Notes under the pieces: model-generated
The model's database searches: none
Seen by the model: only the letters and a program-made list of their open reading frames with translations
What the model was told of the DNA's origin: nothing
Shown: positions 1-64,000 of the stretch, piece after piece
Layout of the letters: each line of letters starts with the position of its first letter
Numbering within the stretch: position 1 is the stretch's first letter
Assembly (NCBI GenBank): GCA_014360805.1
Contig: JACIWU010000003.1
Location: 5,020-69,019 of the forward strand
DNA length: 64,000 nt
From: Chloroflexota bacterium
Lineage (GTDB): Bacteria > Chloroflexota > Anaerolineae > DTLA01
Reading direction: 5' to 3'
Position numbers and translations under genes: made by a program

Positions 1-1191
1 CTTGCGCAGGCGCTTGCGTAGTTCCTCCGCCAGCGCCGGCACCACCTGGAACAGGTCGCCCACGATGCCGTAGTTGGCCACCTTGAAGATGGGCGCCTCG
101 GGGTCTTTGTTGATGGCCACGATGATCTTGGACGTGCCCATTCCGGCCAGGTGCTGGATGGCGCCGGAGATGCCGCACGCGATGTACAGGTCGGGGCGGA
201 CGGTGCGGCCGGTCTGGCCCACCTGGTGCGCGTAGGGAATCCAGCCGGCGTCCACGGCCGCGCGCGAGGAGCCGACGGCCCCGCCGAGCACCTCGGCCAA
301 CTCGCGGAGCGGCTTGAACCCCTCCGGCCCGCGCACGCCCCGTCCGCCCGACACGATGATCTTGGCATCGGCCAGGTTGACCTCGCCCTCCTCCACGATG
401 AAGTCCACCACCTTGGCGGCGATCTGGTCTTCGGTCATCACCGGCGGGACTTTCACAATCTGGCCCTGGCGGCTGGAATCCGGCTCGGGCATCTCAAACA
501 CGCGATGGCGCACCGTGGCCATCTGCGGGCGGTAGTTGGGGCAGATGATGGTCGCCATGATGTTGCCGCCGAAGGCCGGGCGGGTCTGGCGCAGGAGTTT
601 CGTCTCCGGGTCAATGTCCAGCCCCGTGCAGTCCGCCGTCAGGCCGGTGTGGACTTCGGTGGCCACGGCGCCGGCCAAATCTCGGCCACGGGCGCTGGCC
701 CCCAGCAGGAAGATTTCCGGCTTGTACTGCCGCACCAGGTGCACCAGTTGCTTGGCGTAGGGCGCGGTACGGTACACGCCCAGCGACGGGTCGTCCACCA
801 GGAAGACGCGGTCTGCGCCGTAGTAAATGGCCTGCTGCGCGATGCCCTCCACGTTGTGGCCCAGGACGCAGGCCGTGAGAGTGGTGCCCAGGCTGTCGGC
901 GATCTTGCGACCCTGGCCCATCATCTCCCAGGAGATGCTGCACGCCTCGCCTCGGAACTGCTCCACCCAGACCCAGACGCCCTGGTACGCGCTGATGTCC
1001 TCTTCGCCCTTGCCCCGCTCGGGCAGGCTCAACGCCTCCACGGGGCAGACCTCCAGGCACGCGCCGCAGGCGGTGCACTTGTCGTCCACCGCCGCCTTGT
1101 CGTTCTCCATGCGCAGCGCGCCGAAGGGACAGGCCGCCACGCACGCCCCGCAGCCAATGCACGCTTCGGTGTCAATGATCAAGAGCGCCAT
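1..1191 (-). CDS. etfA: Electron transfer flavoprotein alpha subunit (EtfA) with an N-terminal 2x[4Fe-4S] ferredoxin domain. The C-terminus lies beyond the window start.
   Basis: My minus-strand translation from the ATG at 1191 gives [25 protein letters not shown]...[15 protein letters not shown], which is two CxxCxxCxxxCP motifs. An Etf-alpha FAD-binding fold follows. This ORF is absent from the track because it runs off the window edge. It sits directly downstream of etfB. Confidence 0.8.
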
Positions 1192-1200
1192 GGCAGCCTC

Positions 1201-2001
1201 CTATATCACTTTCTCTTGAAGCAGCAGGTCGGCCAGTTTCGCGGCCTGCTCTTGGGGCGATTCGCCCTCAATCATCACGATTTGCCCGCTGCGGGGCGGC
1301 GGGTTGAACACGCGCACCACCTGCGTCGGCGAGCCTTTCAGCCCCAGCAGGTCCGGCTTGGCATCGGGCAGGTCCGCTGCCGTCCAGACGGGAATCTCCG
1401 CCCGCGTTGCCCGTCGGATGCCCATGATGGTGGGGTAGCGCGGCTGGTTGATGTCCTTGACGACCGTCAGCAGGGCGGGCAGGCGCGTCTCCACCACCTC
1501 GCGGCCCTCCTCCAGAAGCCGCTCTACCTTGATTCGCTTCGCCTGGAAGTCAATCTCCTGAATCTTGAAGACATACGTGAGTTGCTCAATGTCCAGTTGG
1601 CGGGCGATGCCCGGGCCGACCTGGCCGGTGTCGCCGTCAATGGCCTGCTTGCCGCACAGGATCACATCAAAGTCGCCGATCTTGCGGATGGCATTGGCCA
1701 GGGTGTAGGCGGTGGCCCAGGTGTCCGAGCCGGCGAAGGCGCGATCGCTGAGAAGGATGGCCTCGTCCGCGCCCATGGCGATGGCCTCCTTCAGCGCCTC
1801 TTTGGCCTGCGGCGGGCCCATGGAGATGACCGTTACCTTGCCCCCGAATTTCTCGCGCAGGCGCAGGGCCTCCTCAATGGCATAGGTATCAAAGGGGTTC
1901 ACGATGCTGGGGACGCCCTCGCGGATGAGGGTCCCCGTCTCCGGATTCACCTTGACATCCGTCGTGTCAGGCACCTGTTTGATGCAGACAATGGCGTGCA
2001 C
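1201..2001 (-). CDS. etfB: Electron transfer flavoprotein beta subunit (EtfB)
   Basis: The 266-aa ORF starts MHAIVCIKQVPDTTDVKVNPETG and contains DTWATAYTLA and VILCGKQAIDGDTGQVGP, which are typical EtfB motifs. Confidence 0.9.
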   Translation of the reverse strand: MHAIVCIKQVPDTTDVKVNPETGTLIREGVPSIVNPFDTYAIEEALRLREKFGGKVTVISMGPPQAKEALKEAIAMGADEAILLSDRAFAGSDTWATAYTLANAIRKIGDFDVILCGKQAIDGDTGQVGPGIARQLDIEQLTYVFKIQEIDFQAKRIKVERLLEEGREVVETRLPALLTVVKDINQPRYPTIMGIRRATRAEIPVWTAADLPDAKPDLLGLKGSPTQVVRVFNPPPRSGQIVMIEGESPQEQAAKLADLLLQEKVI

Positions 2002-2136
2002 GTTGACCTCCTCTGCTGATGATGAACTGCTTGCCGAAGCATTTAGCCATCAGCCTTTAGCCGTCAGCCATCAGCACACCCCGCTGACCGCTGTCGGCTG
2101 ATCGCTGATTGCTGATTGCTGTCGGCTGACCGCTCC

Positions 2137-3357
2137 TTACGCTTCCCGCTGCCACTCCTCGGGGTCGTAGGCGGGCAGTTCGCACCGAAGCGGCTTATCG
2201 CTGCGGTATCCCAGGGCGTACTGCGCCTGCATGAGTTGCTGAATCTCCTTGGAGCCTTCGTAGATGACCGCACCCTTGGAGTTGCGCAGATACCGTTCTA
2301 CATCGTACTCGTCGGAATAGCCGTAGGCTCCGTGGACTTCCACGGCGTCGTCGGCGCACTCAAAGGACGACTGCGTCGCGAACCACTTGGCCAGGCCCGT
2401 CTCGCGGGTGTTGCGGATGCCCTGGTTCTTGAGCCAGCCTGCGCGCAGGTACAGCAGGCGCGCCGCCTCGTACTTCAGCACCATGTTGGCGATCATCTGC
2501 TGGACGAGTTGGTGCTGGCCGATGGGGACGCCGAAGGTCTGGCGCTCGTTGGCGTACTTCACGGATGCCTCTAGGCAGGCGCGGATGAGGCCCGTTGCCC
2601 CCGCCGCCACCGTGTAGCGGCCGTTGTCCAGGCACGACATGGCGATCTTGAACCCCTCGCCCTCCAGCCCCAGCATGTTCTCGGCGGGCACGGGGACGTC
2701 GGTCATGGAGATGAAGCCGGTGTTGCCCGCGCGGACGCCCAGTTTGCCGTGGATGGTGCCGGTCTCCAGGCCCGGCCAGCCGCGCTCCACGATGAACGCC
2801 GACATGCCGCTGTGGTCGCGCGCCTTCTTCTTCTCCATGTCCGTCCACGCGAAGATGAGGAAGTGGTCGGCCACGTCCGCCAGCGAAATCCACATCTTCT
2901 CGCCGTTGAGAATCCAGTGGTCGCCGTCGCGGCGGGCGGTGGACTGGATGCCCACCACATCGGAACCTGCTGCCGGCTCCGTGAGGCCGTAGGTGGCGAT
3001 CTTCTGCCCCATGGCCTGCGGGACCAGGTACTTCTGCTTCTGCTCCTCCGTGCCCCACTGGAGCAGGCCCAGGCTATTCAGGCCGACGTGCACCGACATG
3101 ATCACCCGCGCCGAGGTATCTACTCGCTCCAGTTCCTCGCACGTCAGGCCCAGGGAGATGTAGTCCATCCCCGCGCCACCATAGCGCACCGGGATGCAGA
3201 TGCCGAGGATGCCCTGCGCGGCCATCTTGGGCAGGATGCTGCGGTCAAAGGTGTGCTTGCGGTCGTTCTCCTTGACCGTGGGCGCGATCTCGCGTTCGGC
3301 GAACTCGCGCACCATCTTCTGCACCATGAGGTGCTCTTCCGACAGGGTAAAATCCAT
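2137..3357 (-). CDS. Acyl-CoA dehydrogenase (butyryl-CoA dehydrogenase-like)
   Basis: I place the start at the internal MDFTLSEEH, which is preceded by a GGAGG ribosome-binding site. ACAD hallmarks are [10 protein letters not shown], the catalytic [10 protein letters not shown] region and [15 protein letters not shown]. Confidence 0.85.
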
Positions 3358-3514
3358 GTCCCCCTCCTCGCTAGTCTTTCGGCGCCCCGGTCGGCCCGGA
3401 AAACGAAAGGCGAAGCCGTTGCCGACAGGGAACGCCACAACCTTCCTGTCGGCGCACATGCTTCGCCCGGATTGGACTGCGCCTTCGCACGTCTGAGACC
3501 TCCGTGGGCTCCGA

Positions 3515-3560
3515 CTCTTCTTGCGCCCATTATATCACGATGCGCAAAAGGCCACAAGCC
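3515..3560 (-). promoter_or_regulatory. Putative extended -10 promoter (TTGTGG-17-TGATATAAT) for the acd-etfBA operon
   Basis: The reverse complement of gcgcccattatatcac is GTGATATAATGGGCGC. The same GTGATATAATGGG core recurs at 18196. This would imply a 5' UTR of about 160 nt. Confidence 0.35.
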
Positions 3561-3605
3561 AGGCCCGCCGGAGGGGATGGTTACGGGCCAATCGGACCCG
3601 CGGAA

Positions 3606-5603
3606 TCAAGCGGGTTGGGCCACCTCCACACTCGCGAGGCTGTAGGGGCTGACCGGCGCGCCTGTCTCCCGCGCCCGCAGCCAGCGCAACATCATCGCGT
3701 CGCCGCTGGCCCCGAAGCGGTGCGGGTCGTAGCGGGCCAGGCCCAGCGCGGCGCGCTTGGCGTCTATGTGCGCTAGCGACCGCGCGACAATCTCTTCGGG
3801 ATCGCGCACGAATTCCAACTTGCCGCCGACGCGCTGCTCCCACCCCTGGCTGATGAACTCGGTTACGACGGGGCTGGCCTCCACAGGGTTGTCGCCTCCG
3901 AACAGCGTGTACACACCCGAAGCGACCAAGTATGCCCCGATGGACACCGCTTTCTCGCTCATCCATTCGGGCGCGATGCCCACGCCGGGGATGTCGCTGA
4001 TGTCTTCGCCCAGCCCGCCCTCGGTCGCCATCTGCGACAACACCGTGAGGATGCGCGAATTGTCCACGCACGACCCCATGTGGAGCACGGGCGGGATTCC
4101 CAGCGCCTCGCAGACCTCACGTAGCCCCGCGCCAACCTCATTGAACGCCTGTTCCGGCGACAGCAGCCCGTACTTCGCCGCCGAAATCGCCCCGCATCCG
4201 GTTTGCACCACCAGCACGTCATTGCGGATGAACTCGCGGACGATGTACTCGTGCGCCGCATCATGCGCGCTGGCGCGGGGGTTGTTGCACCCCGCCACGC
4301 CCGCCACACCCCGAATGCGGCCCTGCACGATCGCCTCGTTGAGCGGGCGAAACGACCCCCGATACACGCCGCCCATCATATAGTTCAGGTACTCATGGGA
4401 GAACCCGGCCACCAGGTTGCTCTTGAACTGCGGAATGCGGGTCTCGCCGCGATTGGGGTAGTTGTCAATCGCCATGCGCACCAGGTCTTTGGCGATGGCC
4501 AAGGCGCGCCGCTCGTCCATCTCCACGTGGAGCGCGCCGTGGATTTTCACCTTGGGCGAGGTGGTTACGAGTTTGGTGTGGAACCGCTGGGACAGCGGGG
4601 CCAGCGCCTCCATGATGCATTGCACATCCACCACCATCATCTCCACCGCGCCGGTGAGGATGGCAAGTTCCTGGCTGAGGAAGTTGCCCGCCGTGCCCAC
4701 GCCCTGCCGCATGAGAACCTCGTTGGCCGTGCAGCAGATGCCCGTCAGGTTGATACCCGTCGCGCCCTTGGATTGGGCGTAGGCGATGAGTTCGGGATCC
4801 TGGGATGCCGCGACGATCATCTCCGACAGCGTCGGCTCGTGGCCGTGGACAACGATGTTGACGGTGTCCTTGCCCAGGATGCCCAGGTTGGCCTGGGATT
4901 GCAAAGGCGCGGGCGTGCCGAACAGGATGTCGGTGATGTCGGTGGCCAGCATGGAGCCGCTCCAGCCGTCGGCCAGGGCGCAGCGCAGGCCGGCCATGAG
5001 GATGTGCTCGTGGTCCTGGTCGTCGCCGATGTGGGTGCGGTGGAGCAAATCCACCACCTCGCGGTCAATGCCGCGTGGCGCGATGCCCAGATTGCGCCAG
5101 ATTTCCTGGCGCGGCTTGGGGGCGCGGCGCAGGTAGGCGGCCTCCTTGCGTTGCGACGTGAACTGCTCCATGGCCTTGAGCGCCACGTCGCGGGCCACCT
5201 CCATCGTGCCTCGCTTCTCGGTGGCCACGCCCAAGAAACGCGCCACCTCGCGCAGTTTTCGCTCGTCGCGGATTCGGTAGTCGGGCGCTTCGCCTTCGGC
5301 GGCGGCCAGCAGGGTGAACACCAGGTCGCGCCCGTGATCGGAGTGGGCCGCTGCGCCTACCGCGATCATGCGGGCGAAGTTGCGTGAGGTAACGGTCTCT
5401 ATCGTGGCCCCGCAGATGCCCGTCTGGCCGGGCTTCACCAGGCGGCACGGGCCCATGTGGCAATGCTTGCAGCACGCGCCGATGTGCCCGATGGGGCAGG
5501 GCTTCATCGCCTCGGCGCGGCTGAATGCCGTGGAGACGCCCTCCTGCTCGGCGTACTCCAGCAGGGTACACACCGCAGGGTCAATACTCTTTGTCGTTGC
5601 CAT
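3606..5603 (-). CDS. cooS: Anaerobic Ni-dependent carbon monoxide dehydrogenase catalytic subunit (CooS-type)
   Basis: The N-terminal stretch EQEGVSTAFSRAEAMKPCPIGHIGACCKHCHMGPCRL carries the C-x7-CC-x2-C-x4-C pattern of CooS clusters D and B. The HGHEP and GCNNP motifs of the C-cluster region are also present. I chose MATTKS as the start because it follows a GGAGAGGAGAG ribosome-binding site. Confidence 0.8.
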   Translation of the reverse strand: MATTKSIDPAVCTLLEYAEQEGVSTAFSRAEAMKPCPIGHIGACCKHCHMGPCRLVKPGQTGICGATIETVTSRNFARMIAVGAAAHSDHGRDLVFTLLAAAEGEAPDYRIRDERKLREVARFLGVATEKRGTMEVARDVALKAMEQFTSQRKEAAYLRRAPKPRQEIWRNLGIAPRGIDREVVDLLHRTHIGDDQDHEHILMAGLRCALADGWSGSMLATDITDILFGTPAPLQSQANLGILGKDTVNIVVHGHEPTLSEMIVAASQDPELIAYAQSKGATGINLTGICCTANEVLMRQGVGTAGNFLSQELAILTGAVEMMVVDVQCIMEALAPLSQRFHTKLVTTSPKVKIHGALHVEMDERRALAIAKDLVRMAIDNYPNRGETRIPQFKSNLVAGFSHEYLNYMMGGVYRGSFRPLNEAIVQGRIRGVAGVAGCNNPRASAHDAAHEYIVREFIRNDVLVVQTGCGAISAAKYGLLSPEQAFNEVGAGLREVCEALGIPPVLHMGSCVDNSRILTVLSQMATEGGLGEDISDIPGVGIAPEWMSEKAVSIGAYLVASGVYTLFGGDNPVEASPVVTEFISQGWEQRVGGKLEFVRDPEEIVARSLAHIDAKRAALGLARYDPHRFGASGDAMMLRWLRARETGAPVSPYSLASVEVAQPA

Positions 5604-5635
5604 TGGCTCTCCTCTCCGTTGCTGTGCGGTCGCGC

Positions 5636-5887
5636 TCACTCGGGCTTGCCGATACGCACGCGCCAGATGTCCGGCCCCTGCTCCAGGTACTCCCAGGTGA
5701 ACTGGCCTGGCCGCTCGTACAGAAAGGCGTAGTGGAGCGGCTTGGGGTCGTGATCGTTCACCAAAACGAACGCCTCGCCGGGTCGCAGGCCGTCAAACGT
5801 GGCGTCAATCAGCGGGTGGCGCTCTGGTGGTGGCACCGCGCGGATGTCCAGTTCGCTGGTGATGAATGGGCGCGTTCTCTGCTCCAT
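5636..5887 (-). CDS. DUF2249-family small protein
   Basis: The 83-aa ORF contains PPPERHPLI...FVLVNDHDPKPL...WEYLEQGPDIWRVRI, a pattern typical of DUF2249, which is often found near hemerythrin and NO-stress genes. Confidence 0.65.
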   Translation of the reverse strand: MEQRTRPFITSELDIRAVPPPERHPLIDATFDGLRPGEAFVLVNDHDPKPLHYAFLYERPGQFTWEYLEQGPDIWRVRIGKPE

Positions 5888-5905
5888 AGACTCCGCCCTC
5901 CCGGA

Positions 5906-6460
5906 CTACTGCAGGTATATTCCGCTCAGCCGGTCCAGCATGTGGTGATACTCCTCATGCTTGCCCGGGCCGATGCGCTCCATCTCCACGCGATCAAACC
6001 CTTCCAGCAGGCAGGCCTGCTGCTCGTCCGAGAGGTGCATGTCGGCGATGACGTACAGGATGTTGTCTTCCTTGTCAATGTGCTGGGTGAGCAGGCCGAT
6101 ATAGTTGGAAGCGTTCTGCGCGAAGCGGCGTGCCGCCGCGGGGTCGCCGGCTTTGTACGCGGGCAGCGCGTCGGCCATCGCCCGCACGTAGGAGCGCCCC
6201 TGGTCATGCTCGGCCAGCATCACCGCGATGGGGCCGCCCTCCTTGGGGACGCCTGCCTTCTCCATCTCCCCGAACAGCAGGTCTTCCTCCTTGCCGTGAT
6301 GGCAGCGGTCGGCGAAGGTGCGGATGAAGTCCACCATCTGCTCCATGTGCTCCGGCGGAACCGACTCCCCCACCTGGAGTTTGTCGGCAATCCTGCCCAG
6401 GATGCGCAGCCCCACCTTGATGCCCTGATGCTCCTCTTTGAGAACCTCCGTCGGTCTCAT
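5906..6460 (-). CDS. Hemerythrin-like (HHE cation-binding) domain protein
   Basis: It contains paired His/Glu motifs (EEHQGIK, HHGKEEDLLF, EHDQGRSY, HIDKEDNILY). I placed the start at MRPTEV after a GGAGG ribosome-binding site. The track ORF begins at an upstream TTG. Confidence 0.7.
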   Translation of the reverse strand: MRPTEVLKEEHQGIKVGLRILGRIADKLQVGESVPPEHMEQMVDFIRTFADRCHHGKEEDLLFGEMEKAGVPKEGGPIAVMLAEHDQGRSYVRAMADALPAYKAGDPAAARRFAQNASNYIGLLTQHIDKEDNILYVIADMHLSDEQQACLLEGFDRVEMERIGPGKHEEYHHMLDRLSGIYLQ

Positions 6461-6570
6461 CTTCGCGCCTCCGATTTGCAACGGGCCGATGCCCGATTGT
6501 CAGGTTTCTTGTACATCCAGTATAAACCAGGGGCGCGCTCCTGTATGTGACTTTGGTCGCGTGGGCGCAA

Positions 6571-6675
6571 GAACCGTGCGGCGCACTTCCGAGGTGCGCC
6601 GCACGGTTCGCGCTCTGGAATGCTGAAGCGTGGCGTTGGCATTTGGAATGCTGAAGCGTGGCTTCAGCATTCCAA
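6571..6675. repeat. REP-like palindromic element (16-bp arms GAACCGTGCGGCGCAC/GTGCGCCGCACGGTTC) followed by a duplicated TGGAATGCTGAAGCGTGGC and a second 13-bp-arm hairpin
   Basis: I verified both perfect inverted repeats by reverse-complementing them. They lie in the 210-bp gap between the oxidase subunit I stop and the hemerythrin gene. Confidence 0.7.
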
Positions 6676-6690
6676 GTCTTCGCGGTTGGG

Positions 6691-8337
6691 CTACGCCTCC
6701 GCCGGAGCCAAAGCCGGTTTGCGCTCCAGCCACCGCTCCGGCACCACCAGGCTCAGCACGTTCTTCCACCCCAGCGTGGCGATGATGTTGATGAGGAAGG
6801 CGACAAAGCCCACTGCAATGAGGATGCCGCCGATGACGGCCAGAATCTCGTTCGTCTGGTACTGGCTGCCTTCGGGGTACAGCGTTCGGCGCAACATGCC
6901 CCTCGCCCCCGCCATGCCCATCACGTAGGCCATCCCTACCGAGCCGATCATCCACAGCCAGAAGTGGGCGTCCACGAGGCGTTTGCTCTTGATCTCCAGG
7001 TTCGTCAGCATGGGGATCAGCGCGTACACCACGGCGAACAAGAGCATTGCCAGTCCGGTCAGCAGGAAGGTATGCGCGTGGAGCGACACGACCCACTGGG
7101 TGTTGTGGAACACCACGTTCAGCCCCACGTTGGCCTGGATGAGGCCCGCCGCGCCGCCCATGATGAACCCGAACATGGAGCCGAGCACGAACTTCAGCGG
7201 CGGCGAGAACTTCACGGGCCGCGCCAGCCAGATGGTCATCAGCGTGGCGAACAGCGTCAGGCCCATGGTGAAAAACTCGCCCCACGTGATGAACTGCCCC
7301 GAAATGAGCCGCATCCACAGCGGCTGGCTCTGATCGCCCAGCAGGTGGTGGCTCCATACGCCCAGGGACACGAGCAAGTCCACCATGATGACCGTCTTCA
7401 CCACGTTCTCGCCGAACAGTTTGCGGCCCACCAGCAGCGGCACCAGCAGGTACCACACCCCCGCCGTGTACATGAGCACGTTGCCGTCGGCCACCATGTC
7501 CAGCCCCCACCAGAACCAGTTCTTGTAGATGAGCGGGTCAATGGCGGCGGGGTTCAGCGGCGACTTCACAAGCGCCGCGATGCCATAGACCAAAATCAAC
7601 GCCCCCGCCGTGAGGAGCACGATGGCGTTGATGACGGTGTCAATGGAGCCGCGCGCCACCGCCACGATGAACACGGGCAGCCCGTTGTAGTCCAGGTTGG
7701 GCGCGGCCTTGTCCTCTTTGCCCAGGCGCTTCATCAGCCGCGAGATGCCGAACGCCGCCCGCAGAAACGCGCCGAAACTGTACGAGCCTGGGTTGCTCTT
7801 GCTCAGCACGGTGCTGAAGGTGTTGAACGAGAACAGCAGGATGTTGACCATGATGATGGCCGCGCCGACGGTGAAGGCGATGCTCCCGATGAGCGGCACG
7901 CGGTCATAGGACACGGGCAGCGGCCAGTAGAGCGTGTACAGCGAATTGAACAGCCCGAAGAACCCCGCGCCCCAGCAAATCATCACGCCGACAATCTGCG
8001 CCCAGAAGTTGAAGACCAGCAGTTTCTTGTGGCGAACTTCTTTGCCGAGGAGATAAGGAACCAGGAAGTAAAACGCGCCGAACACCAGCATGTAGGCGAA
8101 GCCGTAGATGCCGACGATGGGGTGCGCCGTGAGCATCGCGTAGAACAATTCCGCCGAGGACACCTCGCGCCCCACGGGCCGCAGCGCCATCAGCGCCTCC
8201 TCCATGCCCCGGAGCGCGCCGGGCGCCGCCAGTTGGGTACGCATGAGCATTCCCTCAAACCCCGACAGCGCCAGGAACAGCAGCCCCACCACCGCGAACC
8301 GCAGCATCCACTTCGTTTGCCAAGTGAGTTTCGCCAT
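6691..8337 (-). CDS. Heme-copper oxidase superfamily subunit I, NOR-like and divergent
   Basis: The protein is 548 aa with about 12 TM helices. It has the helix-II TAHPIVG His ligand, the helix-VII WSHHLLG His pair and the helix-X LHAHTF His pair. The helix-VI position reads WFWWGLDMVADG instead of W..GH(P/N).V. It has no N-terminal quinol-binding extension. Confidence 0.8.
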   Translation of the reverse strand: MAKLTWQTKWMLRFAVVGLLFLALSGFEGMLMRTQLAAPGALRGMEEALMALRPVGREVSSAELFYAMLTAHPIVGIYGFAYMLVFGAFYFLVPYLLGKEVRHKKLLVFNFWAQIVGVMICWGAGFFGLFNSLYTLYWPLPVSYDRVPLIGSIAFTVGAAIIMVNILLFSFNTFSTVLSKSNPGSYSFGAFLRAAFGISRLMKRLGKEDKAAPNLDYNGLPVFIVAVARGSIDTVINAIVLLTAGALILVYGIAALVKSPLNPAAIDPLIYKNWFWWGLDMVADGNVLMYTAGVWYLLVPLLVGRKLFGENVVKTVIMVDLLVSLGVWSHHLLGDQSQPLWMRLISGQFITWGEFFTMGLTLFATLMTIWLARPVKFSPPLKFVLGSMFGFIMGGAAGLIQANVGLNVVFHNTQWVVSLHAHTFLLTGLAMLLFAVVYALIPMLTNLEIKSKRLVDAHFWLWMIGSVGMAYVMGMAGARGMLRRTLYPEGSQYQTNEILAVIGGILIAVGFVAFLINIIATLGWKNVLSLVVPERWLERKPALAPAEA

Positions 8338-8349
8338 CTCACACCTCCC

Positions 8350-8772
8350 CTATGGCACTACGCGAATGGCATTCGGGAAGTACATCTCCGAATGGCGCGG
8401 GCCTGAGTATTCGGTGGAACGCACATCGTACACGCCAGGGGTGTCAAACTTCCACGTAATCTTGTTCTCGTAGCCCGGCAGGACCTGCATCTGGAAGACC
8501 ATCGTCCCATCGGGACGGAACACCCCGAAGCCGTAGGTTACGTCCTTGGACGTGGCGACAAACTGCACGAACTCATTGACCTTGACCTGCACGCCGCCCT
8601 GGGGAAACCGAATCTGGTAGTCTTCAAACTCCAGCGGAACGATTCGGTCGGGCGTGGGGCGAGACCACAGGAGCCACCGTTGCCAGGGAACCAAAGGCGA
8701 GAGTGTGATGGCGTTGACGAGCAGGAACACGCCCACGAGGACGAACAACCAGTTCCGTTCCCGTTTGTCCAT
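8350..8772 (-). CDS. Heme-copper oxidase subunit II-like cupredoxin protein, Cys-free with no CuA or heme c site
   Basis: The protein is 140 aa with an N-terminal TM helix. Its C-terminal beta-rich domain ends ...STEYSGPRHSEMYF, which resembles a degenerate CuA loop lacking both Cys. It contains no CxxCH motif. It is immediately upstream of subunit I. Confidence 0.55.
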   Translation of the reverse strand: MDKRERNWLFVLVGVFLLVNAITLSPLVPWQRWLLWSRPTPDRIVPLEFEDYQIRFPQGGVQVKVNEFVQFVATSKDVTYGFGVFRPDGTMVFQMQVLPGYENKITWKFDTPGVYDVRSTEYSGPRHSEMYFPNAIRVVP

Positions 8773-8773
8773 C

Positions 8774-8878
8774 TCAATCTCCTTTCTCCCTCACTTTCCA
8801 GGCGAAGAGCAGCATGAAGAGGATCGCCAGAACCAGGAATGCCGTGTAAGCCCACCAGATGACATCCGTTGCGTACAT
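8774..8878 (-). CDS. 34-aa single-TM peptide, possible accessory oxidase subunit
   Basis: This ORF is not in the track. My translation is MYATDVIWWAYTAFLVLAILFMLLFAWKVREKGD. It is preceded by an AAGGAGGG ribosome-binding site. Its stop overlaps the subunit II start in a TGAGATG arrangement. Confidence 0.45.
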   Translation of the reverse strand: MYATDVIWWAYTAFLVLAILFMLLFAWKVREKGD

Positions 8879-9100
8879 AGCCCCCTCCTTGTGGTTTTTG
8901 CAGCACGCGGGTCTGCGAGGATAAGGCGGAGACTTCCGCCCTCATACGAAAATTCTAGCATCGCTGCAAGGCCACGTCTGTAACTTTTGTCGCAAATCGC
9001 GGCATGGCGCGGCCCGCAATATCCCGCTCCCATGCAGGCGACATGCGGATTGTCGGTAGGTCTTGCAGTAACGCTGTAAGATTTCCTCACAATAGCGCAT

Positions 9101-9130
9101 TAAAATATTGACAGCCGCTCGCAATCCGTG
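9101..9130 (+). promoter_or_regulatory. Sigma70-like promoter of htrA (TTGACA-18-TATAAT) with a leader of about 190 nt
   Basis: The sequence ttgacagccgctcgcaatccgtgctataat is a consensus hexamer pair in an AT-richer island of a GC-rich genome. Confidence 0.5.
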
Positions 9131-9327
9131 CTATAATGTGCGCAGAGATCCTTCAACCCTGGCGCCTCATCTGGTCAACGCACGCGGCACCTCGGCACCG
9201 TTTGGTCGGAGAAAGGCGGGTGCTGTGGAATCCTGTCCTTCGGCAAGCATCTGTCGCACAATCGGATTGTCCCCACCCGCCTCTGCCAACGCGTGGGGAA
9301 ATGCAATGTTCAAGGAGCAGAGCACAA

Positions 9328-10485
9328 ATGAAAGCGCGGTTTGACGTACGCAAGTCCTGGGTCTTTTTCGCGGCGGTGTTGCTCCTTCTCCTGGGCTGCG
9401 GCTTCACAGGAGATGGCACATCCACGTCGCCGAGGGCCACGCCGCAACCCACGGCGCTCCCCGTGGTCGTCGCCACGGCCACGCCGCTCCCCCAGCAGGA
9501 CTACGAGTCGCTGGAACTGGAGGAGCGCCTGCTGGTGAACCTGGTCCAGCGCGTCGGTCCCTCGGTGGTGCACATTCAGATCACGACGGCCACCGGCTCG
9601 GGCTCGGGTTCGGGCTTCTTCTACGACCGCGAAGGGCACATCGTTACGAACAACCACGTGGTGGAAGACGCCGAGACCATTCGGGTTGTGCTGGCCGACG
9701 GGTCCCAGGTCGCGGCCGAGGTCGTGGGCACCGACCCCGACGCGGACCTGGCCGTGATCCGCGTGGACGCGCCGGCCGACCTGATCGTGCCGGCCGAACT
9801 GGGCGACTCCAGCAAGGTTCAGGTGGGCCAGTGGGCCGTCGCCATCGGCAACCCGTTTGGCCTGGAACGCACGGTAACGCGCGGCATCATCAGCGCGCTG
9901 GGGCGGGTCTTCCCGCAGGAGAGCGGGTTCTCCATCGCCAACCTCATCCAGACCGACGCCGCCATCAATCCAGGCAACTCCGGCGGGCCACTGCTGGACT
10001 TGCGGGGCCGCGTCATCGGCGTCAACACCATGATCGTGTCGGAGACCGGCGCGTCGGCGGGGCTGGGGTTTGCCATCCCCGTGAACATCGTCAAGAAGGT
10101 GGCGCCCGCCCTCATCAAAGACGGCTTCTACGCGCACCCGTGGCTGGGCATCCAGGGCTACACCATCACGCCCGAACTGGTGGAGGCTCTGGCCCTGCCC
10201 GTGGAGCGCGGCGCGCTGGTGGGCCAGGTAACGGCCGGCGGCCCTGCCGATAAGGCCGGGCTGCGAGGCGGGCGGCGCACCGTGCGGGTGCCCGGCTACT
10301 TGGAGCCGGTCCAGGCCGGCGGCGACATCATCGTGGGCATAGACGGCAATCGGGTAACCGGCATGGACTCGCTCATCAGTTACCTGGACTTCACCGAGGC
10401 CGGCCAGGTTGTCGTGCTGGATGTGATTCGCGGCACAGAGCGGCTGTCCATTCGGGTTACCCTGGGCCAGCGCCCGCGCAGGTAA
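9328..10485 (+). CDS. htrA: HtrA/DegP-family serine protease with a PDZ domain, lipoprotein signal peptide
   Basis: The start follows an AAGGAG ribosome-binding site. The signal peptide has an LLGC lipobox. The trypsin-fold motifs GNSGGPL and HVVEDAE are present, followed by a C-terminal PDZ domain. Confidence 0.9.
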   Translation: MKARFDVRKSWVFFAAVLLLLLGCGFTGDGTSTSPRATPQPTALPVVVATATPLPQQDYESLELEERLLVNLVQRVGPSVVHIQITTATGSGSGSGFFYDREGHIVTNNHVVEDAETIRVVLADGSQVAAEVVGTDPDADLAVIRVDAPADLIVPAELGDSSKVQVGQWAVAIGNPFGLERTVTRGIISALGRVFPQESGFSIANLIQTDAAINPGNSGGPLLDLRGRVIGVNTMIVSETGASAGLGFAIPVNIVKKVAPALIKDGFYAHPWLGIQGYTITPELVEALALPVERGALVGQVTAGGPADKAGLRGGRRTVRVPGYLEPVQAGGDIIVGIDGNRVTGMDSLISYLDFTEAGQVVVLDVIRGTERLSIRVTLGQRPRR

Positions 10486-10501
10486 CCGTGGGAGGAGATC
10501 C

Positions 10502-10843
10502 GTGACCGGCAATCCTTCGCCGCAGGAACCCTGCTACGTCATCAGTGTGGCGGCAAAGTTGGTGGGTGTTCATCCCCAGACCCTTCGCTACTACGAGAGT
10601 CTGGGGTTGATCAAGCCATGCCGGTCGCCGGGGAACAGGCGGCTGTACTCGCCCCGCGACATTGAACGATTGCGGCAAATCCAGCGTCTTACGGATGAGT
10701 TGGGCGTCAACCTGGCGGGGGTGGAGGCCATCTTGTCGCTCATGGATCAAGTCGCGCAGATGAAAGCGGAGATGGAAGCCCTACAGGCGCGCTTTGAACG
10801 CGAAGTTGCCTTGCTGAAGAGCAAGTTGCAGGGTAGCGAGTAG
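10502..10843 (+). CDS. hspR: MerR-family heat-shock regulator (HspR-like)
   Basis: The ORF has a GTG start after a GGGAGGAG ribosome-binding site. The MerR helix-turn-helix reads CYVISVAAKLVGVHPQTLRYYESLGLIKP. It sits upstream of clpB in the classic HspR arrangement. Confidence 0.8.
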   Translation: MTGNPSPQEPCYVISVAAKLVGVHPQTLRYYESLGLIKPCRSPGNRRLYSPRDIERLRQIQRLTDELGVNLAGVEAILSLMDQVAQMKAEMEALQARFEREVALLKSKLQGSE

Positions 10844-10880
10844 GCGGCAAGAAATCGGATCATGCAAACAGGAGGACAGT

Positions 10881-11972
10881 ATGTTTGACGAAAAGGACGT
10901 TCGCGAACTGGCGGCTTTTCACGCAGATGGAGCCACGGTGTTGAGCCTGTACCTGAGCACAGATCCTTCCCGCCATCTCAAGGACGAAGCGAAGTTGAGC
11001 CTGCGCGGAATGTTGAAGCAGGCGATCGCGCTGGGCGCGGCCCAGTCCGACGCGGACCGCATGGAGCGTTTCGTGGACTTGGAATACGATTGGAAGGCCA
11101 AGGGGTTGGCCATGTTCTCGTGCCAGGAGGAGGGTTTCTGGCGGGCCCTTCCGGTCAGCGTGCCGGTCAGCAACCACGTCTTCGTGGCCGACCGACCGTA
11201 TGTGAAGCCGCTGAGCGACATGCTGGACGAATACGGCAAGTTCGCCGTGGCGCTGGTGGACCAGGAAGGAACCCGCGTGATCCTGTACCATCTCGGCATG
11301 GTGGAAGACACCGCGGGGACATTCGGCACGGAGTTGAAGCGCCACAAGAAGGGCGGCTGGGCGGCCCAGCGGTTGCAGCGCCGCCAGGATGAGAAAGCCC
11401 ACCAGAATCTGAAAGAGGCCGCGTCGCTCGTCAAAGACTTCTGCAACAGGCACCAGTGCAAGCGGCTCATCGTGGGCGGGCAGGACGAGACGGTGTCAAA
11501 GTTTCTGACCATGCTGCCCAAGGCATTGCGCGATAGTGTGATCGGCACCATGTCCATAGACATCACGGCGTCGGAAAGCGAGGCGCTGGAGCGGGCGCAA
11601 GATTTGCTGGAGGAGGCAGAGCGCGCTCGCGAAGCCGAACTCGTCCAGCAGGTGGTTACCGCGGCGACCAAAGGCGGGCCGGGTGCTATCGGCCTGGCCG
11701 ACACGCTGACCGCGCTCCAGGAGGAGCGGGTGCATATCCTCGTGGTGGAAGAGGGCTTCCAGGCCACCGCGTTCCGATGCGACCACTGCGGCTACATCGG
11801 CGCCCAAGATACGGGAAAATGCGTCTATTGCGGAGGCCCCATGGTTCTCATCAAGGACGCGGTGGATGCCATCGTCCGCCGCGCCATCCAGCGGGGCGTG
11901 GAGGTGGAATTCGTGCAGGGGAACGACGCCCTGACGCGCGCAGGCCAGATCGGCGCGCTCTTGCGGTATTAG
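10881..11972 (+). CDS. eRF1/Pelota-like (baeRF1 or host-attachment-family) protein with a C-terminal zinc ribbon
   Basis: The loop ELKRHKKGGWAAQRLQRRQDEKAH closely parallels the eukaryotic eRF1 GGQ loop KKHGRGGQSALRFARLR, with GGQ replaced by GGW. The C-terminus carries CDHCGY...CVYCGG. Confidence 0.55.
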   Translation: MFDEKDVRELAAFHADGATVLSLYLSTDPSRHLKDEAKLSLRGMLKQAIALGAAQSDADRMERFVDLEYDWKAKGLAMFSCQEEGFWRALPVSVPVSNHVFVADRPYVKPLSDMLDEYGKFAVALVDQEGTRVILYHLGMVEDTAGTFGTELKRHKKGGWAAQRLQRRQDEKAHQNLKEAASLVKDFCNRHQCKRLIVGGQDETVSKFLTMLPKALRDSVIGTMSIDITASESEALERAQDLLEEAERAREAELVQQVVTAATKGGPGAIGLADTLTALQEERVHILVVEEGFQATAFRCDHCGYIGAQDTGKCVYCGGPMVLIKDAVDAIVRRAIQRGVEVEFVQGNDALTRAGQIGALLRY

Positions 11973-12015
11973 CCCCTGCACCCAGGGCCGGCACGCGCCG
12001 GCGAGGTGAAGACCT

Positions 12016-14493
12016 ATGATGCGATTTGATCGGTTTACAGAGCGCGCGCAGGATGCGGCCATGCGCGCCTACGAGATCCTTCAGCGCTACAACCACACGC
12101 AGGTGGACACCGAGCACCTGCTCCTGGCGCTGATAGAACAGTCGGGGGGCGTGATCCCCCAGATTCTGGACAAACTGGGCGTGGACGCCGAGACGCTCAA
12201 GCAGCGCCTTGAGGCGACATTGCGCGCCGCGCCCAGAACCGCGGGGTTCGGCAGCGCCATGCCCGGCCAGATGTTCATCACGCCGCGCCTGAAGCACGTG
12301 GTGGACACCGCCAACGAGGAAGCGAATCGCCTGAAGGACGACTACATCTCCACCGAGCACCTGTTCCTGGCCATCCTGGCGGAGCGGGGCTCGCCGGCGT
12401 CGCGGCTGCTGGAAGAGATGGATGTTACCCGCGAGCGCGTCCTGGACGCCATTGCGCAGGTGCGGGGCGGGCAGAAGGTTACCTCTCCGCAGGCCGAATC
12501 ACGCTACCGCACGTTGGAGCGGTACACGCGCGACCTCACCCAACTGGCCCGGGAGGGCAAACTGGACCCCGTCATCGGCCGCGACAAAGAGATCATGCGC
12601 GTGATGCAGATTCTGTCGCGCCGCACCAAGAACAACCCGGTGCTCATCGGCGAGGCGGGCGTGGGCAAGACGGCCATCGTGGAGGGCCTGGCCCAGAAGA
12701 TTGTGCAGGACGACGTGCCCGAAATCCTGATGGGCAAGCGCGTCCTCGCCCTGGACCTGGGCGCGATGGTGGCGGGCACGCGGTTCCGCGGCGAGTTTGA
12801 GGAGCGCCTGAAGACCGCCATTGAGGAGATTCAGCGCGCCCAGGGCGAGATCATCCTCTTCATTGACGAACTCCACACCGTAGTTGGCGCGGGCGCCGCC
12901 ATGGGCGCTATGGACGCCTCCAACATGCTGAAGCCCGCCCTGGCCAGGGGCGAACTCCAGTGCGTGGGCGCCACGACGCTAGACGAATACCGTCGCTACA
13001 TAGAGAAAGACGCGGCCCTGGAGCGCCGTTTCGCGCCCGTGTTCGTGGACGAGCCGTCGGTGGAGGAGACGATCCAGATGCTGCGGGGCGTGCGCGATCG
13101 CTACGAGGCGCATCACAAGGTGCGCTTCTCCGACGAAGCCTTGGTCGCCGCGGCGCGCCTGTCCAAACGCTACGTAACCGACCGGCACCTGCCCGACAAG
13201 GCCATTGACCTGATAGACGAGGCGGCCTCCAAACTGCGGATGGCGATTCACAGCATGCCGCCCGAACTCAAGGAGAAGCGGGCCGCCATCCACAAACTCG
13301 CCACCGAGGAAGAGGCCGCCTGGCAGCGTCGCGACTACGAAAAGGCCGCCGTCTATCGCAGCGAGCGCCTGCGGTTGGAACAGGAATTCAACGCCGCCCG
13401 CGAAGCCTGGCAGCGCGAAAAGAACATTGACGAAGTCGTGGACGTGCAGGACATCGCCGAGGTGGTGGCCACGTGGACCGGCATACCGGTTACGGCGCTC
13501 ATGGAGACCGAAGCCGAGCGCCTCGTGCACATGGAGGAGCGGCTCCACGAGCGCATCGTGGGGCAGGATGAGGCCATCCGCGCCGTGTCCAACGCCATCC
13601 GCCGGGCGCGGTCCGGGCTGAAAGACCCGCGCCGCCCCATCGGGTCGTTCATCTTCCTCGGCTCGTCGGGCGTCGGCAAGACCGAGTTGGCCAAGGCGCT
13701 GGCCTGGTTCCTGTTTGACGACGAGGAGGCCCTGGTGCGCGTGGACATGAGCGAATACCGCGAGCGCCACACGGTGTCCCGTCTCATCGGCGCGCCGCCC
13801 GGCTACGTGGGCTACGAAGAGGGCGGGCAACTGACCGAGGCCGTCCGCCGCAGACCCTATCAGGTCGTGCTGTTTGACGAGATAGAGAAGGCGCACCCCG
13901 AAGTCTGGAACGCCCTGCTGCAGATTCTGGAGGACGGCCGCCTGACCGACGGCCAGGGCCATACGGTGGACTTCCGCAACACGGTGGTCATCATGACCTC
14001 CAACATCGGCACACAGTACACCCGCAAGGGCGGCACGTTGGGCTTCCGCGCGGGCGACGCGCGGGACGCCGAGGAGCGGGCCGCGCACGAGGCCATTGAG
14101 CGCGGCCTGCGCGAGACCTTCCGGCCCGAGTTCCTGAACCGCGTGGACGAGATCATCATCTTCCACACGCTCACGTTGGACCAGGTCAAGCAGATCGTGG
14201 ACCTCCAGATGAAGGAGATTCGCGCCCGTCTGCGCGAGCAGGGCGTGGAGGTGGAATTGACCGAGGCCGCGCGCGACTGGCTGGCGCGGGAGGGCTACGA
14301 CCCCAACTTCGGCGCGCGACCGCTGCGCCGGGCGCTCCAGAAGCACGTGGAGAACGCCCTGGCGCTGCGCCTGCTGAGCGGCGAATTCCGAGAGGGCGAC
14401 ATCATCATCGTGGATGCAGGCGACACGGGCATCCGCTTCTACCGCAAGGAGAGCGTGGAACTCCCGTCGGATTCCGTCGCCGCAAGCCCGTGA
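12016..14493 (+). CDS. clpB: ClpB AAA+ disaggregase chaperone
   Basis: The Clp N-domain is followed by two Walker A motifs (GEAGVGKT and GSSGVGKT) with a coiled-coil middle domain between the nucleotide-binding domains. Confidence 0.95.
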
Positions 14494-14503
14494 GCAGGGC
14501 GCC

Positions 14504-15613
14504 ATGGCCGAAGCGCGGGGCGACTTGCTGGAGATAGACGGCTCCTTCGGCGAGGGCGGTGGGCAGATTCTGCGCACGGCCCTGTCGCTGGCCGTGGCGC
14601 TGGGCCGGCCGTTTCGCATGCGTCGGATACGGGCGGGCCGCCCCACGCCCGGGTTGCGGCCCCAGCACCTGCTGGCCGTGCGCGCGGCGGCGGCGCTCTG
14701 CGGCGCGACGGTGGAGGGCGACCGCATCGGGTCCCAGGACTTGCTGTTCGCGCCCCAACGCCGACCCGCCGGCGGCGACTATACGTTTGACGTGGGGGCC
14801 ACAGAAGCGGGCGGAAGCGCAGGAGCCGTCTCGCTGGTGTTCCAGACGCTGTTTCTGCCCCTGTCGCTGGTTGGCGCGCCCTCGCGGCTGACGCTGGTCG
14901 GAGGGACGCACGTGCCCTGGAGCCCGCCGTTCCACTATCTGGCGCACGTGTACCTGCCGGCGGTCGCCCGTTTGGGGTTTGCGGCAGACCTGGCGTTGGA
15001 ACGGTGGGGCTGGTACCCGAAGGGCGGGGGCGTCGTCCATGCCCGCATCCGGCCCCGGCAGCATGCGGCGGCGGACGCGCCCTCCGGCGAGCGCGCGGAG
15101 TCGGCCCTGGACTGGACGCGGCGAGGGCGCATCACCCGCATCTGGGGCATCAGCGCGGCGTCCAACCTGCCGGCGCACATCATCCAGCGGCAAAAGGCCC
15201 AGGCGCTGGAGACGCTCCGCAAGGCCGGTCTTCGCGCCGAGATAGACGAGGTGGAAGCGCCTGCGGTGGGCTTCGGCACGGTGGTCTTCCTGGTCGCCGA
15301 GTACGAACGCGGCCTGGGCGGATTCACCGCCTACGGCGCGCTGCGGAAGCCCGCCGAGCGCGTCGCCGAGGAGGCAGCCCGTGAACTCGTGCGGTCTCAC
15401 GAGACGAAAGCCGCCGTGGACGAGCATCTGGCCGACCAGTTGCTGCTGCCCGCGGTGCTGGCCGGGGTGGATGTGGCGTTCACCACGCCGCGGGCCACCG
15501 AGCATCTGCGTACCAACGCCTGGGTCATAGAGCAGTTTCTCGGCCAGCGGGTGGCGATTGAACCTCACCCGACGGGCGCGCTGGTTCGGGTGCGCGGCGC
15601 GAGTGCAGGGTAA
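14504..15613 (+). CDS. rtcA: RNA 3'-terminal phosphate cyclase
   Basis: The N-terminus reads LEIDGSFGEGGGQILRTALSLA and the protein has the RtcA-family length and pattern. Confidence 0.85.
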   Translation: MAEARGDLLEIDGSFGEGGGQILRTALSLAVALGRPFRMRRIRAGRPTPGLRPQHLLAVRAAAALCGATVEGDRIGSQDLLFAPQRRPAGGDYTFDVGATEAGGSAGAVSLVFQTLFLPLSLVGAPSRLTLVGGTHVPWSPPFHYLAHVYLPAVARLGFAADLALERWGWYPKGGGVVHARIRPRQHAAADAPSGERAESALDWTRRGRITRIWGISAASNLPAHIIQRQKAQALETLRKAGLRAEIDEVEAPAVGFGTVVFLVAEYERGLGGFTAYGALRKPAERVAEEAARELVRSHETKAAVDEHLADQLLLPAVLAGVDVAFTTPRATEHLRTNAWVIEQFLGQRVAIEPHPTGALVRVRGASAG

Positions 15614-15745
15614 GGCGGGTGTCCCCTCTCCCGCCGGGAGAGGGTTAGGGTGAGGGGCATCGGGCATGTCCCCGAACCCGCCATACGGGACACGGGGCGG
15701 CTACGGCCGAAGCCCCGCGCAGCATGACAACACAATGGAGACAGC

Positions 15746-16693
15746 ATGTTTGAACTCATCTTTCTCGGAACATCGGCATCCGCCCCGTCCGTCAAGCGCG
15801 GGCTGTCATCGGCGATGGTGCTCCACAAGGAGTACCGCTTCCTGATAGACTGCGGCGAGGGCACCCAGCGGCAACTGCTCAAGAGCGGCCTGGGCTTCAA
15901 GCGCATGGACCGAATCCTCATCACCCACGGGCACTTGGATCACATCCTGGGTCTGGGGGGGTTGATGTCCACCTTCGCCCGATGGGAGTCCATAGACCGC
16001 GTGGAGATCATGGGCGGGGCGTGGGCGCTGGAGCGCGTGCGCACCCTGATGAACGTCGTCTTCGGCGAGGGTATCCCGCCCATAGAAATCGTGTACACCG
16101 AACTGGAGCCGGGTATCGTGCTGCAGGACGACTCCTTTGCGCTCATCGCCTTTCCGGTGCAGCACCGAGGGCCTGGGTGCTTCGGGTTCACGTTCTACGA
16201 GAAGGAGAAGCGGCCCTTCCTGGTGGACAAGGCCGAGGCGCTGGGCCTCCCGGCGGGGCCCGAGCGGGCGCGGCTGGTGCGCGGCGAGACGGTGAGGCTG
16301 GCCGACGGGCGCATTATCACCCCCGACGACGTGCTGGGCGAGCCGATCGGCGGGGCCAAGTTGGTGTTCGTCGGCGACGCGGGGAGCACCGACGGGCTGG
16401 CGAGCGTGGCCCGGCACGCCGACGCCCTGGTCATTGAGGCCACGTACACCGACGAGGAAGCCGACATGGCCCGCAAGTTCGGGCACCTGACGGCGTCGCA
16501 GGCGGCGCGGCTGGCCGCGGATGCCAACGTGCGCCTGCTCATCCTGACGCACATCTCGCGGCGCTACTCGGAGCGGCAGATTCTGGGCGAGGCCACGCGC
16601 ATCTTCCCCAACACCGTCGTGGCCAACGACTTTGACACGTTCCGCATCATCAAGCGCGAACCCGCCGCCCAGGCCGACAGCAACGGGGGGTGA
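15746..16693 (+). CDS. rnz: Ribonuclease Z (tRNA 3' endonuclease, metallo-beta-lactamase fold)
   Basis: It has the metallo-beta-lactamase motif HGHLDH. The N-terminus FLGTSASAPS and the protein length fit RNase Z. Confidence 0.9.
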   Translation: MFELIFLGTSASAPSVKRGLSSAMVLHKEYRFLIDCGEGTQRQLLKSGLGFKRMDRILITHGHLDHILGLGGLMSTFARWESIDRVEIMGGAWALERVRTLMNVVFGEGIPPIEIVYTELEPGIVLQDDSFALIAFPVQHRGPGCFGFTFYEKEKRPFLVDKAEALGLPAGPERARLVRGETVRLADGRIITPDDVLGEPIGGAKLVFVGDAGSTDGLASVARHADALVIEATYTDEEADMARKFGHLTASQAARLAADANVRLLILTHISRRYSERQILGEATRIFPNTVVANDFDTFRIIKREPAAQADSNGG

Positions 16694-16699
16694 GGCGCG

Positions 16700-17923
16700 C
16701 TACGTCCGAACCCTCCGCACGATCAGCGCACCGAGCGCGGCCAGAATCAGCGCCGCCGACGAGCATATCGGCGTGGGGGCAGGCTCTTGTTGCGGGCGCG
16801 GCGTCGGCAACACGGGTGGCGTGGTGGGCGCAGGCGTGGGTTGCGGCGGCGCGCCGATGGCCTCTCGCCAGCGCGCGTCCAGTTCGTCAATCCCGAAGCC
16901 GTACACCTCGCGCAGGGCATCCTCCTGGTACACGCCCCTCTTAAACGTCTTGAGGAGCGCATCCATCTTGTCCGCGCCAAAGGTATCAATGAGGAACTTC
17001 ACGACCGAGTAGCACTCGCCGTAGAACAAATCCACCTGCGAGGGGTCGCCCGTGTAGGCCGAAAGCGACCGCACCGAAATCAGGGTGTTGGTGCGAATCG
17101 CCCGCTCCAAGTCCGACTGATTCTCGCCGCGCAGGTCCCCTTCGGCGTACATGGCCAGGCCCTCGTCCAGCCACGTGGGCAGCCCGCCCAGCGGGTTGTC
17201 GGTGTACGCGCCGATGACGATATGGCTCAACTCGTGGGCGATGGTACGGTCGGCGTCGGCGGCCGTGGACAGGATGACGATGGTATCGCCGCCCATCGCC
17301 ATGCCCAGGGTGATGGTGGCGATGTCGTAGGACTCGCTGCGCGACGGGATGGCAAGCCGCATGTCGGCCTTGCTGCGGTACAGGAAGATGCGGATGGGTT
17401 TTTGGAGTTCTACCCCCGTGCCGGCCTGAAGGCGTTGCAGAGCCGCCTGGGCCGCGGCCATAATCTTGTCGGCCTCGCGTTGGCTATCGCCATACCAGTG
17501 GACGACCAGGTTGCCCTCCTGGCGCTGCTTCCAGGTGAAGCGGCTGTCCTCATAGGTTACCGTGGCGCGCTCGGTCTCCAGCGTGCGCCCGTCGGCCAGT
17601 TCGGCCCGCCACCAGTAGGTAACGACCCTGCCTGGCGGCACGTCCCCAGGCTCCAGTTCCCACGTCCACTCGGCGTTGATGCGGGTGCCGGTGTCGTCCA
17701 GGTTCACGCGGTTGCGCGCCCGCTCGCCCTCCAGTTGGTAGAGCAGGTGCAACGCCTGCACAGGCGAGGCCGTCTGCGCCTGCAAGGCAAAGGTGATGGA
17801 GGCGCCGAAGTCCACCTTCGCGGTCAGGCGGCTGCCCGTCCACGGCTCCTGAGCCTGGGCCGGCATGGCGGGCAGAAGCGCCATCAGGAGCAAGACGGCG
17901 ATGACGAGGCTACGCGTTCTCAT
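16700..17923 (-). CDS. Secreted zincin (HExxH) peptidase-like protein with a C-terminal hydrophobic anchor
   Basis: The start at MRTRSLVIAVLLLMALLPAMPAQA is a signal peptide. HELSHIV is a zincin motif. The protein has a Pro/Thr-rich linker and then ends AALILAALGALIVRRVRT. Confidence 0.55.
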   Translation of the reverse strand: MRTRSLVIAVLLLMALLPAMPAQAQEPWTGSRLTAKVDFGASITFALQAQTASPVQALHLLYQLEGERARNRVNLDDTGTRINAEWTWELEPGDVPPGRVVTYWWRAELADGRTLETERATVTYEDSRFTWKQRQEGNLVVHWYGDSQREADKIMAAAQAALQRLQAGTGVELQKPIRIFLYRSKADMRLAIPSRSESYDIATITLGMAMGGDTIVILSTAADADRTIAHELSHIVIGAYTDNPLGGLPTWLDEGLAMYAEGDLRGENQSDLERAIRTNTLISVRSLSAYTGDPSQVDLFYGECYSVVKFLIDTFGADKMDALLKTFKRGVYQEDALREVYGFGIDELDARWREAIGAPPQPTPAPTTPPVLPTPRPQQEPAPTPICSSAALILAALGALIVRRVRT

Positions 17924-18155
17924 CGGGCTTCCCCACGGTCTCCAGCGAGACTTTGGTGATGTCCAACTGCTCGGGCGGCACGTCCATGTACTTGTCCCCT
18001 TCCTCAATCAGCATGACGGGGATGTCCTCCACAATCGGGTACTTGCGGCGGCACTGCGGGTTCGGGCACACCAGCCACGAATCGCCGAACATCTGCACTT
18101 TGGTTCGGCACTGGGGGCAAACGAGAATGTCCAACAATTCTGGGTCTAGCGCCAT
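17910..18155 (-). CDS. Trm112-like (DUF343) small zinc-ribbon protein
   Basis: The sequence reads MALDPELLDILVCPQCRTKV...LVCPNPQC...YPIVEDIPVMLIEE. Confidence 0.6.
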   Translation of the reverse strand: MALDPELLDILVCPQCRTKVQMFGDSWLVCPNPQCRRKYPIVEDIPVMLIEEGDKYMDVPPEQLDITKVSLETVGKPDENA

Positions 18156-18214
18156 CTCCACGGACTCCACGGATAGGATTGGTCTTTGAGCACGCCCCAT
18201 TATATCACAAAACC

Positions 18215-18243
18215 TTGCGCACGGCACGTGGACATGCTACAAT
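18215..18243 (+). promoter_or_regulatory. Putative promoter of the SGNH hydrolase gene (TTGCGC-17-TACAAT). A divergent minus-strand -10 box (TGTGATATAAT) lies at 18196-18208 for the Trm112-like gene.
   Basis: Hexamer spacing is 17 bp. The plus-strand sequence ccccattatatcac reads on the minus strand as an extended -10 box. Confidence 0.4.
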
Positions 18244-18249
18244 GAGGGC

Positions 18250-19182
18250 GTGAAGAAAGGGTGGATGTGGACAATTGCAGCCCTGGCGGGGCTGCTCGCC
18301 CTGGAGGGGGCGGCACGGGTGCTGTCGCGGCCCTGGCCGACGCTGGCCGACTTCGCGCTGCGCCGCGAGACCCTGGCGGGCGCAGGGGCCAGGCGCGCCC
18401 CGACCCGCGTCCTCCTCGTCGGCGATTCTATCGTGTACGGGCACGAGGTCTCGGCTCACGACGCCTACCCCACGGTGATCGCAAATCTGTGGGGGGCGGC
18501 GCATCCCGACCTCCCCGTCGCGTTTATCAACGGCGGCGCGAACGGGCTGACGACAATGCACGGGGTGCAGTTGCTGCCCCTTCTGCTGCGCACTTTCCGA
18601 CCGCAGGTGGTGGTCATCGCCTTCGGGCTGAACGACGCCAACCTGGCGCGGTCGTACAGCGACGCGCGGCTGGAGGCGGCCTTTGCCGCGCCGACGTGGG
18701 TTCGGGCCATGCGCCATTCCCGCCTGTTCGTCGGCCTGGAACGGCGCTGGCGCAGATGGCAGGCGCAATACGCCGCGTGGGAGGGCAAGCGGTGGGAGCC
18801 GCGCGTCTCCGAGGGAATCTTCGCCCAGGCGCTGGACTGGATGGGTCGGCGGGCAGAGCGAGCGGGGGCGCGGGTCGTGTTTCTGACCACCACGCCGCTG
18901 GCGCCAGAGTTTCGGCCCGAATTGGACGCCGCGTCGCGCCTGGAGTTGCGGCGGTCGTGCGACGCCTACAATGCGCGGGTGCGGGCGGTGGCGTCGGCGC
19001 GGCGCGCGCGCCTGCTGGACGTGTACGCCCAACTCCGCCTCCCGCCTGGCGACTGGCTGGCGGATGGCGTCCACCTGAGCGCGAGCGGGTATCGCAAACT
19101 CGCCGCGTATGTGCATGAGCGCCTGGAGCCGCTGTTGCTTGGCCTGCCCGCCTGCGAAGAACCGACGGGGGTTGTCCGATGA
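18250..19182 (+). CDS. SGNH/GDSL-family hydrolase
   Basis: Blocks VGDSIVYG, GLNDAN and DGVHLS are present. Confidence 0.75.
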   Translation: MKKGWMWTIAALAGLLALEGAARVLSRPWPTLADFALRRETLAGAGARRAPTRVLLVGDSIVYGHEVSAHDAYPTVIANLWGAAHPDLPVAFINGGANGLTTMHGVQLLPLLLRTFRPQVVVIAFGLNDANLARSYSDARLEAAFAAPTWVRAMRHSRLFVGLERRWRRWQAQYAAWEGKRWEPRVSEGIFAQALDWMGRRAERAGARVVFLTTTPLAPEFRPELDAASRLELRRSCDAYNARVRAVASARRARLLDVYAQLRLPPGDWLADGVHLSASGYRKLAAYVHERLEPLLLGLPACEEPTGVVR

Positions 19183-19823
19183 CCAAGCGCAAACTGGTGC
19201 TGCGGGAAGTATCCGACCCGCGCGTCCTGGCGGCGATGGAAGCCGTGCCGCGCCACCGATTCGTGCCGGCGCAGTACGCCGAGGACGCCTATGACGATCA
19301 CCCGCTCCCCATCGGCTACGGCCAGACGATTTCCCAACCGTACATCGTGGCCCTGATGACTCAGTTGCTGGAACTCAAGGGGCACGAGAAGGTGCTGGAA
19401 ATCGGCGCAGGCTCCGGCTATCAGGCGGCGATCCTGTCCCTGCTGGCCCGCGAGGTATTCACCGTGGAGCGCATCCCGCAACTGGCCGAGAAGGCCCGCG
19501 AGCGGTTGAGCGAACTAGGGTATCGCAACGTGCACATTCGCATCGGCGACGGCTACGAGGGCTGGCCCGAGCACGCCCCCTACGATGCCATCATCGTAAC
19601 GTGCGCGGCGGAGGAGGTACCCCCGCCCCTGATTGAGCAACTGGCCGACGGCGGCCGCCTGGTCATCCCCGTGGGCGAGTCGGGCTGGTCCCAGCGGCTG
19701 ATGCTGTTGCGCAAGCGCGGCGCCGAGTTGGAGCAGCGCGAGATCGCCGGCGTGGTGTTCGTGCCCCTGGTGCGCGGCGTCGCGCAGCCGCCGGAAAACG
19801 CAGGAGGTCCCGATGAATCTTGA
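19179..19823 (+). CDS. pcm: Protein-L-isoaspartate O-methyltransferase
   Basis: It contains QTISQPYIVALM and the SAM-binding motif VLEIGAGSGYQAA. Confidence 0.9.
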   Translation: MTKRKLVLREVSDPRVLAAMEAVPRHRFVPAQYAEDAYDDHPLPIGYGQTISQPYIVALMTQLLELKGHEKVLEIGAGSGYQAAILSLLAREVFTVERIPQLAEKARERLSELGYRNVHIRIGDGYEGWPEHAPYDAIIVTCAAEEVPPPLIEQLADGGRLVIPVGESGWSQRLMLLRKRGAELEQREIAGVVFVPLVRGVAQPPENAGGPDES

Positions 19824-22119
19824 CGAGACGTACATCCGCGACCGGTTGATTCTGCACGGCAAGCGGGGGACGGTTACGTTCGTCTTCCAGGCCGTGCCGC
19901 TGATCCAGCAGGCTTCGGCGCGATTGGAATACCGCGCGGGCAGCGAGCGCCGCGTCCTGGAGATTGCGGGGCCAAACGCCGCGCTGGAGGTGCAACGGGA
20001 CCACATCCGCTGGGAGCGCAGCGACGACCATGTTCGGCTCCGTTGGTACATCCACCTGGGCGACGACCTGGAAGTCGTCGTGGAGGCGCAGAACGTCGGG
20101 GCGACGCCCGTGAACCTGGACTGCCTGGCCGTCCTGGACGTGCGGCAGGACAACGGCGGCGCTGTGAACCTGGGCGCCGACCCTAGGCGGTGGTCGTTCT
20201 ACAAGCACGGGTGGCAGTCCTGGTCTCCCACCTTCGCCCGCCACATCGGGGATGGGATTTATGTCAACCCAGGTGGCGAGGAATACGACCGCAAGCACAC
20301 CCCTCACCCGAACTCGGGCACCGAGGACTTCCAGAGCGAATGGTTCACCGTGCTGCACGACCTGGACGGGGGGATGTCGGCGCTGCTGGGTTTCGTGGAC
20401 GGCCGCCATGCCCTCGCGGATGTGGCGCTGTGCCTGGACGGGCGCTCGTTCCGGCGGCTCGCCGCGACGTGCTACGCCGACGGCGTCGCGCTGGCGCCCG
20501 GCGAGCGGTTCCTGTCCGAGCCGCTCATGGTGGCCTTCTCCGATGACCCGCTGCGCCTGCTGGAGCATTACGCCGACCGCGTCGCGGCGCGCATGAACGC
20601 GCGAGTCCCCTCCCGCATCCCCACCGGTTGGTGCACGTGGTACTACTTCTACGGCGAGAACTCGGCGGAGGACGTGCTGGCCAACGCGGCGCAGATTCGC
20701 AAGCACCACCTGCCCCTGGAATACGTCCTGATTGACGACGGCTACCAGCAGGCCATCGGCGACTGGCTGCGGATTGACGAGACCAAGTTCCCGCAGGGGA
20801 TGAAGGCCGTGGCCGAGGGCATCCGTGCCACAGGGCTTCGCCCGGGCATCTGGCTGGCCCCCTTTGGCGTCAGCAGCGAATCGGCGGCCTACGCCGAGCA
20901 CCCCGACTGGACCCTCAAGCGCGCTGACGGCTCGCCCGTTGTCGCCTGGCAGCATTGGGGCACGGACATCTACGCGCTGGATTTGTCCAGAGACGACGTG
21001 CTGGACTGGATTGCCCACGTCTTCCGGGTCATGGGCGACGAATGGGGCTACGACCTGTTCAAGATTGACTTCGTGTTCGCGGGGGCGATGGAGGGAATCC
21101 GCCACGATCCCGGGGTTACCCGCGCAGAAGCCTATCGGCGGGGGATTGAGCGCATACGCCAGGTCATCGGCGACCGGTTCCTGCTGGGGTGCGGCGCGCC
21201 GCAACTGCCCAGCGTGGGCGTGGTGGATGCCATGCGCATCGGCCCCGATGTCGCCTTCAACTGGGACCCCATCTGGGCCGACTTGAGCGCGCCGGCGGTG
21301 GCCAATGCGCTGCGCAACACCGCGGCCCGCTACTTCATGCATCGCCGCTGGTGGCTGAACGACGGCGACTGCGTGCTGGTGCGCATGCGCGGCGACCAGT
21401 CCGATTTGGTACTGAACGAAATGCGCACCCTGGTTACCTGCATCGCGCTGTCGGGCGGCCTGACCCTGGACAGCGACAACCTGCCCACCATCCGCCCCGG
21501 GCGGCTGAAATACCTCCGCATGGCGCTGCCGCCCTCGGGCCTGGCGGCCCGTCCGGTGGATTTGTTCCGCAACGAGAACCCGCGCCATCAGGTCCTGCAC
21601 ATGGACAAGCCCTGGGGCCAATGGTGGGTGGTGGCGCTCATGAACTGGCGGGACAAGACCGCCAGGACCGAAGTATCCCTGCGCGAACTAGGCCTTCCCG
21701 AGGGCGAGTACCACGTGTACAACTTCTGGCGGCAACGGTACGTGGGCGTCCGCTCCGACAAACTCGCCTTCCGCCGCCACCAGCCCCACGAGAGCATCGT
21801 CCTGTGCCTGAAGCCCGCCTCCGATGCGCCCGACCTGCTGACGTCCACCTTCCACGTAACCCAGGGCGCGGCGGAGATTCAGGGCGTGCAGCGTATGGTG
21901 CACGGGCCCAACGGGCAGACGCTGCGCGTGGCCCTGGAGAAAGCGGGGGCGCAGCGCGGCCAACTGGTATTCACCGCGCCTGCGCCGTGGCGCGCCAGCG
22001 AGGCCCGCGTGGATGGGCGCAAGTGGCCGTTCCGCGTGCTGGCGTCGGGGCTTGTCGCAGTCCGCCTGCGCCTGAAGGAGCGGGCGCTCGTAGAGGTGGA
22101 CTTCGTCCGAGACGAATAG
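19813..22119 (+). CDS. Alpha-galactosidase, glycoside hydrolase family 36-like
   Basis: The protein is 768 aa. It has a catalytic region WCTWYYFYG...LIDDGYQ...KIDF typical of GH36 melibiases. Confidence 0.75.
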   Translation: MNLDETYIRDRLILHGKRGTVTFVFQAVPLIQQASARLEYRAGSERRVLEIAGPNAALEVQRDHIRWERSDDHVRLRWYIHLGDDLEVVVEAQNVGATPVNLDCLAVLDVRQDNGGAVNLGADPRRWSFYKHGWQSWSPTFARHIGDGIYVNPGGEEYDRKHTPHPNSGTEDFQSEWFTVLHDLDGGMSALLGFVDGRHALADVALCLDGRSFRRLAATCYADGVALAPGERFLSEPLMVAFSDDPLRLLEHYADRVAARMNARVPSRIPTGWCTWYYFYGENSAEDVLANAAQIRKHHLPLEYVLIDDGYQQAIGDWLRIDETKFPQGMKAVAEGIRATGLRPGIWLAPFGVSSESAAYAEHPDWTLKRADGSPVVAWQHWGTDIYALDLSRDDVLDWIAHVFRVMGDEWGYDLFKIDFVFAGAMEGIRHDPGVTRAEAYRRGIERIRQVIGDRFLLGCGAPQLPSVGVVDAMRIGPDVAFNWDPIWADLSAPAVANALRNTAARYFMHRRWWLNDGDCVLVRMRGDQSDLVLNEMRTLVTCIALSGGLTLDSDNLPTIRPGRLKYLRMALPPSGLAARPVDLFRNENPRHQVLHMDKPWGQWWVVALMNWRDKTARTEVSLRELGLPEGEYHVYNFWRQRYVGVRSDKLAFRRHQPHESIVLCLKPASDAPDLLTSTFHVTQGAAEIQGVQRMVHGPNGQTLRVALEKAGAQRGQLVFTAPAPWRASEARVDGRKWPFRVLASGLVAVRLRLKERALVEVDFVRDE

Positions 22120-22177
22120 CCTGCCGCCGGGTTTGTGCGGCAGTGCAGGTATTCCAATTAGACCGAGGAGGGAACCG

Positions 22178-22969
22178 ATGCTCCTATGCGTGAACGTCGG
22201 CAACACCAACACCGTTGGCGGCTTGTACAAGGACGGCGAATGGGTGGCGCGGTGGCGCGTGCGCACCGAACACGACATGATGCCCGACGAGTACGCCATG
22301 CTGTGGAAGGCGCTCCTGGACGACAGGGGCTACTCCTTTCGCGACGTGCGGCGGGTAACGATTTCCAGCGTCGTGCCGCCGGTTACGGGCGCCCTGGTGG
22401 AACTGTGCGAGCGTTACTTCGGGTTCGCTCCGCTGCTCATCGGGCCGGGCATCAAGACCGGCATGCGCATACGGATTGACAACCCAGCCGAACTGGGCGC
22501 CGACCTGCTCTGCGACGCGGTGGCCGCGTATCATCGTTTTCGCACCGCCTGCATCGCCATTGACTTCGGCACGGCGACCACGTTCAGCGCCGTGGCTGAC
22601 AACGGCGATTTCATGGGGGTGTCTATCGCGCTGGGCCTGGGCCCCGCCGCAGACACCTTGGCGGGACGCACGGCGCAACTGCCCCGCATCAACCTGGTGC
22701 CGCCGCCCGCCGCCATCGGCAAGAACACCGTCCACTCCATGCAGTCGGGCCTCATCTTTGGCTACGTGGGGCTGGTAGAGGGCCTGGTCGCTCGCATGCG
22801 CTACGAACTCGGAGGCCAGGCCAAGGTGGTGGCCACCGGCGGCCTGGTGCAGGTGCTGGCGCCTTTGCTCAAATGCGTGGATGTCGTGGATCCGTGGCTG
22901 ACCCTGGATGGGGTGCGGCTGCTCAGCGAGCGGAACGCGCCGCCCGAAGGAAAAACCGGTGACGGATGA
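22178..22969 (+). CDS. coaX: Type III pantothenate kinase
   Basis: It carries the ASKHA-fold motifs LLCVNVGNTNT and IAIDFGTATTF. I placed the start at the internal MLLCV. Confidence 0.85.
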   Translation: MLLCVNVGNTNTVGGLYKDGEWVARWRVRTEHDMMPDEYAMLWKALLDDRGYSFRDVRRVTISSVVPPVTGALVELCERYFGFAPLLIGPGIKTGMRIRIDNPAELGADLLCDAVAAYHRFRTACIAIDFGTATTFSAVADNGDFMGVSIALGLGPAADTLAGRTAQLPRINLVPPPAAIGKNTVHSMQSGLIFGYVGLVEGLVARMRYELGGQAKVVATGGLVQVLAPLLKCVDVVDPWLTLDGVRLLSERNAPPEGKTGDG

Positions 22970-23615
22970 AACAGCGCCCAAGCGGGGCGAAGAGGAATCG
23001 CCCGTTTACCTGCGCCCCCTCACCGAAGAGGATGCGGAGATCGCCTACGCCTGGTGGCGGGACCCCATCGTGCAGGGGTTGAGCGGCGCGCCGCTGGGGC
23101 CGCGCGACCCCGAAGAGTTCCGCCGCTTCTTCGTGGAACGCTACGTCCGCCCCAACCCACGGCGCATCGCCGCGGGCATCGTCGTCAAGGAAACGGGCAA
23201 ACTCATCGGCCTGTGCGTGGCTCACATTGACCCGGACTTCCGCGAGGCCGAATACGGCATCAAGATCGGCGACCGCTCTTCGTGGGGGAAGGGCTACGGC
23301 ACGGCCGCCACCCGCGCCTTCGTAGACCAGGTGTTTGAGACCACCGACATAGACTCCATCTACGGCCTCGTGGAACTGACCAACGAGCGCGCCAAGCGCA
23401 CGCTCATCTCGGCGGGGTTCCGCATCTGCTGCCTGCTGTACAACCGCGAGTTCCTGCGCGTGGACCTGACGCGGTACGAGTGGGAATGCGACAAGCGCCG
23501 CCAGGCCCAAGCCGCCCCCAGCCCGAGCCGCGCAGGGGGAACGGCATCCGCGAATAACACGAATCCACACGAGTGGGGAACGGCATCCACGAATAACACG
23601 AATCCACACGAATAA
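22959..23615 (+). CDS. GNAT-family N-acetyltransferase with a repeat-encoded C-terminal tail
   Basis: The N-terminus has the RimL-like pattern VYLRPLTEEDAEIAYAWW. I suggest a GTG start near 22959, but the start is uncertain. The tail ...GTASANNTNPHEWGTASTNNTNPHE is encoded by a tandem DNA repeat. Confidence 0.65.
   Translation: MTDETAPKRGEEESPVYLRPLTEEDAEIAYAWWRDPIVQGLSGAPLGPRDPEEFRRFFVERYVRPNPRRIAAGIVVKETGKLIGLCVAHIDPDFREAEYGIKIGDRSSWGKGYGTAATRAFVDQVFETTDIDSIYGLVELTNERAKRTLISAGFRICCLLYNREFLRVDLTRYEWECDKRRQAQAAPSPSRAGGTASANNTNPHEWGTASTNNTNPHE
23551..23613. repeat. Two tandem 39-bp copies (GGAACGGCATCCrCGAATAACACGAATCCACACGAr) that form the 3' end of the GNAT CDS
   Basis: They encode GTASANNTNPHEW followed by GTASTNNTNPHE. 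They share the ACGAATCCACACGA core with the repeats at 34395-34425 and 51985-52195. Confidence 0.65.
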
Positions 23616-23625
23616 ATAGGGGAGA

Positions 23626-23660
23626 CACGTGCGACGCATCTCCGAGGTGCGTCGCACATG
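23626..23660. repeat. REP-like palindrome GTGCGACGCA-tctccgag-TGCGTCGCAC
   Basis: The core GTGCGNCGCAC arms are the same as in the copies at 6571 and 52198. It lies immediately after the GNAT stop. Confidence 0.65.
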
Positions 23661-23728
23661 CTTTCAGCCCCTTGCCGTCCGCGCGGAGAGCGAGATAGGG
23701 GCGACCAGTGAGCCGCCCCTGCCGTCCA

Positions 23729-26700
23729 TCACGGGGTTACGGTGAACTTCGCGCCTCCGCTCCGCCCGAACGTCTCGGGGAAGTACATCTCGTAGGCCAC
23801 CGCCGGCATGACCAGGAACTCGCCCGGCACGCTGGCCCGCAGCAGGTACGTGTACTCATACGTGCCCGCGGGCACCGACGTGGCGAACAGCGCGACCTTC
23901 TCGTCGCGAATCTCGGTGTGCGAGAAGACCCACCAGCCCCACACGTCCTCCTCGCCCGTCCGGCGGAACTGCGGCTGCTCCAGCAGTTGGCTGGTCGTCC
24001 GCAGGCTGGTATCCACCGCCTCCGTGCCGCCTGGAATCGGATCTTCCACCACCAGGTAGTGCAGCGAACTCGGCGCGATGACCGTGAGTTTCACGCGGAT
24101 GATGTCGCCGACCCTGGCCGTGGCGACTTCCCGGGTCGGGTCATCCGCCAGCGTGTACTGGCGCAGGACGATGACCCCGCGATTCAGCGGGCCTACCTGC
24201 TCCACCGGCAGGTAGTACTTCAGCGCGGCGGAATAGTACAGCGCGCCTTTCTCGGCCTGCCCGCCCGTCAACGGCGACCGCTCCACGATCACGCGGTTGC
24301 CCACATCCTTCAGCAAATCCTTGAGCGGGATGCTGACCACGCGCGGGGCATCCACGGTGTCGGGCCGCACATCGCCCGCCAGCACGCGCTTCCCGTTGAG
24401 GCCGACCTGATACCGGTACTCGCCCTCCAACTCGCCGGTCTGGGCGGCGTAATCGGTCAGGGCCATGAGCGCCCATGCGTTCTCCTGCGTGGTGCCCCAG
24501 CGCCCGTCCTGGCGCGCGGCCATGAGCCAGCGAACCGCATTGGGCAGCAGCGCGTTGTCGGGCGTAAGGCGCACCAGCGCCCGCAACACGATGGCCGTGC
24601 TGCGCACGTCGGTGTTCATCAAGAAGCGGTCGGTCTGGGCCTCCTCCCAGTGAGCACCCGTGGCGCTCAAGACCGCCTGTCCGTTGAGTTCGGCCAGCAG
24701 CGCGCGCACCTGGCCTGCGTGAGCATCGCCGGCGGCCTGCAGGGCCTGCGCCAGGAACGCCTTGCCGTAGTGTCCGAGAAGATGCCGCTTCTCAAACAGG
24801 GCCACGGATCGGGCGGTGTCGCCCGCGCCGAACTCGCTCAGGACGTACAGGATGAAGGCCTGTTCGTTGGCCGCTGTTGCATCCTGGACGCCCGCCACGT
24901 CCAGCGAGGACTTCAGGAATCGCACGGCCCGCTCCATGACCGACGAGTCCACGCCAAATCCGGCGCGTCTGGCCTCATTCAGCCCCAGCAGCACGTAGGC
25001 CGTGATGTAGGGGTGGCTTTGCTCGGTGTACCACCACCCCCAACCCCCGTCCACGTTCTGCGAGGCGTACAGTTTCTGCAAGCCCACCGCCACCAGGTCG
25101 GGCAGTTTGGCCTCCAACTCCTCATTGCGCACGCCAAGCCGCTTGTAGGCTTGCCACGCCGCCACGTTGGGCAGGAATCGGCTCACCGTCTGCTCGGCGC
25201 ACTCGTAGGGGAAGTGCTCCAGGTAACCCAGGGCATCCTTCATGCCGGCCACGAGGGACGGATCCAGCCGCACGGTGAAGTCGCCCTGCGAAGGCTCGTA
25301 CACATCCGGCAACTGCACGATCTCCACCTGCTGCTCGCCCGCGCGGACTTCGCCCGCGGTGGCCACGACTTCCGGCGTCGTGAAGTGATAGACCGGTAGC
25401 GTGAGGGCGATGGCGTCCTCCAGCCCGCCCCCCGCGGCGCGCACGGACACCGTAACCTGCTCGTCGGCCCCGATGGTGCCGTTCCACGTGAGTTTCTGGA
25501 GACCCCTGGCCGGGATGTCCACGCTCTCGGTGCGGCCGAAGTCCGAACGCTCGCCGCGGACGGCCACCTGCACCTGCACGCGCAGCGCCTGGTCGGTGTT
25601 GTTGTGGACGATGGCGGCCAATTCCGGCTTGTCGCCGATGACGAAGAAGCGCGGCGCCACCACGCGCACCAGCAGGGGCTTGGTAACCACGATGTCCGAT
25701 GTGGACGAACCAACCTGCGTGTTGGCCGTCGCGCCGTCGGCCACCATGCGCCACGTGGTCAGCGAGTCGGGCAAGTTGACCGCAACCGTGGCCCTGCCTG
25801 CGGCGTCGGTGCGCAGCGCAGGCTCCCAGAAGGCGGTGTCGGGGAAGTAGGTGCGGGCTGTCATGGCTCCCTCAGCACCGCCCCCGCCCTTGCCTTCGGG
25901 CGCAGGCTCGGCCTCGCGCTCGGCCACGGCAAGGGTCAGACTGGCGGCCGTCCGGATGCCAAGCCCGCGCTTGCGATAGAAGAAGTCCAGGATGTCCGGG
26001 CCGGGCCGCTGCGCCAGCGCCAGCACCGAAGCGTCCACCAGCGCCAGCGACACCTCGGCGGGCACGCCCTGTCCGTTGGCGTCCAGCGTCTCCACGGTGA
26101 ACTGCGCCGTGTCGCGCGGGCCATAGGCTCCCGCACGGTCGGGGGTAACCCGAATCGTGAGATGCTTCTCGGCGGCGGACACCTGCAGCGCCACGTAGCC
26201 CACCCGGAACGACGCGAACGGTTCGGCCGCACCCTTGCCCTTCACAAGCACCACCGATACGTAGGCGTTGGGAATCAGATCTTCGGTGATGGGAATATCC
26301 ACCTGGTCGCTGTTGGTCTGCAGCGTCAGCACGCGATACGAGAGGATTCCGGCCCGCTCCACGGTGAGGAGCGCCATCACCGGCCCCTGGAAGGGGCTGG
26401 GGACGAGGATGTGCGCCGTTTCCCCAGGTGCGTAACTCTTCTTGTCGGCGATGAGTTCCATGCGGTTGTTGTTCTCCATGCGCCACGACACGTACTCATC
26501 GCCCACGCCCGACACCCACAGGTACGTGGCGCTGCGGACTTCGTTGCCGCGTGCGTCGCGCCCCAGCGCCAGCACTCGGTAACTGCCGCCCTCCGGCGGG
26601 ACAAAGGACGCCACCGCCGCGCCCTTGTCGTCTGTCGTGATCGTCTGTGTGAATACCGGCGTGTCGGTGAAGCGCGTCGTCCAGTAGAACCCGCCATCGG

Positions 26701-29581
26701 GCCACTTCTCCTGAACGCTGTACCAGTCGCGCAGGGAGAAAATGACGGTCAGCGGCACGTTGGGAACAGGCTCGCTCTTGCTGTTCACCGTGATGATGGA
26801 GACATCCGTGGGCTTGCCTGCCGTGCCCACGTAGGCTTTCGGCGACAGGCCAATGTAGAACTCGCCCTTGTGCACGGGAGCCGCCGTCCGTCCGCTCACC
26901 TCCTGGCCGTTCACGTCCGTAACATTGGCCTCAATGGAGAAGGTCTGGCTGGCCGTGAACTTGGCCAGGTCGGCGGGAACCGCGAAGGAGAAGCGGCCTT
27001 CGGCGTCGGTCGTCCCTTCGCCGCTGGCCACCACCTGCGCGCCGGTGTCCTCGCGCGTCCAGTAGTCCCAATCGTGGAAGTCGTACCAGCCCTGGCCCTG
27101 CCACGCGAAGAAGTAGGGTTGCGCCACGATGTTCCATCGGACTTTCGCGTTGGCCACCGGAGCGCCGAAGTAGTACTTGGCCAGCACGCTGACCTCTACG
27201 CGGTCGCCCTGGACGTATTCGGGCTGATTGGTCGCAACCGTGATTTCGTATTCCGGCTTGCGGTATTCGGCCACCTGGAAGGACGTGCTGAACTGCAGCG
27301 GGGCCTGCTTGTACCCGTGGGTGGTGGCGGCCTCGCTCGCGGGCGTCGCGTAAATCCAGTAGATGCCCGTGGGCGCGTTCTCGGCCAACGTCAGGCTGCC
27401 GTACACCGTCCCCAGGTCGCTCATCTGGAGCGTCTGGCTGTAGAACTGCTGGCCCTGCGGGTCAGAAACCGTAACGCGAAGCGGGCCGATGTCGGGCAGC
27501 GAGTAGCGCGCGTCGTCATCGGCGCGGACGATGCCCTTGAAGTAAACCGTCTGCCCGGGGCGGTAGATGGGCCTGTCCGTGTAGAAGTAGCCGACAAGGG
27601 GCGTGAGCCACGACTCGCTGGGGATGGAAAACTCCCAGGGGTCAATCCCCGCCGACCAGGGGCTGCCGGTTACGGCCAGGGACTCGCCGGAGCCGGCCAC
27701 AACCGTGAGGGCTTCCCACAAGTCGCGAGGCTGGGCAAACTGTCCGCGCCACACGCCCTCGGCATTCGTCAGACCGTCCATGAGCATCTTGCCGCTGCCG
27801 TCGTACACCTTCAGCGGCAGGGAATCTATCGGCTGGCCGCTCACGAGGTCGGTGGCCCACACCAGCACGTCCTTAGGCCCGTGCTTCAGCACCAGGTTCG
27901 TGCGGGTTACCACCAGCGCCATCCCCTGCGGGCGAGAGACCTTCTCGGGGATGTCGGGCGAGGAGAGCATGAGGTAGTACACGCCGGGCGGCAGCGGGCG
28001 GGTGGCGTCGGCGGTGAGGGGCACGTCCAGGGTCTGCGTCTTGTTCCGAGGCGCGTTCACCGCCACTTCCCACGCGCGCAGCAGGCTCTCGTTCCGCGGC
28101 GCAAACTTGTCGCGGTATTCCCAGTCGTCGCCGTTGAGGCGCACGAACTCGTCCAGCGACAGGGCGTACAAGCGCAGATTGACGCGGGCGATATTGCGGT
28201 AGGCGATGGGAATCTGCACCGGATTGTAGGCGTTGAAAACGGTGGCGTCGCCCCACCTGCCGACCACGTACAGGCTGGGGTCCAAGTCGCGCGTGTGGAA
28301 CGCCAGGACGTAATCCCGGCCCAGGGTGTTCCCGTATGGGTCCGCCGCCGAAGCCGGAATGGTGATTCGGTAATCCGTGTCCGGCTGGAGCCGAACGGAG
28401 AGTTGCAGCGAGTCCTCGTACTCATTCCAGTACGCCTGCCATGCGGTGCCTTCCGGCTCCACGCGCAGGGTGGGGGTGATGGTCTCCAGGAGCATGGGGC
28501 CGGCGAACCAAATCTGCACCCAAGCGTAGGGCGAGACGGCGGTCTCGTTGGCTCCAGGGCTTGTCCGAACCACGCGAGGCTTCGGCACGACGCCGAACGG
28601 CCACTTCTCTGTCGTTGCTAGCGTCCCGCCGGAAGCCGACCGCACGCCCGCCGCCACCGACGCCACATACCCCATGCCCATGCGCAGGGGCGCGCTCGGC
28701 TTGAAGTACAGCGTGCTCCCCTGCCACGAGAACGTGCCCGCCACCTTGCTGCCCGTCTGGATCTCGCGCAGGGCGAACCCCGCTTCCACGGAGGCCGCGT
28801 CCATGGGCTGGTTGAATGAGACGATGACCTGGGCCGTGGGCGCGACCTTCATCCCCTGCGGCTGGACGCCGGTGATCTTGGGCGACTCCGTGGTGAACGT
28901 CCACGAGTAGTCCTCGGCCAGCACGCTGCCCGTGGTATCCTGCAGGCCCGCGGCGACGGTGGCCCGATAGGTTGTGGATCCCGCCAGGCCCTCGGCGGGG
29001 CGGAAGATGTAGATGGACGTGTTGAGCCACTCGCCTGTGCCGGCGACGGGCGGCTCCAGGCGCAGTGGCTGGGGCAGGTCCTGGGCGCGCTTGAGATCCG
29101 TGAGCGGCACGACCGGCCTGTTGAAGATGACGGTGATGGCGATGTCCCGCTCTACCTCGGCGGCTCCATCCGCGGGCTGCGTCTGGGAGACGCGAAGGCT
29201 GCCCACCGTCTGGAATCGCAGGACGACTTCATCGGCCAGGGACAGGCCCGCGCTGGACTTGACCCCCTTGCCGAGCACGACGCGGTAGGTGGTGGCCGGC
29301 TCCAGCGGCGCTGCCGGCCGGAAGACCAGCCTGCGATCCTCCAGGACCCACTGCCCCGGAATCGCAGGGTCAATGCGCACCTGTCCCTCCAGGGACTTCG
29401 GATCCATGGGCTGGTTGAACTCCACGACGAGCGGCGCTCCCACCGGCAGTTCCTCGGAGGGGAGCGGAGTCTGCCGCACGATTCGCGGGATCGCGGGGGG
29501 TTGCTTGGGGCCGCACGAGACGGCCACAAGCGCCAGAAGGACAATCACGACCACAAACGTTACGCTGCGCCAAGATTTCAT
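23729..29581 (-). CDS. Bacterial alpha-2-macroglobulin family lipoprotein, thioester-containing
   Basis: The protein is 1950 aa and starts MKSWRS after an AGGAGG ribosome-binding site. The signal peptide has an LVAVSC lipobox. The thioester motif YECAEQ is present. The body is large and beta-rich, as expected for an alpha-2-macroglobulin. Confidence 0.85.
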   Translation of the reverse strand: MKSWRSVTFVVVIVLLALVAVSCGPKQPPAIPRIVRQTPLPSEELPVGAPLVVEFNQPMDPKSLEGQVRIDPAIPGQWVLEDRRLVFRPAAPLEPATTYRVVLGKGVKSSAGLSLADEVVLRFQTVGSLRVSQTQPADGAAEVERDIAITVIFNRPVVPLTDLKRAQDLPQPLRLEPPVAGTGEWLNTSIYIFRPAEGLAGSTTYRATVAAGLQDTTGSVLAEDYSWTFTTESPKITGVQPQGMKVAPTAQVIVSFNQPMDAASVEAGFALREIQTGSKVAGTFSWQGSTLYFKPSAPLRMGMGYVASVAAGVRSASGGTLATTEKWPFGVVPKPRVVRTSPGANETAVSPYAWVQIWFAGPMLLETITPTLRVEPEGTAWQAYWNEYEDSLQLSVRLQPDTDYRITIPASAADPYGNTLGRDYVLAFHTRDLDPSLYVVGRWGDATVFNAYNPVQIPIAYRNIARVNLRLYALSLDEFVRLNGDDWEYRDKFAPRNESLLRAWEVAVNAPRNKTQTLDVPLTADATRPLPPGVYYLMLSSPDIPEKVSRPQGMALVVTRTNLVLKHGPKDVLVWATDLVSGQPIDSLPLKVYDGSGKMLMDGLTNAEGVWRGQFAQPRDLWEALTVVAGSGESLAVTGSPWSAGIDPWEFSIPSESWLTPLVGYFYTDRPIYRPGQTVYFKGIVRADDDARYSLPDIGPLRVTVSDPQGQQFYSQTLQMSDLGTVYGSLTLAENAPTGIYWIYATPASEAATTHGYKQAPLQFSTSFQVAEYRKPEYEITVATNQPEYVQGDRVEVSVLAKYYFGAPVANAKVRWNIVAQPYFFAWQGQGWYDFHDWDYWTREDTGAQVVASGEGTTDAEGRFSFAVPADLAKFTASQTFSIEANVTDVNGQEVSGRTAAPVHKGEFYIGLSPKAYVGTAGKPTDVSIITVNSKSEPVPNVPLTVIFSLRDWYSVQEKWPDGGFYWTTRFTDTPVFTQTITTDDKGAAVASFVPPEGGSYRVLALGRDARGNEVRSATYLWVSGVGDEYVSWRMENNNRMELIADKKSYAPGETAHILVPSPFQGPVMALLTVERAGILSYRVLTLQTNSDQVDIPITEDLIPNAYVSVVLVKGKGAAEPFASFRVGYVALQVSAAEKHLTIRVTPDRAGAYGPRDTAQFTVETLDANGQGVPAEVSLALVDASVLALAQRPGPDILDFFYRKRGLGIRTAASLTLAVAEREAEPAPEGKGGGGAEGAMTARTYFPDTAFWEPALRTDAAGRATVAVNLPDSLTTWRMVADGATANTQVGSSTSDIVVTKPLLVRVVAPRFFVIGDKPELAAIVHNNTDQALRVQVQVAVRGERSDFGRTESVDIPARGLQKLTWNGTIGADEQVTVSVRAAGGGLEDAIALTLPVYHFTTPEVVATAGEVRAGEQQVEIVQLPDVYEPSQGDFTVRLDPSLVAGMKDALGYLEHFPYECAEQTVSRFLPNVAAWQAYKRLGVRNEELEAKLPDLVAVGLQKLYASQNVDGGWGWWYTEQSHPYITAYVLLGLNEARRAGFGVDSSVMERAVRFLKSSLDVAGVQDATAANEQAFILYVLSEFGAGDTARSVALFEKRHLLGHYGKAFLAQALQAAGDAHAGQVRALLAELNGQAVLSATGAHWEEAQTDRFLMNTDVRSTAIVLRALVRLTPDNALLPNAVRWLMAARQDGRWGTTQENAWALMALTDYAAQTGELEGEYRYQVGLNGKRVLAGDVRPDTVDAPRVVSIPLKDLLKDVGNRVIVERSPLTGGQAEKGALYYSAALKYYLPVEQVGPLNRGVIVLRQYTLADDPTREVATARVGDIIRVKLTVIAPSSLHYLVVEDPIPGGTEAVDTSLRTTSQLLEQPQFRRTGEEDVWGWWVFSHTEIRDEKVALFATSVPAGTYEYTYLLRASVPGEFLVMPAVAYEMYFPETFGRSGGAKFTVTP

Positions 29582-29693
29582 AGAGGCCTCCTGAGCAAAC
29601 GAAAGCACGCCGAAGCGTGCGCGCACTTCAATCTACAGACGCACGGCGGGCGCGTCAGGTTCCCGCCGCACAGCCATCCGAGGCATCAGGGCG

Positions 29694-30398
29694 CTATTGC
29701 GCAGTTACGGGCTGTGCGTAACGGAACTCAATTCTCCGGGCATACATGGGGATCGCCAGGGTTTGCGCATCGGCAATCTCGGCTTGGAATCCCGGGTGTG
29801 CGGCTTGTAGCGACGCCAGCATCCCGCCTTTGCGCGTCAACGCCACCCTCAGGGTGTCGGGGTCGCCGAGCACCTGGAAGACGAACGGGCGGGAGAGCAC
29901 TGTCCCGTCCACCGAGATGCCCGCCTCGGTACCCACGATGGCAGAGGAGACGACCAGCCGCTGGCCGTTGAGGGCAATCGCCTTCGCGCCGGAGTTCTTC
30001 AGTTCGTTGACCATATCCTGCAACTCCGTGGCGCTTACGGGGCTGTTCAGCGTGAGGGTGATGCCCGGCCCCGAGACTTCGCTGAGGCCGGTGATGAGTT
30101 TCAGGCGGTTCAGTTCCTCCACCATGACGACAAGGGAACCACCCTGCTGCTCCAATTCGGCCAGTTTGGCGCGCAACGAATCCACTTCCTCGCGCAGTTT
30201 CAGGTTGGCGTCCACGAGGCCGCTGATGAGAACGGCGCGATCGGTCCCCGAGGCGGCAACCCGCGCCGAGCGCAGGGCGCTCTCGCTGCGGAACTGGGCG
30301 AAGATGAGCATCCCCACCAGGACGAACAAAATCGCCAGCGGGATGTGCACGAGCCAGTTGTCGTGCGAGATTCTACGGAGATACTGAGACACTTGCAT
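29694..30398 (-). CDS. DUF881-family membrane protein (YlxW/YlxX-like)
   Basis: After an N-terminal TM helix it reads LITGLSEVSGPGITLTL...LVNELKNSGAKAIALNGQRLV...VLGDPDTL. Confidence 0.7.
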   Translation of the reverse strand: MQVSQYLRRISHDNWLVHIPLAILFVLVGMLIFAQFRSESALRSARVAASGTDRAVLISGLVDANLKLREEVDSLRAKLAELEQQGGSLVVMVEELNRLKLITGLSEVSGPGITLTLNSPVSATELQDMVNELKNSGAKAIALNGQRLVVSSAIVGTEAGISVDGTVLSRPFVFQVLGDPDTLRVALTRKGGMLASLQAAHPGFQAEIADAQTLAIPMYARRIEFRYAQPVTAQ

Positions 30399-31164
30399 AC
30401 AGCGCTCCGAAGCCGCCGCGATAGGCGGGCACCTGAATATCGGCGGCCTGCGCGACGGTGAAAGCCAGGCCGTAGGCCGCGACGCGATTGCGCAGGTCGG
30501 CGAGGAACCTGGGATTCTTGAGCAGCGACTCCTGCTGCTCCGATGGGCCGATGGCTCGGATCACGTAGGGCGGCGACAGGCGCGTATCGTTGACCATGAT
30601 GGTCGCCCCCACGCAGTAGATGGACGTGCTGGCGACAATGCGCTCGCCGTTCACGGAGATGGCCTCGCTCCCCGCCGCCCACAACAGGTTGACCACGTCG
30701 CGCAGGTCGTAGTCGTGCACGAGGTACAGTTCGGGGTTCACCGCCGACGGAACAACTTGCCGATTGCTGTCGTTCAGGACGACCTCAACACCCGGGCCGT
30801 GCAGCGCGACGAGGCCAGCCAACACCTTCTGGCGCGCCAGTTCTTCGGCCAGCCCCGCCAACAGGTCAGCCGATTGGCCGCGCTGCTGCTGTCGCTCGTC
30901 CAGTTGCTGGCGCAGTTGAGACACTTCCGCCTTCAGCGCGTCCTGTTCCGCCTCCAGCCGCGCGATGGTGGACGCCGTGCGGTCGCGCGCGTAACTCGTG
31001 TCTGTCAGGCGCGTAGTCGGAGCCGAGCGCCACTGGAGCGACAGAAGCAGCCCCAGCGCCAGGCCCGCCAGCAGAAGCCCTATGGAAGATGTCCGGGTCT
31101 TCCTCTTCTCCATCGGATTGCACCGCGTTGTGATCTTTCTGCCATATATAACGCAGAAAAGCAC
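30373..31164 (-). CDS. DUF881-family membrane protein, tandem paralog
   Basis: It has the same architecture as its neighbour, including HGPGVEVVLND...VNLLWAAGSEAISVNGERIV...AIGPSEQ. The start is ambiguous between M1 and M18. Confidence 0.65.
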   Translation of the reverse strand: MLFCVIYGRKITTRCNPMEKRKTRTSSIGLLLAGLALGLLLSLQWRSAPTTRLTDTSYARDRTASTIARLEAEQDALKAEVSQLRQQLDERQQQRGQSADLLAGLAEELARQKVLAGLVALHGPGVEVVLNDSNRQVVPSAVNPELYLVHDYDLRDVVNLLWAAGSEAISVNGERIVASTSIYCVGATIMVNDTRLSPPYVIRAIGPSEQQESLLKNPRFLADLRNRVAAYGLAFTVAQAADIQVPAYRGGFGALYASVSVSP

Positions 31165-31211
31165 CTTTCGGTGCCTTTCTGAAACACATCTCGTCTGTGC
31201 AAGAACGATGC

Positions 31212-31736
31212 CTAGCGGACCAGGTTCGCCAGTTGCAGCCTGTAGATGCGCTGATTGTCGGTAATGTCCGTCTCACCCAGGACCGGGGCCGCCCGCACCT
31301 TGAGCCAGTACTCGGGACGAATGGGGATTTCGGACAGACCCTGCAGGCGGACCACCTTGACCTCCCCCGGCGCCAGTTGCTCAACCGTGGCGACACGGGT
31401 AAGGATGGGCGAAGGCTCGCGGTTGTCCAGGCGGAGTTCGGCGCGCACGACGACGTTGCGCTCCGCGGTCAGGCCCGTATTCTCCACGGCAACCAGCAGA
31501 TTGACCGTCTTCAGATCCTCCAGCGAGCGGATGGCATCCAAAGGCGGGTCAAAGTCAATGGCCAGAACCGCGATGTCGTGTTCCGGCGGCCTGGCCGAAA
31601 CGTCATGCGACGTTCCGGTGAAGACATCCAGTTGCCGAGTCTCTATCTGGAATTGTGTGCAACCTGTCAGCAAACCAAGCAGGAGCGCGGAGAGCAAAAC
31701 AGCCACCCGAAGGCGGCGTAAATCTCCATCTCCCAT
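31212..31736 (-). CDS. Hypothetical lipoprotein
   Basis: I placed the start at MGDGDLRRLRVAVLLSALLLGLLTGC, which has a lipobox. The rest has no recognisable motif. Confidence 0.4.
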   Translation of the reverse strand: MGDGDLRRLRVAVLLSALLLGLLTGCTQFQIETRQLDVFTGTSHDVSARPPEHDIAVLAIDFDPPLDAIRSLEDLKTVNLLVAVENTGLTAERNVVVRAELRLDNREPSPILTRVATVEQLAPGEVKVVRLQGLSEIPIRPEYWLKVRAAPVLGETDITDNQRIYRLQLANLVR

Positions 31737-31892
31737 AATTGTCAAACCCTCCCCCACGTGGCATGGCATGAGTGTGCCGACAAAGCGCCATGATGAACGT
31801 TTTGTCACAATCGTATCATACCCGATTTTGGCGTCTTTGTCAAGTCATTGGCGGCTGCGATTGCTCCGTCTTGTGTTGGCGAGCAAACTGCA

Positions 31893-31918
31893 ACGCACTG
31901 CCGAAAGTGCGTCGCACC
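31893..31918. repeat. Degenerate REP-like copy (ACGCACT-gccgaa-AGTGCGTCGCAC)
   Basis: It shares the GTGCGTCGCAC arm. The inverted repeat is imperfect. Confidence 0.4.
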
Positions 31919-32037
31919 CATGCCCATGGCGCGACCAACGGACTTTGGAACCGAGACGCGGTCGCGGCCGAAGCGGAGATCTGCGAAGCCCCCAGGGGGC
32001 TTTACGCCGCCCGGCGACGGTTGCGGGGCCGAACCCA

Positions 32038-34386
32038 CTACCGCACCCAGTACTTCTCTCCGTCCGTAACGATTTCCAGCGAACCCTTGCGGCGAGTCTG
32101 CCACACGGTCGCACCGGTGGCCTCCAGCCGCTGCAAGGTCGTGGGGTGAGGGTCGGCGGCGGCGCGAGGGCCTCCCTGGATGACGGCCACCCGCGGCGCG
32201 ACAGCGGCCAGGAACGACTCCTGCAGAGCCTTCTCGCCCCCGTGGTGCGGAACCTTCAGCACCAGCGAGCGCGGAACATCCTGCTGGTTCATCAGGAGCA
32301 ACTGCCCTTCTTCCTCCAGGTCGCCGGGGAACAGGAAGGTGGCGCGCCCCATGGTAAGCCGAATGACCATGGAGCAGTCATTGACGGAGCGGCAGGGGGT
32401 TGTGGGCCACGGGTACAGCACCTCCAGCACCACGTCGCCGTCCACCACGAACCTCTGCCCAGGCGAGGCCGGGATGCGAGGGATGCCTCGGGCTTGGGCC
32501 GCCGCCACGCATGCCTTGTACTCAGGCGTCTTGCCCGGCCGCGCTTCCACAAACCCGCCCACGTTGTACCGCTCCAGAACGCCGATAAGTCCCCCGGCGT
32601 GATCGGCATGCGGGTGGGTGAGAAAGACCAGCGCCAGGCTGCGCTGCCAGAACGGGAGCCGCCGCCCCACCTCGCTCAACAGGCGGGCCGGGTCGCTTCC
32701 CCCGTCAATGAGCACGGCGCTCCCCTTCGGCGTGCGTATCAGCACCGCATCACCCTCGCCCACGTTGATGAAGTGCGCATGGAGCCGCCCGTCGGGCATC
32801 TGCAACCCCGCCGCCCACACCAACGCTGCCACAACCGCAAGCGCGCCCTGCCATCGTCCGCGCCGCACCGCCTTCGCCCAACGGCGCGCGGCCGGGCTCA
32901 GCCAGCGCCGCACCCGCTGCGAGCCGAAGGTCAGCCCTCCTACGACCACGTAGTACCCCGCCACGACCGGCCACGGCACCCGCGCCACTTGCAGGTTCGC
33001 CCCAGGCACCGCCGCCAGGGCCTCGGCCATGCGGATGGTGTACGCCAGGAATAGCCACGCCGTCCACCCCGCCGGCATCCCCAGCGGCAGCCAGACCAGC
33101 GCCAGCAGCAACCCCACGCCGCCCCAAACCATGACCTGCGGCTGCGCCGGCACGATGAGCAGATTGGCCACCAGGCTGATGGGCGACAGGTTGTGGAAGT
33201 AGGCCACCGTCAGGGGCAGGGTCAGCACCTGCGCGGCCAGCGTGGCGGCCAGGCCATCCCCCAGCCAGCCCACCGCCGCCTTCCCCAGCGCCCCGGGGAT
33301 ATGCGCCGACAGGAACGCCCCCACCCGCCGATGGAGCGGCTCCGCATACAGGATCATCCCAAGCGTAGCGGCGAAACTCAACTGGAACCCCACATCCCAC
33401 AGCGCCTGCGGACGGATGGCGGTCATCAGCAGCGCCGAGGCCGCCAGGGCGTTGAGGGCATCGCTGCGCCGCCCCAGCAGAAGCGCCACCAACGCGATGC
33501 ACCCCATGATGGCGGCGCGCACCACTGGCGGGTCCGCGCCCACAAGGAGGGTGTACAGGACGACGAGGGGGATCGTCGCGGCCACCGCCCACCGCCGCCC
33601 GACCGTGCGCGTGAGCATCCGCAGCAGCGCGCCCGCGATGACGGTGATGTTGAACCCCGAGATGGCGATGATATGTGCCGTGGCCGTTGTGCGGAAGGCG
33701 TCCATCACATCGGCCGAGATGCCGCCCTCGCGCCCCAGGAGAATGCCCGTCAGCAGCGCCGCCTCGGGGTTGGGCAGCAGCGCCGCCAGTACGGACTCGC
33801 ACCGCGCCCGAAGCGCCCCGAGCATCCGCCGCAGGCTCCAGCCCTGTGCATGGCCCAGCACCTCCACCGAGGGCATGTACATCAGCGAGAACACGTTTTC
33901 GCGGGCCAGGTAGTCGCGGTACGAGAATTCCTCCCACACGGGCGGCGTGGTCAATTCGCCGTCCAGCCGCACCGTGTCGCCGTCGCGCACGACCGGGAAC
34001 GCGGGCAGCGTGGCCAGCACGAAGCCGTGAACCGGCGCACGGCCATAGGCGTGGGTGATCTCACGCGCGGAGATGCGGACGCGCCAGCGAGCGCCCTTGG
34101 GCTCCGGCTCCCCGTGCACGACGCCGACCAGGCTCACGGAGCCGCCCTCGTTGTAGTGGGCCACATGGGCCGCGTCTATGCGGGGCAGGCCCACGGTGTA
34201 GCGCCAGGCCCCGAGCAGGAGAAAGGCAGCAGCCAGCAGCGGCAGGCCGGCGCGAGTCCTCCTGGCCAGAACCGCCGCCACCACCGCCGCGCCAAAGCCG
34301 CCAAGCCAAACTGCACTGGGAACCCGGGCCTGTTGGGCCAGCCAAATGCCGACCACCCAGGCCACCGCCATCCACACAAGCCGCAT
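32038..34386 (-). CDS. comEC: ComEC/Rec2-family DNA internalisation channel with a C-terminal metallo-beta-lactamase domain
   Basis: The protein is 782 aa. It has an N-terminal DUF4131-like region, a polytopic membrane core and a C-terminal metallo-beta-lactamase domain with HPHADHAGG. Confidence 0.85.
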   Translation of the reverse strand: MRLVWMAVAWVVGIWLAQQARVPSAVWLGGFGAAVVAAVLARRTRAGLPLLAAAFLLLGAWRYTVGLPRIDAAHVAHYNEGGSVSLVGVVHGEPEPKGARWRVRISAREITHAYGRAPVHGFVLATLPAFPVVRDGDTVRLDGELTTPPVWEEFSYRDYLARENVFSLMYMPSVEVLGHAQGWSLRRMLGALRARCESVLAALLPNPEAALLTGILLGREGGISADVMDAFRTTATAHIIAISGFNITVIAGALLRMLTRTVGRRWAVAATIPLVVLYTLLVGADPPVVRAAIMGCIALVALLLGRRSDALNALAASALLMTAIRPQALWDVGFQLSFAATLGMILYAEPLHRRVGAFLSAHIPGALGKAAVGWLGDGLAATLAAQVLTLPLTVAYFHNLSPISLVANLLIVPAQPQVMVWGGVGLLLALVWLPLGMPAGWTAWLFLAYTIRMAEALAAVPGANLQVARVPWPVVAGYYVVVGGLTFGSQRVRRWLSPAARRWAKAVRRGRWQGALAVVAALVWAAGLQMPDGRLHAHFINVGEGDAVLIRTPKGSAVLIDGGSDPARLLSEVGRRLPFWQRSLALVFLTHPHADHAGGLIGVLERYNVGGFVEARPGKTPEYKACVAAAQARGIPRIPASPGQRFVVDGDVVLEVLYPWPTTPCRSVNDCSMVIRLTMGRATFLFPGDLEEEGQLLLMNQQDVPRSLVLKVPHHGGEKALQESFLAAVAPRVAVIQGGPRAAADPHPTTLQRLEATGATVWQTRRKGSLEIVTDGEKYWVR

Positions 34387-34479
34387 GGCCGTTACCTATC
34401 CACGAATCACACGAATGGACATGAACAAACGCCCGCACGCTGGGCTGGTTCGCGGTGCTCCTGGCGGGACAACGAGCGC

Positions 34480-35421
34480 CTATTCGCGGCGCATCAAGTC
34501 GCGGAGATAGGGGTCGTGCTGGAGCATGAGCCGCAGGCCGGTTGCCACATCCACCTTCGGCGAGTAGCCCAACAGCGCCCGCGCCCGCGTCAAATCGGCC
34601 ACCAGCCGCGAGACGCCGCCCGTGTCGGCCTGGCTGTGCAGCGAATGCACCTCGCGCCCGATGGCAGCAGCGATGAGGTCTACCAGAGCGCGCACACTGG
34701 TCTCCTGCCCCGAACCGACGTTGATGACCTGGCGGTTGACCCCCGTCGCCTCCGAGGCGGTTACCAGCGCGTCCACCACGTCGTCTATGTACACGAAATC
34801 GCGGGTCTGCTGGCCGGTGCCGAACACGATGACAGAGCCGCCCGACAGCGCCTGCTTGAGGAAGAAGGGGATCACAGGCGCGTGGGCTGCGGGGACAAAC
34901 TGGCCCGCGCCGTAGGCGTTGAAAATCCGCAGGCTCACCGTCTCTATAGCGTACAGTTCGCCCAGGGTGTTCACGTACAGTTCCGACGCCAATTTGCTCA
35001 CGGCGTAGGGCGAGCGCGGATGGGGCCATGCGGTCTCCGACACCGGCTGCGTCTCCTGATCGCCGTACACCGCCCCCGACGAGGCGAACACCACCCGCCC
35101 CACGCCCGCATCGCGCGCCGCTTGCATCAGCGAAACCGTGCCACCCACGTTCACGTCGTTGTACTCGCGGGGATAGAGGACAGACTCGGGCACAGACACG
35201 CGGGCCGCCAGGTGGTACACGCAGGAGATGCCCTGGAGCAGCGTCCAGAGTTTGGGCACATCGCGCACGTCGCCACGGGTGAACACCACGCGGCGGTCCA
35301 GCCGCGACGGGTCACCCGCGCTCAAGTCGTCCAGCACGCGCACGTGGTGCCCTTCGGCCACCAGCCGATTCGCCAACGCCGCGCCGATGAACCCGGCGCC
35401 GCCCGTGATCAGAACCCGCAT
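34480..35421 (-). CDS. NAD-dependent epimerase/dehydratase (UDP-hexose 4-epimerase-like SDR)
   Basis: It has the Rossmann motif MRVLITGGAGFIG and the catalytic YAVSK triad. Confidence 0.85.
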   Translation of the reverse strand: MRVLITGGAGFIGAALANRLVAEGHHVRVLDDLSAGDPSRLDRRVVFTRGDVRDVPKLWTLLQGISCVYHLAARVSVPESVLYPREYNDVNVGGTVSLMQAARDAGVGRVVFASSGAVYGDQETQPVSETAWPHPRSPYAVSKLASELYVNTLGELYAIETVSLRIFNAYGAGQFVPAAHAPVIPFFLKQALSGGSVIVFGTGQQTRDFVYIDDVVDALVTASEATGVNRQVINVGSGQETSVRALVDLIAAAIGREVHSLHSQADTGGVSRLVADLTRARALLGYSPKVDVATGLRLMLQHDPYLRDLMRRE

Positions 35422-35443
35422 ACCGTCCTCGTCCTGCTTTACT

Positions 35444-36223
35444 TCAGTGTGTGCGCCGACGCCATTCTGTCTTTAGGTCCAGTTGGGTCAGGTCCTCGCC
35501 GATTTCCAGGAAGTCGGCCAGCAGGCGGTTGAAACGGCCGACCTCATCCAGCATCGGGAAGTGCTTGGACTCGGTCATGGTGAGCACCCGCACCCGTGGG
35601 TTGTTGGCCGCTATGGCGGTGGCCTGGGCCGGATCCACCAGCCCGTCCTTGCGCCCGTACACGAGGAGCGTCGGCATCGGCAACTGGCGCAGCAAGGGAC
35701 GGATGTCAAAGCCCTTCAGGTTGGCCAGACTCTCCTCAACCGCGTTGGGCGCGATGCGGGCGATGTCCTGCCACACGATATTGTGGGGGATCTGCCGCTT
35801 CTGCTGGAACTTGCCGATGGCCGACTTGCCGAGGATGGCGCCGGTGTTGAGGCCCGCATCGGTGAGGGGCGTGCTCACCAGCGCCAGGCGCGGCGCGCGG
35901 TCCGGGTGTTTGGCCGCGAAGTGCACGGCCAGGATGCCCCCCAGGCTGTGGGCCACCAGCGGAGCCTTGAGGATACCCATCTGATCCATGAAGGCTTCCA
36001 GCAGGCGCAGGTAGGAATCCATGTCGTGGCGGCCGCCCTGCTTGTCCGAATCCCCGTACCCCCACAGGTCAAAGGCGTGCGTGCGGTAATTCTCGGAGAG
36101 CGCCTCCATGGCATGCATCCAGTAGCGCCACGAACCGAGCCAGCCGTGAAGGAAGATCAGCGGCTTGCCTCGCCCCAGCGTTTCGTAGTGGATGATTCGC
36201 TCCTCAATGAGGATGACGCTCAT
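35444..36223 (-). CDS. Alpha/beta-fold hydrolase
   Basis: The N-terminus reads IHYETLGRGKPLIFLHGWLGSWRYW and the nucleophile elbow is HSLGG. It is a paralog of the hydrolase at 49702..50490. Confidence 0.75.
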   Translation of the reverse strand: MSVILIEERIIHYETLGRGKPLIFLHGWLGSWRYWMHAMEALSENYRTHAFDLWGYGDSDKQGGRHDMDSYLRLLEAFMDQMGILKAPLVAHSLGGILAVHFAAKHPDRAPRLALVSTPLTDAGLNTGAILGKSAIGKFQQKRQIPHNIVWQDIARIAPNAVEESLANLKGFDIRPLLRQLPMPTLLVYGRKDGLVDPAQATAIAANNPRVRVLTMTESKHFPMLDEVGRFNRLLADFLEIGEDLTQLDLKTEWRRRTH

Positions 36224-36247
36224 CGCCGCTCCCTGGCCGCCCGCGCC

Positions 36248-36634
36248 TCATTTCCCTTTGGCGGCCGCCAGCACATTCCGCAGCCGACCGGGCAACTCTT
36301 CCGGCGAGAACGGCTTCAGGATATAGTCCGCCGCCCCCAACGAAAGCCCCTGCTTGATGTCGGCCTCCTGCCCGCGCGCGGAAAGAAACACCACTGGAAT
36401 GCCCTTCGTCTTCGGGTTCGCCTTCAGCGCCTGGCACGCCTGGTGCCCCGTCATGCGCGGCATCCGCACGTCCATCAGCACCAGGTCGGGCATCACCGCC
36501 AGCGTCTGTTGCACGGCCTCTTCTCCGTTGTTCGCGGTTACGACCTCAAACCCGTTGAGTTCCAGGATGAACCGAAGGAGTTCCAGGATATCGCGCTCGT
36601 CCTCGGCTACAACGATTTTCGGCATACCTGCCAT
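36248..36634 (-). CDS. Single-domain response regulator receiver (CheY-like)
   Basis: It reads KIVVAEDERDIL...DLVLMDVRMPRMTG...KPF. The start is at MAGMPK or MPK. Confidence 0.8.
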   Translation of the reverse strand: MAGMPKIVVAEDERDILELLRFILELNGFEVVTANNGEEAVQQTLAVMPDLVLMDVRMPRMTGHQACQALKANPKTKGIPVVFLSARGQEADIKQGLSLGAADYILKPFSPEELPGRLRNVLAAAKGK

Positions 36635-36650
36635 CCAATACGCAATGGGT

Positions 36651-39600
36651 TTACTCGGCGCGGTCCTCGGTCGCGCCGCGGGCCGACTCCGCCTCACCGT
36701 TCGGCCTGGACCGAGATTCCAGCGTCTTGCGCACTTCCTCCACCAGGTCTGGGATGGAGAAGGGCTTGGTCATGAAGTTCACGGCGCCCAGGGCCAACGC
36801 CCGCTCGCGCTTCATCTTGTCTTCAGAGATACTGGCCGTCATCACGATCACCGGGATGTCGGCGGTGTTCGGATTCCGCTTCAGTTGCTCCAGCACCGAG
36901 TAGCCGTCCAGCCCGGGCATCTTGAGGTCCAGCAGGATGAGGCCGGGGCGCTCCTTTTCGGCCACGGCCAGCACCTGGCGGCCGTCGGACACGGCCCGCG
37001 CCACGAACCCGTTGCGCTCCAGCACCTCGCGCAGCAGTTTCTGCGTGTCCTCGTTATCATCGCAGATGAGCACCAGGTCGTGGGCGAACAGGATGGAGTG
37101 AACCGTGCTGACGAGCCGCTTCTCGTCCACCGGCTTGCCCAGGTAGTCCACCGCCCCCAAGCGGTAGGCCCGGTCGGGGTCGGGGACGATGGACAGAATC
37201 ACCACGGGGATGTCCGTGGTCTCGGGGTTGGACTTCAGGTCGCTGAGCACCTCAAACCCGTCCTTGCCCGGCAGGCGAACGTCCAGCGTGATGAGGTGCG
37301 GTCTCTCGCGCAGGACGAGGTCCATCACCTCGTCGCCCCGCCCGCAAGTGCTCACCTCGTACCCTTCCTCGCGCAGATGCGTGGCCACCAGGTTCGCGAT
37401 GTCGGGCTCGTCTTCCACCACGAGAATCCGCTTGCCCGCGCCAATGGGCTCGGCTTCTTCCGTAACCTCTTCCCGCGGCGGGAGCGGCTGGTCAAACACG
37501 GCGATGGGCATCGTGAAACTGAACTTGGACCCCTTGCCCAGTTCGCTCTTGAGCCAGATGGTGCCGCCGTGCATCTCCACGAACGACTTGACGATGGCCA
37601 GGCCCAGGCCGGTGCCGCCCGTCTCCTGCACCACCGGATGGTCGGCGCGATAGAAGCGGTCAAAGACCTTCTTCTGGTCCTCGGGCGAGATGCCGATGCC
37701 GGTGTCGGCCACGTCTATCTGCACCTTGTCCGACACGCGGCGCGCCGAGACGGTGATCTTGCCGCCCGCGGGCGTGTAGCGGCACGCGTTGTCCACTAGG
37801 TTGGTCAGAATCTGCGTCAGGCGGTCGCGGTCGGCGTACACCGGCGGCAAGGGCGATTTGACCTTGATGGTAACCGTGAGTTGCTTCTCCTCGGCTTGCT
37901 TGCGCAGCGCGGTTACCACGTCCTGGATGACCTTGGCGGCGTCGGTGGGCTGGCGGTCCAAGCGGATGCGTCCGGTCTCAATCCGCGAGATGTCCAGCAG
38001 GTCGTTGACCAGCGTCGCCAGTCGGTCGGCGTTGGACTTGATGACGGTCAGGAACTTGCGCTGGGCATCCGTAATAGGGCCTGCCGCTTGCATGAACAGG
38101 AGGTCGGTGTAGCCCTTGATGGAAGTCATGGGCGTGCGCAATTCGTGGGACACGGTGGAGATGAATTCGTTCTTGACGCGCTCCGCCTCCACTTCCTTGG
38201 AGATGTCGCGGAACAGCGCCACGGTTCCCAGCAATTCGTCGCCCATCATCACCGGCGCCACGCGCACGCTGGCCACCTTGTTGCCCACGGCGAAACGCTC
38301 TTCCATCTGTGGCCGCTGGCGGGACGCGACGCCGACCCAGCGGCTCACGGCGGCCAGCCCGCGGGCGGCCATCTCGGCCCCCGCCGAAAGCGTGGCCGGC
38401 AGGGCATGCACGTTCTCGTTCATCACCACGTTGCGCGGCACGCCCAGGATGCGCTCGGCGGCGTCGTTGAACAGGATGATGCGCCCGTCGGTGTCGGTAA
38501 CCACCACGCCGTCGGCGATGCCTTCCAGAATGGCGCGGGTCTTGGATGCCTCGGTCTGCTGCATCCGCAGCATGTCGCCCAGGCGGTCCGCCTGCTCCTG
38601 GATGAGGCGATACAGTTCGGCGTTGCCGATGGCCGTGGCGATCTGGGTGGCGGCGGCGGTTACCATCTTCAGGTGGGCCTCGCTGAAATAGTCGGGCCTG
38701 GGGTCGGCCAGCGTCAGCACGCCGAGGATGTCCTCGCCCGCCTGGAGCGGCACCGACAGCGCCGAGCGCACCGTCTCTTCGCCCACCGTGGTCAGCCAGC
38801 GCTTGTCCTTGGTTACGTCGGGCACGATGACCGCCTGGCGGTGCTGGAGCACCCATCCGGCCAGCCCAACCCCCGCGCTGAAGGACCGCGACAGCGACGC
38901 GGCCTGGTCCGCCTGGCCCCGCGTCAGCGAGGCGCGGTGCACCAGTTTGCCCGTCGCCTGATCCAGCAGCAGGATGGACCCCTGCCGCATGCCGATGGAC
39001 TCCTTCAGGAGTTGCAGGGCGCGGCTCATCACGCGGTTCAGGTCCAGCGTCTGGCTCAATTCGCGGGCGATGCGGTACAGCGCCTCGGTGCGGTCGCGCT
39101 CAATCGTGAGTTCCTCGTTGGCCTTCGCCAGTTCGCGCGTGCGCTGCTCCACGCGCTCTTCCAGTTCCAGGTTCAGCCGCGTGATCTCTTGGTACAACTG
39201 GGCGTTGCGGATGGCGCGCGAGGCCTGGTTCACCAGGAAGTTCACGAGCGACACTTCCCGATCGGTGAAGTGATGGGGTTCGGTGGAGCCTGCGAACAGC
39301 ACGCCGATGGTTTGTCCTTCCAGTTGCACCGGCACGCCGAGCATGGACTGCACGCCCAGTTTGCGAATCACCGAACTGACGCGGCTATCCTGCGCTACCT
39401 CGTCTATGACGAGCGGCTTGCCCGATCGCAGGATCTCGGCGGTCAACCCGCGCGCCCTGGGCTTGTGCACCTCAATCTGCTGCGCCATCTCCGGCGGGTC
39501 CGACACGACCTTGAAGACCAGTTCATCCTCGGTCTGGCCCTTGATGTACAGCGTAGCAAGTTGCGTGTGGGTCAGCCGCAGCGCGCTCTGGGCGATGAGC

Positions 39601-42600
39601 GTCAGCACGCGATCCAGTTCCAGAGTCTCGCTGAGGGCCACGCCCAGGTCGTACAGCAGGCGCATCTCCTCGGCGCTCTGGCGCGTCTCCTGGAACAGGC
39701 GCGCGTTCTGCACAGCCGTGGCCACCTGCGCGGCGATGGTTTGCAGCACGTTCAGGTCCTCTTCGGTGTAGGCGCGCGGCTTGATGTAACTCTGCACGGC
39801 GATCACGCCGATGACCTTCTCGCCGACGATCATCGGCACGCCCATCCACGACAGCGCGGGCCTGCCCACGGGCGGGTTGCCCAGGATTTCGGTCGCCGCC
39901 TCCACCACGTTCTCGGGCAGGAACAGCGGCTGTCGCGTGCGGATGATGTGCTCGGTCAGGCTCCGCGTGCCGCGTCGGCTGGCCCAGGTTACGCGCTCGC
40001 CCTCCTCAACCGCCAGCGGGAACGACACCTCATCGTTCTCCTCGTCGTACAGGGCGATGTAGAAGTTGGATGCGTCAATGACCTGGCCAATCTGCCTATA
40101 CGCCTCCTCCAACAGCGCCGGCAGGTCCAGGGTGGAACTGATGGTCTGGCCCATGCGGTTGAGCGCGGCCAGCGAACGAATCCGCCGCTCCGATTCCTCA
40201 AACAGGCGTGCGTTCTCAATGGCCACGGCCAACTGGTCGCCAAGCGTCTGGAGGAGGAACAGGTCGTCGTCGCCGAAAGCGTCCAACTCGTGGCTCTGCA
40301 CGTCCAGCACACCGATGACGCGGTCGCCGATGACCAGGGGCACGGTGCATTCCGACCGCGTGTCGGCCAGGAGCGGATGCGGCACGTAGTAGGGGTCCTT
40401 GGTAACGTCGTTGGCGATGAGCGGCTGGCGGGTGCTGGCGGCGTGGCCGATCATCCCTTCCTGGCCCACCTTCAGCCGCAGCCCTTCTTCGCGTATGGCG
40501 CGCCCCACGGAGCCGTTGCCCGCGCGGTACACGGCCTCTTGCGTGTCGGGGTCAATGAGGAACACGTGCACGTGGTCGTAGTTGAACGTCTCGTGCACCA
40601 GTTCCACCACCTCGGTGAGCAGTTCGTCCAGGCCCAGGATGGAAGCGATGCGGCGGCCCACCTCGCTGGTGGCCTCCAACTGCGTGGCGCGCCTGCGCGT
40701 CTCCTCGTACAGGCGACTGTTCTCAATGGCCACGGCGGTCTGCGCGGCCACCGCCGATAGGATGCGCAAATCCCGCTCGCCGAAGGCATCCAACTGGCTG
40801 CTCTGCGCGTCCAGGACGCCGATGAGCCGATTGCCCACCATCATGGGCACGGCGATCTCCGAACGGGTCTGCGAGTCCTTCTGGATGTAGCGGGAATCCT
40901 GGGTAACGTCGGGCACCACCAGCGGCTGCTTGTTCTCGGCGACCCATCCGGTGATGCCTTCCCGTCCCACCTGGATGCGCAGCCCGCGAACGTCTTCCAT
41001 GTACCCCACGGCGGCGCGCACCACCAGGTCGTCGGTAACCGGGTCCAGGAGCAGGAACGCGCAGTTGTCGTACCCCGCCGACTGCCGGAGCGCGCTCAAC
41101 ACGTCTTCCAGCATCTCTTCGGGGTCCAGCGTGGAGACCAGCCCTCGGCTCACGTCGTACATGGCCGAAATCTCGCGCATGCGCGAGATGACGTTTTCGT
41201 ACAGCATCGCGTTCTCAATGCCGATGGCCGCCTGGTTGGCAAACACCTCCAGCGCCGCGATGTCTTCCGGCTCGGGTCGGCGGCGGCTGATGGGGTCGTC
41301 CAGCGACAGGTAGCCGATGTGCCCCTTACTGCCGGTCAGCGGGACGATGAGGGCGTCGGTGGGCTGCCACTCCTCCGGCTCGCGCGGCCCCAGGTCGGGC
41401 ACGTACACCGGCGCGCCGCTCCCCTCCAGCGTGCCCTTGCCGTCGCCGGTGATGAGATAGGACTGGCTGATGCGATAGCGTTCGTCCAGCAGGCTTTCCA
41501 GCGCGGCGCGCGGGAAGGGCGCCGCCGACACGGGCGCACCGTCGCCGACGCCCGCCGTGGCCACCACGCGCACCAGGGTGGGGTCTTCGCCGTCAATCAG
41601 GTTCAGCGCCACAAGGCGATACCCCATCTGCTTGTGCGCGGCCTCGGTGATCTCGCGGCAAACCTGCTCCAGGCTCATCTCGGCCTTGAGGGCATTGCCG
41701 AAGTTGAGCAGGTTGCTCAGTTGCTCTGCGCGGCGCGCCATCAATCGGCTCTGGGCCAACTGCTTCTCGTACAGTTGCGCGTTCTCAATGGCGATGGCCG
41801 CCTGGTTGGCGAAAATCTCCAGCGCCTCCACGACCGCGCGGGTGGGCACCCGCCCGTCGCGAGGCTCATCCACGCTCAGCAGCCCCAGAATCTCGCCGGA
41901 CGAGGAATGCAGCGGGACGATGAGCATGTCTTCGGGATGCCACCGCCCCTGTTCCCACTCTTCGTCCTCCGGCGCCGGCGGCGTGTACACGTGAAGCCCT
42001 TCCTGCCATTCGTGCGCCTTCTGGTGCGGGAAGAAGTAGGACTGGCTGATGCGGTACTCGTCGCGCATGATGCGGGTGAACCGCTCCAGCGGCTGCCGCA
42101 CGCGCCGCATCTCCTCAAAGACGGCGAGGGGCAACCCCGCCGCCGCAACGCGCCGCAGGTACGGCGGGTCGCCCTCCACGACGCTGAGCAGCGCCAGGTT
42201 GAACCCTGTCGTTTCGGGAATGGCGTACACGATCTGATCCAGCACCTCTTCCAGCGAGAGGTTCATGCGCAGGGCGTTGCCGATTTCCAGCAGGCTGCGC
42301 AACTGCTCGGCGCGACGGCTCAGGCTGCTCCCCAGCCGCACCTGCTCCTGATACCGCCAGGCGTTGCCGATGGCCACGCCCGCCTGGTTGGCCAGCGCCT
42401 CCAGGAACTTGACCGTTTCCTCGTCAAACGCCTGCGCTTCCATGGCGCGCAGGCTGATGACGCCCGCGACCGCCCCCTCGTACAGGATGGGCACCGCCAC
42501 GGCCGACAGCGTGCCCTTGCGGATGCAGACCGGGCGCGTCTCCTTGCGTGCGTCGGCCACGATGATGGACTTCGCCGAGCGTATGGCGTCTTCGGCAACG

Positions 42601-45428
42601 CTGTTCCCGTCGCCCAGGGTCATCCCTTTGAGGATTGCCTCCTCTTCTTCGGAGTACCCCTTGTAGGCAACGACGTGGAACTTGCCGCTCTCCACGTCCA
42701 GCAAGGCGATGTTCCCGTGGGACGCGCGGGTGGCGCGAATCGCCTCGGTGATGACGACCTCCAGGATGCGCTCCAACTCCAGCGTGGCGTTGAGTTCCCG
42801 CGTGATGCGCTGGAGGGCCGTCATCTGGTCCACCTGATGTCGCAGTTGCTCGTCGGTGCGCTGGTACAGCCGCAGGTTCTGGATGCCGGTGGCCAGTTGC
42901 GCGGCGATGGTCGCAAGAAGCCGCTCATCCTCGGCGGAAAAGGCGCCGTCGCGCTTGTTCCCCGCATGGAGTTCGCCCAGCACCACGTCCTGCGTCCGCA
43001 ACGGCACCGACAGCACCGTGCGGAATCCGTACTTGTGGATGAGCGGGCGATAGGCGGGGATGATGCGTTTGTCGTTTGGCGCGTCCGACGACCGGAACGG
43101 GCGTCCCGTGCGGAACACGCCATAGGCGAATTCGGGAAATGTCGCGTCAATGGACAGGGTTTCGGCCTCTTCGGGCGGCAGCCCCACAACGCCGCTGGCG
43201 CGAGCCTCCAGCCGCTCCGTGGTCTCGTTGTACATGAGCAGCGCCATCTTCTCGGCCTTGAGCAGGTCGGCCGCCTTGTGCAGCGTCTGCTGGAGCATCT
43301 GCTCCAGGTCCAGCGTGGAGGTAACGATGCCGGCGATTTGGAACAGGCCGGCCATCTCGTCCACCCTGGCCTGCATCTCTTCGTACAGGCGGGCGTTCTC
43401 AATGGCGACGGCGGCCTGGCCTGCAATCGCCTGCAGGAGGCGCAGGTCTTGCTGCGAGAAGGCGTTGGGGCGCTCCGCCGCCATCTCCAGTGTCCCCACC
43501 AGTTTTGGCCCCTTCATCAGCGGCACGCCCATATAGGAGCGGAAGGGGATTTGCTCCGAATCCAGGCGAGGCCGAACATCGGTGCGCGCCTGCACGTCGG
43601 GGATGAACAGCGGCTTCTGGTTGCGGGTGATCCAGCCGGTGTATCCCTGCTCGGGGGTATAGGTGGCGCCAACCTGGGTCAGGTAGCCGGGTTCGCCTGC
43701 CGCCGCCCACGTAACCATGACACCCTGGTCCTCGTCCCACAGGTTCACTTCGGCCACGTAGTAGTCCAGCAGGCGGCGCGCGCTTTCCAAAATGGTCTGG
43801 AGCGTGGCTTCCAAATCCAGGCTGCCCGAAATGGCCTGGCCCACCTCGTTCAGCAGCGAAATCTCCTGGAAGCGGCGGAGTTCCTGATCGTAGAGGCGCG
43901 CATTCCGCACCGCAACCGCCGCCTGGTTGGCCAGGTTCTCCACAAACGCCAGGTTGTCGGTCGTAAACGCGGCAGGGCGGTTGCTCTCCAGGTTCAGCAC
44001 GCCCAGCACCTGGTTCTCGTAGCGGATGGGCACGGTCAACTGCGAGCGTGTGTCGGGCAGGGCCGGCACGTAGTCGGGGTCCTTGGCTACATCGGGGACG
44101 AGGGCGGGCCTGCCGGTGCGCACCACGCGCATGGTGATGCCACCAGGAGACGGGCGCTGCATGTCCCCTTCGGGCGTGATGAGCGTGGGGTAGTTCCGCT
44201 GCGCCAGGAGTTCCAACCTATCCGTTTCGGGGTCGTACAGGCCCGCCAGCGCCGAGGTCGCGCCCGTGGCCTGGATGGCGCGGCCGATGAGCAAGTCCAA
44301 CACGCGGTGCAAATCCAGCGTGCTGGCCAGTTCGCGCGTGATCTCGCTCATCGCGCCCAGTTCTTCCACGCGCCGCGCCAGCGTCCGGTCGGTGGCCGCG
44401 TACAGTTGCGCGTTGGCCAGCGCCAGCGCCGCCTGGTCGGCAATGGCCTCCAGAAAGTGAACGTCGGCTTCGGTGAACGCCTGGGGCGTCCGCGCCTCCA
44501 GGTTCAGCACGCCCACCACGACGTTGCCCATGCGAATGGGCACCGCGACCTCGGAGCGGGTCTCGGGCACGAGCGCAAAGTAGTCCGCGTCCTGCGACAC
44601 GTCGGCGATCAGCGCCGGCTGCCCCGTCTCGCGCACGCGCCCCACGATGGTCTTCGTGGCCTCAAAATCCAGCGTCTTGTAGGCCATGATCTGGTCGGGC
44701 GTGTAGCCATACGCCTCGCGCAGCGCCAACTTCCCCGTGTTCTCGTCTACCAGGAGCAAGGCCCCGTGGGTCGCGGGCGTGGCGGCCACGGTCTCCTCCA
44801 CGATCATGGGCAGGAGTTTGTCCAGTTCCAGGGTGCTGCTGAGTTGGCGGCTGATGCGCTGCAGGGCGGTCAGTTCGTTCACGCGCCGGCGCGACTGGGC
44901 GAGAATCTCCTGGCTCTCCAGTTGCGCAGCGCGGTCCTGCTCCTCTGATCGCACCAGGTAGCGGACGATGTACCCCAGCGCGTAGTAACTGAACAGGCCG
45001 GTGATCAGGAAGGACCAGCGGATCGGCTCGCCCGCGGGCCAGAGCGGCGGCACGAGGGGCAGCAGGAACGCCACGGCCACGCCCGCGATGAAGGCCGCCA
45101 GCGCCCCGATAGGCAGCCATGCGGCTCCCAGCCCGACCAGGAAGTACGCCAGGATGGAGGCGGGGCTTGTGCGTCCGCCCGTCAGGTAGAAGACCGCAAT
45201 GGAAAATGGCACCTCAACGGCGAGAAGCCCGAGGAGGGCATGACGTTCGCGGAACGCGCGAAGTGCGCGGATGCGAAGCGCCAACAGTTGCGCGGCGAGC
45301 AGCCCCAGAACCCAGAATCCAACCCGGCCCTGATTGGCCAGGGAGGAAATCAGCGCGTACAGCCAGCCGAACCAGTACAGCCAGACAACGACTTGCTGCG
45401 CTCTCAGTCTTCCTCTGGAAATGTTCAT
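36651..45428 (-). CDS. Giant (about 2925 aa) hybrid sensor histidine kinase: N-terminal TM region, about 12 tandem GAF domains, PAS, HisKA, HATPase_c and two receiver domains
   Basis: The GAF-like block L..LL.D recurs about 12 times, for example HGALLLVDENTGKL, HGNIALLDVESGKF and QGSILLLDQATGKL. The H-box is FISTVSHELRTPMTSIKGY. The ATP lid is GTGLGLAIVKSF. The two receivers read RILVVEDEPDIA and LVLICDDNEDTQ. Confidence 0.9.
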   Translation of the reverse strand: MNISRGRLRAQQVVVWLYWFGWLYALISSLANQGRVGFWVLGLLAAQLLALRIRALRAFRERHALLGLLAVEVPFSIAVFYLTGGRTSPASILAYFLVGLGAAWLPIGALAAFIAGVAVAFLLPLVPPLWPAGEPIRWSFLITGLFSYYALGYIVRYLVRSEEQDRAAQLESQEILAQSRRRVNELTALQRISRQLSSTLELDKLLPMIVEETVAATPATHGALLLVDENTGKLALREAYGYTPDQIMAYKTLDFEATKTIVGRVRETGQPALIADVSQDADYFALVPETRSEVAVPIRMGNVVVGVLNLEARTPQAFTEADVHFLEAIADQAALALANAQLYAATDRTLARRVEELGAMSEITRELASTLDLHRVLDLLIGRAIQATGATSALAGLYDPETDRLELLAQRNYPTLITPEGDMQRPSPGGITMRVVRTGRPALVPDVAKDPDYVPALPDTRSQLTVPIRYENQVLGVLNLESNRPAAFTTDNLAFVENLANQAAVAVRNARLYDQELRRFQEISLLNEVGQAISGSLDLEATLQTILESARRLLDYYVAEVNLWDEDQGVMVTWAAAGEPGYLTQVGATYTPEQGYTGWITRNQKPLFIPDVQARTDVRPRLDSEQIPFRSYMGVPLMKGPKLVGTLEMAAERPNAFSQQDLRLLQAIAGQAAVAIENARLYEEMQARVDEMAGLFQIAGIVTSTLDLEQMLQQTLHKAADLLKAEKMALLMYNETTERLEARASGVVGLPPEEAETLSIDATFPEFAYGVFRTGRPFRSSDAPNDKRIIPAYRPLIHKYGFRTVLSVPLRTQDVVLGELHAGNKRDGAFSAEDERLLATIAAQLATGIQNLRLYQRTDEQLRHQVDQMTALQRITRELNATLELERILEVVITEAIRATRASHGNIALLDVESGKFHVVAYKGYSEEEEAILKGMTLGDGNSVAEDAIRSAKSIIVADARKETRPVCIRKGTLSAVAVPILYEGAVAGVISLRAMEAQAFDEETVKFLEALANQAGVAIGNAWRYQEQVRLGSSLSRRAEQLRSLLEIGNALRMNLSLEEVLDQIVYAIPETTGFNLALLSVVEGDPPYLRRVAAAGLPLAVFEEMRRVRQPLERFTRIMRDEYRISQSYFFPHQKAHEWQEGLHVYTPPAPEDEEWEQGRWHPEDMLIVPLHSSSGEILGLLSVDEPRDGRVPTRAVVEALEIFANQAAIAIENAQLYEKQLAQSRLMARRAEQLSNLLNFGNALKAEMSLEQVCREITEAAHKQMGYRLVALNLIDGEDPTLVRVVATAGVGDGAPVSAAPFPRAALESLLDERYRISQSYLITGDGKGTLEGSGAPVYVPDLGPREPEEWQPTDALIVPLTGSKGHIGYLSLDDPISRRRPEPEDIAALEVFANQAAIGIENAMLYENVISRMREISAMYDVSRGLVSTLDPEEMLEDVLSALRQSAGYDNCAFLLLDPVTDDLVVRAAVGYMEDVRGLRIQVGREGITGWVAENKQPLVVPDVTQDSRYIQKDSQTRSEIAVPMMVGNRLIGVLDAQSSQLDAFGERDLRILSAVAAQTAVAIENSRLYEETRRRATQLEATSEVGRRIASILGLDELLTEVVELVHETFNYDHVHVFLIDPDTQEAVYRAGNGSVGRAIREEGLRLKVGQEGMIGHAASTRQPLIANDVTKDPYYVPHPLLADTRSECTVPLVIGDRVIGVLDVQSHELDAFGDDDLFLLQTLGDQLAVAIENARLFEESERRIRSLAALNRMGQTISSTLDLPALLEEAYRQIGQVIDASNFYIALYDEENDEVSFPLAVEEGERVTWASRRGTRSLTEHIIRTRQPLFLPENVVEAATEILGNPPVGRPALSWMGVPMIVGEKVIGVIAVQSYIKPRAYTEEDLNVLQTIAAQVATAVQNARLFQETRQSAEEMRLLYDLGVALSETLELDRVLTLIAQSALRLTHTQLATLYIKGQTEDELVFKVVSDPPEMAQQIEVHKPRARGLTAEILRSGKPLVIDEVAQDSRVSSVIRKLGVQSMLGVPVQLEGQTIGVLFAGSTEPHHFTDREVSLVNFLVNQASRAIRNAQLYQEITRLNLELEERVEQRTRELAKANEELTIERDRTEALYRIARELSQTLDLNRVMSRALQLLKESIGMRQGSILLLDQATGKLVHRASLTRGQADQAASLSRSFSAGVGLAGWVLQHRQAVIVPDVTKDKRWLTTVGEETVRSALSVPLQAGEDILGVLTLADPRPDYFSEAHLKMVTAAATQIATAIGNAELYRLIQEQADRLGDMLRMQQTEASKTRAILEGIADGVVVTDTDGRIILFNDAAERILGVPRNVVMNENVHALPATLSAGAEMAARGLAAVSRWVGVASRQRPQMEERFAVGNKVASVRVAPVMMGDELLGTVALFRDISKEVEAERVKNEFISTVSHELRTPMTSIKGYTDLLFMQAAGPITDAQRKFLTVIKSNADRLATLVNDLLDISRIETGRIRLDRQPTDAAKVIQDVVTALRKQAEEKQLTVTIKVKSPLPPVYADRDRLTQILTNLVDNACRYTPAGGKITVSARRVSDKVQIDVADTGIGISPEDQKKVFDRFYRADHPVVQETGGTGLGLAIVKSFVEMHGGTIWLKSELGKGSKFSFTMPIAVFDQPLPPREEVTEEAEPIGAGKRILVVEDEPDIANLVATHLREEGYEVSTCGRGDEVMDLVLRERPHLITLDVRLPGKDGFEVLSDLKSNPETTDIPVVILSIVPDPDRAYRLGAVDYLGKPVDEKRLVSTVHSILFAHDLVLICDDNEDTQKLLREVLERNGFVARAVSDGRQVLAVAEKERPGLILLDLKMPGLDGYSVLEQLKRNPNTADIPVIVMTASISEDKMKRERALALGAVNFMTKPFSIPDLVEEVRKTLESRSRPNGEAESARGATEDRAE

Positions 45429-45457
45429 ACCCACCAACCCACGCAGATTCCGGGACG

Positions 45458-46369
45458 CTAGCCGATCTCGCCGGACTGGGCGATGGCGGCGGCGCGGCGC
45501 GCATCCGAGGCCACCTCGGTGATCTCGCGGATGTCGCTGAAACGTCCAGCCCCGCCGTGCACCGTCCCCACGGCCAGCGTCATGAGCGAGACCTTCTTCT
45601 CTCGCCCTGTCTCATCTTTCACCAGAAGGTAGCCGCGTTCGCGGTCTTTGAAGTTGTAGAAACTCTTGACCTCGCTGTTGAAGCGCGTGGTGATCCGTTC
45701 GCGCAGCGCGGCCTCGCGGTCGGGCGTGGTGATGATGATGAAGTCGCCCCCGCCGATGTGGCCGACGAAATCCTGGCCGCCTTCCAGCGCGTCAATCGTC
45801 TCGCCCAGCACCATGGCCGCAAAGCGCAGCACATCGTCGGCCGCAACGAACCCGTACAGGTCGTTGAACGCGCGCAGCCCGCACACGCCGATATACAGCA
45901 CCGTCCAGTTGTCGCGCTGGATGAGGGCCTTCAGTTGCTCCTCTATCAGCCGCCCGCTGGGGAGGCCCGTAACCGGGTTCGTGAGGTTCTCGTAACTGGC
46001 CCTGCGCAGGGCGTTCTTGACCCGCAGATGCAGTTCTTCCATGTCAAAGGGCTTGGTGATGTAGTCGTCGGCGCCCAACTGGAGGCCGGCGATGCGGTCG
46101 GCCCGCTCATCCTTCTGCGTGAGGAAGATGATGGGAATGTGGCTGGTGCGCAGGTTGGTGCGCAAGCGGCGGCACACCTCGTAGCCGTCAATGTCCGGAA
46201 GTTTGATATCCAAGATGACCAGATTGGGCAGTTTGCGCCGAGAAATCTCCAGGGCCTCGTTCCCGTGCGTGGTAACAAGGACATCGTATCCCTGCGATTC
46301 AAAATAGAAGGCGAGCAGACTGGAGATGTCCCGGTCGTCCTCTACGATCAGAATCCTGTCCTTTGGCAT
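45458..46369 (-). CDS. Response regulator with a REC plus GGDEF-like domain whose signature motif is degenerate (GGGDF)
   Basis: The REC domain reads RILIVEDDRDIS...DIKLPDIDG. The GGDEF-fold region reads NPVTGLPSGRL...DFVGHIGGGDFIII. I placed the start at MPKDRIL after a GGAGGA ribosome-binding site. Confidence 0.85.
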   Translation of the reverse strand: MPKDRILIVEDDRDISSLLAFYFESQGYDVLVTTHGNEALEISRRKLPNLVILDIKLPDIDGYEVCRRLRTNLRTSHIPIIFLTQKDERADRIAGLQLGADDYITKPFDMEELHLRVKNALRRASYENLTNPVTGLPSGRLIEEQLKALIQRDNWTVLYIGVCGLRAFNDLYGFVAADDVLRFAAMVLGETIDALEGGQDFVGHIGGGDFIIITTPDREAALRERITTRFNSEVKSFYNFKDRERGYLLVKDETGREKKVSLMTLAVGTVHGGAGRFSDIREITEVASDARRAAAIAQSGEIG

Positions 46370-46417
46370 GTCTATCCTCCATAACACCTTAGGCTACAAG
46401 CGCACCTGCCTGTTCTA

Positions 46418-47470
46418 TTATACCACTCCTGCGCAAGATGACACGTCCACGGCCCGACCTCCGGCGCGAAGCGGAGCCGCGCGGAAGCCGTGCCGCTCGG
46501 CGATGGTGCAAATCACAGCCACCCGTTCGGGGGCGATGGCGCGCCCCAGCGTGAAACTCTCGTAGCGGCCCTCCAGCGCGAGCGCGATGGTCTCGGCCAT
46601 GCAGGCATACGCATGTTCAGGCGGCAGGCCGAAGTCAAACCGGAACTCCGGCTGTCCCGGCACGATTACATCGCCGCCCGCGTACACAGTGACTTTCAGC
46701 CGCAGCGCGTGCACCGCCGCCGACACATCCGGCGGCAGCGCCAGGTCGTAGACCGCCGCGCCCGGGCGCAAATGCTCCGGACGAATCAGCGGCCCCGCCG
46801 AATTCGTGGCGCTGATGACGATATCCGCCTCCCGCAGCGCCAACAAGTCCGTCGCGCCCGACACCGTGCCAGGCGCCGCCCACTCCAATTCGGCCGCCAG
46901 CCGACTCACGGCCCCGGCGTCGCGCCCCACGATGCCCAGGTGCCCCACCTTGCCGGCGAGCAGGCGTGCGCATGCGCTGCCGATGGACCCCGTCCCGCCG
47001 AGCACGGCCACGTGCAACTCCTCCAGCGGCCTGCCCAGAGCGCGGGCGATGGTTCGCACGGCGCTGCACGTAACCGCCACCGTGTAACTGTTGCCCGTCG
47101 TAACGGGCACGCTCAGCCCTCGCTCAACCGTCTTGCCGGCATCGCCCACCGCCGAGGTCAGCGCGCCCAGCCCCACGATGCGCGCGCCCAGGCGTTCGGC
47201 CAGCCGCCCCGCGCGGATGATCTGGCGATACACGCGCCGCAGCGGGAACCGCGTCATCGCCCGCGGCGTGAGCGGACAGGCCACAAGCCACCCCTCGGCC
47301 TCTACACCCAGTGCAGAGCGAATGCCAGTAACGTGCGAAAGGTACACCGGCGGGAAGTACCCCGACAGGAAGTCCAGCCACCCCAGCGGCAGTCGGCTCA
47401 GGATAGCGAACCGCTTCGCCACATCCCTCCGCACGTCCAAAGGGTGCAGGATGAACCCGAAACGCTCCAT
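46418..47470 (-). CDS. Acyl-ACP reductase (AAR)-like NAD(P)-dependent reductase
   Basis: I placed the start at MERFGFILHP. The motifs GLGALTSAVG, TTGNSYTAVAV and VLGGTGSIGSACARLL parallel the cyanobacterial AAR motifs FGLIGH, LGGFTSI, TTGNTHTAY and VVGATGDIGSAV. I am recalling the AAR motifs from memory, so this is not an alignment. Confidence 0.6.
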   Translation of the reverse strand: MERFGFILHPLDVRRDVAKRFAILSRLPLGWLDFLSGYFPPVYLSHVTGIRSALGVEAEGWLVACPLTPRAMTRFPLRRVYRQIIRAGRLAERLGARIVGLGALTSAVGDAGKTVERGLSVPVTTGNSYTVAVTCSAVRTIARALGRPLEELHVAVLGGTGSIGSACARLLAGKVGHLGIVGRDAGAVSRLAAELEWAAPGTVSGATDLLALREADIVISATNSAGPLIRPEHLRPGAAVYDLALPPDVSAAVHALRLKVTVYAGGDVIVPGQPEFRFDFGLPPEHAYACMAETIALALEGRYESFTLGRAIAPERVAVICTIAERHGFRAAPLRAGGRAVDVSSCAGVV

Positions 47471-47471
47471 C

Positions 47472-48722
47472 TCAATCCCTCGTGTACTTCTGAGGGTGCA
47501 GGCGCTCCTCACCCAGCCGCACGTGATCGCTCTCCTCAAACAGCACGTTGTCGGAGATGACGCCGCGGCCCTCGGCGCGGATGAGCACCGTGTCCGACTC
47601 AATGGTGCGTGCGGGGTAGATGACCATGCCCGCGCCGATTCGGCAGTTGTGCCCGACGCACCCGCCCAGAACGGGCAAGCCCACGGGTTGCGGCTGGCCT
47701 TTGTGCATGGTGCGCAGCGGCTTGCCCAGCAGGTTGAAATCCGTGAAGACCGTATTCGCCCCCACAAACGAGTGCCGCCCGACGACGCACAATTGCAGCG
47801 TGGCGTTCTGGGCCACCATGGAGTTCTCCATGAGTGTGGTCATGAACAGGGCGGCGCGGAACGGCAGGTAGCACCCATCGCTGACAACGCTGAGCATCAC
47901 CTGGCAGCCCTGCATCACGTTGACGTTGCTGCCGATGATGGAGTTGGTTACCACAGCCCCCGGGCCGATGGTGGTGTTGTCGCCGATGATGGCCGGCCCC
48001 TGGATGATGGCCGTCGGGTCAATCTGCACATTGCGCCCCACGCGGATCATCCGGGACGACGACAGGAACTGCCGCCGCTCCAGCAGCGAGCGCATCAGCA
48101 CCCGCGCCGCCTTGGAGAACCGCGTAACCTCGTGTTCCATCTTCGCCCCCATGCTGAAGATTCCGAAGGGCGAATTGGCCATGAACACGTGTACCCAATT
48201 CTCTATCGCCAGGAACGGTCGCAGGGGGACCCAGAAGACCAGTTCCCCCTTCTCCGAGGCCATGTACGTCGGGATGTGGTAATAGCCGATTTCTCGCGCC
48301 ATGGTGTCCACGACCACGGGCTCCGCCGGCTCGTCGGTAGGGCCGTTGGGGTAGTACCACAGGTCCGCCACGTACACGTCGCCCTGGCGGCGGATGTTGT
48401 CCTGCAGGGGCAGGGCGTGGACGACGATGGCCTTGTCGTCGGGGGAGAAGGCCACCTGGCAGGGCTTGCGGCGCGCCTTGGCCAGGCGCAGGAACTCCTG
48501 GATGAAGTCCTCGTCAAAGAAGAGGTTGTCGCGGTACACGATGCATTCTTCGCGGATGGGCGGCAGCGGGTCTCCGCTTTCCACCTCCACCTCCGTGAGG
48601 CAATGCCGGGCCAGAACGTCGCGCTGGTGCAACCACAGGGGTTTATTGAGCACGCGCAGGTCTCGCGCAGGCTCGTTGAAGGGGGGTATCTTGGTGCGAT
48701 CGCGGATGACGATTCGTATCAT
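47472..48722 (-). CDS. Left-handed beta-helix (hexapeptide-repeat) domain protein with an unknown N-terminal domain
   Basis: The C-terminal half carries imperfect hexapeptide repeats, for example IGDNTTIGPGAVVTNSIIGSNVNV. The stop overlaps the downstream start in a TGAGATG arrangement. Confidence 0.5.
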   Translation of the reverse strand: MIRIVIRDRTKIPPFNEPARDLRVLNKPLWLHQRDVLARHCLTEVEVESGDPLPPIREECIVYRDNLFFDEDFIQEFLRLAKARRKPCQVAFSPDDKAIVVHALPLQDNIRRQGDVYVADLWYYPNGPTDEPAEPVVVDTMAREIGYYHIPTYMASEKGELVFWVPLRPFLAIENWVHVFMANSPFGIFSMGAKMEHEVTRFSKAARVLMRSLLERRQFLSSSRMIRVGRNVQIDPTAIIQGPAIIGDNTTIGPGAVVTNSIIGSNVNVMQGCQVMLSVVSDGCYLPFRAALFMTTLMENSMVAQNATLQLCVVGRHSFVGANTVFTDFNLLGKPLRTMHKGQPQPVGLPVLGGCVGHNCRIGAGMVIYPARTIESDTVLIRAEGRGVISDNVLFEESDHVRLGEERLHPQKYTRD

Positions 48723-48928
48723 GGCCCTCTGGCACCCTCCAGATCGCCCACCGTCTTGCGCGCTCCTCCCCGCGCTTTCGGGCGAGGCGCGGACAACCCT
48801 TGGCCGACCGGCGGGCTGGGGGGTACCGCGCCCGGCCTGGGACTCGTTTTGCCGAGAACCGTCCGGAACCGCCGCATCAGCGTCCGACTCCGGCGCGTGC
48901 GTCTGGGTCTATCCGTGTCCTCCCCCGT

Positions 48929-49650
48929 CTAGTCCAACGGCTTCTTGTCAATCACGAAACAGCACGTGGGGTCGCCCTTGGCAATGCAGGTTGTCTCCAC
49001 AACCGACATGTTCTTGCCGCCGGTTACCCACGCCAGGCTCTCTTGCAACAGGCCGAGGGCGACGTAGCAGATGGGCGTCTGCGACTTCCGGCCCCAGCAC
49101 ACCGGACAGCGAACGATGTGATAGTAGAAGTGCTCGTTGTCCTCTTCCAGGCGCACAACCTGGTCGCTGGAGCGGTTGAAGGTCTCGGCCATAACGCCCA
49201 GGCCCAGCCGCAGTTTCATGCCCAGCGGCATCAGGCGCATGGCCAGGTCGCTGATGCCCAGCATCGCGCCGTACTCCTTGAGCACATACTTGAACGTGGC
49301 GCGGCCGCCGCGCGTGCCCAGCCCTCGCCCGCCGCGCGGCCCGTACACGTCATCCAGCGCCTGATTCAGCGCCGCAAAGTCCTCAAACGGGAACTCGCGC
49401 TCAAAGTTGTTGGGCGGGTAGTTGTTGATGAGGTGCTTCAGTTTCGCCAGGTTGAGCAGCGCGTTCACGCCATTCTTGCCCAGCACGTCCTCAAGCGCCA
49501 GCAAGTAGATGCGCGCCATCTTGTTGCCGTAGTAGTACCGAGGCACGCCCTCCTCGCCGTGCGCGTGTTCATGCTCCTCGTGCTGTTCCTCTTGAGCGGG
49601 CTGCTCTACCACATTGTGCTGCTCTTCGTGGGTGTCTTTCTGCTCGTCCA
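48929..49650 (-). CDS. V4R (4-vinyl reductase) domain protein with a His/Glu-rich N-terminus
   Basis: I placed the start at MDEQ after a GGAGGA ribosome-binding site. The N-terminus reads EEQHNVVEQPAQEEQHEEHEHAHGEEG. The C-terminal V4R signature is HIVRCPVCWG...CYVALGLLQESL...CIAKGDPTCCFVI. The upstream part of the 493-aa track ORF is an antisense artefact. Confidence 0.6.
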
Positions 49651-49701
49651 TGAGTCCTCCAAGAGAATTCATAAAACCTCGGATGGAGCCGTATGCGCCC
49701 G

Positions 49702-50490
49702 TCAATGCGACGCCAGAAACTGCCTTAACCGGCCGTTGAACTGGTCCGGATCGTCCAGCATCGGAAAGTGCCCGCAGTGCTCCAGCACCGCCAGGTCGGC
49801 CCTCGGAGCGCCGCGAAGCAGCACGCCCCCCTGCCGCGGATCCACGATGAGGTCGCGCTGCCCGTAGAACCCCAGCACGGGCACCTGAACCTCGCCGAGG
49901 CGGGGCGTCAAGTCCGTTCGGCGCAACGAGCGGATGCTCGTCAGGAACGCCTCCAACGTGGTGCGCGACAGGTCGTTCATGATCATGTCGTACCACTTGC
50001 GCCAGTCGTGCGCCAGCCGCGGCGAGAACGTGCGAAGCCCCCACCGCAACAACGCCGGCACGTGCCACACCAGGTACGCCACCGGCTTGCGCCCCGCCAG
50101 CCGCAGTGGCAGACTCAACGAGCGGCCGTTGACGGGCGACCCGACCACGGCCACCTTCGTAACCCGTTCGGGGCGCTCCATGGCCAACTTCAGCGCCACG
50201 GTCCCGCCCATAGAATGTCCCACCACGGGAGCCGCCGGAATCCCCAGCCGATCCATGAACTGGTCCACCAGGCTCACGAAGTCGTCCACTTCGTAGCCGC
50301 TGCGCGGCTTCCCCGACTCGCCAAAACCCCAAAAGTCTAGCGCGTAGGTACGGAAGGCGTCGGACAGGGCCTCCATCGTGTTCAGCCAATACCCCCAGGA
50401 GCCGAGCCACCCATGCAGCAAGACGACCGGCGGGCCGCTGCCCTGGGTCTCATAATGCACGATGCCTTGACGTGTTACGATGGAACCCAA
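49702..50490 (-). CDS. Alpha/beta-fold hydrolase, paralog of 35444..36223
   Basis: The N-terminus reads IVHYETQGSGPPVVLLHGWLGSWGYW and the nucleophile elbow is HSMGG. Confidence 0.75.
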   Translation of the reverse strand: MGSIVTRQGIVHYETQGSGPPVVLLHGWLGSWGYWLNTMEALSDAFRTYALDFWGFGESGKPRSGYEVDDFVSLVDQFMDRLGIPAAPVVGHSMGGTVALKLAMERPERVTKVAVVGSPVNGRSLSLPLRLAGRKPVAYLVWHVPALLRWGLRTFSPRLAHDWRKWYDMIMNDLSRTTLEAFLTSIRSLRRTDLTPRLGEVQVPVLGFYGQRDLIVDPRQGGVLLRGAPRADLAVLEHCGHFPMLDDPDQFNGRLRQFLASH

Positions 50491-50505
50491 CCCGTTGGCC
50501 CCTCG

Positions 50506-51042
50506 CTATTCCTCGTCCTTGGAATTCTCCAGAATGGTGTACAGGAGTTCCAGCAGGACGCTCTTGACGCTTTCCTTGTCGGTAGAAACGCACGGCACGA
50601 CCTTGACGCTGGGGTCTACCCGCAGCGCGATGCGCAAATCCTGCGGGCTCCAGGCATCGGGCAGGTCCTGTTTGTTCGCCGCCACCACATAGGGCGCGGG
50701 CGCGTAGGCTCGGAACACGTCCAGGATTCGGCGCGCCTCGCGGAACGTCTCGGGCCGCACCGAATCCACCAGCACGATGAACCCCAGCATCCCCTCGGAC
50801 AGAATCTCCCACATGAAGTCAAACCGCTTCTGCCCCGGCGTGCCAAAAAGGAAGAGCACCAAATCCTCGTCAATGGTGATGCGCCCGAAATCCATGGCGA
50901 CGGTGGTCTCTTCCTTCGTGGCGCGTGTCTCGTCGGAAATTCGCCGCTCGGTGGAGACGACGTCAATCTCGCTGATCGTCTTGATGAACTCCGTCTTGCC
51001 CGCGTTGAATGGGCCTGTGATAACCATCTTGACCGCTTGCAT
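50506..51042 (-). CDS. Ras-like small GTPase of the prokaryotic MglA/ATP-GTP-binding family
   Basis: G1 reads GPFNAGKT, G3 reads FGTPGQ and G4 reads NKQD. The protein is about 175 aa. Confidence 0.75.
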   Translation of the reverse strand: MQAVKMVITGPFNAGKTEFIKTISEIDVVSTERRISDETRATKEETTVAMDFGRITIDEDLVLFLFGTPGQKRFDFMWEILSEGMLGFIVLVDSVRPETFREARRILDVFRAYAPAPYVVAANKQDLPDAWSPQDLRIALRVDPSVKVVPCVSTDKESVKSVLLELLYTILENSKDEE

Positions 51043-51059
51043 TCCGCAGTTCCTCCGAG

Positions 51060-51869
51060 TCAGCTGATGCGGCGAATTTTGTCAATCAAGCGCAAGATCA
51101 CCCCCCGCTTGACCGCGGGCGACGGTGGGATGCCCGGTAGGCCCGGCGCGACTCCCTCGGGCCGCACCAGTTCCACCAGCCCCGCCGTCAGCAGACCATA
51201 CACGATCTTCCGAATCTGAAACTCGCTCAGCCCGATGTACTGCGCGATCTGGCGGATGGTGTTGCGGGGGCTGATGAAGGAGATGACCCGCCACTCTTCC
51301 ACGCTCAGGCTGATGTTCTTGAGGGAAGTCCCCGGCCGGTCCGTGAACTTCAGGGCCACGTCCAGGTCCGGCAACTCGGCCTGCAACTGCTCCCACTCCT
51401 TCATCCGCCGCGTCCCTTCCATGATGACGTTGTCCAGGTCAATGGGAACACCGATCTTTTCCTGAGGGAGCATGCGGTTGGGGTCAAACTGGAATGTCCC
51501 GTCGGTGAGCGCGAAGATGGCATAGACGGTTTCCAGGGACGCCGCCCGAACCACCTGGAGGATGTCCTTCTGGGTTACGTAGTTGTTGTGGAGTAGGAGG
51601 AGCCCGATCTCCTTATCGGTGCGCGTCTCGGCGCGGGAGAGGATGCTTTCCGCCTGCTGGGCGCTCACCTTGCCTGCGCGCTGCAGCAGGGCCAGTAGGC
51701 TTTCATCCTTGCTGTCCTGGTACGCGCCGAGCAACTTACCCTCGCGGAAATACAGCGTGGCCGAAAGGCCATCGCTGCGGACGGAGAGGGCGCCTGTCTT
51801 GCGGGCGATGTGAATCAGGTTCAGCAGTTGGGCGACGCCAAAGTCCTTCAGATTCCCCTTGAGGGCCAT
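51060..51869 (-). CDS. DUF4388/PATAN-domain protein
   Basis: The N-terminus reads MALKGNLKDFGVAQLLNLIHIARKTGALSV...LYFREGKLLGA, which fits DUF4388. It is the first gene downstream of a consensus promoter. Confidence 0.7.
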   Translation of the reverse strand: MALKGNLKDFGVAQLLNLIHIARKTGALSVRSDGLSATLYFREGKLLGAYQDSKDESLLALLQRAGKVSAQQAESILSRAETRTDKEIGLLLLHNNYVTQKDILQVVRAASLETVYAIFALTDGTFQFDPNRMLPQEKIGVPIDLDNVIMEGTRRMKEWEQLQAELPDLDVALKFTDRPGTSLKNISLSVEEWRVISFISPRNTIRQIAQYIGLSEFQIRKIVYGLLTAGLVELVRPEGVAPGLPGIPPSPAVKRGVILRLIDKIRRIS

Positions 51870-51933
51870 CTTCTCTCACCTTGTCTGCTTTTGCAAATGG
51901 ACGAAATGCAAAGATGACTCCAATTGTATGTTG

Positions 51934-51962
51934 ATTATAACCCTAGTCTCATTTTCCGTCAA
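51934..51962 (-). promoter_or_regulatory. Consensus promoter (TTGACG-17-TATAAT) for the PATAN-GTPase cluster, followed by a TTGCA-N11-TGCAA inverted repeat in the 5' UTR
   Basis: The minus strand reads ttgacggaaaatgagactagggttataat. This AT-rich island is about 65 nt upstream of the start at 51869. The UTR contains ttgcatttcgtccatttgcaa. Confidence 0.5.
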
Positions 51963-51977
51963 CCCCTTTGGCATACG

Positions 51978-52197
51978 AATGTGTTCTCCACGGAGTGGTA
52001 ACCGCGAATCACGCGAACCCACACGAATGGAGAGTGCGGACACGTAGGGCGGCTTTCCATAGCCGCCGCAAACAGGGGCAGGTATGGAAACCTGCCCTAC
52101 TAACCGCTATCCACGAATCACACGAACCCACACGAATGGAGAGTGTGGACACGTAGGGCGGCTTTCCATAGCCGCCGCAAACAGAGGGCAGGTATCC
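51978..52197. repeat. Tandem duplication of an intergenic unit of about 108 bp
   Basis: Each unit contains ACGAATCACACGAACCCACACGAATGGAGAGTG(C/T)GGACACGTAGGGCGGCTTTCCATAGCCGCCGCAAACAG(A)GGGCAGGTAT. Each unit has internal hairpins, GGCGGCtttccataGCCGCC and GGGCAGGtatggaaaCCTGCCC. The two units are nearly identical. Confidence 0.75.
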
Positions 52198-52233
52198 AAT
52201 GTGCGACGCACTTCCGGAAGTGCGTCGCACATT
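52198..52233. repeat. REP-like perfect 36-bp palindrome AATGTGCGACGCACTTCC|GGAAGTGCGTCGCACATT
   Basis: The 18-bp arms are exact reverse complements with no loop. It lies at the 3' end of the tandem repeat block. Confidence 0.75.
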
Positions 52234-52274
52234 GGCCGCCGACAGAATGCGAGACGCGGCAACCCCGTCCGCTT

Positions 52275-52303
52275 TTGACATGCGCCGCGTTCTATGCTAT
52301 GCT
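52275..52303 (+). promoter_or_regulatory. Putative promoter (TTGACA-17-TATGCT) of the proS leader
   Basis: The sequence reads ttgacatgcgccgcgttctatgctatgct. Confidence 0.4.
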
Positions 52304-52304
52304 T

Positions 52305-54184
<1,880 letters not shown>

Positions 54185-54204
54185 CGGGCGGTTGACCCCT
54201 CTCA

Positions 54205-54330
54205 TCCCCCATCCCCTTCTCTCCCCGCACGCGGGGTGAGAAGGGGAGTCGGGCGGGGCGACAAGCCCAACGACGCCACGCGCCCACCCCACCCTTGCTC
54301 CCCGCACACGGCGCGAGAAGGGGAAGCGCA
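54205..54330. terminator. Two copies of a GC-rich hairpin element (CCCCTTCTCTCCCCGCACGCGGGGTGAGAAGGGGAG) downstream of proS
   Basis: Each copy has an inverted repeat CCCCTTCTC...GAGAAGGGG with an inner palindrome CCCCGCACGCGGGG. Related copies lie at 15625-15660 after rtcA and at 63040-63075. There is no strong T-tract, so intrinsic-terminator function is uncertain. Confidence 0.4.
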
Positions 54331-54424
54331 CGGCCAGGGGATGGGGCCAGCGTTCCTTGGCCCATGCACCGTGCGAGGAGCAGACTTTTTTCCCAGAATG
54401 GCAAGTTTAAAGTTCAAAAACCCC

Positions 54425-54453
54425 TTGCGACTTTACAGAATATCGTGTATAAT
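54425..54453 (+). promoter_or_regulatory. Sigma70-like promoter (TTGCGA-17-TATAAT) for the secreted repeat protein gene
   Basis: The sequence reads ttgcgactttacagaatatcgtgtataat. Confidence 0.45.
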
Positions 54454-54509
54454 AGTATCGTCTGATAGGCCAATCTACCCGACAACCAGGGAAGGGTGGT
54501 GCACACGTT

Positions 54510-55523
54510 GTGAGGATAGCGCGAATCCTCATCAGCAGTGTGGTGCTGGCATGTTTGTGCTTCGTTGCACCCGCGCCGGCCCAAACTCAATATCCGCCGC
54601 CCCAGTACTTCCCGCAGACGGGCCATTTCGTGCGGGATGAGTTTCTGGCCTATTTCCGCGCCTATGGCGGCGAGCGTATCTTCGGCTATCCGATCACCGA
54701 GGACTTCTACGACCGATACGACGCGGGCTGCCGCACCCAGTATTTCCAGAAAGCGCGCATGGACTTGGTGCCTGGCGTCTTCGGGTCGGCGCGCATCCGC
54801 CTGGCGCCCCTGGGCGAGTACCTGGGCAAGCGGGACCCTCCCATCCCCGTCGGCGACATCCCGCTGTCAAGCGACCCGAATCGCCGATACTACCCACAGA
54901 CGGGCCACACGCTGGGCTACGCTTTCAAGACGTTCTTTGACTTTAACGGCGGCCTGGAGGTATTCGGCTACCCCATCACCGAACTCATGGTGGAAAACGG
55001 CATCATCGTGCAATACTTCCAGAAGGCCAAAATGGAGTGGCACCCTGAAAAGCCGAACGACGAACGGGTGCAATTGGCCAACCTGGGAGAGATGTACTTC
55101 CACCATGCGCGGCTGAACCCCGCCCTGCTCAGCCGCGTGCCGCCCGCGACGGTGTCTAGCCAGGGGCCGACGCCGCAACCGACGGCCGCCACGTGGCCCC
55201 CCTTCCGCCGCCCCGTTACCCAGATGACGGTGTATGTCTCGCTGCGCAGCGCCATCGTCGGCACCAAAGGCAGCCAGACGGTTTCGGTCTATGTGGCCGA
55301 CCAAGACGGAGAACCCATCGCCGGCGCGACGGTGCTCTGCACTGTTCGCTATCCGCGTGAGGATCGCGTACTCGCAATGCCGGTTACCGATACGGACGGA
55401 CGCTCCTACCTTACCTTCCAACTGGCCAATCCCCCACCTGGCTACATCGTGTTCGTTGAGGTAACCGCGACCTACGGGCAAGCGAAGGCAGGAGGACGCG
55501 CTGCTTTCCTTACCTGGTGGTAG
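54510..55523 (+). CDS. Secreted protein with two copies of an about 95-aa repeat and a C-terminal Ig-like domain
   Basis: It has a signal peptide. The module YFPQTGH.V...F..YF...GG...FGYPITE...QYFQKA(R/K)M occurs twice. The C-terminus reads TVSVYVADQDGEPIAGATV. Confidence 0.55.
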   Translation: MRIARILISSVVLACLCFVAPAPAQTQYPPPQYFPQTGHFVRDEFLAYFRAYGGERIFGYPITEDFYDRYDAGCRTQYFQKARMDLVPGVFGSARIRLAPLGEYLGKRDPPIPVGDIPLSSDPNRRYYPQTGHTLGYAFKTFFDFNGGLEVFGYPITELMVENGIIVQYFQKAKMEWHPEKPNDERVQLANLGEMYFHHARLNPALLSRVPPATVSSQGPTPQPTAATWPPFRRPVTQMTVYVSLRSAIVGTKGSQTVSVYVADQDGEPIAGATVLCTVRYPREDRVLAMPVTDTDGRSYLTFQLANPPPGYIVFVEVTATYGQAKAGGRAAFLTWW

Positions 55524-55629
55524 GTTGCGAGTACCATCCTAGAGGGGGGCTACCTCTCCTGCCCGCGAGGAGCCCCCCTCGCTCTTTTCAGGGGAACCGT
55601 CGCTGTTCGCGGGGCCAAATGCCCGCAAA

Positions 55630-56763
55630 TCAGCGGAGGGGCTTCACGAAGACCTGTTCGGCTTTGGGGGCGATCTCCTCGGCGACCTCGCGCCAGGGCT
55701 TGGACAATTGGGCCCGCGCCATCACCTTGTAGCCGCATCGCGCATGGACTTCGTCCCACAGCGCATTGGCTTTCGGAGGGAACCCGACGATGACCGCCTC
55801 GCACTGGAGGATTTTCGCCTCGCCCTCCACGGCTGCGGCCAGGCGGCACATCAACTCATCGGCATCGGGTTCGGGCCCGACGGCCATCTCCTCTATGCAG
55901 GCCACCAGGTTGATGGCCTCCCAACTGGCCATGCCCACCACGTGCTCATCGCGGAGCACAAGCCAGTGCGCGCGCTCCATGATGCGGGCGAAGGCGGCTT
56001 GCTCGTTCGGCGGCTTGCCGCGCCAGTCCATGCTGGCGAGAAAGCGCGCCAGCGCGGGGACATCATCGCGGGTGGCTCGTCGCAGCACCAGCGGCGGCGC
56101 CGCGCCGCCCACCAGCGCCGAAACCTTCTGCCACTGCTGGCGAACCTGCTCCCAGGTTTGCTCCAGCGTGCCACTGTTGTCAATCACCACATCGGCTCGG
56201 AATATTTTCTCGGCCTGCGGCGGCTGGGCCATGATTCGCGCGCGCGCCTGGTCCTCGCGCAGAAAGCGCTGCTCCATGAGCCGCTGCATCTGCTGCTGGC
56301 GGCGGCACGTTACCACCCACAGCGTGTCGCACTGATCCACCAGCCCCGACTCAATCAGTTTGATCGCCTCCACGACGACGACCGGCTCTTCCGCTTCGGC
56401 AATGAGGCGCTGCACCCTCTCCACCACGCCCGGGTGGACGATCTCCTCCAGCGCCTGGAGGGCCTTGGGGTCGTTGAACACGATCTCGGCCAATTTGGCG
56501 CGCACGATCTCGCCCTTCTCGTCCAGGATGCCGCGCCCGAACACGTTGACGATGCGCTGCCAAATCGGCGTGCCGGGGATCATCAACTCGTGGGCCAACT
56601 GGTCGGCGTCTATGACCCGCGCGCCCAGGTGTCGCAACATGGACATGACCGTGGTCTTGCCGGTGGCGATGTTGCCCGTGAGGCCGATGACATAGGGCTT
56701 GCGCCGGCCACGGGCCGATGCTGCCTTGCGCGATGCTACGGTTGTGCGGCGGTCGTCATCCAT
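55630..56763 (-). CDS. coaE: Dephospho-CoA kinase fused to an about 170-aa C-terminal GNAT-like domain
   Basis: The N-terminus is IGLTGNIATGKTT with the CoaE fold. The extension LVLRRATRDDVPALARFLASMDW...VGMASWEAINLVACIEEMAV looks GNAT-like. Confidence 0.8.
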   Translation of the reverse strand: MDDDRRTTVASRKAASARGRRKPYVIGLTGNIATGKTTVMSMLRHLGARVIDADQLAHELMIPGTPIWQRIVNVFGRGILDEKGEIVRAKLAEIVFNDPKALQALEEIVHPGVVERVQRLIAEAEEPVVVVEAIKLIESGLVDQCDTLWVVTCRRQQQMQRLMEQRFLREDQARARIMAQPPQAEKIFRADVVIDNSGTLEQTWEQVRQQWQKVSALVGGAAPPLVLRRATRDDVPALARFLASMDWRGKPPNEQAAFARIMERAHWLVLRDEHVVGMASWEAINLVACIEEMAVGPEPDADELMCRLAAAVEGEAKILQCEAVIVGFPPKANALWDEVHARCGYKVMARAQLSKPWREVAEEIAPKAEQVFVKPLR

Positions 56764-58628
56764 TCTTCCAGCCTCCGTCGCAGCGTGTCTTCAACTTGCC
56801 GATACTCTTCGCCCAACGCGCTAACGGCCTGGACATCCTGGGCCTGGCTGGCGCGGACGATCTCATCCTCCAGGGCTTTCAGCCTGGCCTCAAGGGCCTG
56901 AATCTCCTGCTCCACCTGTTGCGCCCGCTGGGCCTGCTTGCGGGCCTGCGTCGCCGAATCGGGGCGACTGGCGCGGCGAGGGGGCGGGGGCGCGGCGGCG
57001 CGCTCTTTCGCCCGCCTGCGCTCGCGCTCCCTGGCCTCCAGGTACTCGCTGTAGCCAAAAGGATACACGCGCATCGCGTCGCCGTCAATCACCCATATCT
57101 GCGTCGCCAGGGAGTTGATGAAGTAACGGTCGTGGGTTACCACGATCACCGTGCCCGCAAAGTCCAGCAGGACATCCTCCAACACCTCGCGCGACAGCGT
57201 GTCCAGGTGGCTGGTCGGCTCGTCCAGCAGCAGGAAGTTCGCCCCGATCAGCGTGAGTTTGGCCAGTTTCAGGCGGGCGCGCTCGCCGCCGCTGAGGTCG
57301 CTGACGCGCTTGTACACATCGTCGCCCGAGAACAGGAATCGGCCCAGCAGGTTGCGCGCCTCTTGCAGGGGCACGTTCCGCACATCCAACAACTCGTCCA
57401 TAACCGTCTTGGCGTCGTCCAGGTCGGCGTGTCCCTGGACGAAATACCCCATTCGCACGTTCGCGCCCACCTGGAAGGCCCCCGCCAGCGGCGGGATCTC
57501 GCCCAGGATCGTGCGGAGCAGGGTTGTCTTCCCGCTGCCGTTGGGGCCCAGGACGGCCACCTTCTTGCCGCGCCGCAACACGAAGGCGGGGCAGGAGAAC
57601 AACCGCTTGCCGTCCCCAGGCCCTTCGCCCCGAAACCCGACGGTCAGGCCGCCGGAAACCAGGACTAGGTCGCCGCTGCGCAGGTCGGTCTGCAGGCGGA
57701 GGCTCATGGCGCGCAGGCGTTCGGGCCGCTCCAGCCGCTCCATGTGCGCCAGACGGTGCTCGCGCGACCGCGCCTGTCGGGTGCGCTCGCCCGCCTTGTA
57801 GCGCCGAATGTAGTCCTCCAGGCGGGCGATCTCCTCCTGTTGCGCCTGGTATTCGGCCATGCGCTGCTCGTACCGCTGCGCCCGCTGCTCCAGGTACTGC
57901 GAGTAGTTGCCCCGATACGCCTCCACCCGCCCAAACGACAGTTCCCAGACGCGGGTCGCCACCTTGTCCAGGAAGAAGCGATCGTGGGCCACGACGATGA
58001 ACGTCCCCGGCCACTGGGCCAGGTGCTCCTCCAACCACTCTATGGACGCCAAGTCCAGGTGGTTGGTCGGCTCATCCAGCAGCAGGACATCGGGCTGTTG
58101 CAGGAGGAGTCGCGCCAGGAGCGCCCGCGTCTTCTGCCCGCCGCTCAGTAGGTTCAGCGGCTTGGCGAATTCCTCGGCAGAAAAGCCGACGCCCAGGAGC
58201 ACCTGCTCTATCTTGTGGGGATACTCATACCCGCCGAGCAACTCAAACCGCGCCTGCAGTTCGCCGTACTCTTCCATGGCCTCGGCGCGCTCGCGCGGGT
58301 CGGCCATCCGCGCCTCCAGCGCGCGGAGTTGCGCCTGCATCTCCAGAAGCGGCTGGAAGGCAGACAGGGCTTCCTCGTACACCGTCCTGGTGGTATCCAA
58401 TTCGGCGATTTGCGGCAGGTAGCCGATGGTGAGCCCCCTGGCGCGGCTCACCGTGCCCGACGAGGGCGGCTCCAGGCCCGCCAGGATGCGCAGGAGCGTC
58501 GTCTTGCCGTGGCCGTTGGGGCCGACCAGCGCGATGCGGTCGCCCCGCGCCACCTGGAGCGAGACATCCAGGAACACGTCCTGCGCGCCGAACGATTTGG
58601 AGATACGGTCTGCAATCAGGATGGACAT
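56736..58628 (-). CDS. ABC-F family ATPase with two ABC domains and no TM domain
   Basis: It has two Walker A motifs (GPNGHGKTT and GPNGSGKTT) and two LSGG signature motifs. A charged linker and C-terminal tail are present. Confidence 0.9.
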   Translation of the reverse strand: MSILIADRISKSFGAQDVFLDVSLQVARGDRIALVGPNGHGKTTLLRILAGLEPPSSGTVSRARGLTIGYLPQIAELDTTRTVYEEALSAFQPLLEMQAQLRALEARMADPRERAEAMEEYGELQARFELLGGYEYPHKIEQVLLGVGFSAEEFAKPLNLLSGGQKTRALLARLLLQQPDVLLLDEPTNHLDLASIEWLEEHLAQWPGTFIVVAHDRFFLDKVATRVWELSFGRVEAYRGNYSQYLEQRAQRYEQRMAEYQAQQEEIARLEDYIRRYKAGERTRQARSREHRLAHMERLERPERLRAMSLRLQTDLRSGDLVLVSGGLTVGFRGEGPGDGKRLFSCPAFVLRRGKKVAVLGPNGSGKTTLLRTILGEIPPLAGAFQVGANVRMGYFVQGHADLDDAKTVMDELLDVRNVPLQEARNLLGRFLFSGDDVYKRVSDLSGGERARLKLAKLTLIGANFLLLDEPTSHLDTLSREVLEDVLLDFAGTVIVVTHDRYFINSLATQIWVIDGDAMRVYPFGYSEYLEARERERRRAKERAAAPPPPRRASRPDSATQARKQAQRAQQVEQEIQALEARLKALEDEIVRASQAQDVQAVSALGEEYRQVEDTLRRRLEEWMTTAAQP

Positions 58629-58867
58629 GTAGACTCACGCCTATGTGGAATCGCGGCCTATTATAGCACAGACGGCGCGTGCGCAGGAATGCGGGCACTC
58701 GGCGCAAAAATCGCGGAAATGTGCGCGAAAACGGGCTTGACATGCCGCATATGTTGTGCTAGGATAACATCCAGAAGGGTTCTTGAGGCTCACACAGGCA
58801 GCGCCCGCGCGCTTCAGCGCACAACATCCCCGCCAGCGTGGGCAATGGAGAGGTGAGGGCAGGCGCG

Positions 58868-59290
58868 ATGCAGACCTTACCGCAGAAGTGGAGAGGGAGG
58901 GACTCGGCAGGCCCACCGCCGAGCAGCGGCGCGGATATGACCCTGGCCGACCGAAGCCGCGCGTCCCCCGACGCATGGCTGGAGGTGCGCAAGGATGGGC
59001 GCACGACTCGGCATCCCATCCACGGGGACGAGTTCCTCATCGGCCGCGCAGACCACTGCCACCTCATCTTGCAGTCCGAGCGGCGCTATGTCTCCCGCGA
59101 GCACGCGCTCATCCTCAAGGCCAACGGCGTCTATTGGATTAGCGACCTGAGCATCAACGGCACGCGACTCAACGGGAAACGGCTGCTTCGCATGCGGCGC
59201 GAACGGCTGAAGCCCGGCGACATCATCCAGATTGAGGACTGGGAACTCGTCTTCCGCGTGAGCCTGAGCCACTGCGCGGAAGCCCCCTAG
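58868..59290 (+). CDS. FHA-domain protein
   Basis: The FHA core reads FLIGRADHCHLILQSERRYVSREHALI...YWISDLSINGTRLNGKRL. The start is uncertain. I chose M11, which follows a GGAGAGGTGAGG ribosome-binding site. Confidence 0.7.
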   Translation: MQTLPQKWRGRDSAGPPPSSGADMTLADRSRASPDAWLEVRKDGRTTRHPIHGDEFLIGRADHCHLILQSERRYVSREHALILKANGVYWISDLSINGTRLNGKRLLRMRRERLKPGDIIQIEDWELVFRVSLSHCAEAP

Positions 59291-59456
59291 CCGCCCGCGT
59301 CCAGCCGCACACAAAAGCAGGTCCCCAGGCGAGCAGTGCCTGGGGACTTCGCACGCTTTGTCCGGCGTGCAGGCCCGCCCGCGGACGCGCGTCAACCTCA
59401 CGCGCCGCCCGGAACGACGGCCTGTAGCGGAGGATTCGGTTCAGGCGCGCCGGTGT

Positions 59457-59564
59457 CTAGTGCGCGTCCGTCCGCCGACGCTGCAGCATCTGGCCGATGG
59501 CGCCGCCGACGATGGACAGGACTCCGAAGGCTACCAGGGCTACCGGTCCGATGAAGTCGTACAT
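59457..59564 (-). CDS. 35-aa single-TM peptide downstream of the multiheme cytochrome gene
   Basis: This ORF is not in the track. My translation is MYDFIGPVALVAFGVLSIVGGAIGQMLQRRRTDAH. It is preceded by a strong AAAGGAGA ribosome-binding site 7 nt upstream. Confidence 0.4.
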   Translation of the reverse strand: MYDFIGPVALVAFGVLSIVGGAIGQMLQRRRTDAH

Positions 59565-59588
59565 GTCTTATCTCCTTTCACGCGTGAG

Positions 59589-61136
59589 TTAGGGTTTCTT
59601 TCCTGTTGGGTGGCACAGAACACACTTGTTCTGGATATCGGAGATGCCGCGCGCGCTGTGTACCTGCGTCATGCCGTCCGTGGCGTGGCACGTGTCGCAG
59701 TGGTATGTGGTGAAGTCGTTCTTGGGATGGCACAGCACGCACGTCTTGGCCGCCCCGTCGTGGTCCTGCGGGAACAGGTGCGCGGCCTTCGTCGGGGCTT
59801 CCTCGGCCTTGTGGCACAGCAGGCAGAGCATATTCCCCCAGCCTTCGTGCGTCTCGGGGTACGGCTTGATGCCGCCCGGCGCATGGCACATCAGGCAGTC
59901 CTCGCGCCCCTGCGTTGAGTGCAAGATGGGCAACGGTGTTACGCCAGCCGGCTCGTGGCACGTGGTGCACGTGGACTCGGCCCGTCCGGCGTGAGTCGCC
60001 ACGGGGAACTGCGCGATCTTGCCCTCGCCATGGCAGGCCAGGCAGGCCTCGCGCCCCTCCACGGGGTGCAGGATAGCGGGCGACGGCGCCAGGGAATGGC
60101 ACGCCAGACACGTATCGTTTGTGCGGTCCTTGTGATCGGCGGGCAGAGCCATCGCGCCCTGGAGGCCATGGCAGGAGCGGCAGTCCTCGCGCCCCTGCGT
60201 GGGGTGCGGAATGGCGGAAGCGGCGGCCACCAGCGCCTGGGCCGACTGCGCCCAACCCTGCGGCGTGTGACACAGCGCGCAGTTGTCGTTTCCGAACTCG
60301 TGCGGACGCTTGTGGCAGTCGCTGCACACGCCCGACAGGCCCTTGAAGTTGGGCCAGCGGTGGCACGTGAAGCAGTCCGTTGTGGCATGCTTGCCCACCA
60401 GTTGGATGGGGTGCACCTTGAGCGTCGTCTGCTTCCACGTCTCGGTAGACGTGTGGCAGTCGCTGCAACTCAGGGCCTGCGCCACGTCGTGCGGCCCCAC
60501 ATGGCACGTGTCGCAGTCGGTCAGCCGTGCGCCCAGGTTGCGCTCCTTGTGGCAGTTCAAGCAGACACTCATGGAGCAGGTCGTCTGCCCCGTAACCGGA
60601 TCAAAGCCGTGGCCCACCGCCCCGTGGCAGTCGCTGCAATACACCCCGCAGGAAGACCCCTCCCATGCGGCATTGACCACAGCGCCATGAGGCGTGCGGA
60701 GGTTGTCGCCCGGGATTTCGGCGGGCAAATTGCGATGGCACGTCAGGCAGTCGGTCGGGTGCGACTTGGATAGGTCGGCGATGAGATTTTGATGCGCGGC
60801 GTCCTTGGCCGACCGGTTGGGCGTCCCGCCGTGGCACGTGATGCAACCCAGGCGACCGTGGGGCGTATTCAGCGTGGTCGGGTCAATGTAGGCCGACTTG
60901 GCCGTATCCGGCGACTCGGCCGAAGCCGCCAGCGCCTGGGGATCCGTGTGGCACTTGGTGCACTCGGTAGATACCGGAGCCGCATAGTTCACGAAATACA
61001 GCGTGGGCACGGGCGTTGCCTTCGGAGACAGCGCCTGACCCACCGGCTCCGCCAGGAGTCCGGCGATAACGGCCACTACCACGACCGCCAATGAGAGAGG
61101 AATCAGGTACCACTTGGGCCAATGGGATGGGAACAT
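59589..61136 (-). CDS. Membrane-anchored multiheme c-type cytochrome with about 19 CxxCH motifs
   Basis: It has an N-terminal TM helix. I counted 19 CxxCH motifs in 515 aa, including CTKCH, CITCH, CLTCH, CSDCH (three times) and CLNCH. Confidence 0.9.
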   Translation of the reverse strand: MFPSHWPKWYLIPLSLAVVVVAVIAGLLAEPVGQALSPKATPVPTLYFVNYAAPVSTECTKCHTDPQALAASAESPDTAKSAYIDPTTLNTPHGRLGCITCHGGTPNRSAKDAAHQNLIADLSKSHPTDCLTCHRNLPAEIPGDNLRTPHGAVVNAAWEGSSCGVYCSDCHGAVGHGFDPVTGQTTCSMSVCLNCHKERNLGARLTDCDTCHVGPHDVAQALSCSDCHTSTETWKQTTLKVHPIQLVGKHATTDCFTCHRWPNFKGLSGVCSDCHKRPHEFGNDNCALCHTPQGWAQSAQALVAAASAIPHPTQGREDCRSCHGLQGAMALPADHKDRTNDTCLACHSLAPSPAILHPVEGREACLACHGEGKIAQFPVATHAGRAESTCTTCHEPAGVTPLPILHSTQGREDCLMCHAPGGIKPYPETHEGWGNMLCLLCHKAEEAPTKAAHLFPQDHDGAAKTCVLCHPKNDFTTYHCDTCHATDGMTQVHSARGISDIQNKCVLCHPTGKKP

Positions 61137-61156
61137 AGTCCTTACCTCAATTCGCG

Positions 61157-62113
61157 CTATAGGGCCGCCGGTATGCCGGCATAGACAATCATGTAACGCA
61201 GGAGCAGGCCGGCGATGACAATCCCAACGCCGGAGCCAACGCCCGACGTCAGGGAGTGCTGCCCGCGACCGATGGCGTAGGCGTGGACCACAAACGGGAA
61301 CACCAAACCTACCAGCACCACGCCTATCCAGAAGACAACCGCCAGCGGCCCGTACAGCACCAGTTTGGCCGACTCCGCCGCCGCTCCCCCTGCGCTCAAT
61401 GCCGAGATGAACAGCAACCCAATGGCGATATTCTCCAACCCGATCAGGAAGATGTGGCTCAGGTCCATGATGCGGAACCGTCGCTGAATCTCGGGGTCCG
61501 CGATGGTCGCCGAGATGTCAAAGGTGAGGCCCATGCCCGTGGAGACCGCAGAGATCAGGAAGAGGATGGGCAACATGGGAATCCGCACGAACGGAAGCAC
61601 CGGCTGGCTCCACAGGGGGATGGCCGGGCCCACGTCGCTGATGAGCACGCCGGTGTACACGGCCGTGGCCACCGCGAAGACGCCCCCCACCGCCGCCACC
61701 CATCGGCGATACGTGCGGGCGTTGCGCAAGAGCCAGGGCGCTCGCGCCGACACGAATCCTTTGAGGAACGCCTCGGATTCCATCAACTCCAGGAAGCCAT
61801 ACACCAGGGCCAGCGGGATGAAGATGGTCAGAATCCAGATGCCCCACGTCATCACCGAACTGAAGTGGGTGAACATGTAGAAGATACGCCAGGGCTGCAT
61901 GCGCCCCGCGCCCAGGTCAAAGATGAGCAACGCGCTGCCCAGGGCCACCAGCGGGCCGCTCACCGTGGCCCCCACCAGCGCCACGGGGCAGAAGTTGCTC
62001 CTGTAGCGCCAGCCGCTCAGTTCAAAGAACGCCGCCATCAGAAAGGAGCCCGCGCCAAGCCCGCCGAGGAAGAGGTATATGGCGATCAACCAACCCCAGG
62101 CTGTCTGTCCCAT
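61157..62113 (-). CDS. NrfD/PsrC-family integral membrane subunit
   Basis: I placed the start at MGQTAWGWLIAIYLFLGGLGAGSF. The protein has about 8 TM helices. The upstream FeS gene stop and this start form a TGA-G-ATG junction. Confidence 0.75.
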   Translation of the reverse strand: MGQTAWGWLIAIYLFLGGLGAGSFLMAAFFELSGWRYRSNFCPVALVGATVSGPLVALGSALLIFDLGAGRMQPWRIFYMFTHFSSVMTWGIWILTIFIPLALVYGFLELMESEAFLKGFVSARAPWLLRNARTYRRWVAAVGGVFAVATAVYTGVLISDVGPAIPLWSQPVLPFVRIPMLPILFLISAVSTGMGLTFDISATIADPEIQRRFRIMDLSHIFLIGLENIAIGLLFISALSAGGAAAESAKLVLYGPLAVVFWIGVVLVGLVFPFVVHAYAIGRGQHSLTSGVGSGVGIVIAGLLLRYMIVYAGIPAAL

Positions 62114-62114
62114 C

Positions 62115-62789
62115 TCACTCCCCCTCAATGATGTAATGCAGGACCGCCGGATGGGTACCGAACTCCGGGTGCAGCGGCTTAGCCTTGCCCGACGCCACCA
62201 GTTGGGCCACCTCGCTGTTCGGGTCGTCCAGCCTGCCGAAGATGCGCGCGCCGAGAACACACGACTGCACGCAGGCCGGATCCTTGCCCTCGCTCACCCA
62301 GTCCAGGCACAGCCAGCACTTGTCCACCACGCCCCGCTCCTCGTCAAAGGTGCGCGCCTGATAGGGACATGCCACCTCGCAGTATTTGCACCCCACGCAC
62401 AGTTTCTCGTTGATGAGCACCACGCCGCTCTCGTGGCGATACGTGGCCCGCGTGGGGCACACACGCGCGCAGGGGGCATCGGCACAGTGTTGGCACTGGA
62501 CCGGGAGGAACCACTGGCGGCCTCTGTCATCCTTCGGCACGATGTGAACGTAACTCTTGCCCTCGGGGAGGTTGTTGCGGATGTTGCAGGCATGGACGCA
62601 CGCGCCGCAGCCCACGCACTTGGTGGTGTCAATGATGAGGGCATAGCGGGCTTTCGGCGCGTCGGTGCGGGCCAGGGCCGTCTGCGCGGCGGGGGCCAGA
62701 CCGACCCCCACTCCGCCCGCAGCCGCCACCGCGCCTGTCCCCAGGAGGTATCTCAGAAACGTCCTTCGGGAGAGTTTTGTATCTGACAT
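62115..62789 (-). CDS. Tat-exported 4x[4Fe-4S] ferredoxin-type subunit (NrfC/PsrB/DmsB-like)
   Basis: The twin-arginine signal is SRRTFLRYLLGTGAVAAAGG. Four Cys clusters are present: CVGCGACVHAC, CQHCADAPCARVCP, CVGCKYCEVACP and CWLC...C. Confidence 0.85.
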   Translation of the reverse strand: MSDTKLSRRTFLRYLLGTGAVAAAGGVGVGLAPAAQTALARTDAPKARYALIIDTTKCVGCGACVHACNIRNNLPEGKSYVHIVPKDDRGRQWFLPVQCQHCADAPCARVCPTRATYRHESGVVLINEKLCVGCKYCEVACPYQARTFDEERGVVDKCWLCLDWVSEGKDPACVQSCVLGARIFGRLDDPNSEVAQLVASGKAKPLHPEFGTHPAVLHYIIEGE

Positions 62790-62820
62790 CGGAATTCTCC
62801 TCAGCGTAGCACACCAGGTC

Positions 62821-62847
62821 TATAGTTATAGTCCACTATAACTATGC
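62821..62847. promoter_or_regulatory. AT-rich 12-4-12 palindrome CTATAGTTATAG-tcca-CTATAACTATg, a putative repressor operator overlapping the transcription start
   Basis: It is an 11/12 inverted repeat immediately downstream of the -10 box at 62851. It is unique in the window and is AT-rich in a 65% GC background. Confidence 0.5.
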
Positions 62848-62850
62848 ACA

Positions 62851-62879
62851 TTATAACACGGTTTTTGGCCGTTGTCAAG
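62851..62879 (-). promoter_or_regulatory. Consensus promoter (TTGACA-17-TATAAT) for the FeS/NrfD/multiheme cytochrome operon
   Basis: The minus strand reads cTTGACAacggccaaaaaccgtgtTATAATgtg. Confidence 0.55.
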
Positions 62880-63097
62880 ATTTCAGGACGAATTTCACAA
62901 AGTCTCTTTATCCATTCCGGGCCGCTTGTCCTCACTCATCCTAACGCCAGCCCCCTTCCGAGCACGGTCGGCTCTACGGTATCCGTACGTGGCCCGAATG
63001 TCCACCTCAACCATCCCCTCCTCAGCCCTCCCCTTCTCTCCGCCGGCGTAGAGGGAAGGGGAGGGTGCGGGAGGGGTTGGGTGAGGTCAAAAGCCCC

Positions 63098-63136
63098 GCG
63101 ACGGTGAAGACCCCAAGGGTCTCCGGGACCCTTGGG
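63098..63136. terminator. Perfect 15-bp-arm stem-loop AAGACCCCAAGGGTC-tccgg-GACCCTTGGGGTCTT between the SPFH gene and the FeS operon promoter
   Basis: I checked the reverse complement and the arms match exactly. It is followed by TTTGCG. Confidence 0.5.
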
Positions 63137-63225
63137 GTCTTTGCGTTGCCCCCACAGGGCGAGCAGGCCCGCGCGTCGCGCCACCCGCGAGCGGGACGCG
63201 CCCCGCCATGCCCGCCGCAGAACCG

Positions 63226-64000
63226 TCAGGAATTCGTCTCGTCCTTGGCGGCCTTCTCGCCCAGCGCGCTCAGGCCCGCAATCGTCCCTACATCGCGCAT
63301 CTCATCATAGGGCACTACCACCAGCGAGCCGCGCTCTTTCACGCCCTCCATGATCATGTTGAGCGTGCGCAGGCGAAAGGCCATCGGGTGATCCTCGTAC
63401 TGGCGGGCGGCTTCCAGAAAACTCTGGGCGATCTGCTGTTCGGCCTGGCCCAGGATGATCCGCGCCTGGCGCTCGCGTTCGGCCTGCGCCTGCCGCGACA
63501 TGGCGTCCTCCAGCGCCTCGGGGATCACGACATCCCGAATCTCCACCGACTCCACGGTAATGCCCCAGGGCGTCGTGCGGTGGTCTATGATCTGCTGCAA
63601 CTCGGCGTCTATCTTCTCGCGCCCGACCAGGATGTCGGCCAAATCCATCTTGCCGATGATGTCGCGCAGGGCCGTCTGCGCGGCCCAGGCGATGGCCATG
63701 CGATAGTTCTTCACCTCCAACGCCGCCTTCGTGGCATCCCACACTACCCAGAAGAGCACCGCGTCCACGTTTACGGGCACGGTGTCGCGGGTGAGCGTCT
63801 TCTCGGCGCCGAAGGGCGTTACCATCATCCGATGATCCACCCAGGCGGCGATGCGGTCCACCAGCGGGATGACCCAGAAGGAGCCAGGCCCGGCCACGCG
63901 GTGGAACTTGCCGAGCCGCAGGATCACCGCCCGCTCCCAGTGCTGCGCCACCTTGAACCCGAAGAGCAGGCCCACCGCCGCAAGGTACAGGGGAATCCCC
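63226..64000 (-). CDS. SPFH/band-7 (stomatin/HflK/C-like) membrane protein. The N-terminus lies beyond the window end.
   Basis: It contains a coiled-coil segment AQAERERQARIILGQAEQQIAQ. The translation continues upstream past 64000 into a TM helix. Confidence 0.8.
   Translation of the reverse strand, partial: GIPLYLAAVGLLFGFKVAQHWERAVILRLGKFHRVAGPGSFWVIPLVDRIAAWVDHRMMVTPFGAEKTLTRDTVPVNVDAVLFWVVWDATKAALEVKNYRMAIAWAAQTALRDIIGKMDLADILVGREKIDAELQQIIDHRTTPWGITVESVEIRDVVIPEALEDAMSRQAQAERERQARIILGQAEQQIAQSFLEAARQYEDHPMAFRLRTLNMIMEGVKERGSLVVVPYDEMRDVGTIAGLSALGEKAAKDETNS

Follow-up and report, generated by a model that had tools for sequence, protein, structure and literature searches.

The window, i.e. 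the whole 64,000-nucleotide stretch of DNA analysed here, from an Anaerolineae/Caldilineae-like bacterium of the Chloroflexota, contains a 17-kb co-directional block of genes on the minus strand (34480-51962), dominated by one very large histidine kinase gene. The block matches synteny conserved in relatives, but its earlier description as a signalling island holds only in part, about half of its genes encoding enzymes. Alongside the signalling genes stand a pair of alpha/beta hydrolase genes and one gene each for a hexapeptide-repeat protein, an acyl-ACP-reductase-like protein and an epimerase. From its upstream end, the block reads as follows.

51934..51962, minus strand: promoter-like TTGACG-17-TATAAT (11/12), upstream of the block, a hint only
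51060..51869, minus strand: PATAN (PatA_N/DUF4388) protein with no receiver domain, opening gene of the block
50506..51042, minus strand: small Ras/Arf-like (MglA-type) GTPase
49702..50490, minus strand: first alpha/beta hydrolase
48929..49660, minus strand: V4R-domain protein (real gene about 230-243 aa; the listed 493-aa ORF is over-extended)
47472..48722, minus strand: hexapeptide-repeat (left-handed beta-helix) protein
46418..47470, minus strand: acyl-ACP-reductase / PigE-N-like NAD(P) protein (Shikimate_DH fold), start approximate
45458..46369, minus strand: REC + degenerate GGDEF-like protein (GGGDF; YIG for DxD; no RxxD)
36651..45428, minus strand: poly-GAF hybrid histidine kinase, 2925 aa from ATG
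36248..36634, minus strand: stand-alone receiver (CheY-like), beginning 16-25 nt past the kinase stop
35444..36223, minus strand: second alpha/beta hydrolase, a conserved cassette member
34480..35421, minus strand: NAD-dependent epimerase/dehydratase, with which the block ends in close relatives

In a scan for promoters and terminators, site counts were no higher than the shuffled expectation, and no NCBIfam model exceeded its cut-off for the PATAN, GTPase and V4R proteins. The GTPase (50506-51042) and the stand-alone REC (36248-36634) announced by the original prediction are both present. Its three response-regulator genes flanking the kinase shrink to two (45458-46369 and 36248-36634); the region upstream to 62 kb has no third REC gene and encodes ProRS, CoaE, ABC-F, a multihaem cytochrome and NrfD. 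The REC-GGDEF gene claimed upstream does exist at 45458-46369, but its GGDEF domain is degenerate. The active site is GGGDF (GGDDF or GIGSDF in relatives), and the Pfam GGDEF match reaches merely 38 bits over positions 5-108 of 161. Compared with PleD-type enzymes, the protein has no metal-binding Asp and has GGQD in place of the RxxD I-site; given this degeneracy, calling it a diguanylate cyclase would be unwarranted.

A cassette of V4R, hexapeptide, REC-GGDEF-like, poly-GAF kinase, REC and alpha/beta-hydrolase genes is kept alongside kinases of 28-37% identity with 11-17 GAFs. The stand-alone REC gene is conserved in the relatives' loci L070, L071 and L074-L076. Among relatives the cassette is often preceded by PATAN and an MglA-like GTPase and sometimes by Roadblock, the latter in loci L072 and L073 only and absent from this window. 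A PATAN neighbourhood like this one has been reported for MglA groups 1 and 5 (PMC4316618). The combination of a sensor kinase with an MglA-like GTPase is shared with the actinobacterial conservon (CvnA kinase, CvnB Roadblock, CvnC, CvnD GTPase), whose Roadblock has a counterpart in relatives of the kinase locus. However, of the conservon set (HAMP kinase with LPxR tail, Roadblock, DUF742 and GTPase) the window has the GTPase only: CvnC/DUF742 is missing, the kinase is a poly-GAF HisKA hybrid with REC partners, and the V4R, hexapeptide and hydrolase genes are extra.

The kinase ORF spans 36651..45437 (minus strand), or 2928 codons counted from a TTG at 45437. As orthologs begin at MNISRG, which corresponds to the ATG at 45428, the predicted start and length of about 2925 aa are correct, and the ORF is continuous. 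Its features are listed below from the N-terminus, ‘own HMM’ denoting a model made from the kinase itself.

44943..45428, minus strand: N-terminal membrane module of six TM helices joined by short loops (hydropathy; AF2)
44388..44888, minus strand: GAF1, aa 184-350 (Pfam, own HMM)
43878..44375, minus strand: GAF2, aa 355-520, lineage duplicate of GAF1 (42% identity)
43371..43877, minus strand: GAF3, aa 521-689, generic multi-copy type
42852..43370, minus strand: GAF4, aa 690-862, sole unit with the complete NK..F...DE signature (N827, K828)
42339..42839, minus strand: GAF5, aa 867-1033 (own HMM)
41757..42317, minus strand: GAF6, aa 1041-1227, lid insert (RISQSY) enlarged, WHPxDM motif present
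41187..41735, minus strand: GAF7, aa 1235-1417, duplicate of GAF6 (44%) confined to this ortholog group
40695..41186, minus strand: GAF8, aa 1418-1581 (own HMM, AF2 model)
40188..40694, minus strand: GAF9, aa 1582-1750, lowest dN/dS (0.02-0.04)
39681..40187, minus strand: GAF10, aa 1751-1919 (own HMM, AF2 model)
39180..39680, minus strand: GAF11, aa 1920-2086, least constrained unit (dN/dS about 0.2)
39099..39179, minus strand: long GAF11-GAF12 connector, S-helix-like ERT signature ERVEQRTRELAKANEEL
38598..39098, minus strand: GAF12, aa 2114-2280, terminal unit type, last in every family member
38178..38543, minus strand: PAS domain, aa 2299-2420 (Pfam)
37971..38174, minus strand: HisKA/DHp, aa 2422-2489, phospho-acceptor His2431 (codon 38145-38147)
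37503..37832, minus strand: HATPase_c catalytic domain, aa 2536-2645, with N, G1 and G2 boxes
37092..37433, minus strand: receiver domain 1 (Asp2719, Lys2768)
36732..37073, minus strand: receiver domain 2 (Asp2837, Lys2891)

Pfam finds 12 GAF stretches (GAF_2 E 7e-213; 12 for each of the three GAF models PF01590, PF13185 and PF13492), and the HMM made from the kinase resolves 12 gap-free units over aa 184-2280. The count of about 12 consecutive GAFs thus proves exact, with one PAS domain and nothing like the far smaller number that had been named as a refutation. Pfam also places PAS, HisKA, HATPase_c and two Response_reg domains in the predicted order, and the quoted kinase motifs HELRTPMTSIKGY and GTGLGLAIVKSF each occur in the translation. 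The HisKA match (E 2e-19) has His2431 within the H-box SHELRTP, the HATPase_c match (E 5e-33) carries the Bergerat-fold boxes NLVDNACRY, DTGIGI and GTGLGLAIV, and both fused receivers (Response_reg, E 2e-50) retain the acidic pocket, phospho-Asp, Thr/Ser and Lys. All NCBIfam equivalog matches fall under their cut-offs (best PnpS 311/400 and TorS 289/676), and neither the kinase nor the cassette showed an HPt domain. By these domains, the protein is predicted to act as a membrane-anchored HisKA-type hybrid sensor histidine kinase.

Repetitive domain structures are prone to mis-assembly and the close relatives are all metagenome assemblies, so that fused or expanded repeats could be suspected of having created an artificial giant ORF. 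Such an artefact has next to no probability. The 12 GAF units are merely 18-44% identical to each other in protein, and DNA repeats do not exceed 167 nt at 60-87% identity, long near-identical ones being absent. Eight independent ortholog clusters (73-98% identity), drawn from separate projects (ENA, NCBI, JGI and Logan), encode 2920-2957 aa with all 12 GAFs one-to-one; their indels are of 1-2 aa, in loops only, with zero in junctions. Codon-level purifying selection extends along the whole gene (dN/dS about 0.09 overall and 0.02-0.21 per domain). Collectively, the ortholog clusters, the dN/dS values and the lack of long near-identical DNA repeats refute an artificial fusion.

Calling the protein an extreme sensor array was an overstatement. 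It belongs to an uncharacterised family of kinases with 5 to 20 GAFs and is large but not unique: its 12 GAFs are mid-range among 120 homologs with 5-17 per protein, and up to 20 GAF stretches occur in one protein in a scan of 1.84 billion representative proteins. A literature search found no paper on poly-GAF kinases of Chloroflexota.

The GAF fold is confirmed in an AF2 model of units 8-10 (pLDDT 83), for which the best Foldseek matches are tandem GAF structures (PDE5A, PDE2A and CyaB2), together with phytochromes. The best profile and fold matches of the kinase GAFs are 3lfv (E 1.7e-15, TM 0.62), 3ibj and 1ykd. The tandem GAF-A/GAF-B proteins PDE5A, PDE2A, PDE6 and CyaB2 share with the kinase the fold, a long helix linking consecutive GAFs and a C-terminal N-A-x-L-Y helix motif. 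Unlike the kinase, with its twelve GAFs and membrane anchor, they have two GAFs, a phosphodiesterase or cyclase output and no anchor. Their cNMP-binding NKFDE signature is missing from 11 of the 12 kinase units.

No known ligand signature was found in 11 of the 12 GAFs. The original prediction had suggested looking for a chromophore Cys and for cNMP or haem pockets; neither chromophore Cys nor haem His came to light, but the NKFDE signature did, in GAF4 alone. Cyclic-nucleotide sensing by all units is ruled out on that ground. A kinase regulated through GAF4, by cyclic nucleotides as in PDE/CyaB or by haem and gas as in DosS/DosT, with the remaining units accessory, is quite unlikely. It would account for the full NK..F...DE motif, found in GAF4 only and conserved in nine of nine orthologs, and for the best PDB sequence matches of this unit, which are the haem GAF-A of DosT/DevS (E 3e-7) followed by cGMP phosphodiesterase GAFs. 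Against it, the NKFDE motif of PDE GAFs is structural and does not contact the ligand; its final E is mostly lost in wider GAF4-type units, the full motif being present in 11 of 1327 family units, and no cyclase was seen in the cassette.

DosS/DevS and DosT from Mycobacterium tuberculosis share the GAF-GAF-kinase logic of the kinase, with a GAF profile match of E 1e-21, but these proteins are soluble, have two GAFs and HisKA_3/NarL-type partners, and ligate haem through a His. None of the kinase units has a His in the DevS His149 column, in a loop alignment that is uncertain by 1-2 residues. At the position of this proximal His, GAF4 has Lys, and its adjacent His varies among orthologs (Q/E/D/R). 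Haem sensing via GAF4, GAF6 or GAF9 was rejected, their His near the His149 loop being 1-3 columns off. GAF6 alone matched no PDB sequence.

A cyanobacteriochrome- or phytochrome-like photoreceptor with bilin-binding GAFs is very improbable. The serial arrangement recalls PtxD (NpF2164) and other multi-GAF cyanobacteriochromes, seven GAFs in PtxD being the highest number found in studied proteins (PMC5812497), and phytochromes are among the fold matches. However, PtxD-type GAFs hold bilin via a conserved Cys and serve an MCP output, whereas here the output is a kinase and no Cys is conserved in any column of the 12-unit alignment, on which ground the bilin candidate was rejected. Moreover, PDB cyanobacteriochromes match just the last 57 residues of the GAF profile, the host lineage is known solely from MAGs, and no bilin genes were seen in the cassette.

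Comparison across the family separates anchor from generic unit types. GAF6 is the best-conserved type over the whole family, and anchor types retain their own loop and lid motifs, with 45-62% identity, in very distant relatives. Judged by copy number, the near-single-copy types (NKFDE-type GAF4, GAF5, WHP-type GAF6 and terminal GAF12) are the likeliest specific sensors, and the multi-copy generic types may chiefly pass the signal on or adjust length and phase.

The polytopic N-terminal region announced earlier is borne out as six TM helices by hydropathy and AF2 (pLDDT 79.7, pTM 0.70). It has no Pfam match (DUF4131 at E 0.017 only), and among PDB folds all matches have E>1, the best TM score, 0.47 to ImcA (8wcn), not being significant. 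TM6 is predicted to run on into GAF1 as one 62-residue helix, a join at which subfamilies differ by exactly 7 residues. In the AF2 model of GAF8-10, whose pTM of only 0.47 makes its inter-domain geometry provisional, each junction is likewise predicted as a single helix of 45-46 residues. The junction lengths of this kinase are, in order, 33, 29, 29, 33, 36, 36, 29, 29, 29, 29 and 54, and those of 112 other family proteins are quantised: 1062 of 1083 junctions of at most 60 aa (98%) fall into two heptad phases, 29+7k (n=844) and 33+7k (n=218). The hydrophobic periodicity of inter-GAF connectors is 3.3-3.5 residues; an amphipathic helical connector of this kind also fits a purely structural rod.

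The longest connector resembles an S-helix, which has been described as a coiled coil of about 40 residues that links two signalling domains and bears an ERT signature at its centre (Anantharaman, Balaji and Aravind 2006, PMC1592074). By eye, the signature is matched by ERVEQRTRELAKANEEL at aa 2093-2109, between GAF11 and GAF12, and the consensus for connectors of the 54-residue class across the family, LEQRVEERTRELA, carries it too. As in S-helices, connector lengths differ by heptads, but the other ten connectors are of the plain inter-GAF type that the same study set apart. A chain of eleven inter-GAF connectors was not found described in the searchable literature, and the modelled single-helix connectors, the two-phase length quantisation and the predicted TM6-GAF1 continuity appear to be new here.

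The same features could also belong to a rod or scaffold with a mainly structural role, in which few if any of the twelve GAFs bind a small molecule. The array would then be a stiff spacer, fixed in length and phase, that keeps the kinase core tens of nanometres away from the membrane, or a docking platform for cassette proteins, with the membrane module as the only real sensor. This reading is somewhat unlikely. It agrees with the strictly quantised connectors, the direct helical coupling of TM6 to GAF1, the scarcity of ligand signatures and a generic GAF copy number that varies (5-17) between otherwise orthologous cassettes. It sits poorly with the purifying selection on each GAF, as strong as in many enzymes, with GAF2, 6, 8 and 9, which are constrained as tightly as the kinase core, and with the conserved loop and lid motifs of the anchor types, which go beyond the needs of a spacer.

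The reading preferred here, with a probability of roughly 0.6, is a membrane-anchored kinase dimer in which GAFs on a continuous helical spine relay signals to His2431 and REC partners. The relay is supported by the predicted single-helix connectors, their quantised lengths and the passage of TM6 straight into GAF1. The kinase would dimerise, in an arrangement assumed to be parallel; the tandem GAFs of CyaB2 dimerise antiparallel (PMC1592074). The six-helix membrane module and the twelve cytoplasmic GAFs would share one spine, the last helix of each GAF continuing unbroken into the first helix of the next, with the S-helix ahead of GAF12 and PAS-DHp-CA at the end. Either the membrane module or GAF pockets with bound ligand may be the origin of conformational changes, which would travel as helix rotation or register shifts and alter the kinase/phosphatase balance at His2431. 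Phosphoryl groups would pass to the two fused receivers (Asp2719 and Asp2837) and, by operon logic, to the adjacent stand-alone REC and REC-degenerate-GGDEF proteins, candidates proposed from gene adjacency. Instead of controlling transcription, these REC proteins may pass the signal on to the V4R, hexapeptide, hydrolase and PATAN-GTPase proteins conserved with them. The dimer, the direction of signal flow, the phosphotransfer partners and any ligand binding are proposals of this scheme.

It is tempting to go further and to see in poly-GAF kinases a distinct, undescribed class, with the GAF chain as a phase-coded coiled-coil transmission line feeding the cassette/GTPase module, but this extension is speculative and unlikely. 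If true, anchor GAFs (NKFDE-type GAF4, WHP-type GAF6 and terminal GAF12) would inject signals and generic GAFs would be repeaters, their number (5-20) and phase (29+7k versus 33+7k) tuning gain or reach. The kinase would then be the dedicated input of the V4R/hexapeptide/REC-pseudo-GGDEF/REC/hydrolase cassette, which in turn would govern a polarity or motility module of filamentous Chloroflexota built around PATAN and an MglA-like GTPase.

By itself, the gene encodes an ordinary, though very large, sensor kinase. The family may matter more, with hundreds of kinases of 5-20 GAFs and connectors locked into two heptad phases. Because of its varied GAF number, its two-phase connectors and a cassette that persists at kinase identities as low as 28%, it offers a natural test bed for how conformational signals pass through many serial sensor domains, and for whether such arrays are multi-ligand integrators or rulers. 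In Chloroflexota, whose signalling pathways are, to our knowledge, almost entirely unstudied, the locus also ties a two-component kinase to a module of PATAN and MglA-like GTPase. In public databases, the orthologs are labelled ‘GAF domain-containing protein’.

The kinase is encoded within a very long minus-strand ORF (36651..45437) in a window of ~65% G+C, and its translation runs without interruption. Orthologs begin at MNISRG, which corresponds to the ATG at 45428, so that the coordinates (36651-45428) and the length of 2925 aa given in the original prediction are correct. The predicted architecture is likewise recovered. Each of three Pfam GAF models yields 12 stretches (GAF_2 E 7e-213), and an HMM derived from the kinase's own units places twelve GAFs back to back over aa 184-2280, interrupted only by a helical insert of 27 residues ahead of the last unit (units are numbered GAF1 to GAF12 from the N-terminus). 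The HisKA and HATPase motifs quoted earlier are present in the translation.

Domains of the kinase after the GAF array (Pfam)
aa 2299-2420, PAS (one)
aa 2422-2489, HisKA
aa 2536-2645, HATPase_c
two receiver domains

An artefactual ORF, created by assembly error or artificial fusion, is essentially excluded. Protein identity between the twelve units is only 18-44% and the longest internal DNA repeats (27-167 nt) are 60-87% identical, which makes repeat collapse or expansion implausible. Eight ortholog clusters from independent assemblies (98, 93, 92, 91, 78, 75, 74 and 73% identity) retain 2920-2957 aa and 12 units in each; units pair one-to-one, with indels of 1-2 residues in loops and none in junctions. 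In comparisons with three orthologs, the gene as a whole has a dN/dS of 0.09 and its individual domains range over 0.02-0.21, as expected under purifying selection.

The kinase is a multi-GAF hybrid histidine kinase of a kind already in databases under a generic name: NCBI gives its orthologs no name beyond ‘GAF domain-containing protein’. Its nearest genomic loci come from MAGs under the labels Chloroflexota, Anaerolineae, Anaerolineales or Caldilineae. Outside the orthologs there are hundreds of relatives (1,700-3,900 aa, 25-43% identity), of which the best 120 carry 5-17 GAF units by the same HMM. Searched against 1.84 billion representative proteins, the 12-unit profile matches 299,906 at E<1e-3; the top 150 contain 7-20 GAF stretches each, with 20 in, for example, P0123 (3792 aa) and P0141 (3952 aa), and include a Herpetosiphon MAG protein and one from Variovorax robiniae. 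Thus, twelve GAFs are mid-range for the class, and the description of an extreme sensor array does not hold. Since a cultured betaproteobacterial isolate, Variovorax robiniae, encodes a 3673-aa protein with 18 GAF stretches (WP_340333471.1), poly-GAF proteins are not limited to Chloroflexota, and a tractable organism for experiments may exist. The literature search found no paper on poly-GAF kinases of this kind; the most complex studied multi-GAF sensor that it returned is PtxD/NpF2164, with seven GAFs (PMC5812497). What makes the kinase of interest is not its domain count but regularities across the family: the quantised connector lengths, the division into anchor and generic GAFs, and the deep conservation of the cassette.

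When all 1,327 family units are assigned to the nearest unit of the kinase, near-single-copy ‘anchor’ types (GAF6-type, terminal GAF12-type, GAF5 and GAF4) separate from multi-copy generic types (GAF3-, GAF10-, GAF9- and GAF8-like). Nearly all family proteins contain about one GAF6-type unit, at a median identity of 51%. This type has an enlarged lid with a ~20-residue insert (YRISQSY; GAF6 at 41757-42317, minus strand) and invariant GFN, RRVAxAG, WHPxDM and ISVDxPxDG motifs, and GAF6 has no relative among PDB sequences. The most similar unit pairs, GAF1/2, GAF6/7 and GAF8/9 (42-44%), are lineage duplications, because in distant relatives both members of a pair map to one unit. Only this ortholog group has two units of the GAF6 subtype; the second, GAF7 (41187-41735, minus strand), has lost the His of WHPxDM (it reads WQP).

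No conserved Cys occurs across the twelve units; bilin attachment is therefore not supported and a photoreceptor is essentially excluded. The full cNMP-type NK..F...DE (NKFDE) signature is found in GAF4 only (N827, K828 ... F..DE; 42852-43370, minus strand); it is kept in 9/9 orthologs, yet in only 11/1,327 family units. The best PDB sequence matches of GAF4 are the haem GAFs of DosT/DevS (E 3e-7), but the column of DevS His149 is Lys in GAF4 and the adjoining His is not conserved. Where DevS has its distal Tyr171, GAF4 has His (GELHAGNK); GAF4-type units more widely have either Tyr or His there. Sensing of cNMP or haem centred on GAF4 is an improbable, and only partial, alternative reading.

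The polytopic N-terminal region of the original prediction is borne out as a membrane module of six TM helices joined by very short loops (hydropathy and AF2, pLDDT 79.7, pTM 0.70). It has no counterpart in Pfam or PDB and is weakly common to part of the family. TM6 is predicted to continue into GAF1 as one 62-residue helix, which differs by exactly seven residues between two subfamilies. In an AF2 model of GAF8-10, each junction is a single 45-46-residue helix (pLDDT 83); a pTM of 0.47 leaves the overall arrangement uncertain. Among solved structures, the model is closest to the tandem GAFs of PDE5A (3lfv, TM 0.62), PDE2A, CyaB2 and PDE6, and phytochromes. Connector lengths, counted from the N-A-x-L-Y Asn of one unit to the L-D-L Asp of the following one, are 33, 29, 29, 33, 36, 36, 29, 29, 29, 29 and 54 in the kinase. 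In 112 other family members there are 1083 junctions no longer than 60 residues, and 1062 of them fit one of two heptad phases (29+7k, 844; 33+7k, 218); the hydrophobic periodicity is 3.3-3.5 residues. The 54-residue class, about one per protein and directly before the last GAF, bears the ERT signature described for the S-helix (PMC1592074). Collectively, this supports fixed-register helices that would join all domains from membrane to DHp. With such quantised spacing, most GAFs might bind no ligand and serve as spacers in a ruler or scaffold. This main rival is judged unlikely; by dN/dS, the constraint on GAF2, 6, 8 and 9 matches that on PAS and the kinase core, and the least constrained units are GAF11 and GAF12.

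All genes of the block share the kinase's strand (minus), and those around the kinase are separated by 15-30 nt.

Genes of the conserved block
51060-51869 (-), PATAN/DUF4388 protein
50506-51042 (-), small GTPase
49702-50490 (-), alpha/beta hydrolase
48929-about 49660 (-), V4R protein
47472-48722 (-), hexapeptide-repeat protein
46418-about 47470 (-), acyl-ACP-reductase/PigE-N-like protein
45458-46369 (-), REC-GGDEF-like protein
36651-45428 (-), kinase
36248-36634 (-), stand-alone REC
35444-36223 (-), second alpha/beta hydrolase
34480-35421 (-), epimerase

Beyond the block lie ProRS (opposite strand) and ComEC. Three response-regulator genes had been predicted beside the kinase; the REC-GGDEF-like gene upstream and the stand-alone REC downstream are the only two. 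ORF over-extension is typical in high-GC DNA, and a 493-aa ‘V4R’ ORF (48929-50410, minus strand) is such a case: its upstream part overlaps the hydrolase gene (49702-50490) in another frame, and the orthologs' V4R gene encodes 229-235 aa. The 46418-47470 gene (Shikimate_DH-like in Pfam) has hits to the N-terminal reductase region of PigE (E 4e-54) and to long-chain acyl-ACP reductase (E 1e-23), neither of which reaches its cut-off; it is in the cassette of most relatives but missing from three loci (L074, L075, L076). Two genes have a sigma-70-like site immediately upstream: the PATAN gene (51934-51962, minus strand; TTGACG-17-TATAAT, 11/12), where the site coincides with the island boundary drawn earlier, and the REC-GGDEF gene (46417-46444, minus strand; 10/12, extended TG). 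As total site counts do not exceed those of shuffles, neither site is more than a hint.

Both the 92-98% relatives and the 73-78% orthologs retain the block in full, with all eleven genes. Its core (V4R, hexapeptide protein, REC-GGDEF-like protein, poly-GAF kinase, REC and alpha/beta hydrolase) accompanies kinases of 37, 36, 36, 32 and 28% identity with 11-17 GAFs, although in L076 the genes at the V4R and REC-GGDEF positions have diverged past their Pfam models. One relative at 27% identity, which has PAS domains at its N-terminus, is found in a different gene context. Conservation down to 28% kinase identity indicates that the co-directional island proposed at 34480-51962 is a genuine conserved cassette; it is not purely signalling, half of its content being enzymatic. 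Two distant relatives have PATAN-GTPase-Roadblock-hydrolase upstream of the core, like the window plus a Roadblock/LC7 (MglB-like) gene between small GTPase and hydrolase (L072:1228-4562, L073:1017-4566). No such gene occurs there in the window, L070 or L071; the window gap is 15 nt (50506 to 50490), which leaves no room, and the GTPase of this lineage thus lacks an adjacent Roadblock partner. The nearest described analogues are Chloroflexi MglA-family GTPases near PATAN proteins, which the window's GTPase resembles in adjoining PATAN, and the actinobacterial conservon, whose defining set of kinase, Roadblock, unknown protein and GTPase is not found in the window (PMC4316618). Downstream of the poly-GAF kinase, L072 (16217-23440) and L073 (17054-25057) carry more GAF kinases (PDZ-GAF-HK, REC-GAF-HK) or a GAF-STAS/STAS run; evidently, the cassette can recruit extra partner-switching or kinase modules.

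The GGDEF-like domain of the upstream neighbour (45458-46369, minus strand) reads GGGDF, has YIG at the metal-binding DxD position and lacks an RxxD I-site. Relatives have GGDDF or GIGSDF instead, and such degenerate REC-GGDEF genes adjoin poly-GAF kinases at 36-78% kinase identity (L070:9050-9961, L071:9136-10047, L072:7056-7952, L073:7081-7974, L074:7050-7973). This protein is probably a pseudo-cyclase adaptor or output. The favoured reading, with a probability of about 60%, is that the kinase is a membrane-anchored dimer in which the membrane module and some GAF pockets would supply signals. These may run along a continuous helical spine to PAS-DHp-CA, and phosphoryl groups would pass to the fused receivers, the adjacent REC and the REC-pseudo-GGDEF protein. 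The latter two would have the co-conserved cassette proteins, not transcription, as their targets, because no DNA-binding output is present. Elsewhere in the window, a multihaem c-type cytochrome (Cytochrome_C7, paired CXXCH, 515 aa) adjoins an NrfD-family membrane protein (59589-62260, minus strand); the pair is a respiratory module unrelated to the kinase.

Follow-up and report, generated by a model that had tools for sequence, protein, structure and literature searches.

By what route do electrons leave the quinone pool of Anaerolineae? Members of this group are plentiful in wastewater sludge, in sediments and in the subsurface, and to our knowledge the exit route has not been worked out. 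Anaerolineae are also rich in multiheme cytochromes (bioRxiv 10.1101/2021.08.23.457424), and the question is raised anew by a four-gene operon on the minus strand at 59457-62879 of a 64-kb window (the whole stretch of DNA analysed) from a MAG lineage of an uncultured Anaerolineae (Chloroflexota) bacterium. A literature search found no paper describing an operon of an FeS protein, an NrfD protein and a 19-heme cytochrome. We judge it fairly probable that the operon specifies a four-subunit membrane complex linking the quinone pool to a chain of c-type hemes at the outer face of the cytoplasmic membrane. Such a complex would most likely be a quinol:multiheme-cytochrome oxidoreductase of the kind exemplified by NrfCD/SirCD, Cbc4, Nhc and the "NrfD + FeS + MHC" clusters of Methanoperedens.

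The locus and its predicted regulation

The four genes form one transcription unit, with a promoter at the front and a hairpin/T-tract terminator at the end:

62850..62878, minus strand: sigma-70-type promoter (TTGACA, 17-nt spacer, TATAAT, with TG ahead of the -10 box)
62822..62845, minus strand: palindromic operator-like site, ATAGTTATAG-N4-CTATAACTAT, immediately 3' of the -10 box
62115..62789, minus strand: Tat-exported NrfC/PsrB-type ferredoxin, 224 aa (SRRTFL and four [4Fe-4S] motifs)
61157..62113, minus strand: NrfD/PsrC-type integral membrane subunit, 318 aa (Pfam PF03916, 8 helices)
59589..61136, minus strand: cytochrome c, 515 aa (19 CxxCH motifs and one N-terminal membrane helix)
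59457..59564, minus strand: single-helix peptide of 35 aa with a basic C-terminal tail (RRR), likely a small subunit
59311..59347, minus strand: intrinsic-terminator-like hairpin (10 pairs, 8 of them G-C), followed by CTGCTTTTGT

The promoter agrees with the sigma-70 consensus at 12 of 12 positions, is the sole promoter-like site within 59200-63300, and is kept in seven related loci (L003-L006, L008, L009, L025). The arms of the palindrome are constant and its 4-nt spacer variable in this locus and in L003-L006, L008, L009 and L025/L026, each with exactly one copy, invariably between the -10 box and the start of the FeS gene. Conservation of such a site directly after the -10 box suggests repressor control of the operon, and a repressor bound there, overlapping the transcription start, would probably gate expression. 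At the other end, the terminator-like hairpin lies 110 nt 3' of the peptide stop codon. The genes between are coupled, as the original prediction held: the NrfD ATG stands one base past the FeS stop codon, in a TGA-G-ATG junction, and a longer GTG ORF considered as the NrfD gene was dropped in favour of this start.

Directly upstream of the operon the window has a Band_7/SPFH gene, and the 6.3 kb upstream in a 93%-identical relative hold GntR, Band_7 and protease genes. The absence of a molybdopterin catalytic subunit, also part of that prediction, extends from the operon to the flanks in the window and to the flanks of close relatives. The operon's cytochrome is the sole ORF in the 64-kb window with at least two CxxCH motifs; the window contains no partner cytochrome or terminal reductase, no second multiheme cytochrome and no rhodanese, and no donor-side enzyme lies near the operon within it.

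The three core subunits

The core had been described as a Tat-signal 4x[4Fe-4S] NrfC/PsrB-like subunit, an 8-TM NrfD/PsrC-like subunit and a membrane-anchored cytochrome with 19 CxxCH motifs, and this description stands in all three parts. The FeS protein carries the twin-arginine motif SRRTFL and 16 cysteines spread over four cluster motifs (C58-x2-C-x2-C-x3-C, C99-x2-C-x4-C-x3-C, C131-x2-C-x2-C-x3-C and C158-x2-C-x11-C-x3-C), and so fits an NrfC/PsrB-type four-cluster ferredoxin. Fer4 domains alone were detected in it (Pfam Fer4_11, E 1.3e-24), and the closest solved chain is PsrB (2vpw_B, E 2.7e-37), a protein that sits on PsrC beside the menaquinone site (PMC8076601). Among NCBIfam models, DsrO scores highest (180.2 against a cut-off of 200) with TtrB close; DsrO, NrfC, TtrB, ArrB and DmsB all fall under their cut-offs.

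The NrfD protein matches Pfam NrfD at 122.5 bits against a gathering cut-off of 25.8, over profile positions 8-309 of 313, and has 8 hydrophobic segments. Its AlphaFold model consists of 8 long helices (pLDDT 77.5, pTM 0.78), and the top Foldseek matches of that model are ActC chains (TMq 0.67-0.73; 8k9e_C at 0.73) and PsrC (2vpw_C, TMt 0.65). The subunit is thus predicted to have the ActC/PsrC fold, with the core of 8 membrane helices in two four-helix bundles that marks the NrfD/PsrC family, to which it belongs, while a sequence search of the PDB, profile search included, returned no match. Proteins of this family have a conserved Ser at the quinone pocket, and their helix 2 carries either an acidic residue or a His (PMC8076601); here S86 is invariant and D66 nearly so, at plausible positions for candidate counterparts of these residues.

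The cytochrome contains exactly 19 CxxCH motifs, with no CxxCK, longer-spaced heme variant or CX15CH catalytic-type motif. All 19 are invariant across 22 homologues at identities down to 40% (alignment A1), and since no other ORF in the window has several such motifs, the number is not a product of chance. Its single hydrophobic helix spans residues 11-29; in a structure model of low overall confidence (pLDDT 44), helix 8-36 is confident. Given the Tat motif of the one protein and the N-terminal helix of the other, the FeS protein and the cytochrome would both lie on the outer face. Outside the heme motifs, 18 His and an invariant Met189 are conserved, together providing 19 candidate distal ligands for the 19 hemes. 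The wider family falls into length classes of 10, 13 and 19 hemes that have an N-terminal core in common, and its profile matches MtrA (6r2q_A), HmcA and ActA.

The small peptide

The fourth gene had been noted as an unannotated 35-aa TM peptide with a strong ribosome-binding site. The binding site is there (AAGGAG, 7 nt 5' of the ATG, itself conserved), but the peptide is not unannotated everywhere, as the identical 35-aa sequence is called a "hypothetical protein" on 12 public contigs. Homologues occupy the same position in L003-L006, L008, L010, L011, L015, L025, L028 and L030, some as longer forms of 54-77 aa with a signal peptide. Substitutions are mostly synonymous and biased to third positions, and the flanks diverge directly past the stop codon. 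The comparison with relatives that had been proposed thus reveals a real conserved gene under purifying selection, albeit one of patchy distribution: about half of the lineages are without it, and it was not found 3' of the cytochrome in L007, L009, L029, L031 or L032, which makes it dispensable for the core complex. Most likely it would serve as a single-helix structural subunit that packs against the membrane part, with its N-terminus outside and its basic tail inside.

Related loci and gene fusions

The order FeS-NrfD-cytochrome recurs in more than 20 Anaerolineae loci (L003-L021, L025-L032), and NrfD-cytochrome fusion proteins occur in relatives (P0084, P0090, P0091, P0118). From kept order and fusions, the three genes appear to act together. 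In a further protein, P0119, the C-terminal 9-heme module recurs at 65% identity, there attached to a b-type membrane cytochrome domain; this arrangement fits that of a quinol-oxidising base with a heme wire attached.

Related loci also differ in what surrounds the three genes. Rhodanese genes are frequent there: in L007, L010, L011, L025, L027 and L030, and probably in L032 as well, the triad is bordered by exported rhodaneses along with a 9-10-heme cytochrome and a monoheme lipoprotein. The 13-heme relative in L032 adjoins a group-1-type [NiFe] hydrogenase operon, and in L031 and L009, which form one distant branch, the genes after that of the cytochrome encode another Tat FeS protein and a pterin enzyme of the AOR family.

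Proposed mechanism

In the proposed complex, the cofactor-less 8-helix NrfD subunit would take quinol close to the outer face of the cytoplasmic membrane and pass the electrons to the Tat-exported ferredoxin docked on it, whose four [4Fe-4S] clusters they would cross. From there they would reach the cytochrome, which its own N-terminal helix keeps at the membrane, entering the conserved 10-heme core of its N-terminal part and leaving by the MtrA-like extension of 9 hemes at its C-terminal end. The acceptor would lie beyond the membrane and may be a mineral, a soluble oxidant or a further cytochrome. The rhodanese genes at related loci hint at a soluble sulfur compound over minerals. The same complex could also work backwards, from an external donor to quinone. 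Of the functions first suggested for the operon, a quinol:multiheme conduit, whether extracellular or periplasmic, agrees with homology, architecture and synteny; an alternative-complex-III-like module does not survive comparison.

Known systems and competing readings

The closest counterparts in composition are precedents for the architecture. Cbc4 of Geobacter sulfurreducens (CbcSTU; GSU0068-0070) likewise combines an anchored multiheme cytochrome, a four-[4Fe-4S] protein and an integral membrane subunit, and has been proposed as a quinone:cytochrome c oxidoreductase for extracellular electron transfer, with CbcS placed in the NapC/NirT family (bioRxiv 10.1101/2025.04.14.648717). CbcS is a tetraheme protein of NapC/NirT type, however, whereas the present operon has 19 hemes, another gene order and a fourth, small subunit; the only NapC/NirT-class match of its cytochrome, NrfH, reaches 18.9 bits against 134.2, and on this cytochrome the operon was not assigned to Cbc4. 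Clusters of NrfD, a 4Fe-4S ferredoxin and a multiheme cytochrome in Methanoperedenaceae, likened here by description, have the same gene content and the same proposed role; they are named MK:cytochrome c oxidoreductases, and their NrfD subunits are reported to group with Chloroflexi (Dehalococcoidales) sequences (PMC7327174). Expression on electrodes has been described for one of them (PMC10874420). These clusters differ in being archaeal, in their 6-7-heme cytochromes and in their other extra genes.

Desulfovibrio NhcABCD and HmcABCDEF bear on the direction of flow. Each combines an NrfD-like subunit with an FeS protein of four clusters and a cytochrome of 9 or 16 hemes, and Nhc has an extra subunit, NhcD (PMC8076601). 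Nhc is thought to run towards quinone, and Nhc and the Qrc of sulfate reducers, of the same FeS, NrfD and multiheme make-up, are listed as TpIc3:quinone oxidoreductases (PMC8076601). The Anaerolineae complex might correspondingly be a cytochrome:quinone oxidoreductase that reduces the quinone pool with electrons from an external or periplasmic donor, such as Fe(II), reduced shuttles, a hydrogenase acting via cytochromes or a cathode-like partner. The hydrogenase operon beside the 13-heme relative fits this direction, and heme chains are generally reversible (PMC7198977). We nevertheless hold it unlikely: no donor-side enzyme is close by in the window, the 8 helices are those of quinol-oxidising NrfD/PsrC rather than the 10 of NhcC and QrcD (PMC8076601), and nothing in the sequence itself fixes the direction. 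Nor is the operon a member of the Hmc/Nhc group, as HmcB scores 107.8 against a cut-off of 420, NrfD has 8 helices and the HmcA match (E 1e-7) is local only; the Nhc and Hmc cytochromes are soluble and of c3 type, whereas this one is membrane-anchored. Small hydrophobic subunits occur in both complexes, as NhcD in the one and the similar HmcD in the other.

Shewanella SirCD and E. coli NrfBCD both belong to the quinol dehydrogenases of NrfC/NrfD type and feed periplasmic multiheme cytochromes. The NrfD of such systems has 8 helices (PMC8076601), and SirCD is able to substitute for CymA (as cited in PMC11434368). By analogy with MccACD and SirACD, the operon could be the quinol-dehydrogenase arm of a soluble sulfur-compound reductase (for polysulfide, thiosulfate, tetrathionate or sulfite), with catalysis at a heme of the operon cytochrome or of a partner multiheme cytochrome encoded elsewhere. 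The rhodanese-containing flanks of the relatives, the FeS protein's affinity to DsrO and TtrB, and the provision of 18 conserved distal His for 19 hemes, by which one heme may differ, all point that way. Against it, the window has neither rhodanese nor second multiheme cytochrome, the cytochrome lacks catalytic-type motifs, and Met189 can serve as the nineteenth ligand; we consider this reading somewhat less likely again than reversed flow. An E. coli-type NrfABCD was rejected on the scores of TIGR03149 (NrfC, 167.7 against 377.6) and TIGR03148 (NrfD, 81.7 against 347.6) and on the absence of CxxCK and of any other multiheme ORF in the window; unlike SirCD and NrfBCD, the operon has no NrfA- or SirA-type catalytic cytochrome, and its own cytochrome is anchored and far longer. 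DsrMKJOP was likewise rejected, DsrO being slightly under its cut-off and genes of DsrM, DsrK and DsrJ type being absent from the operon.

A conventional CISM-type molybdoenzyme (Psr/Ttr/Dms/Arr) with its catalytic subunit elsewhere, or alternative complex III (ActABCDEF), is very improbable even though PsrB/PsrC and ActB2/ActC are homologues of the FeS/NrfD pair and the distant branch of L031 and L009 has its pterin enzyme, since no Mo-bisPGD subunit accompanies the operon or any close relative, the position of the catalytic partner is always held by a multiheme cytochrome, sometimes NrfD-fused, and the ActB1 domain, ActF, ActD/E and a 10-helix ActC are all missing. ActA is also multiheme and carries an N-terminal membrane helix; it is pentaheme against 19 hemes here, however, and its match to the family profile is weak and local (E 0.009). 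The 224-aa FeS protein has no ActB molybdopterin-like domain, and the NrfD gene is single, with no second NrfD-like subunit.

Implications

The tail of the cytochrome invites a more specific proposal. Residues 253-443, in the C-terminal half, match MtrA (6r2q_A, E 3e-11), the DmsE family model matches the same half, and this half consists of repeated diheme units. The similarity is local only (TIGR03508 at 52.9 against a cut-off of 192.2), so the protein was not assigned to the MtrA/DmsE decaheme family, and no MtrB-type porin is present here. In MtrA, 10 hemes span about 80 A (PMC7198977), and the phylum is presumably monoderm, as reported for one cultured member (PMC5808234). The operon might encode a complete electron outlet across a single membrane, for envelopes that have no outer membrane: an NrfCD quinol dehydrogenase equipped with a 19-heme wire of its own that is tethered to the membrane, together with a single-helix subunit and a repressor dedicated to the system, forming a Chloroflexota-specific extracellular route. 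This proposal is tentative and better regarded as doubtful than as expected. If it is true and the wire is linear like MtrA, its reach of ~15 nm could be enough to cross the cell wall of Anaerolineae with no additional carrier, the classes of 10, 13 and 19 or more hemes would be adjusted to how thick the envelope is, and the outlet would differ from the Mtr and Pcc routes and from the Gram-positive flavin routes.

No current idea is overturned by these findings, as Geobacter, Desulfovibrio, Shewanella and Methanoperedens are already known to have this architecture; most likely this is a respiratory module of a known kind in an uncharacterised variant. For the biology of Anaerolineae, the operon is a candidate for the exit from the quinone pool that is both compact, with three or four genes under one promoter and one operator, and conserved in many loci. 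More broadly, its modular family, with 10-, 13- and 19-heme versions, NrfD fusions and a b-type cytochrome bearing the same 9-heme tail, offers a natural series for understanding how a heme wire gains length and comes to be joined to a quinol-oxidising base.

Operon organization and boundaries

The operon comprises four tightly packed minus-strand open reading frames (62789-59457) in a window of ~65% G+C. Both the coordinates and the description given in the original prediction proved correct, as the reading frames, motifs, junction and clear unit boundaries were all recovered.

Features of the operon
62878-62850, minus: sigma-70 promoter, 12/12 consensus match, extended -10 box
62822-62845: perfect palindrome ATAGTTATAG-N4-CTATAACTAT, directly after the -10 box
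62115-62789, minus: FeS protein, 224 aa; SRRTFL twin-arginine motif at the start; 16 Cys forming four [4Fe-4S] motifs; Fer4_11 match
61157-62113, minus: NrfD protein, 318 aa; Pfam NrfD 122.5 bits; eight hydrophobic segments
59589-61136, minus: cytochrome, 515 aa; starts 20 nt past NrfD; one N-terminal hydrophobic helix; exactly 19 CxxCH
59457-59564, minus: peptide, 35 aa; 24 nt past the cytochrome stop; hydrophobic helix, then RRRTDAH
59347-59311, minus: terminator-like G+C-rich hairpin and T tract

Shine-Dalgarno-like sequences precede all four starts (4/4), and a single base separates the FeS stop from the NrfD start (TGA-G-ATG). A longer, GTG-started NrfD frame of 367 aa was rejected in favour of the ATG, which is conserved and preceded by a Shine-Dalgarno sequence. 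The cytochrome contains no variant heme motifs. Neither tRNA genes nor Rfam families were found anywhere in the window.

The 19-heme cytochrome and its family

All 19 CxxCH motifs (19/19) are invariant across 22 homologues, down to 40% identity. Outside the motifs, Met189 never varies and 18 histidines show at least 95% conservation, which together make up as many candidate distal ligands (19) as there are hemes. Homologues come only from metagenome-assembled genomes of Anaerolineae/Chloroflexota, with 91-93% identical copies in four of them (L003-L006). Among 1.84 billion representative proteins, scanned in full, only 62 clusters reached E <= 1e-30, and full-length matches were essentially confined to one other 50%-identity cluster; the 19-heme architecture is thus narrow, even though its modules are widely shared. 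Relatives occur in 10-, 13- and 19-heme length classes, which have in common an N-terminal part of ~300 residues and 10 hemes. The C-terminal nine hemes form repeated diheme units, and this part matches the decaheme wire MtrA (6r2q_A, E 3e-11), HmcA and, weakly, ActA. An AlphaFold model of the cytochrome on the 22-sequence alignment (pLDDT 43.8) is too poor for comparison of fold or length.

The FeS and NrfD subunits

The nearest solved relatives of the FeS protein are PsrB (2vpw_B, E 2.7e-37) and ArrB. Sequence searches of PDB chains with the NrfD protein and two family profiles gave no match, even at E = 10. For an AlphaFold model of NrfD built from database homologues (pLDDT 77.5, pTM 0.78), the closest structural matches are ActC from alternative complex III (TMq up to 0.73) and PsrC from polysulfide reductase. 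Among NCBI curated models, the FeS protein scored 180 against a cut-off of 200 for DsrO, 168 against 378 for NrfC and 168 against 416 for TtrB; further models gave 108 against 420 (HmcB), 91 against 400 (QrcC) and 82 against 348 (NrfD). None of the named equivalogs among these models reached its cut-off, which places these NrfC/NrfD-class subunits outside all named systems.

Gene order, fusions and flanking genes

All related loci of sufficient length retain the FeS-NrfD-cytochrome order. In four database homologues of 740-881 aa (P0084, P0090, P0091 and P0118, the last at L027:10001-12646), NrfD and the multiheme cytochrome are fused. In a fifth, P0119 (511 aa), the same C-terminal 9-heme module (65% identity) is attached to a b-type membrane cytochrome domain (PF01292), as would befit a heme wire mountable on different quinol-oxidising bases.

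Upstream of the operon lies a Band_7/SPFH gene, and downstream a convergent FHA-domain gene, an ABC-F ATPase, CoaE and ProRS. In a 93% identical locus (L005), the 6.3 kb upstream hold a 141-aa GntR-family gene, Band_7 and a protease, and the order GntR-Band_7-FeS-NrfD-cytochrome recurs in 65-66% identical loci. That the operon has no molybdopterin subunit was borne out: none is encoded in the window flanks or in those 6.3 kb, and thus the observation named beforehand as telling against the prediction, such a gene just beyond the operon, was not made. Only a distant branch, with ~52% identity to the window, has a second Tat-type FeS protein behind the cytochrome (L031:2419-6250, L009:9574-10386); in L031 a (tungsto/molybdo)pterin enzyme of the AOR family and a YdhW_C-domain gene are found there too, and L009 is probably alike. 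This FeS/AOR/YdhW_C arrangement presumably resembles the E. coli ydhYVWXUT order.

Candidate regulatory elements and accessory genes

In all loci with GntR-Band_7 neighbours, the arms of the promoter-proximal palindrome are conserved, its spacer is variable, and it occurs once per locus. Such a pattern is typical of repressor operators, of which this is a putative one; the neighbouring GntR-family gene may encode the regulator of the operon. Loci with a divergent PadR/PatA_N gene instead carry another palindrome, which appears to be an alternative putative operator.

Elements of related loci
L007:6314; L025:5019; L026:1939; L027:8982: ACTCAG-N2-4-CTGAGT, adjoining PadR/PatA_N genes
L025:2195-5117; L027:12771-15614; L030:6410-9140; L007:9669-12700; L010:3485-6061: rhodanese-cytochrome accessory module

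The PatA_N domain is fused to PadR in the operon-adjacent regulators of other lineages, and the window encodes a stand-alone DUF4388/PatA_N-domain protein (51060-51869, minus) ~7.6 kb from the operon. Between Band_7 and the FeS gene (63004-63087 and 63107-63141) lie a 37-nt imperfect inverted repeat (81% complementary) and a perfect 15-nt hairpin, which may be the upstream gene's terminator or a small repeat element.

The accessory module, which stands beside the triad of FeS, NrfD and cytochrome genes in many related loci and is usually accompanied by the divergent PadR/PatA_N regulator, has three parts: an exported rhodanese, often in tandem; a lipoprotein-like monoheme protein of 114-152 aa whose linker is rich in Pro and Thr; and a cytochrome of ~362 aa with 9-10 hemes. 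The C-terminus of one rhodanese (L025:3760-4854) has MPETGG, a hydrophobic helix and RQRK, and resembles a sortase-type cell-wall sorting signal. When the rhodaneses and accessory cytochromes were searched against the window by tBLASTn, the 19-heme gene was the sole match.

The 35-residue peptide

Relatives of the peptide were traced by exact cluster look-up and by inspection of reading frames in related loci. Substitutions among close relatives fall mainly at third codon positions: the window differs from L003 at 4, 3 and 11 sites in positions 1, 2 and 3 (10 synonymous and 5 non-synonymous codon changes), and from L006 by 10 synonymous and 3 non-synonymous changes. The AGGAG box is conserved, and the alignment breaks down right after the stop codon. 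A non-coding terminator or leader element was rejected, since the third-position bias and conserved ribosome-binding site favour a coding gene. The original prediction of a trailing transmembrane peptide with a ribosome-binding site stands; the peptide is, however, not unannotated everywhere, as public gene callers list it as a hypothetical protein.

Versions of 40 aa (L008, cytochrome 66% identical) and 35 aa (L015) occupy the same position. In L010, L011, L025, L028 and L030 the cytochrome is followed by versions of 54-77 aa, which begin with a signal peptide and end, like the window peptide, in the helix and basic tail. The shared part, approximately P-x-A-x3-FG-x-L-x-L-x-GG-x2-G and then a basic patch, is glycine-rich, like helix-packing motifs; the implied topology would place the N-terminus outside and the tail inside. 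Directly downstream of the cytochrome, the frame is absent in L007, L009, L029, L031 and L032, and the peptide is consequently a frequent accessory subunit and not a core part. NhcD, an extra subunit of the Nhc complex (PMC8076601), offers a functional precedent.

Other features of the window

Large proteins include a 2928-aa hybrid histidine kinase (36651-45437, minus) with ~11-12 tandem GAF domains, PAS, HisKA/HATPase and two receiver domains, and a 1965-aa bacterial alpha-2-macroglobulin-like protein (23729-29626, minus) with Big_5, MG, bait-region and TED domains. Near a Prismane/CO-dehydrogenase-family protein (677 aa, 3606-5639, minus) lies a heme-copper oxidase subunit I homologue (COX1; 548 aa, 6691-8337, minus); in the host, a terminal enzyme that reduces oxygen or NO is probably present too. 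Before the ProRS gene, an intergenic stretch (51999-52235) holds two 80-nt direct repeats, 94% identical and 109 nt apart, followed by a perfect 40-nt palindrome (52196-52235). In L005, reading frames across an intergenic stretch (~3807-4214) likewise look internally repeated.

Discussion

The best inference is that the operon encodes a quinol:multiheme-cytochrome conduit, as originally predicted, a reading supported by the subunit classes, the kept gene order and the lack of a molybdopterin partner. With a Tat signal on the one and a signal-anchor helix on the other, the FeS protein and the cytochrome are assigned to the outer face of the membrane. NrfD-type subunits are cofactor-less and bind quinol near that face, beside the last FeS cluster (PMC8076601). 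On the simplest route, electrons would run from quinol through four [4Fe-4S] clusters to the 10-heme core, and onward through the 9-heme extension to an external partner. Architecturally identical modules of Methanoperedenaceae (PMC7327174, PMC10874420) and the likewise identical Geobacter Cbc4 (bioRxiv 10.1101/2025.04.14.648717) have been read as the same electron path, and Shewanella SirCD is cited in PMC11434368 as able to replace CymA. Given that Ardenticatena, a cultured iron reducer of the Chloroflexota, is reported as presumably monoderm (PMC5808234) and that the ten hemes of MtrA span ~80 A (PMC7198977), the anchored 19-heme chain could reach well into or across the cell wall.

Reverse flow, in which the same complex would reduce quinone from an external donor, is unlikely, even if quinone reduction has been ascribed to Nhc and Qrc and one 13-heme relative adjoins a [NiFe] hydrogenase. 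A soluble sulfur compound as acceptor, to which the exported tandem rhodaneses, monoheme lipoprotein and 9-10-heme cytochrome at many related loci would point, is distinctly improbable, since none of those accessory genes is in the window. A molybdoenzyme with a missing subunit and alternative complex III were rejected as their defining features are missing, which leaves the originally suggested alternative-complex-III-like option unsupported, and identity with Nrf nitrite reductase or DsrMKJOP was rejected on membership tests.

The operon, preferentially read as a quinol:multiheme conduit, is an uncharacterised, Anaerolineae-specific version of a known type of respiratory module. It brings no new principle, and is a tidy, testable candidate for the exit from the quinone pool in a cytochrome-rich, poorly understood phylum.
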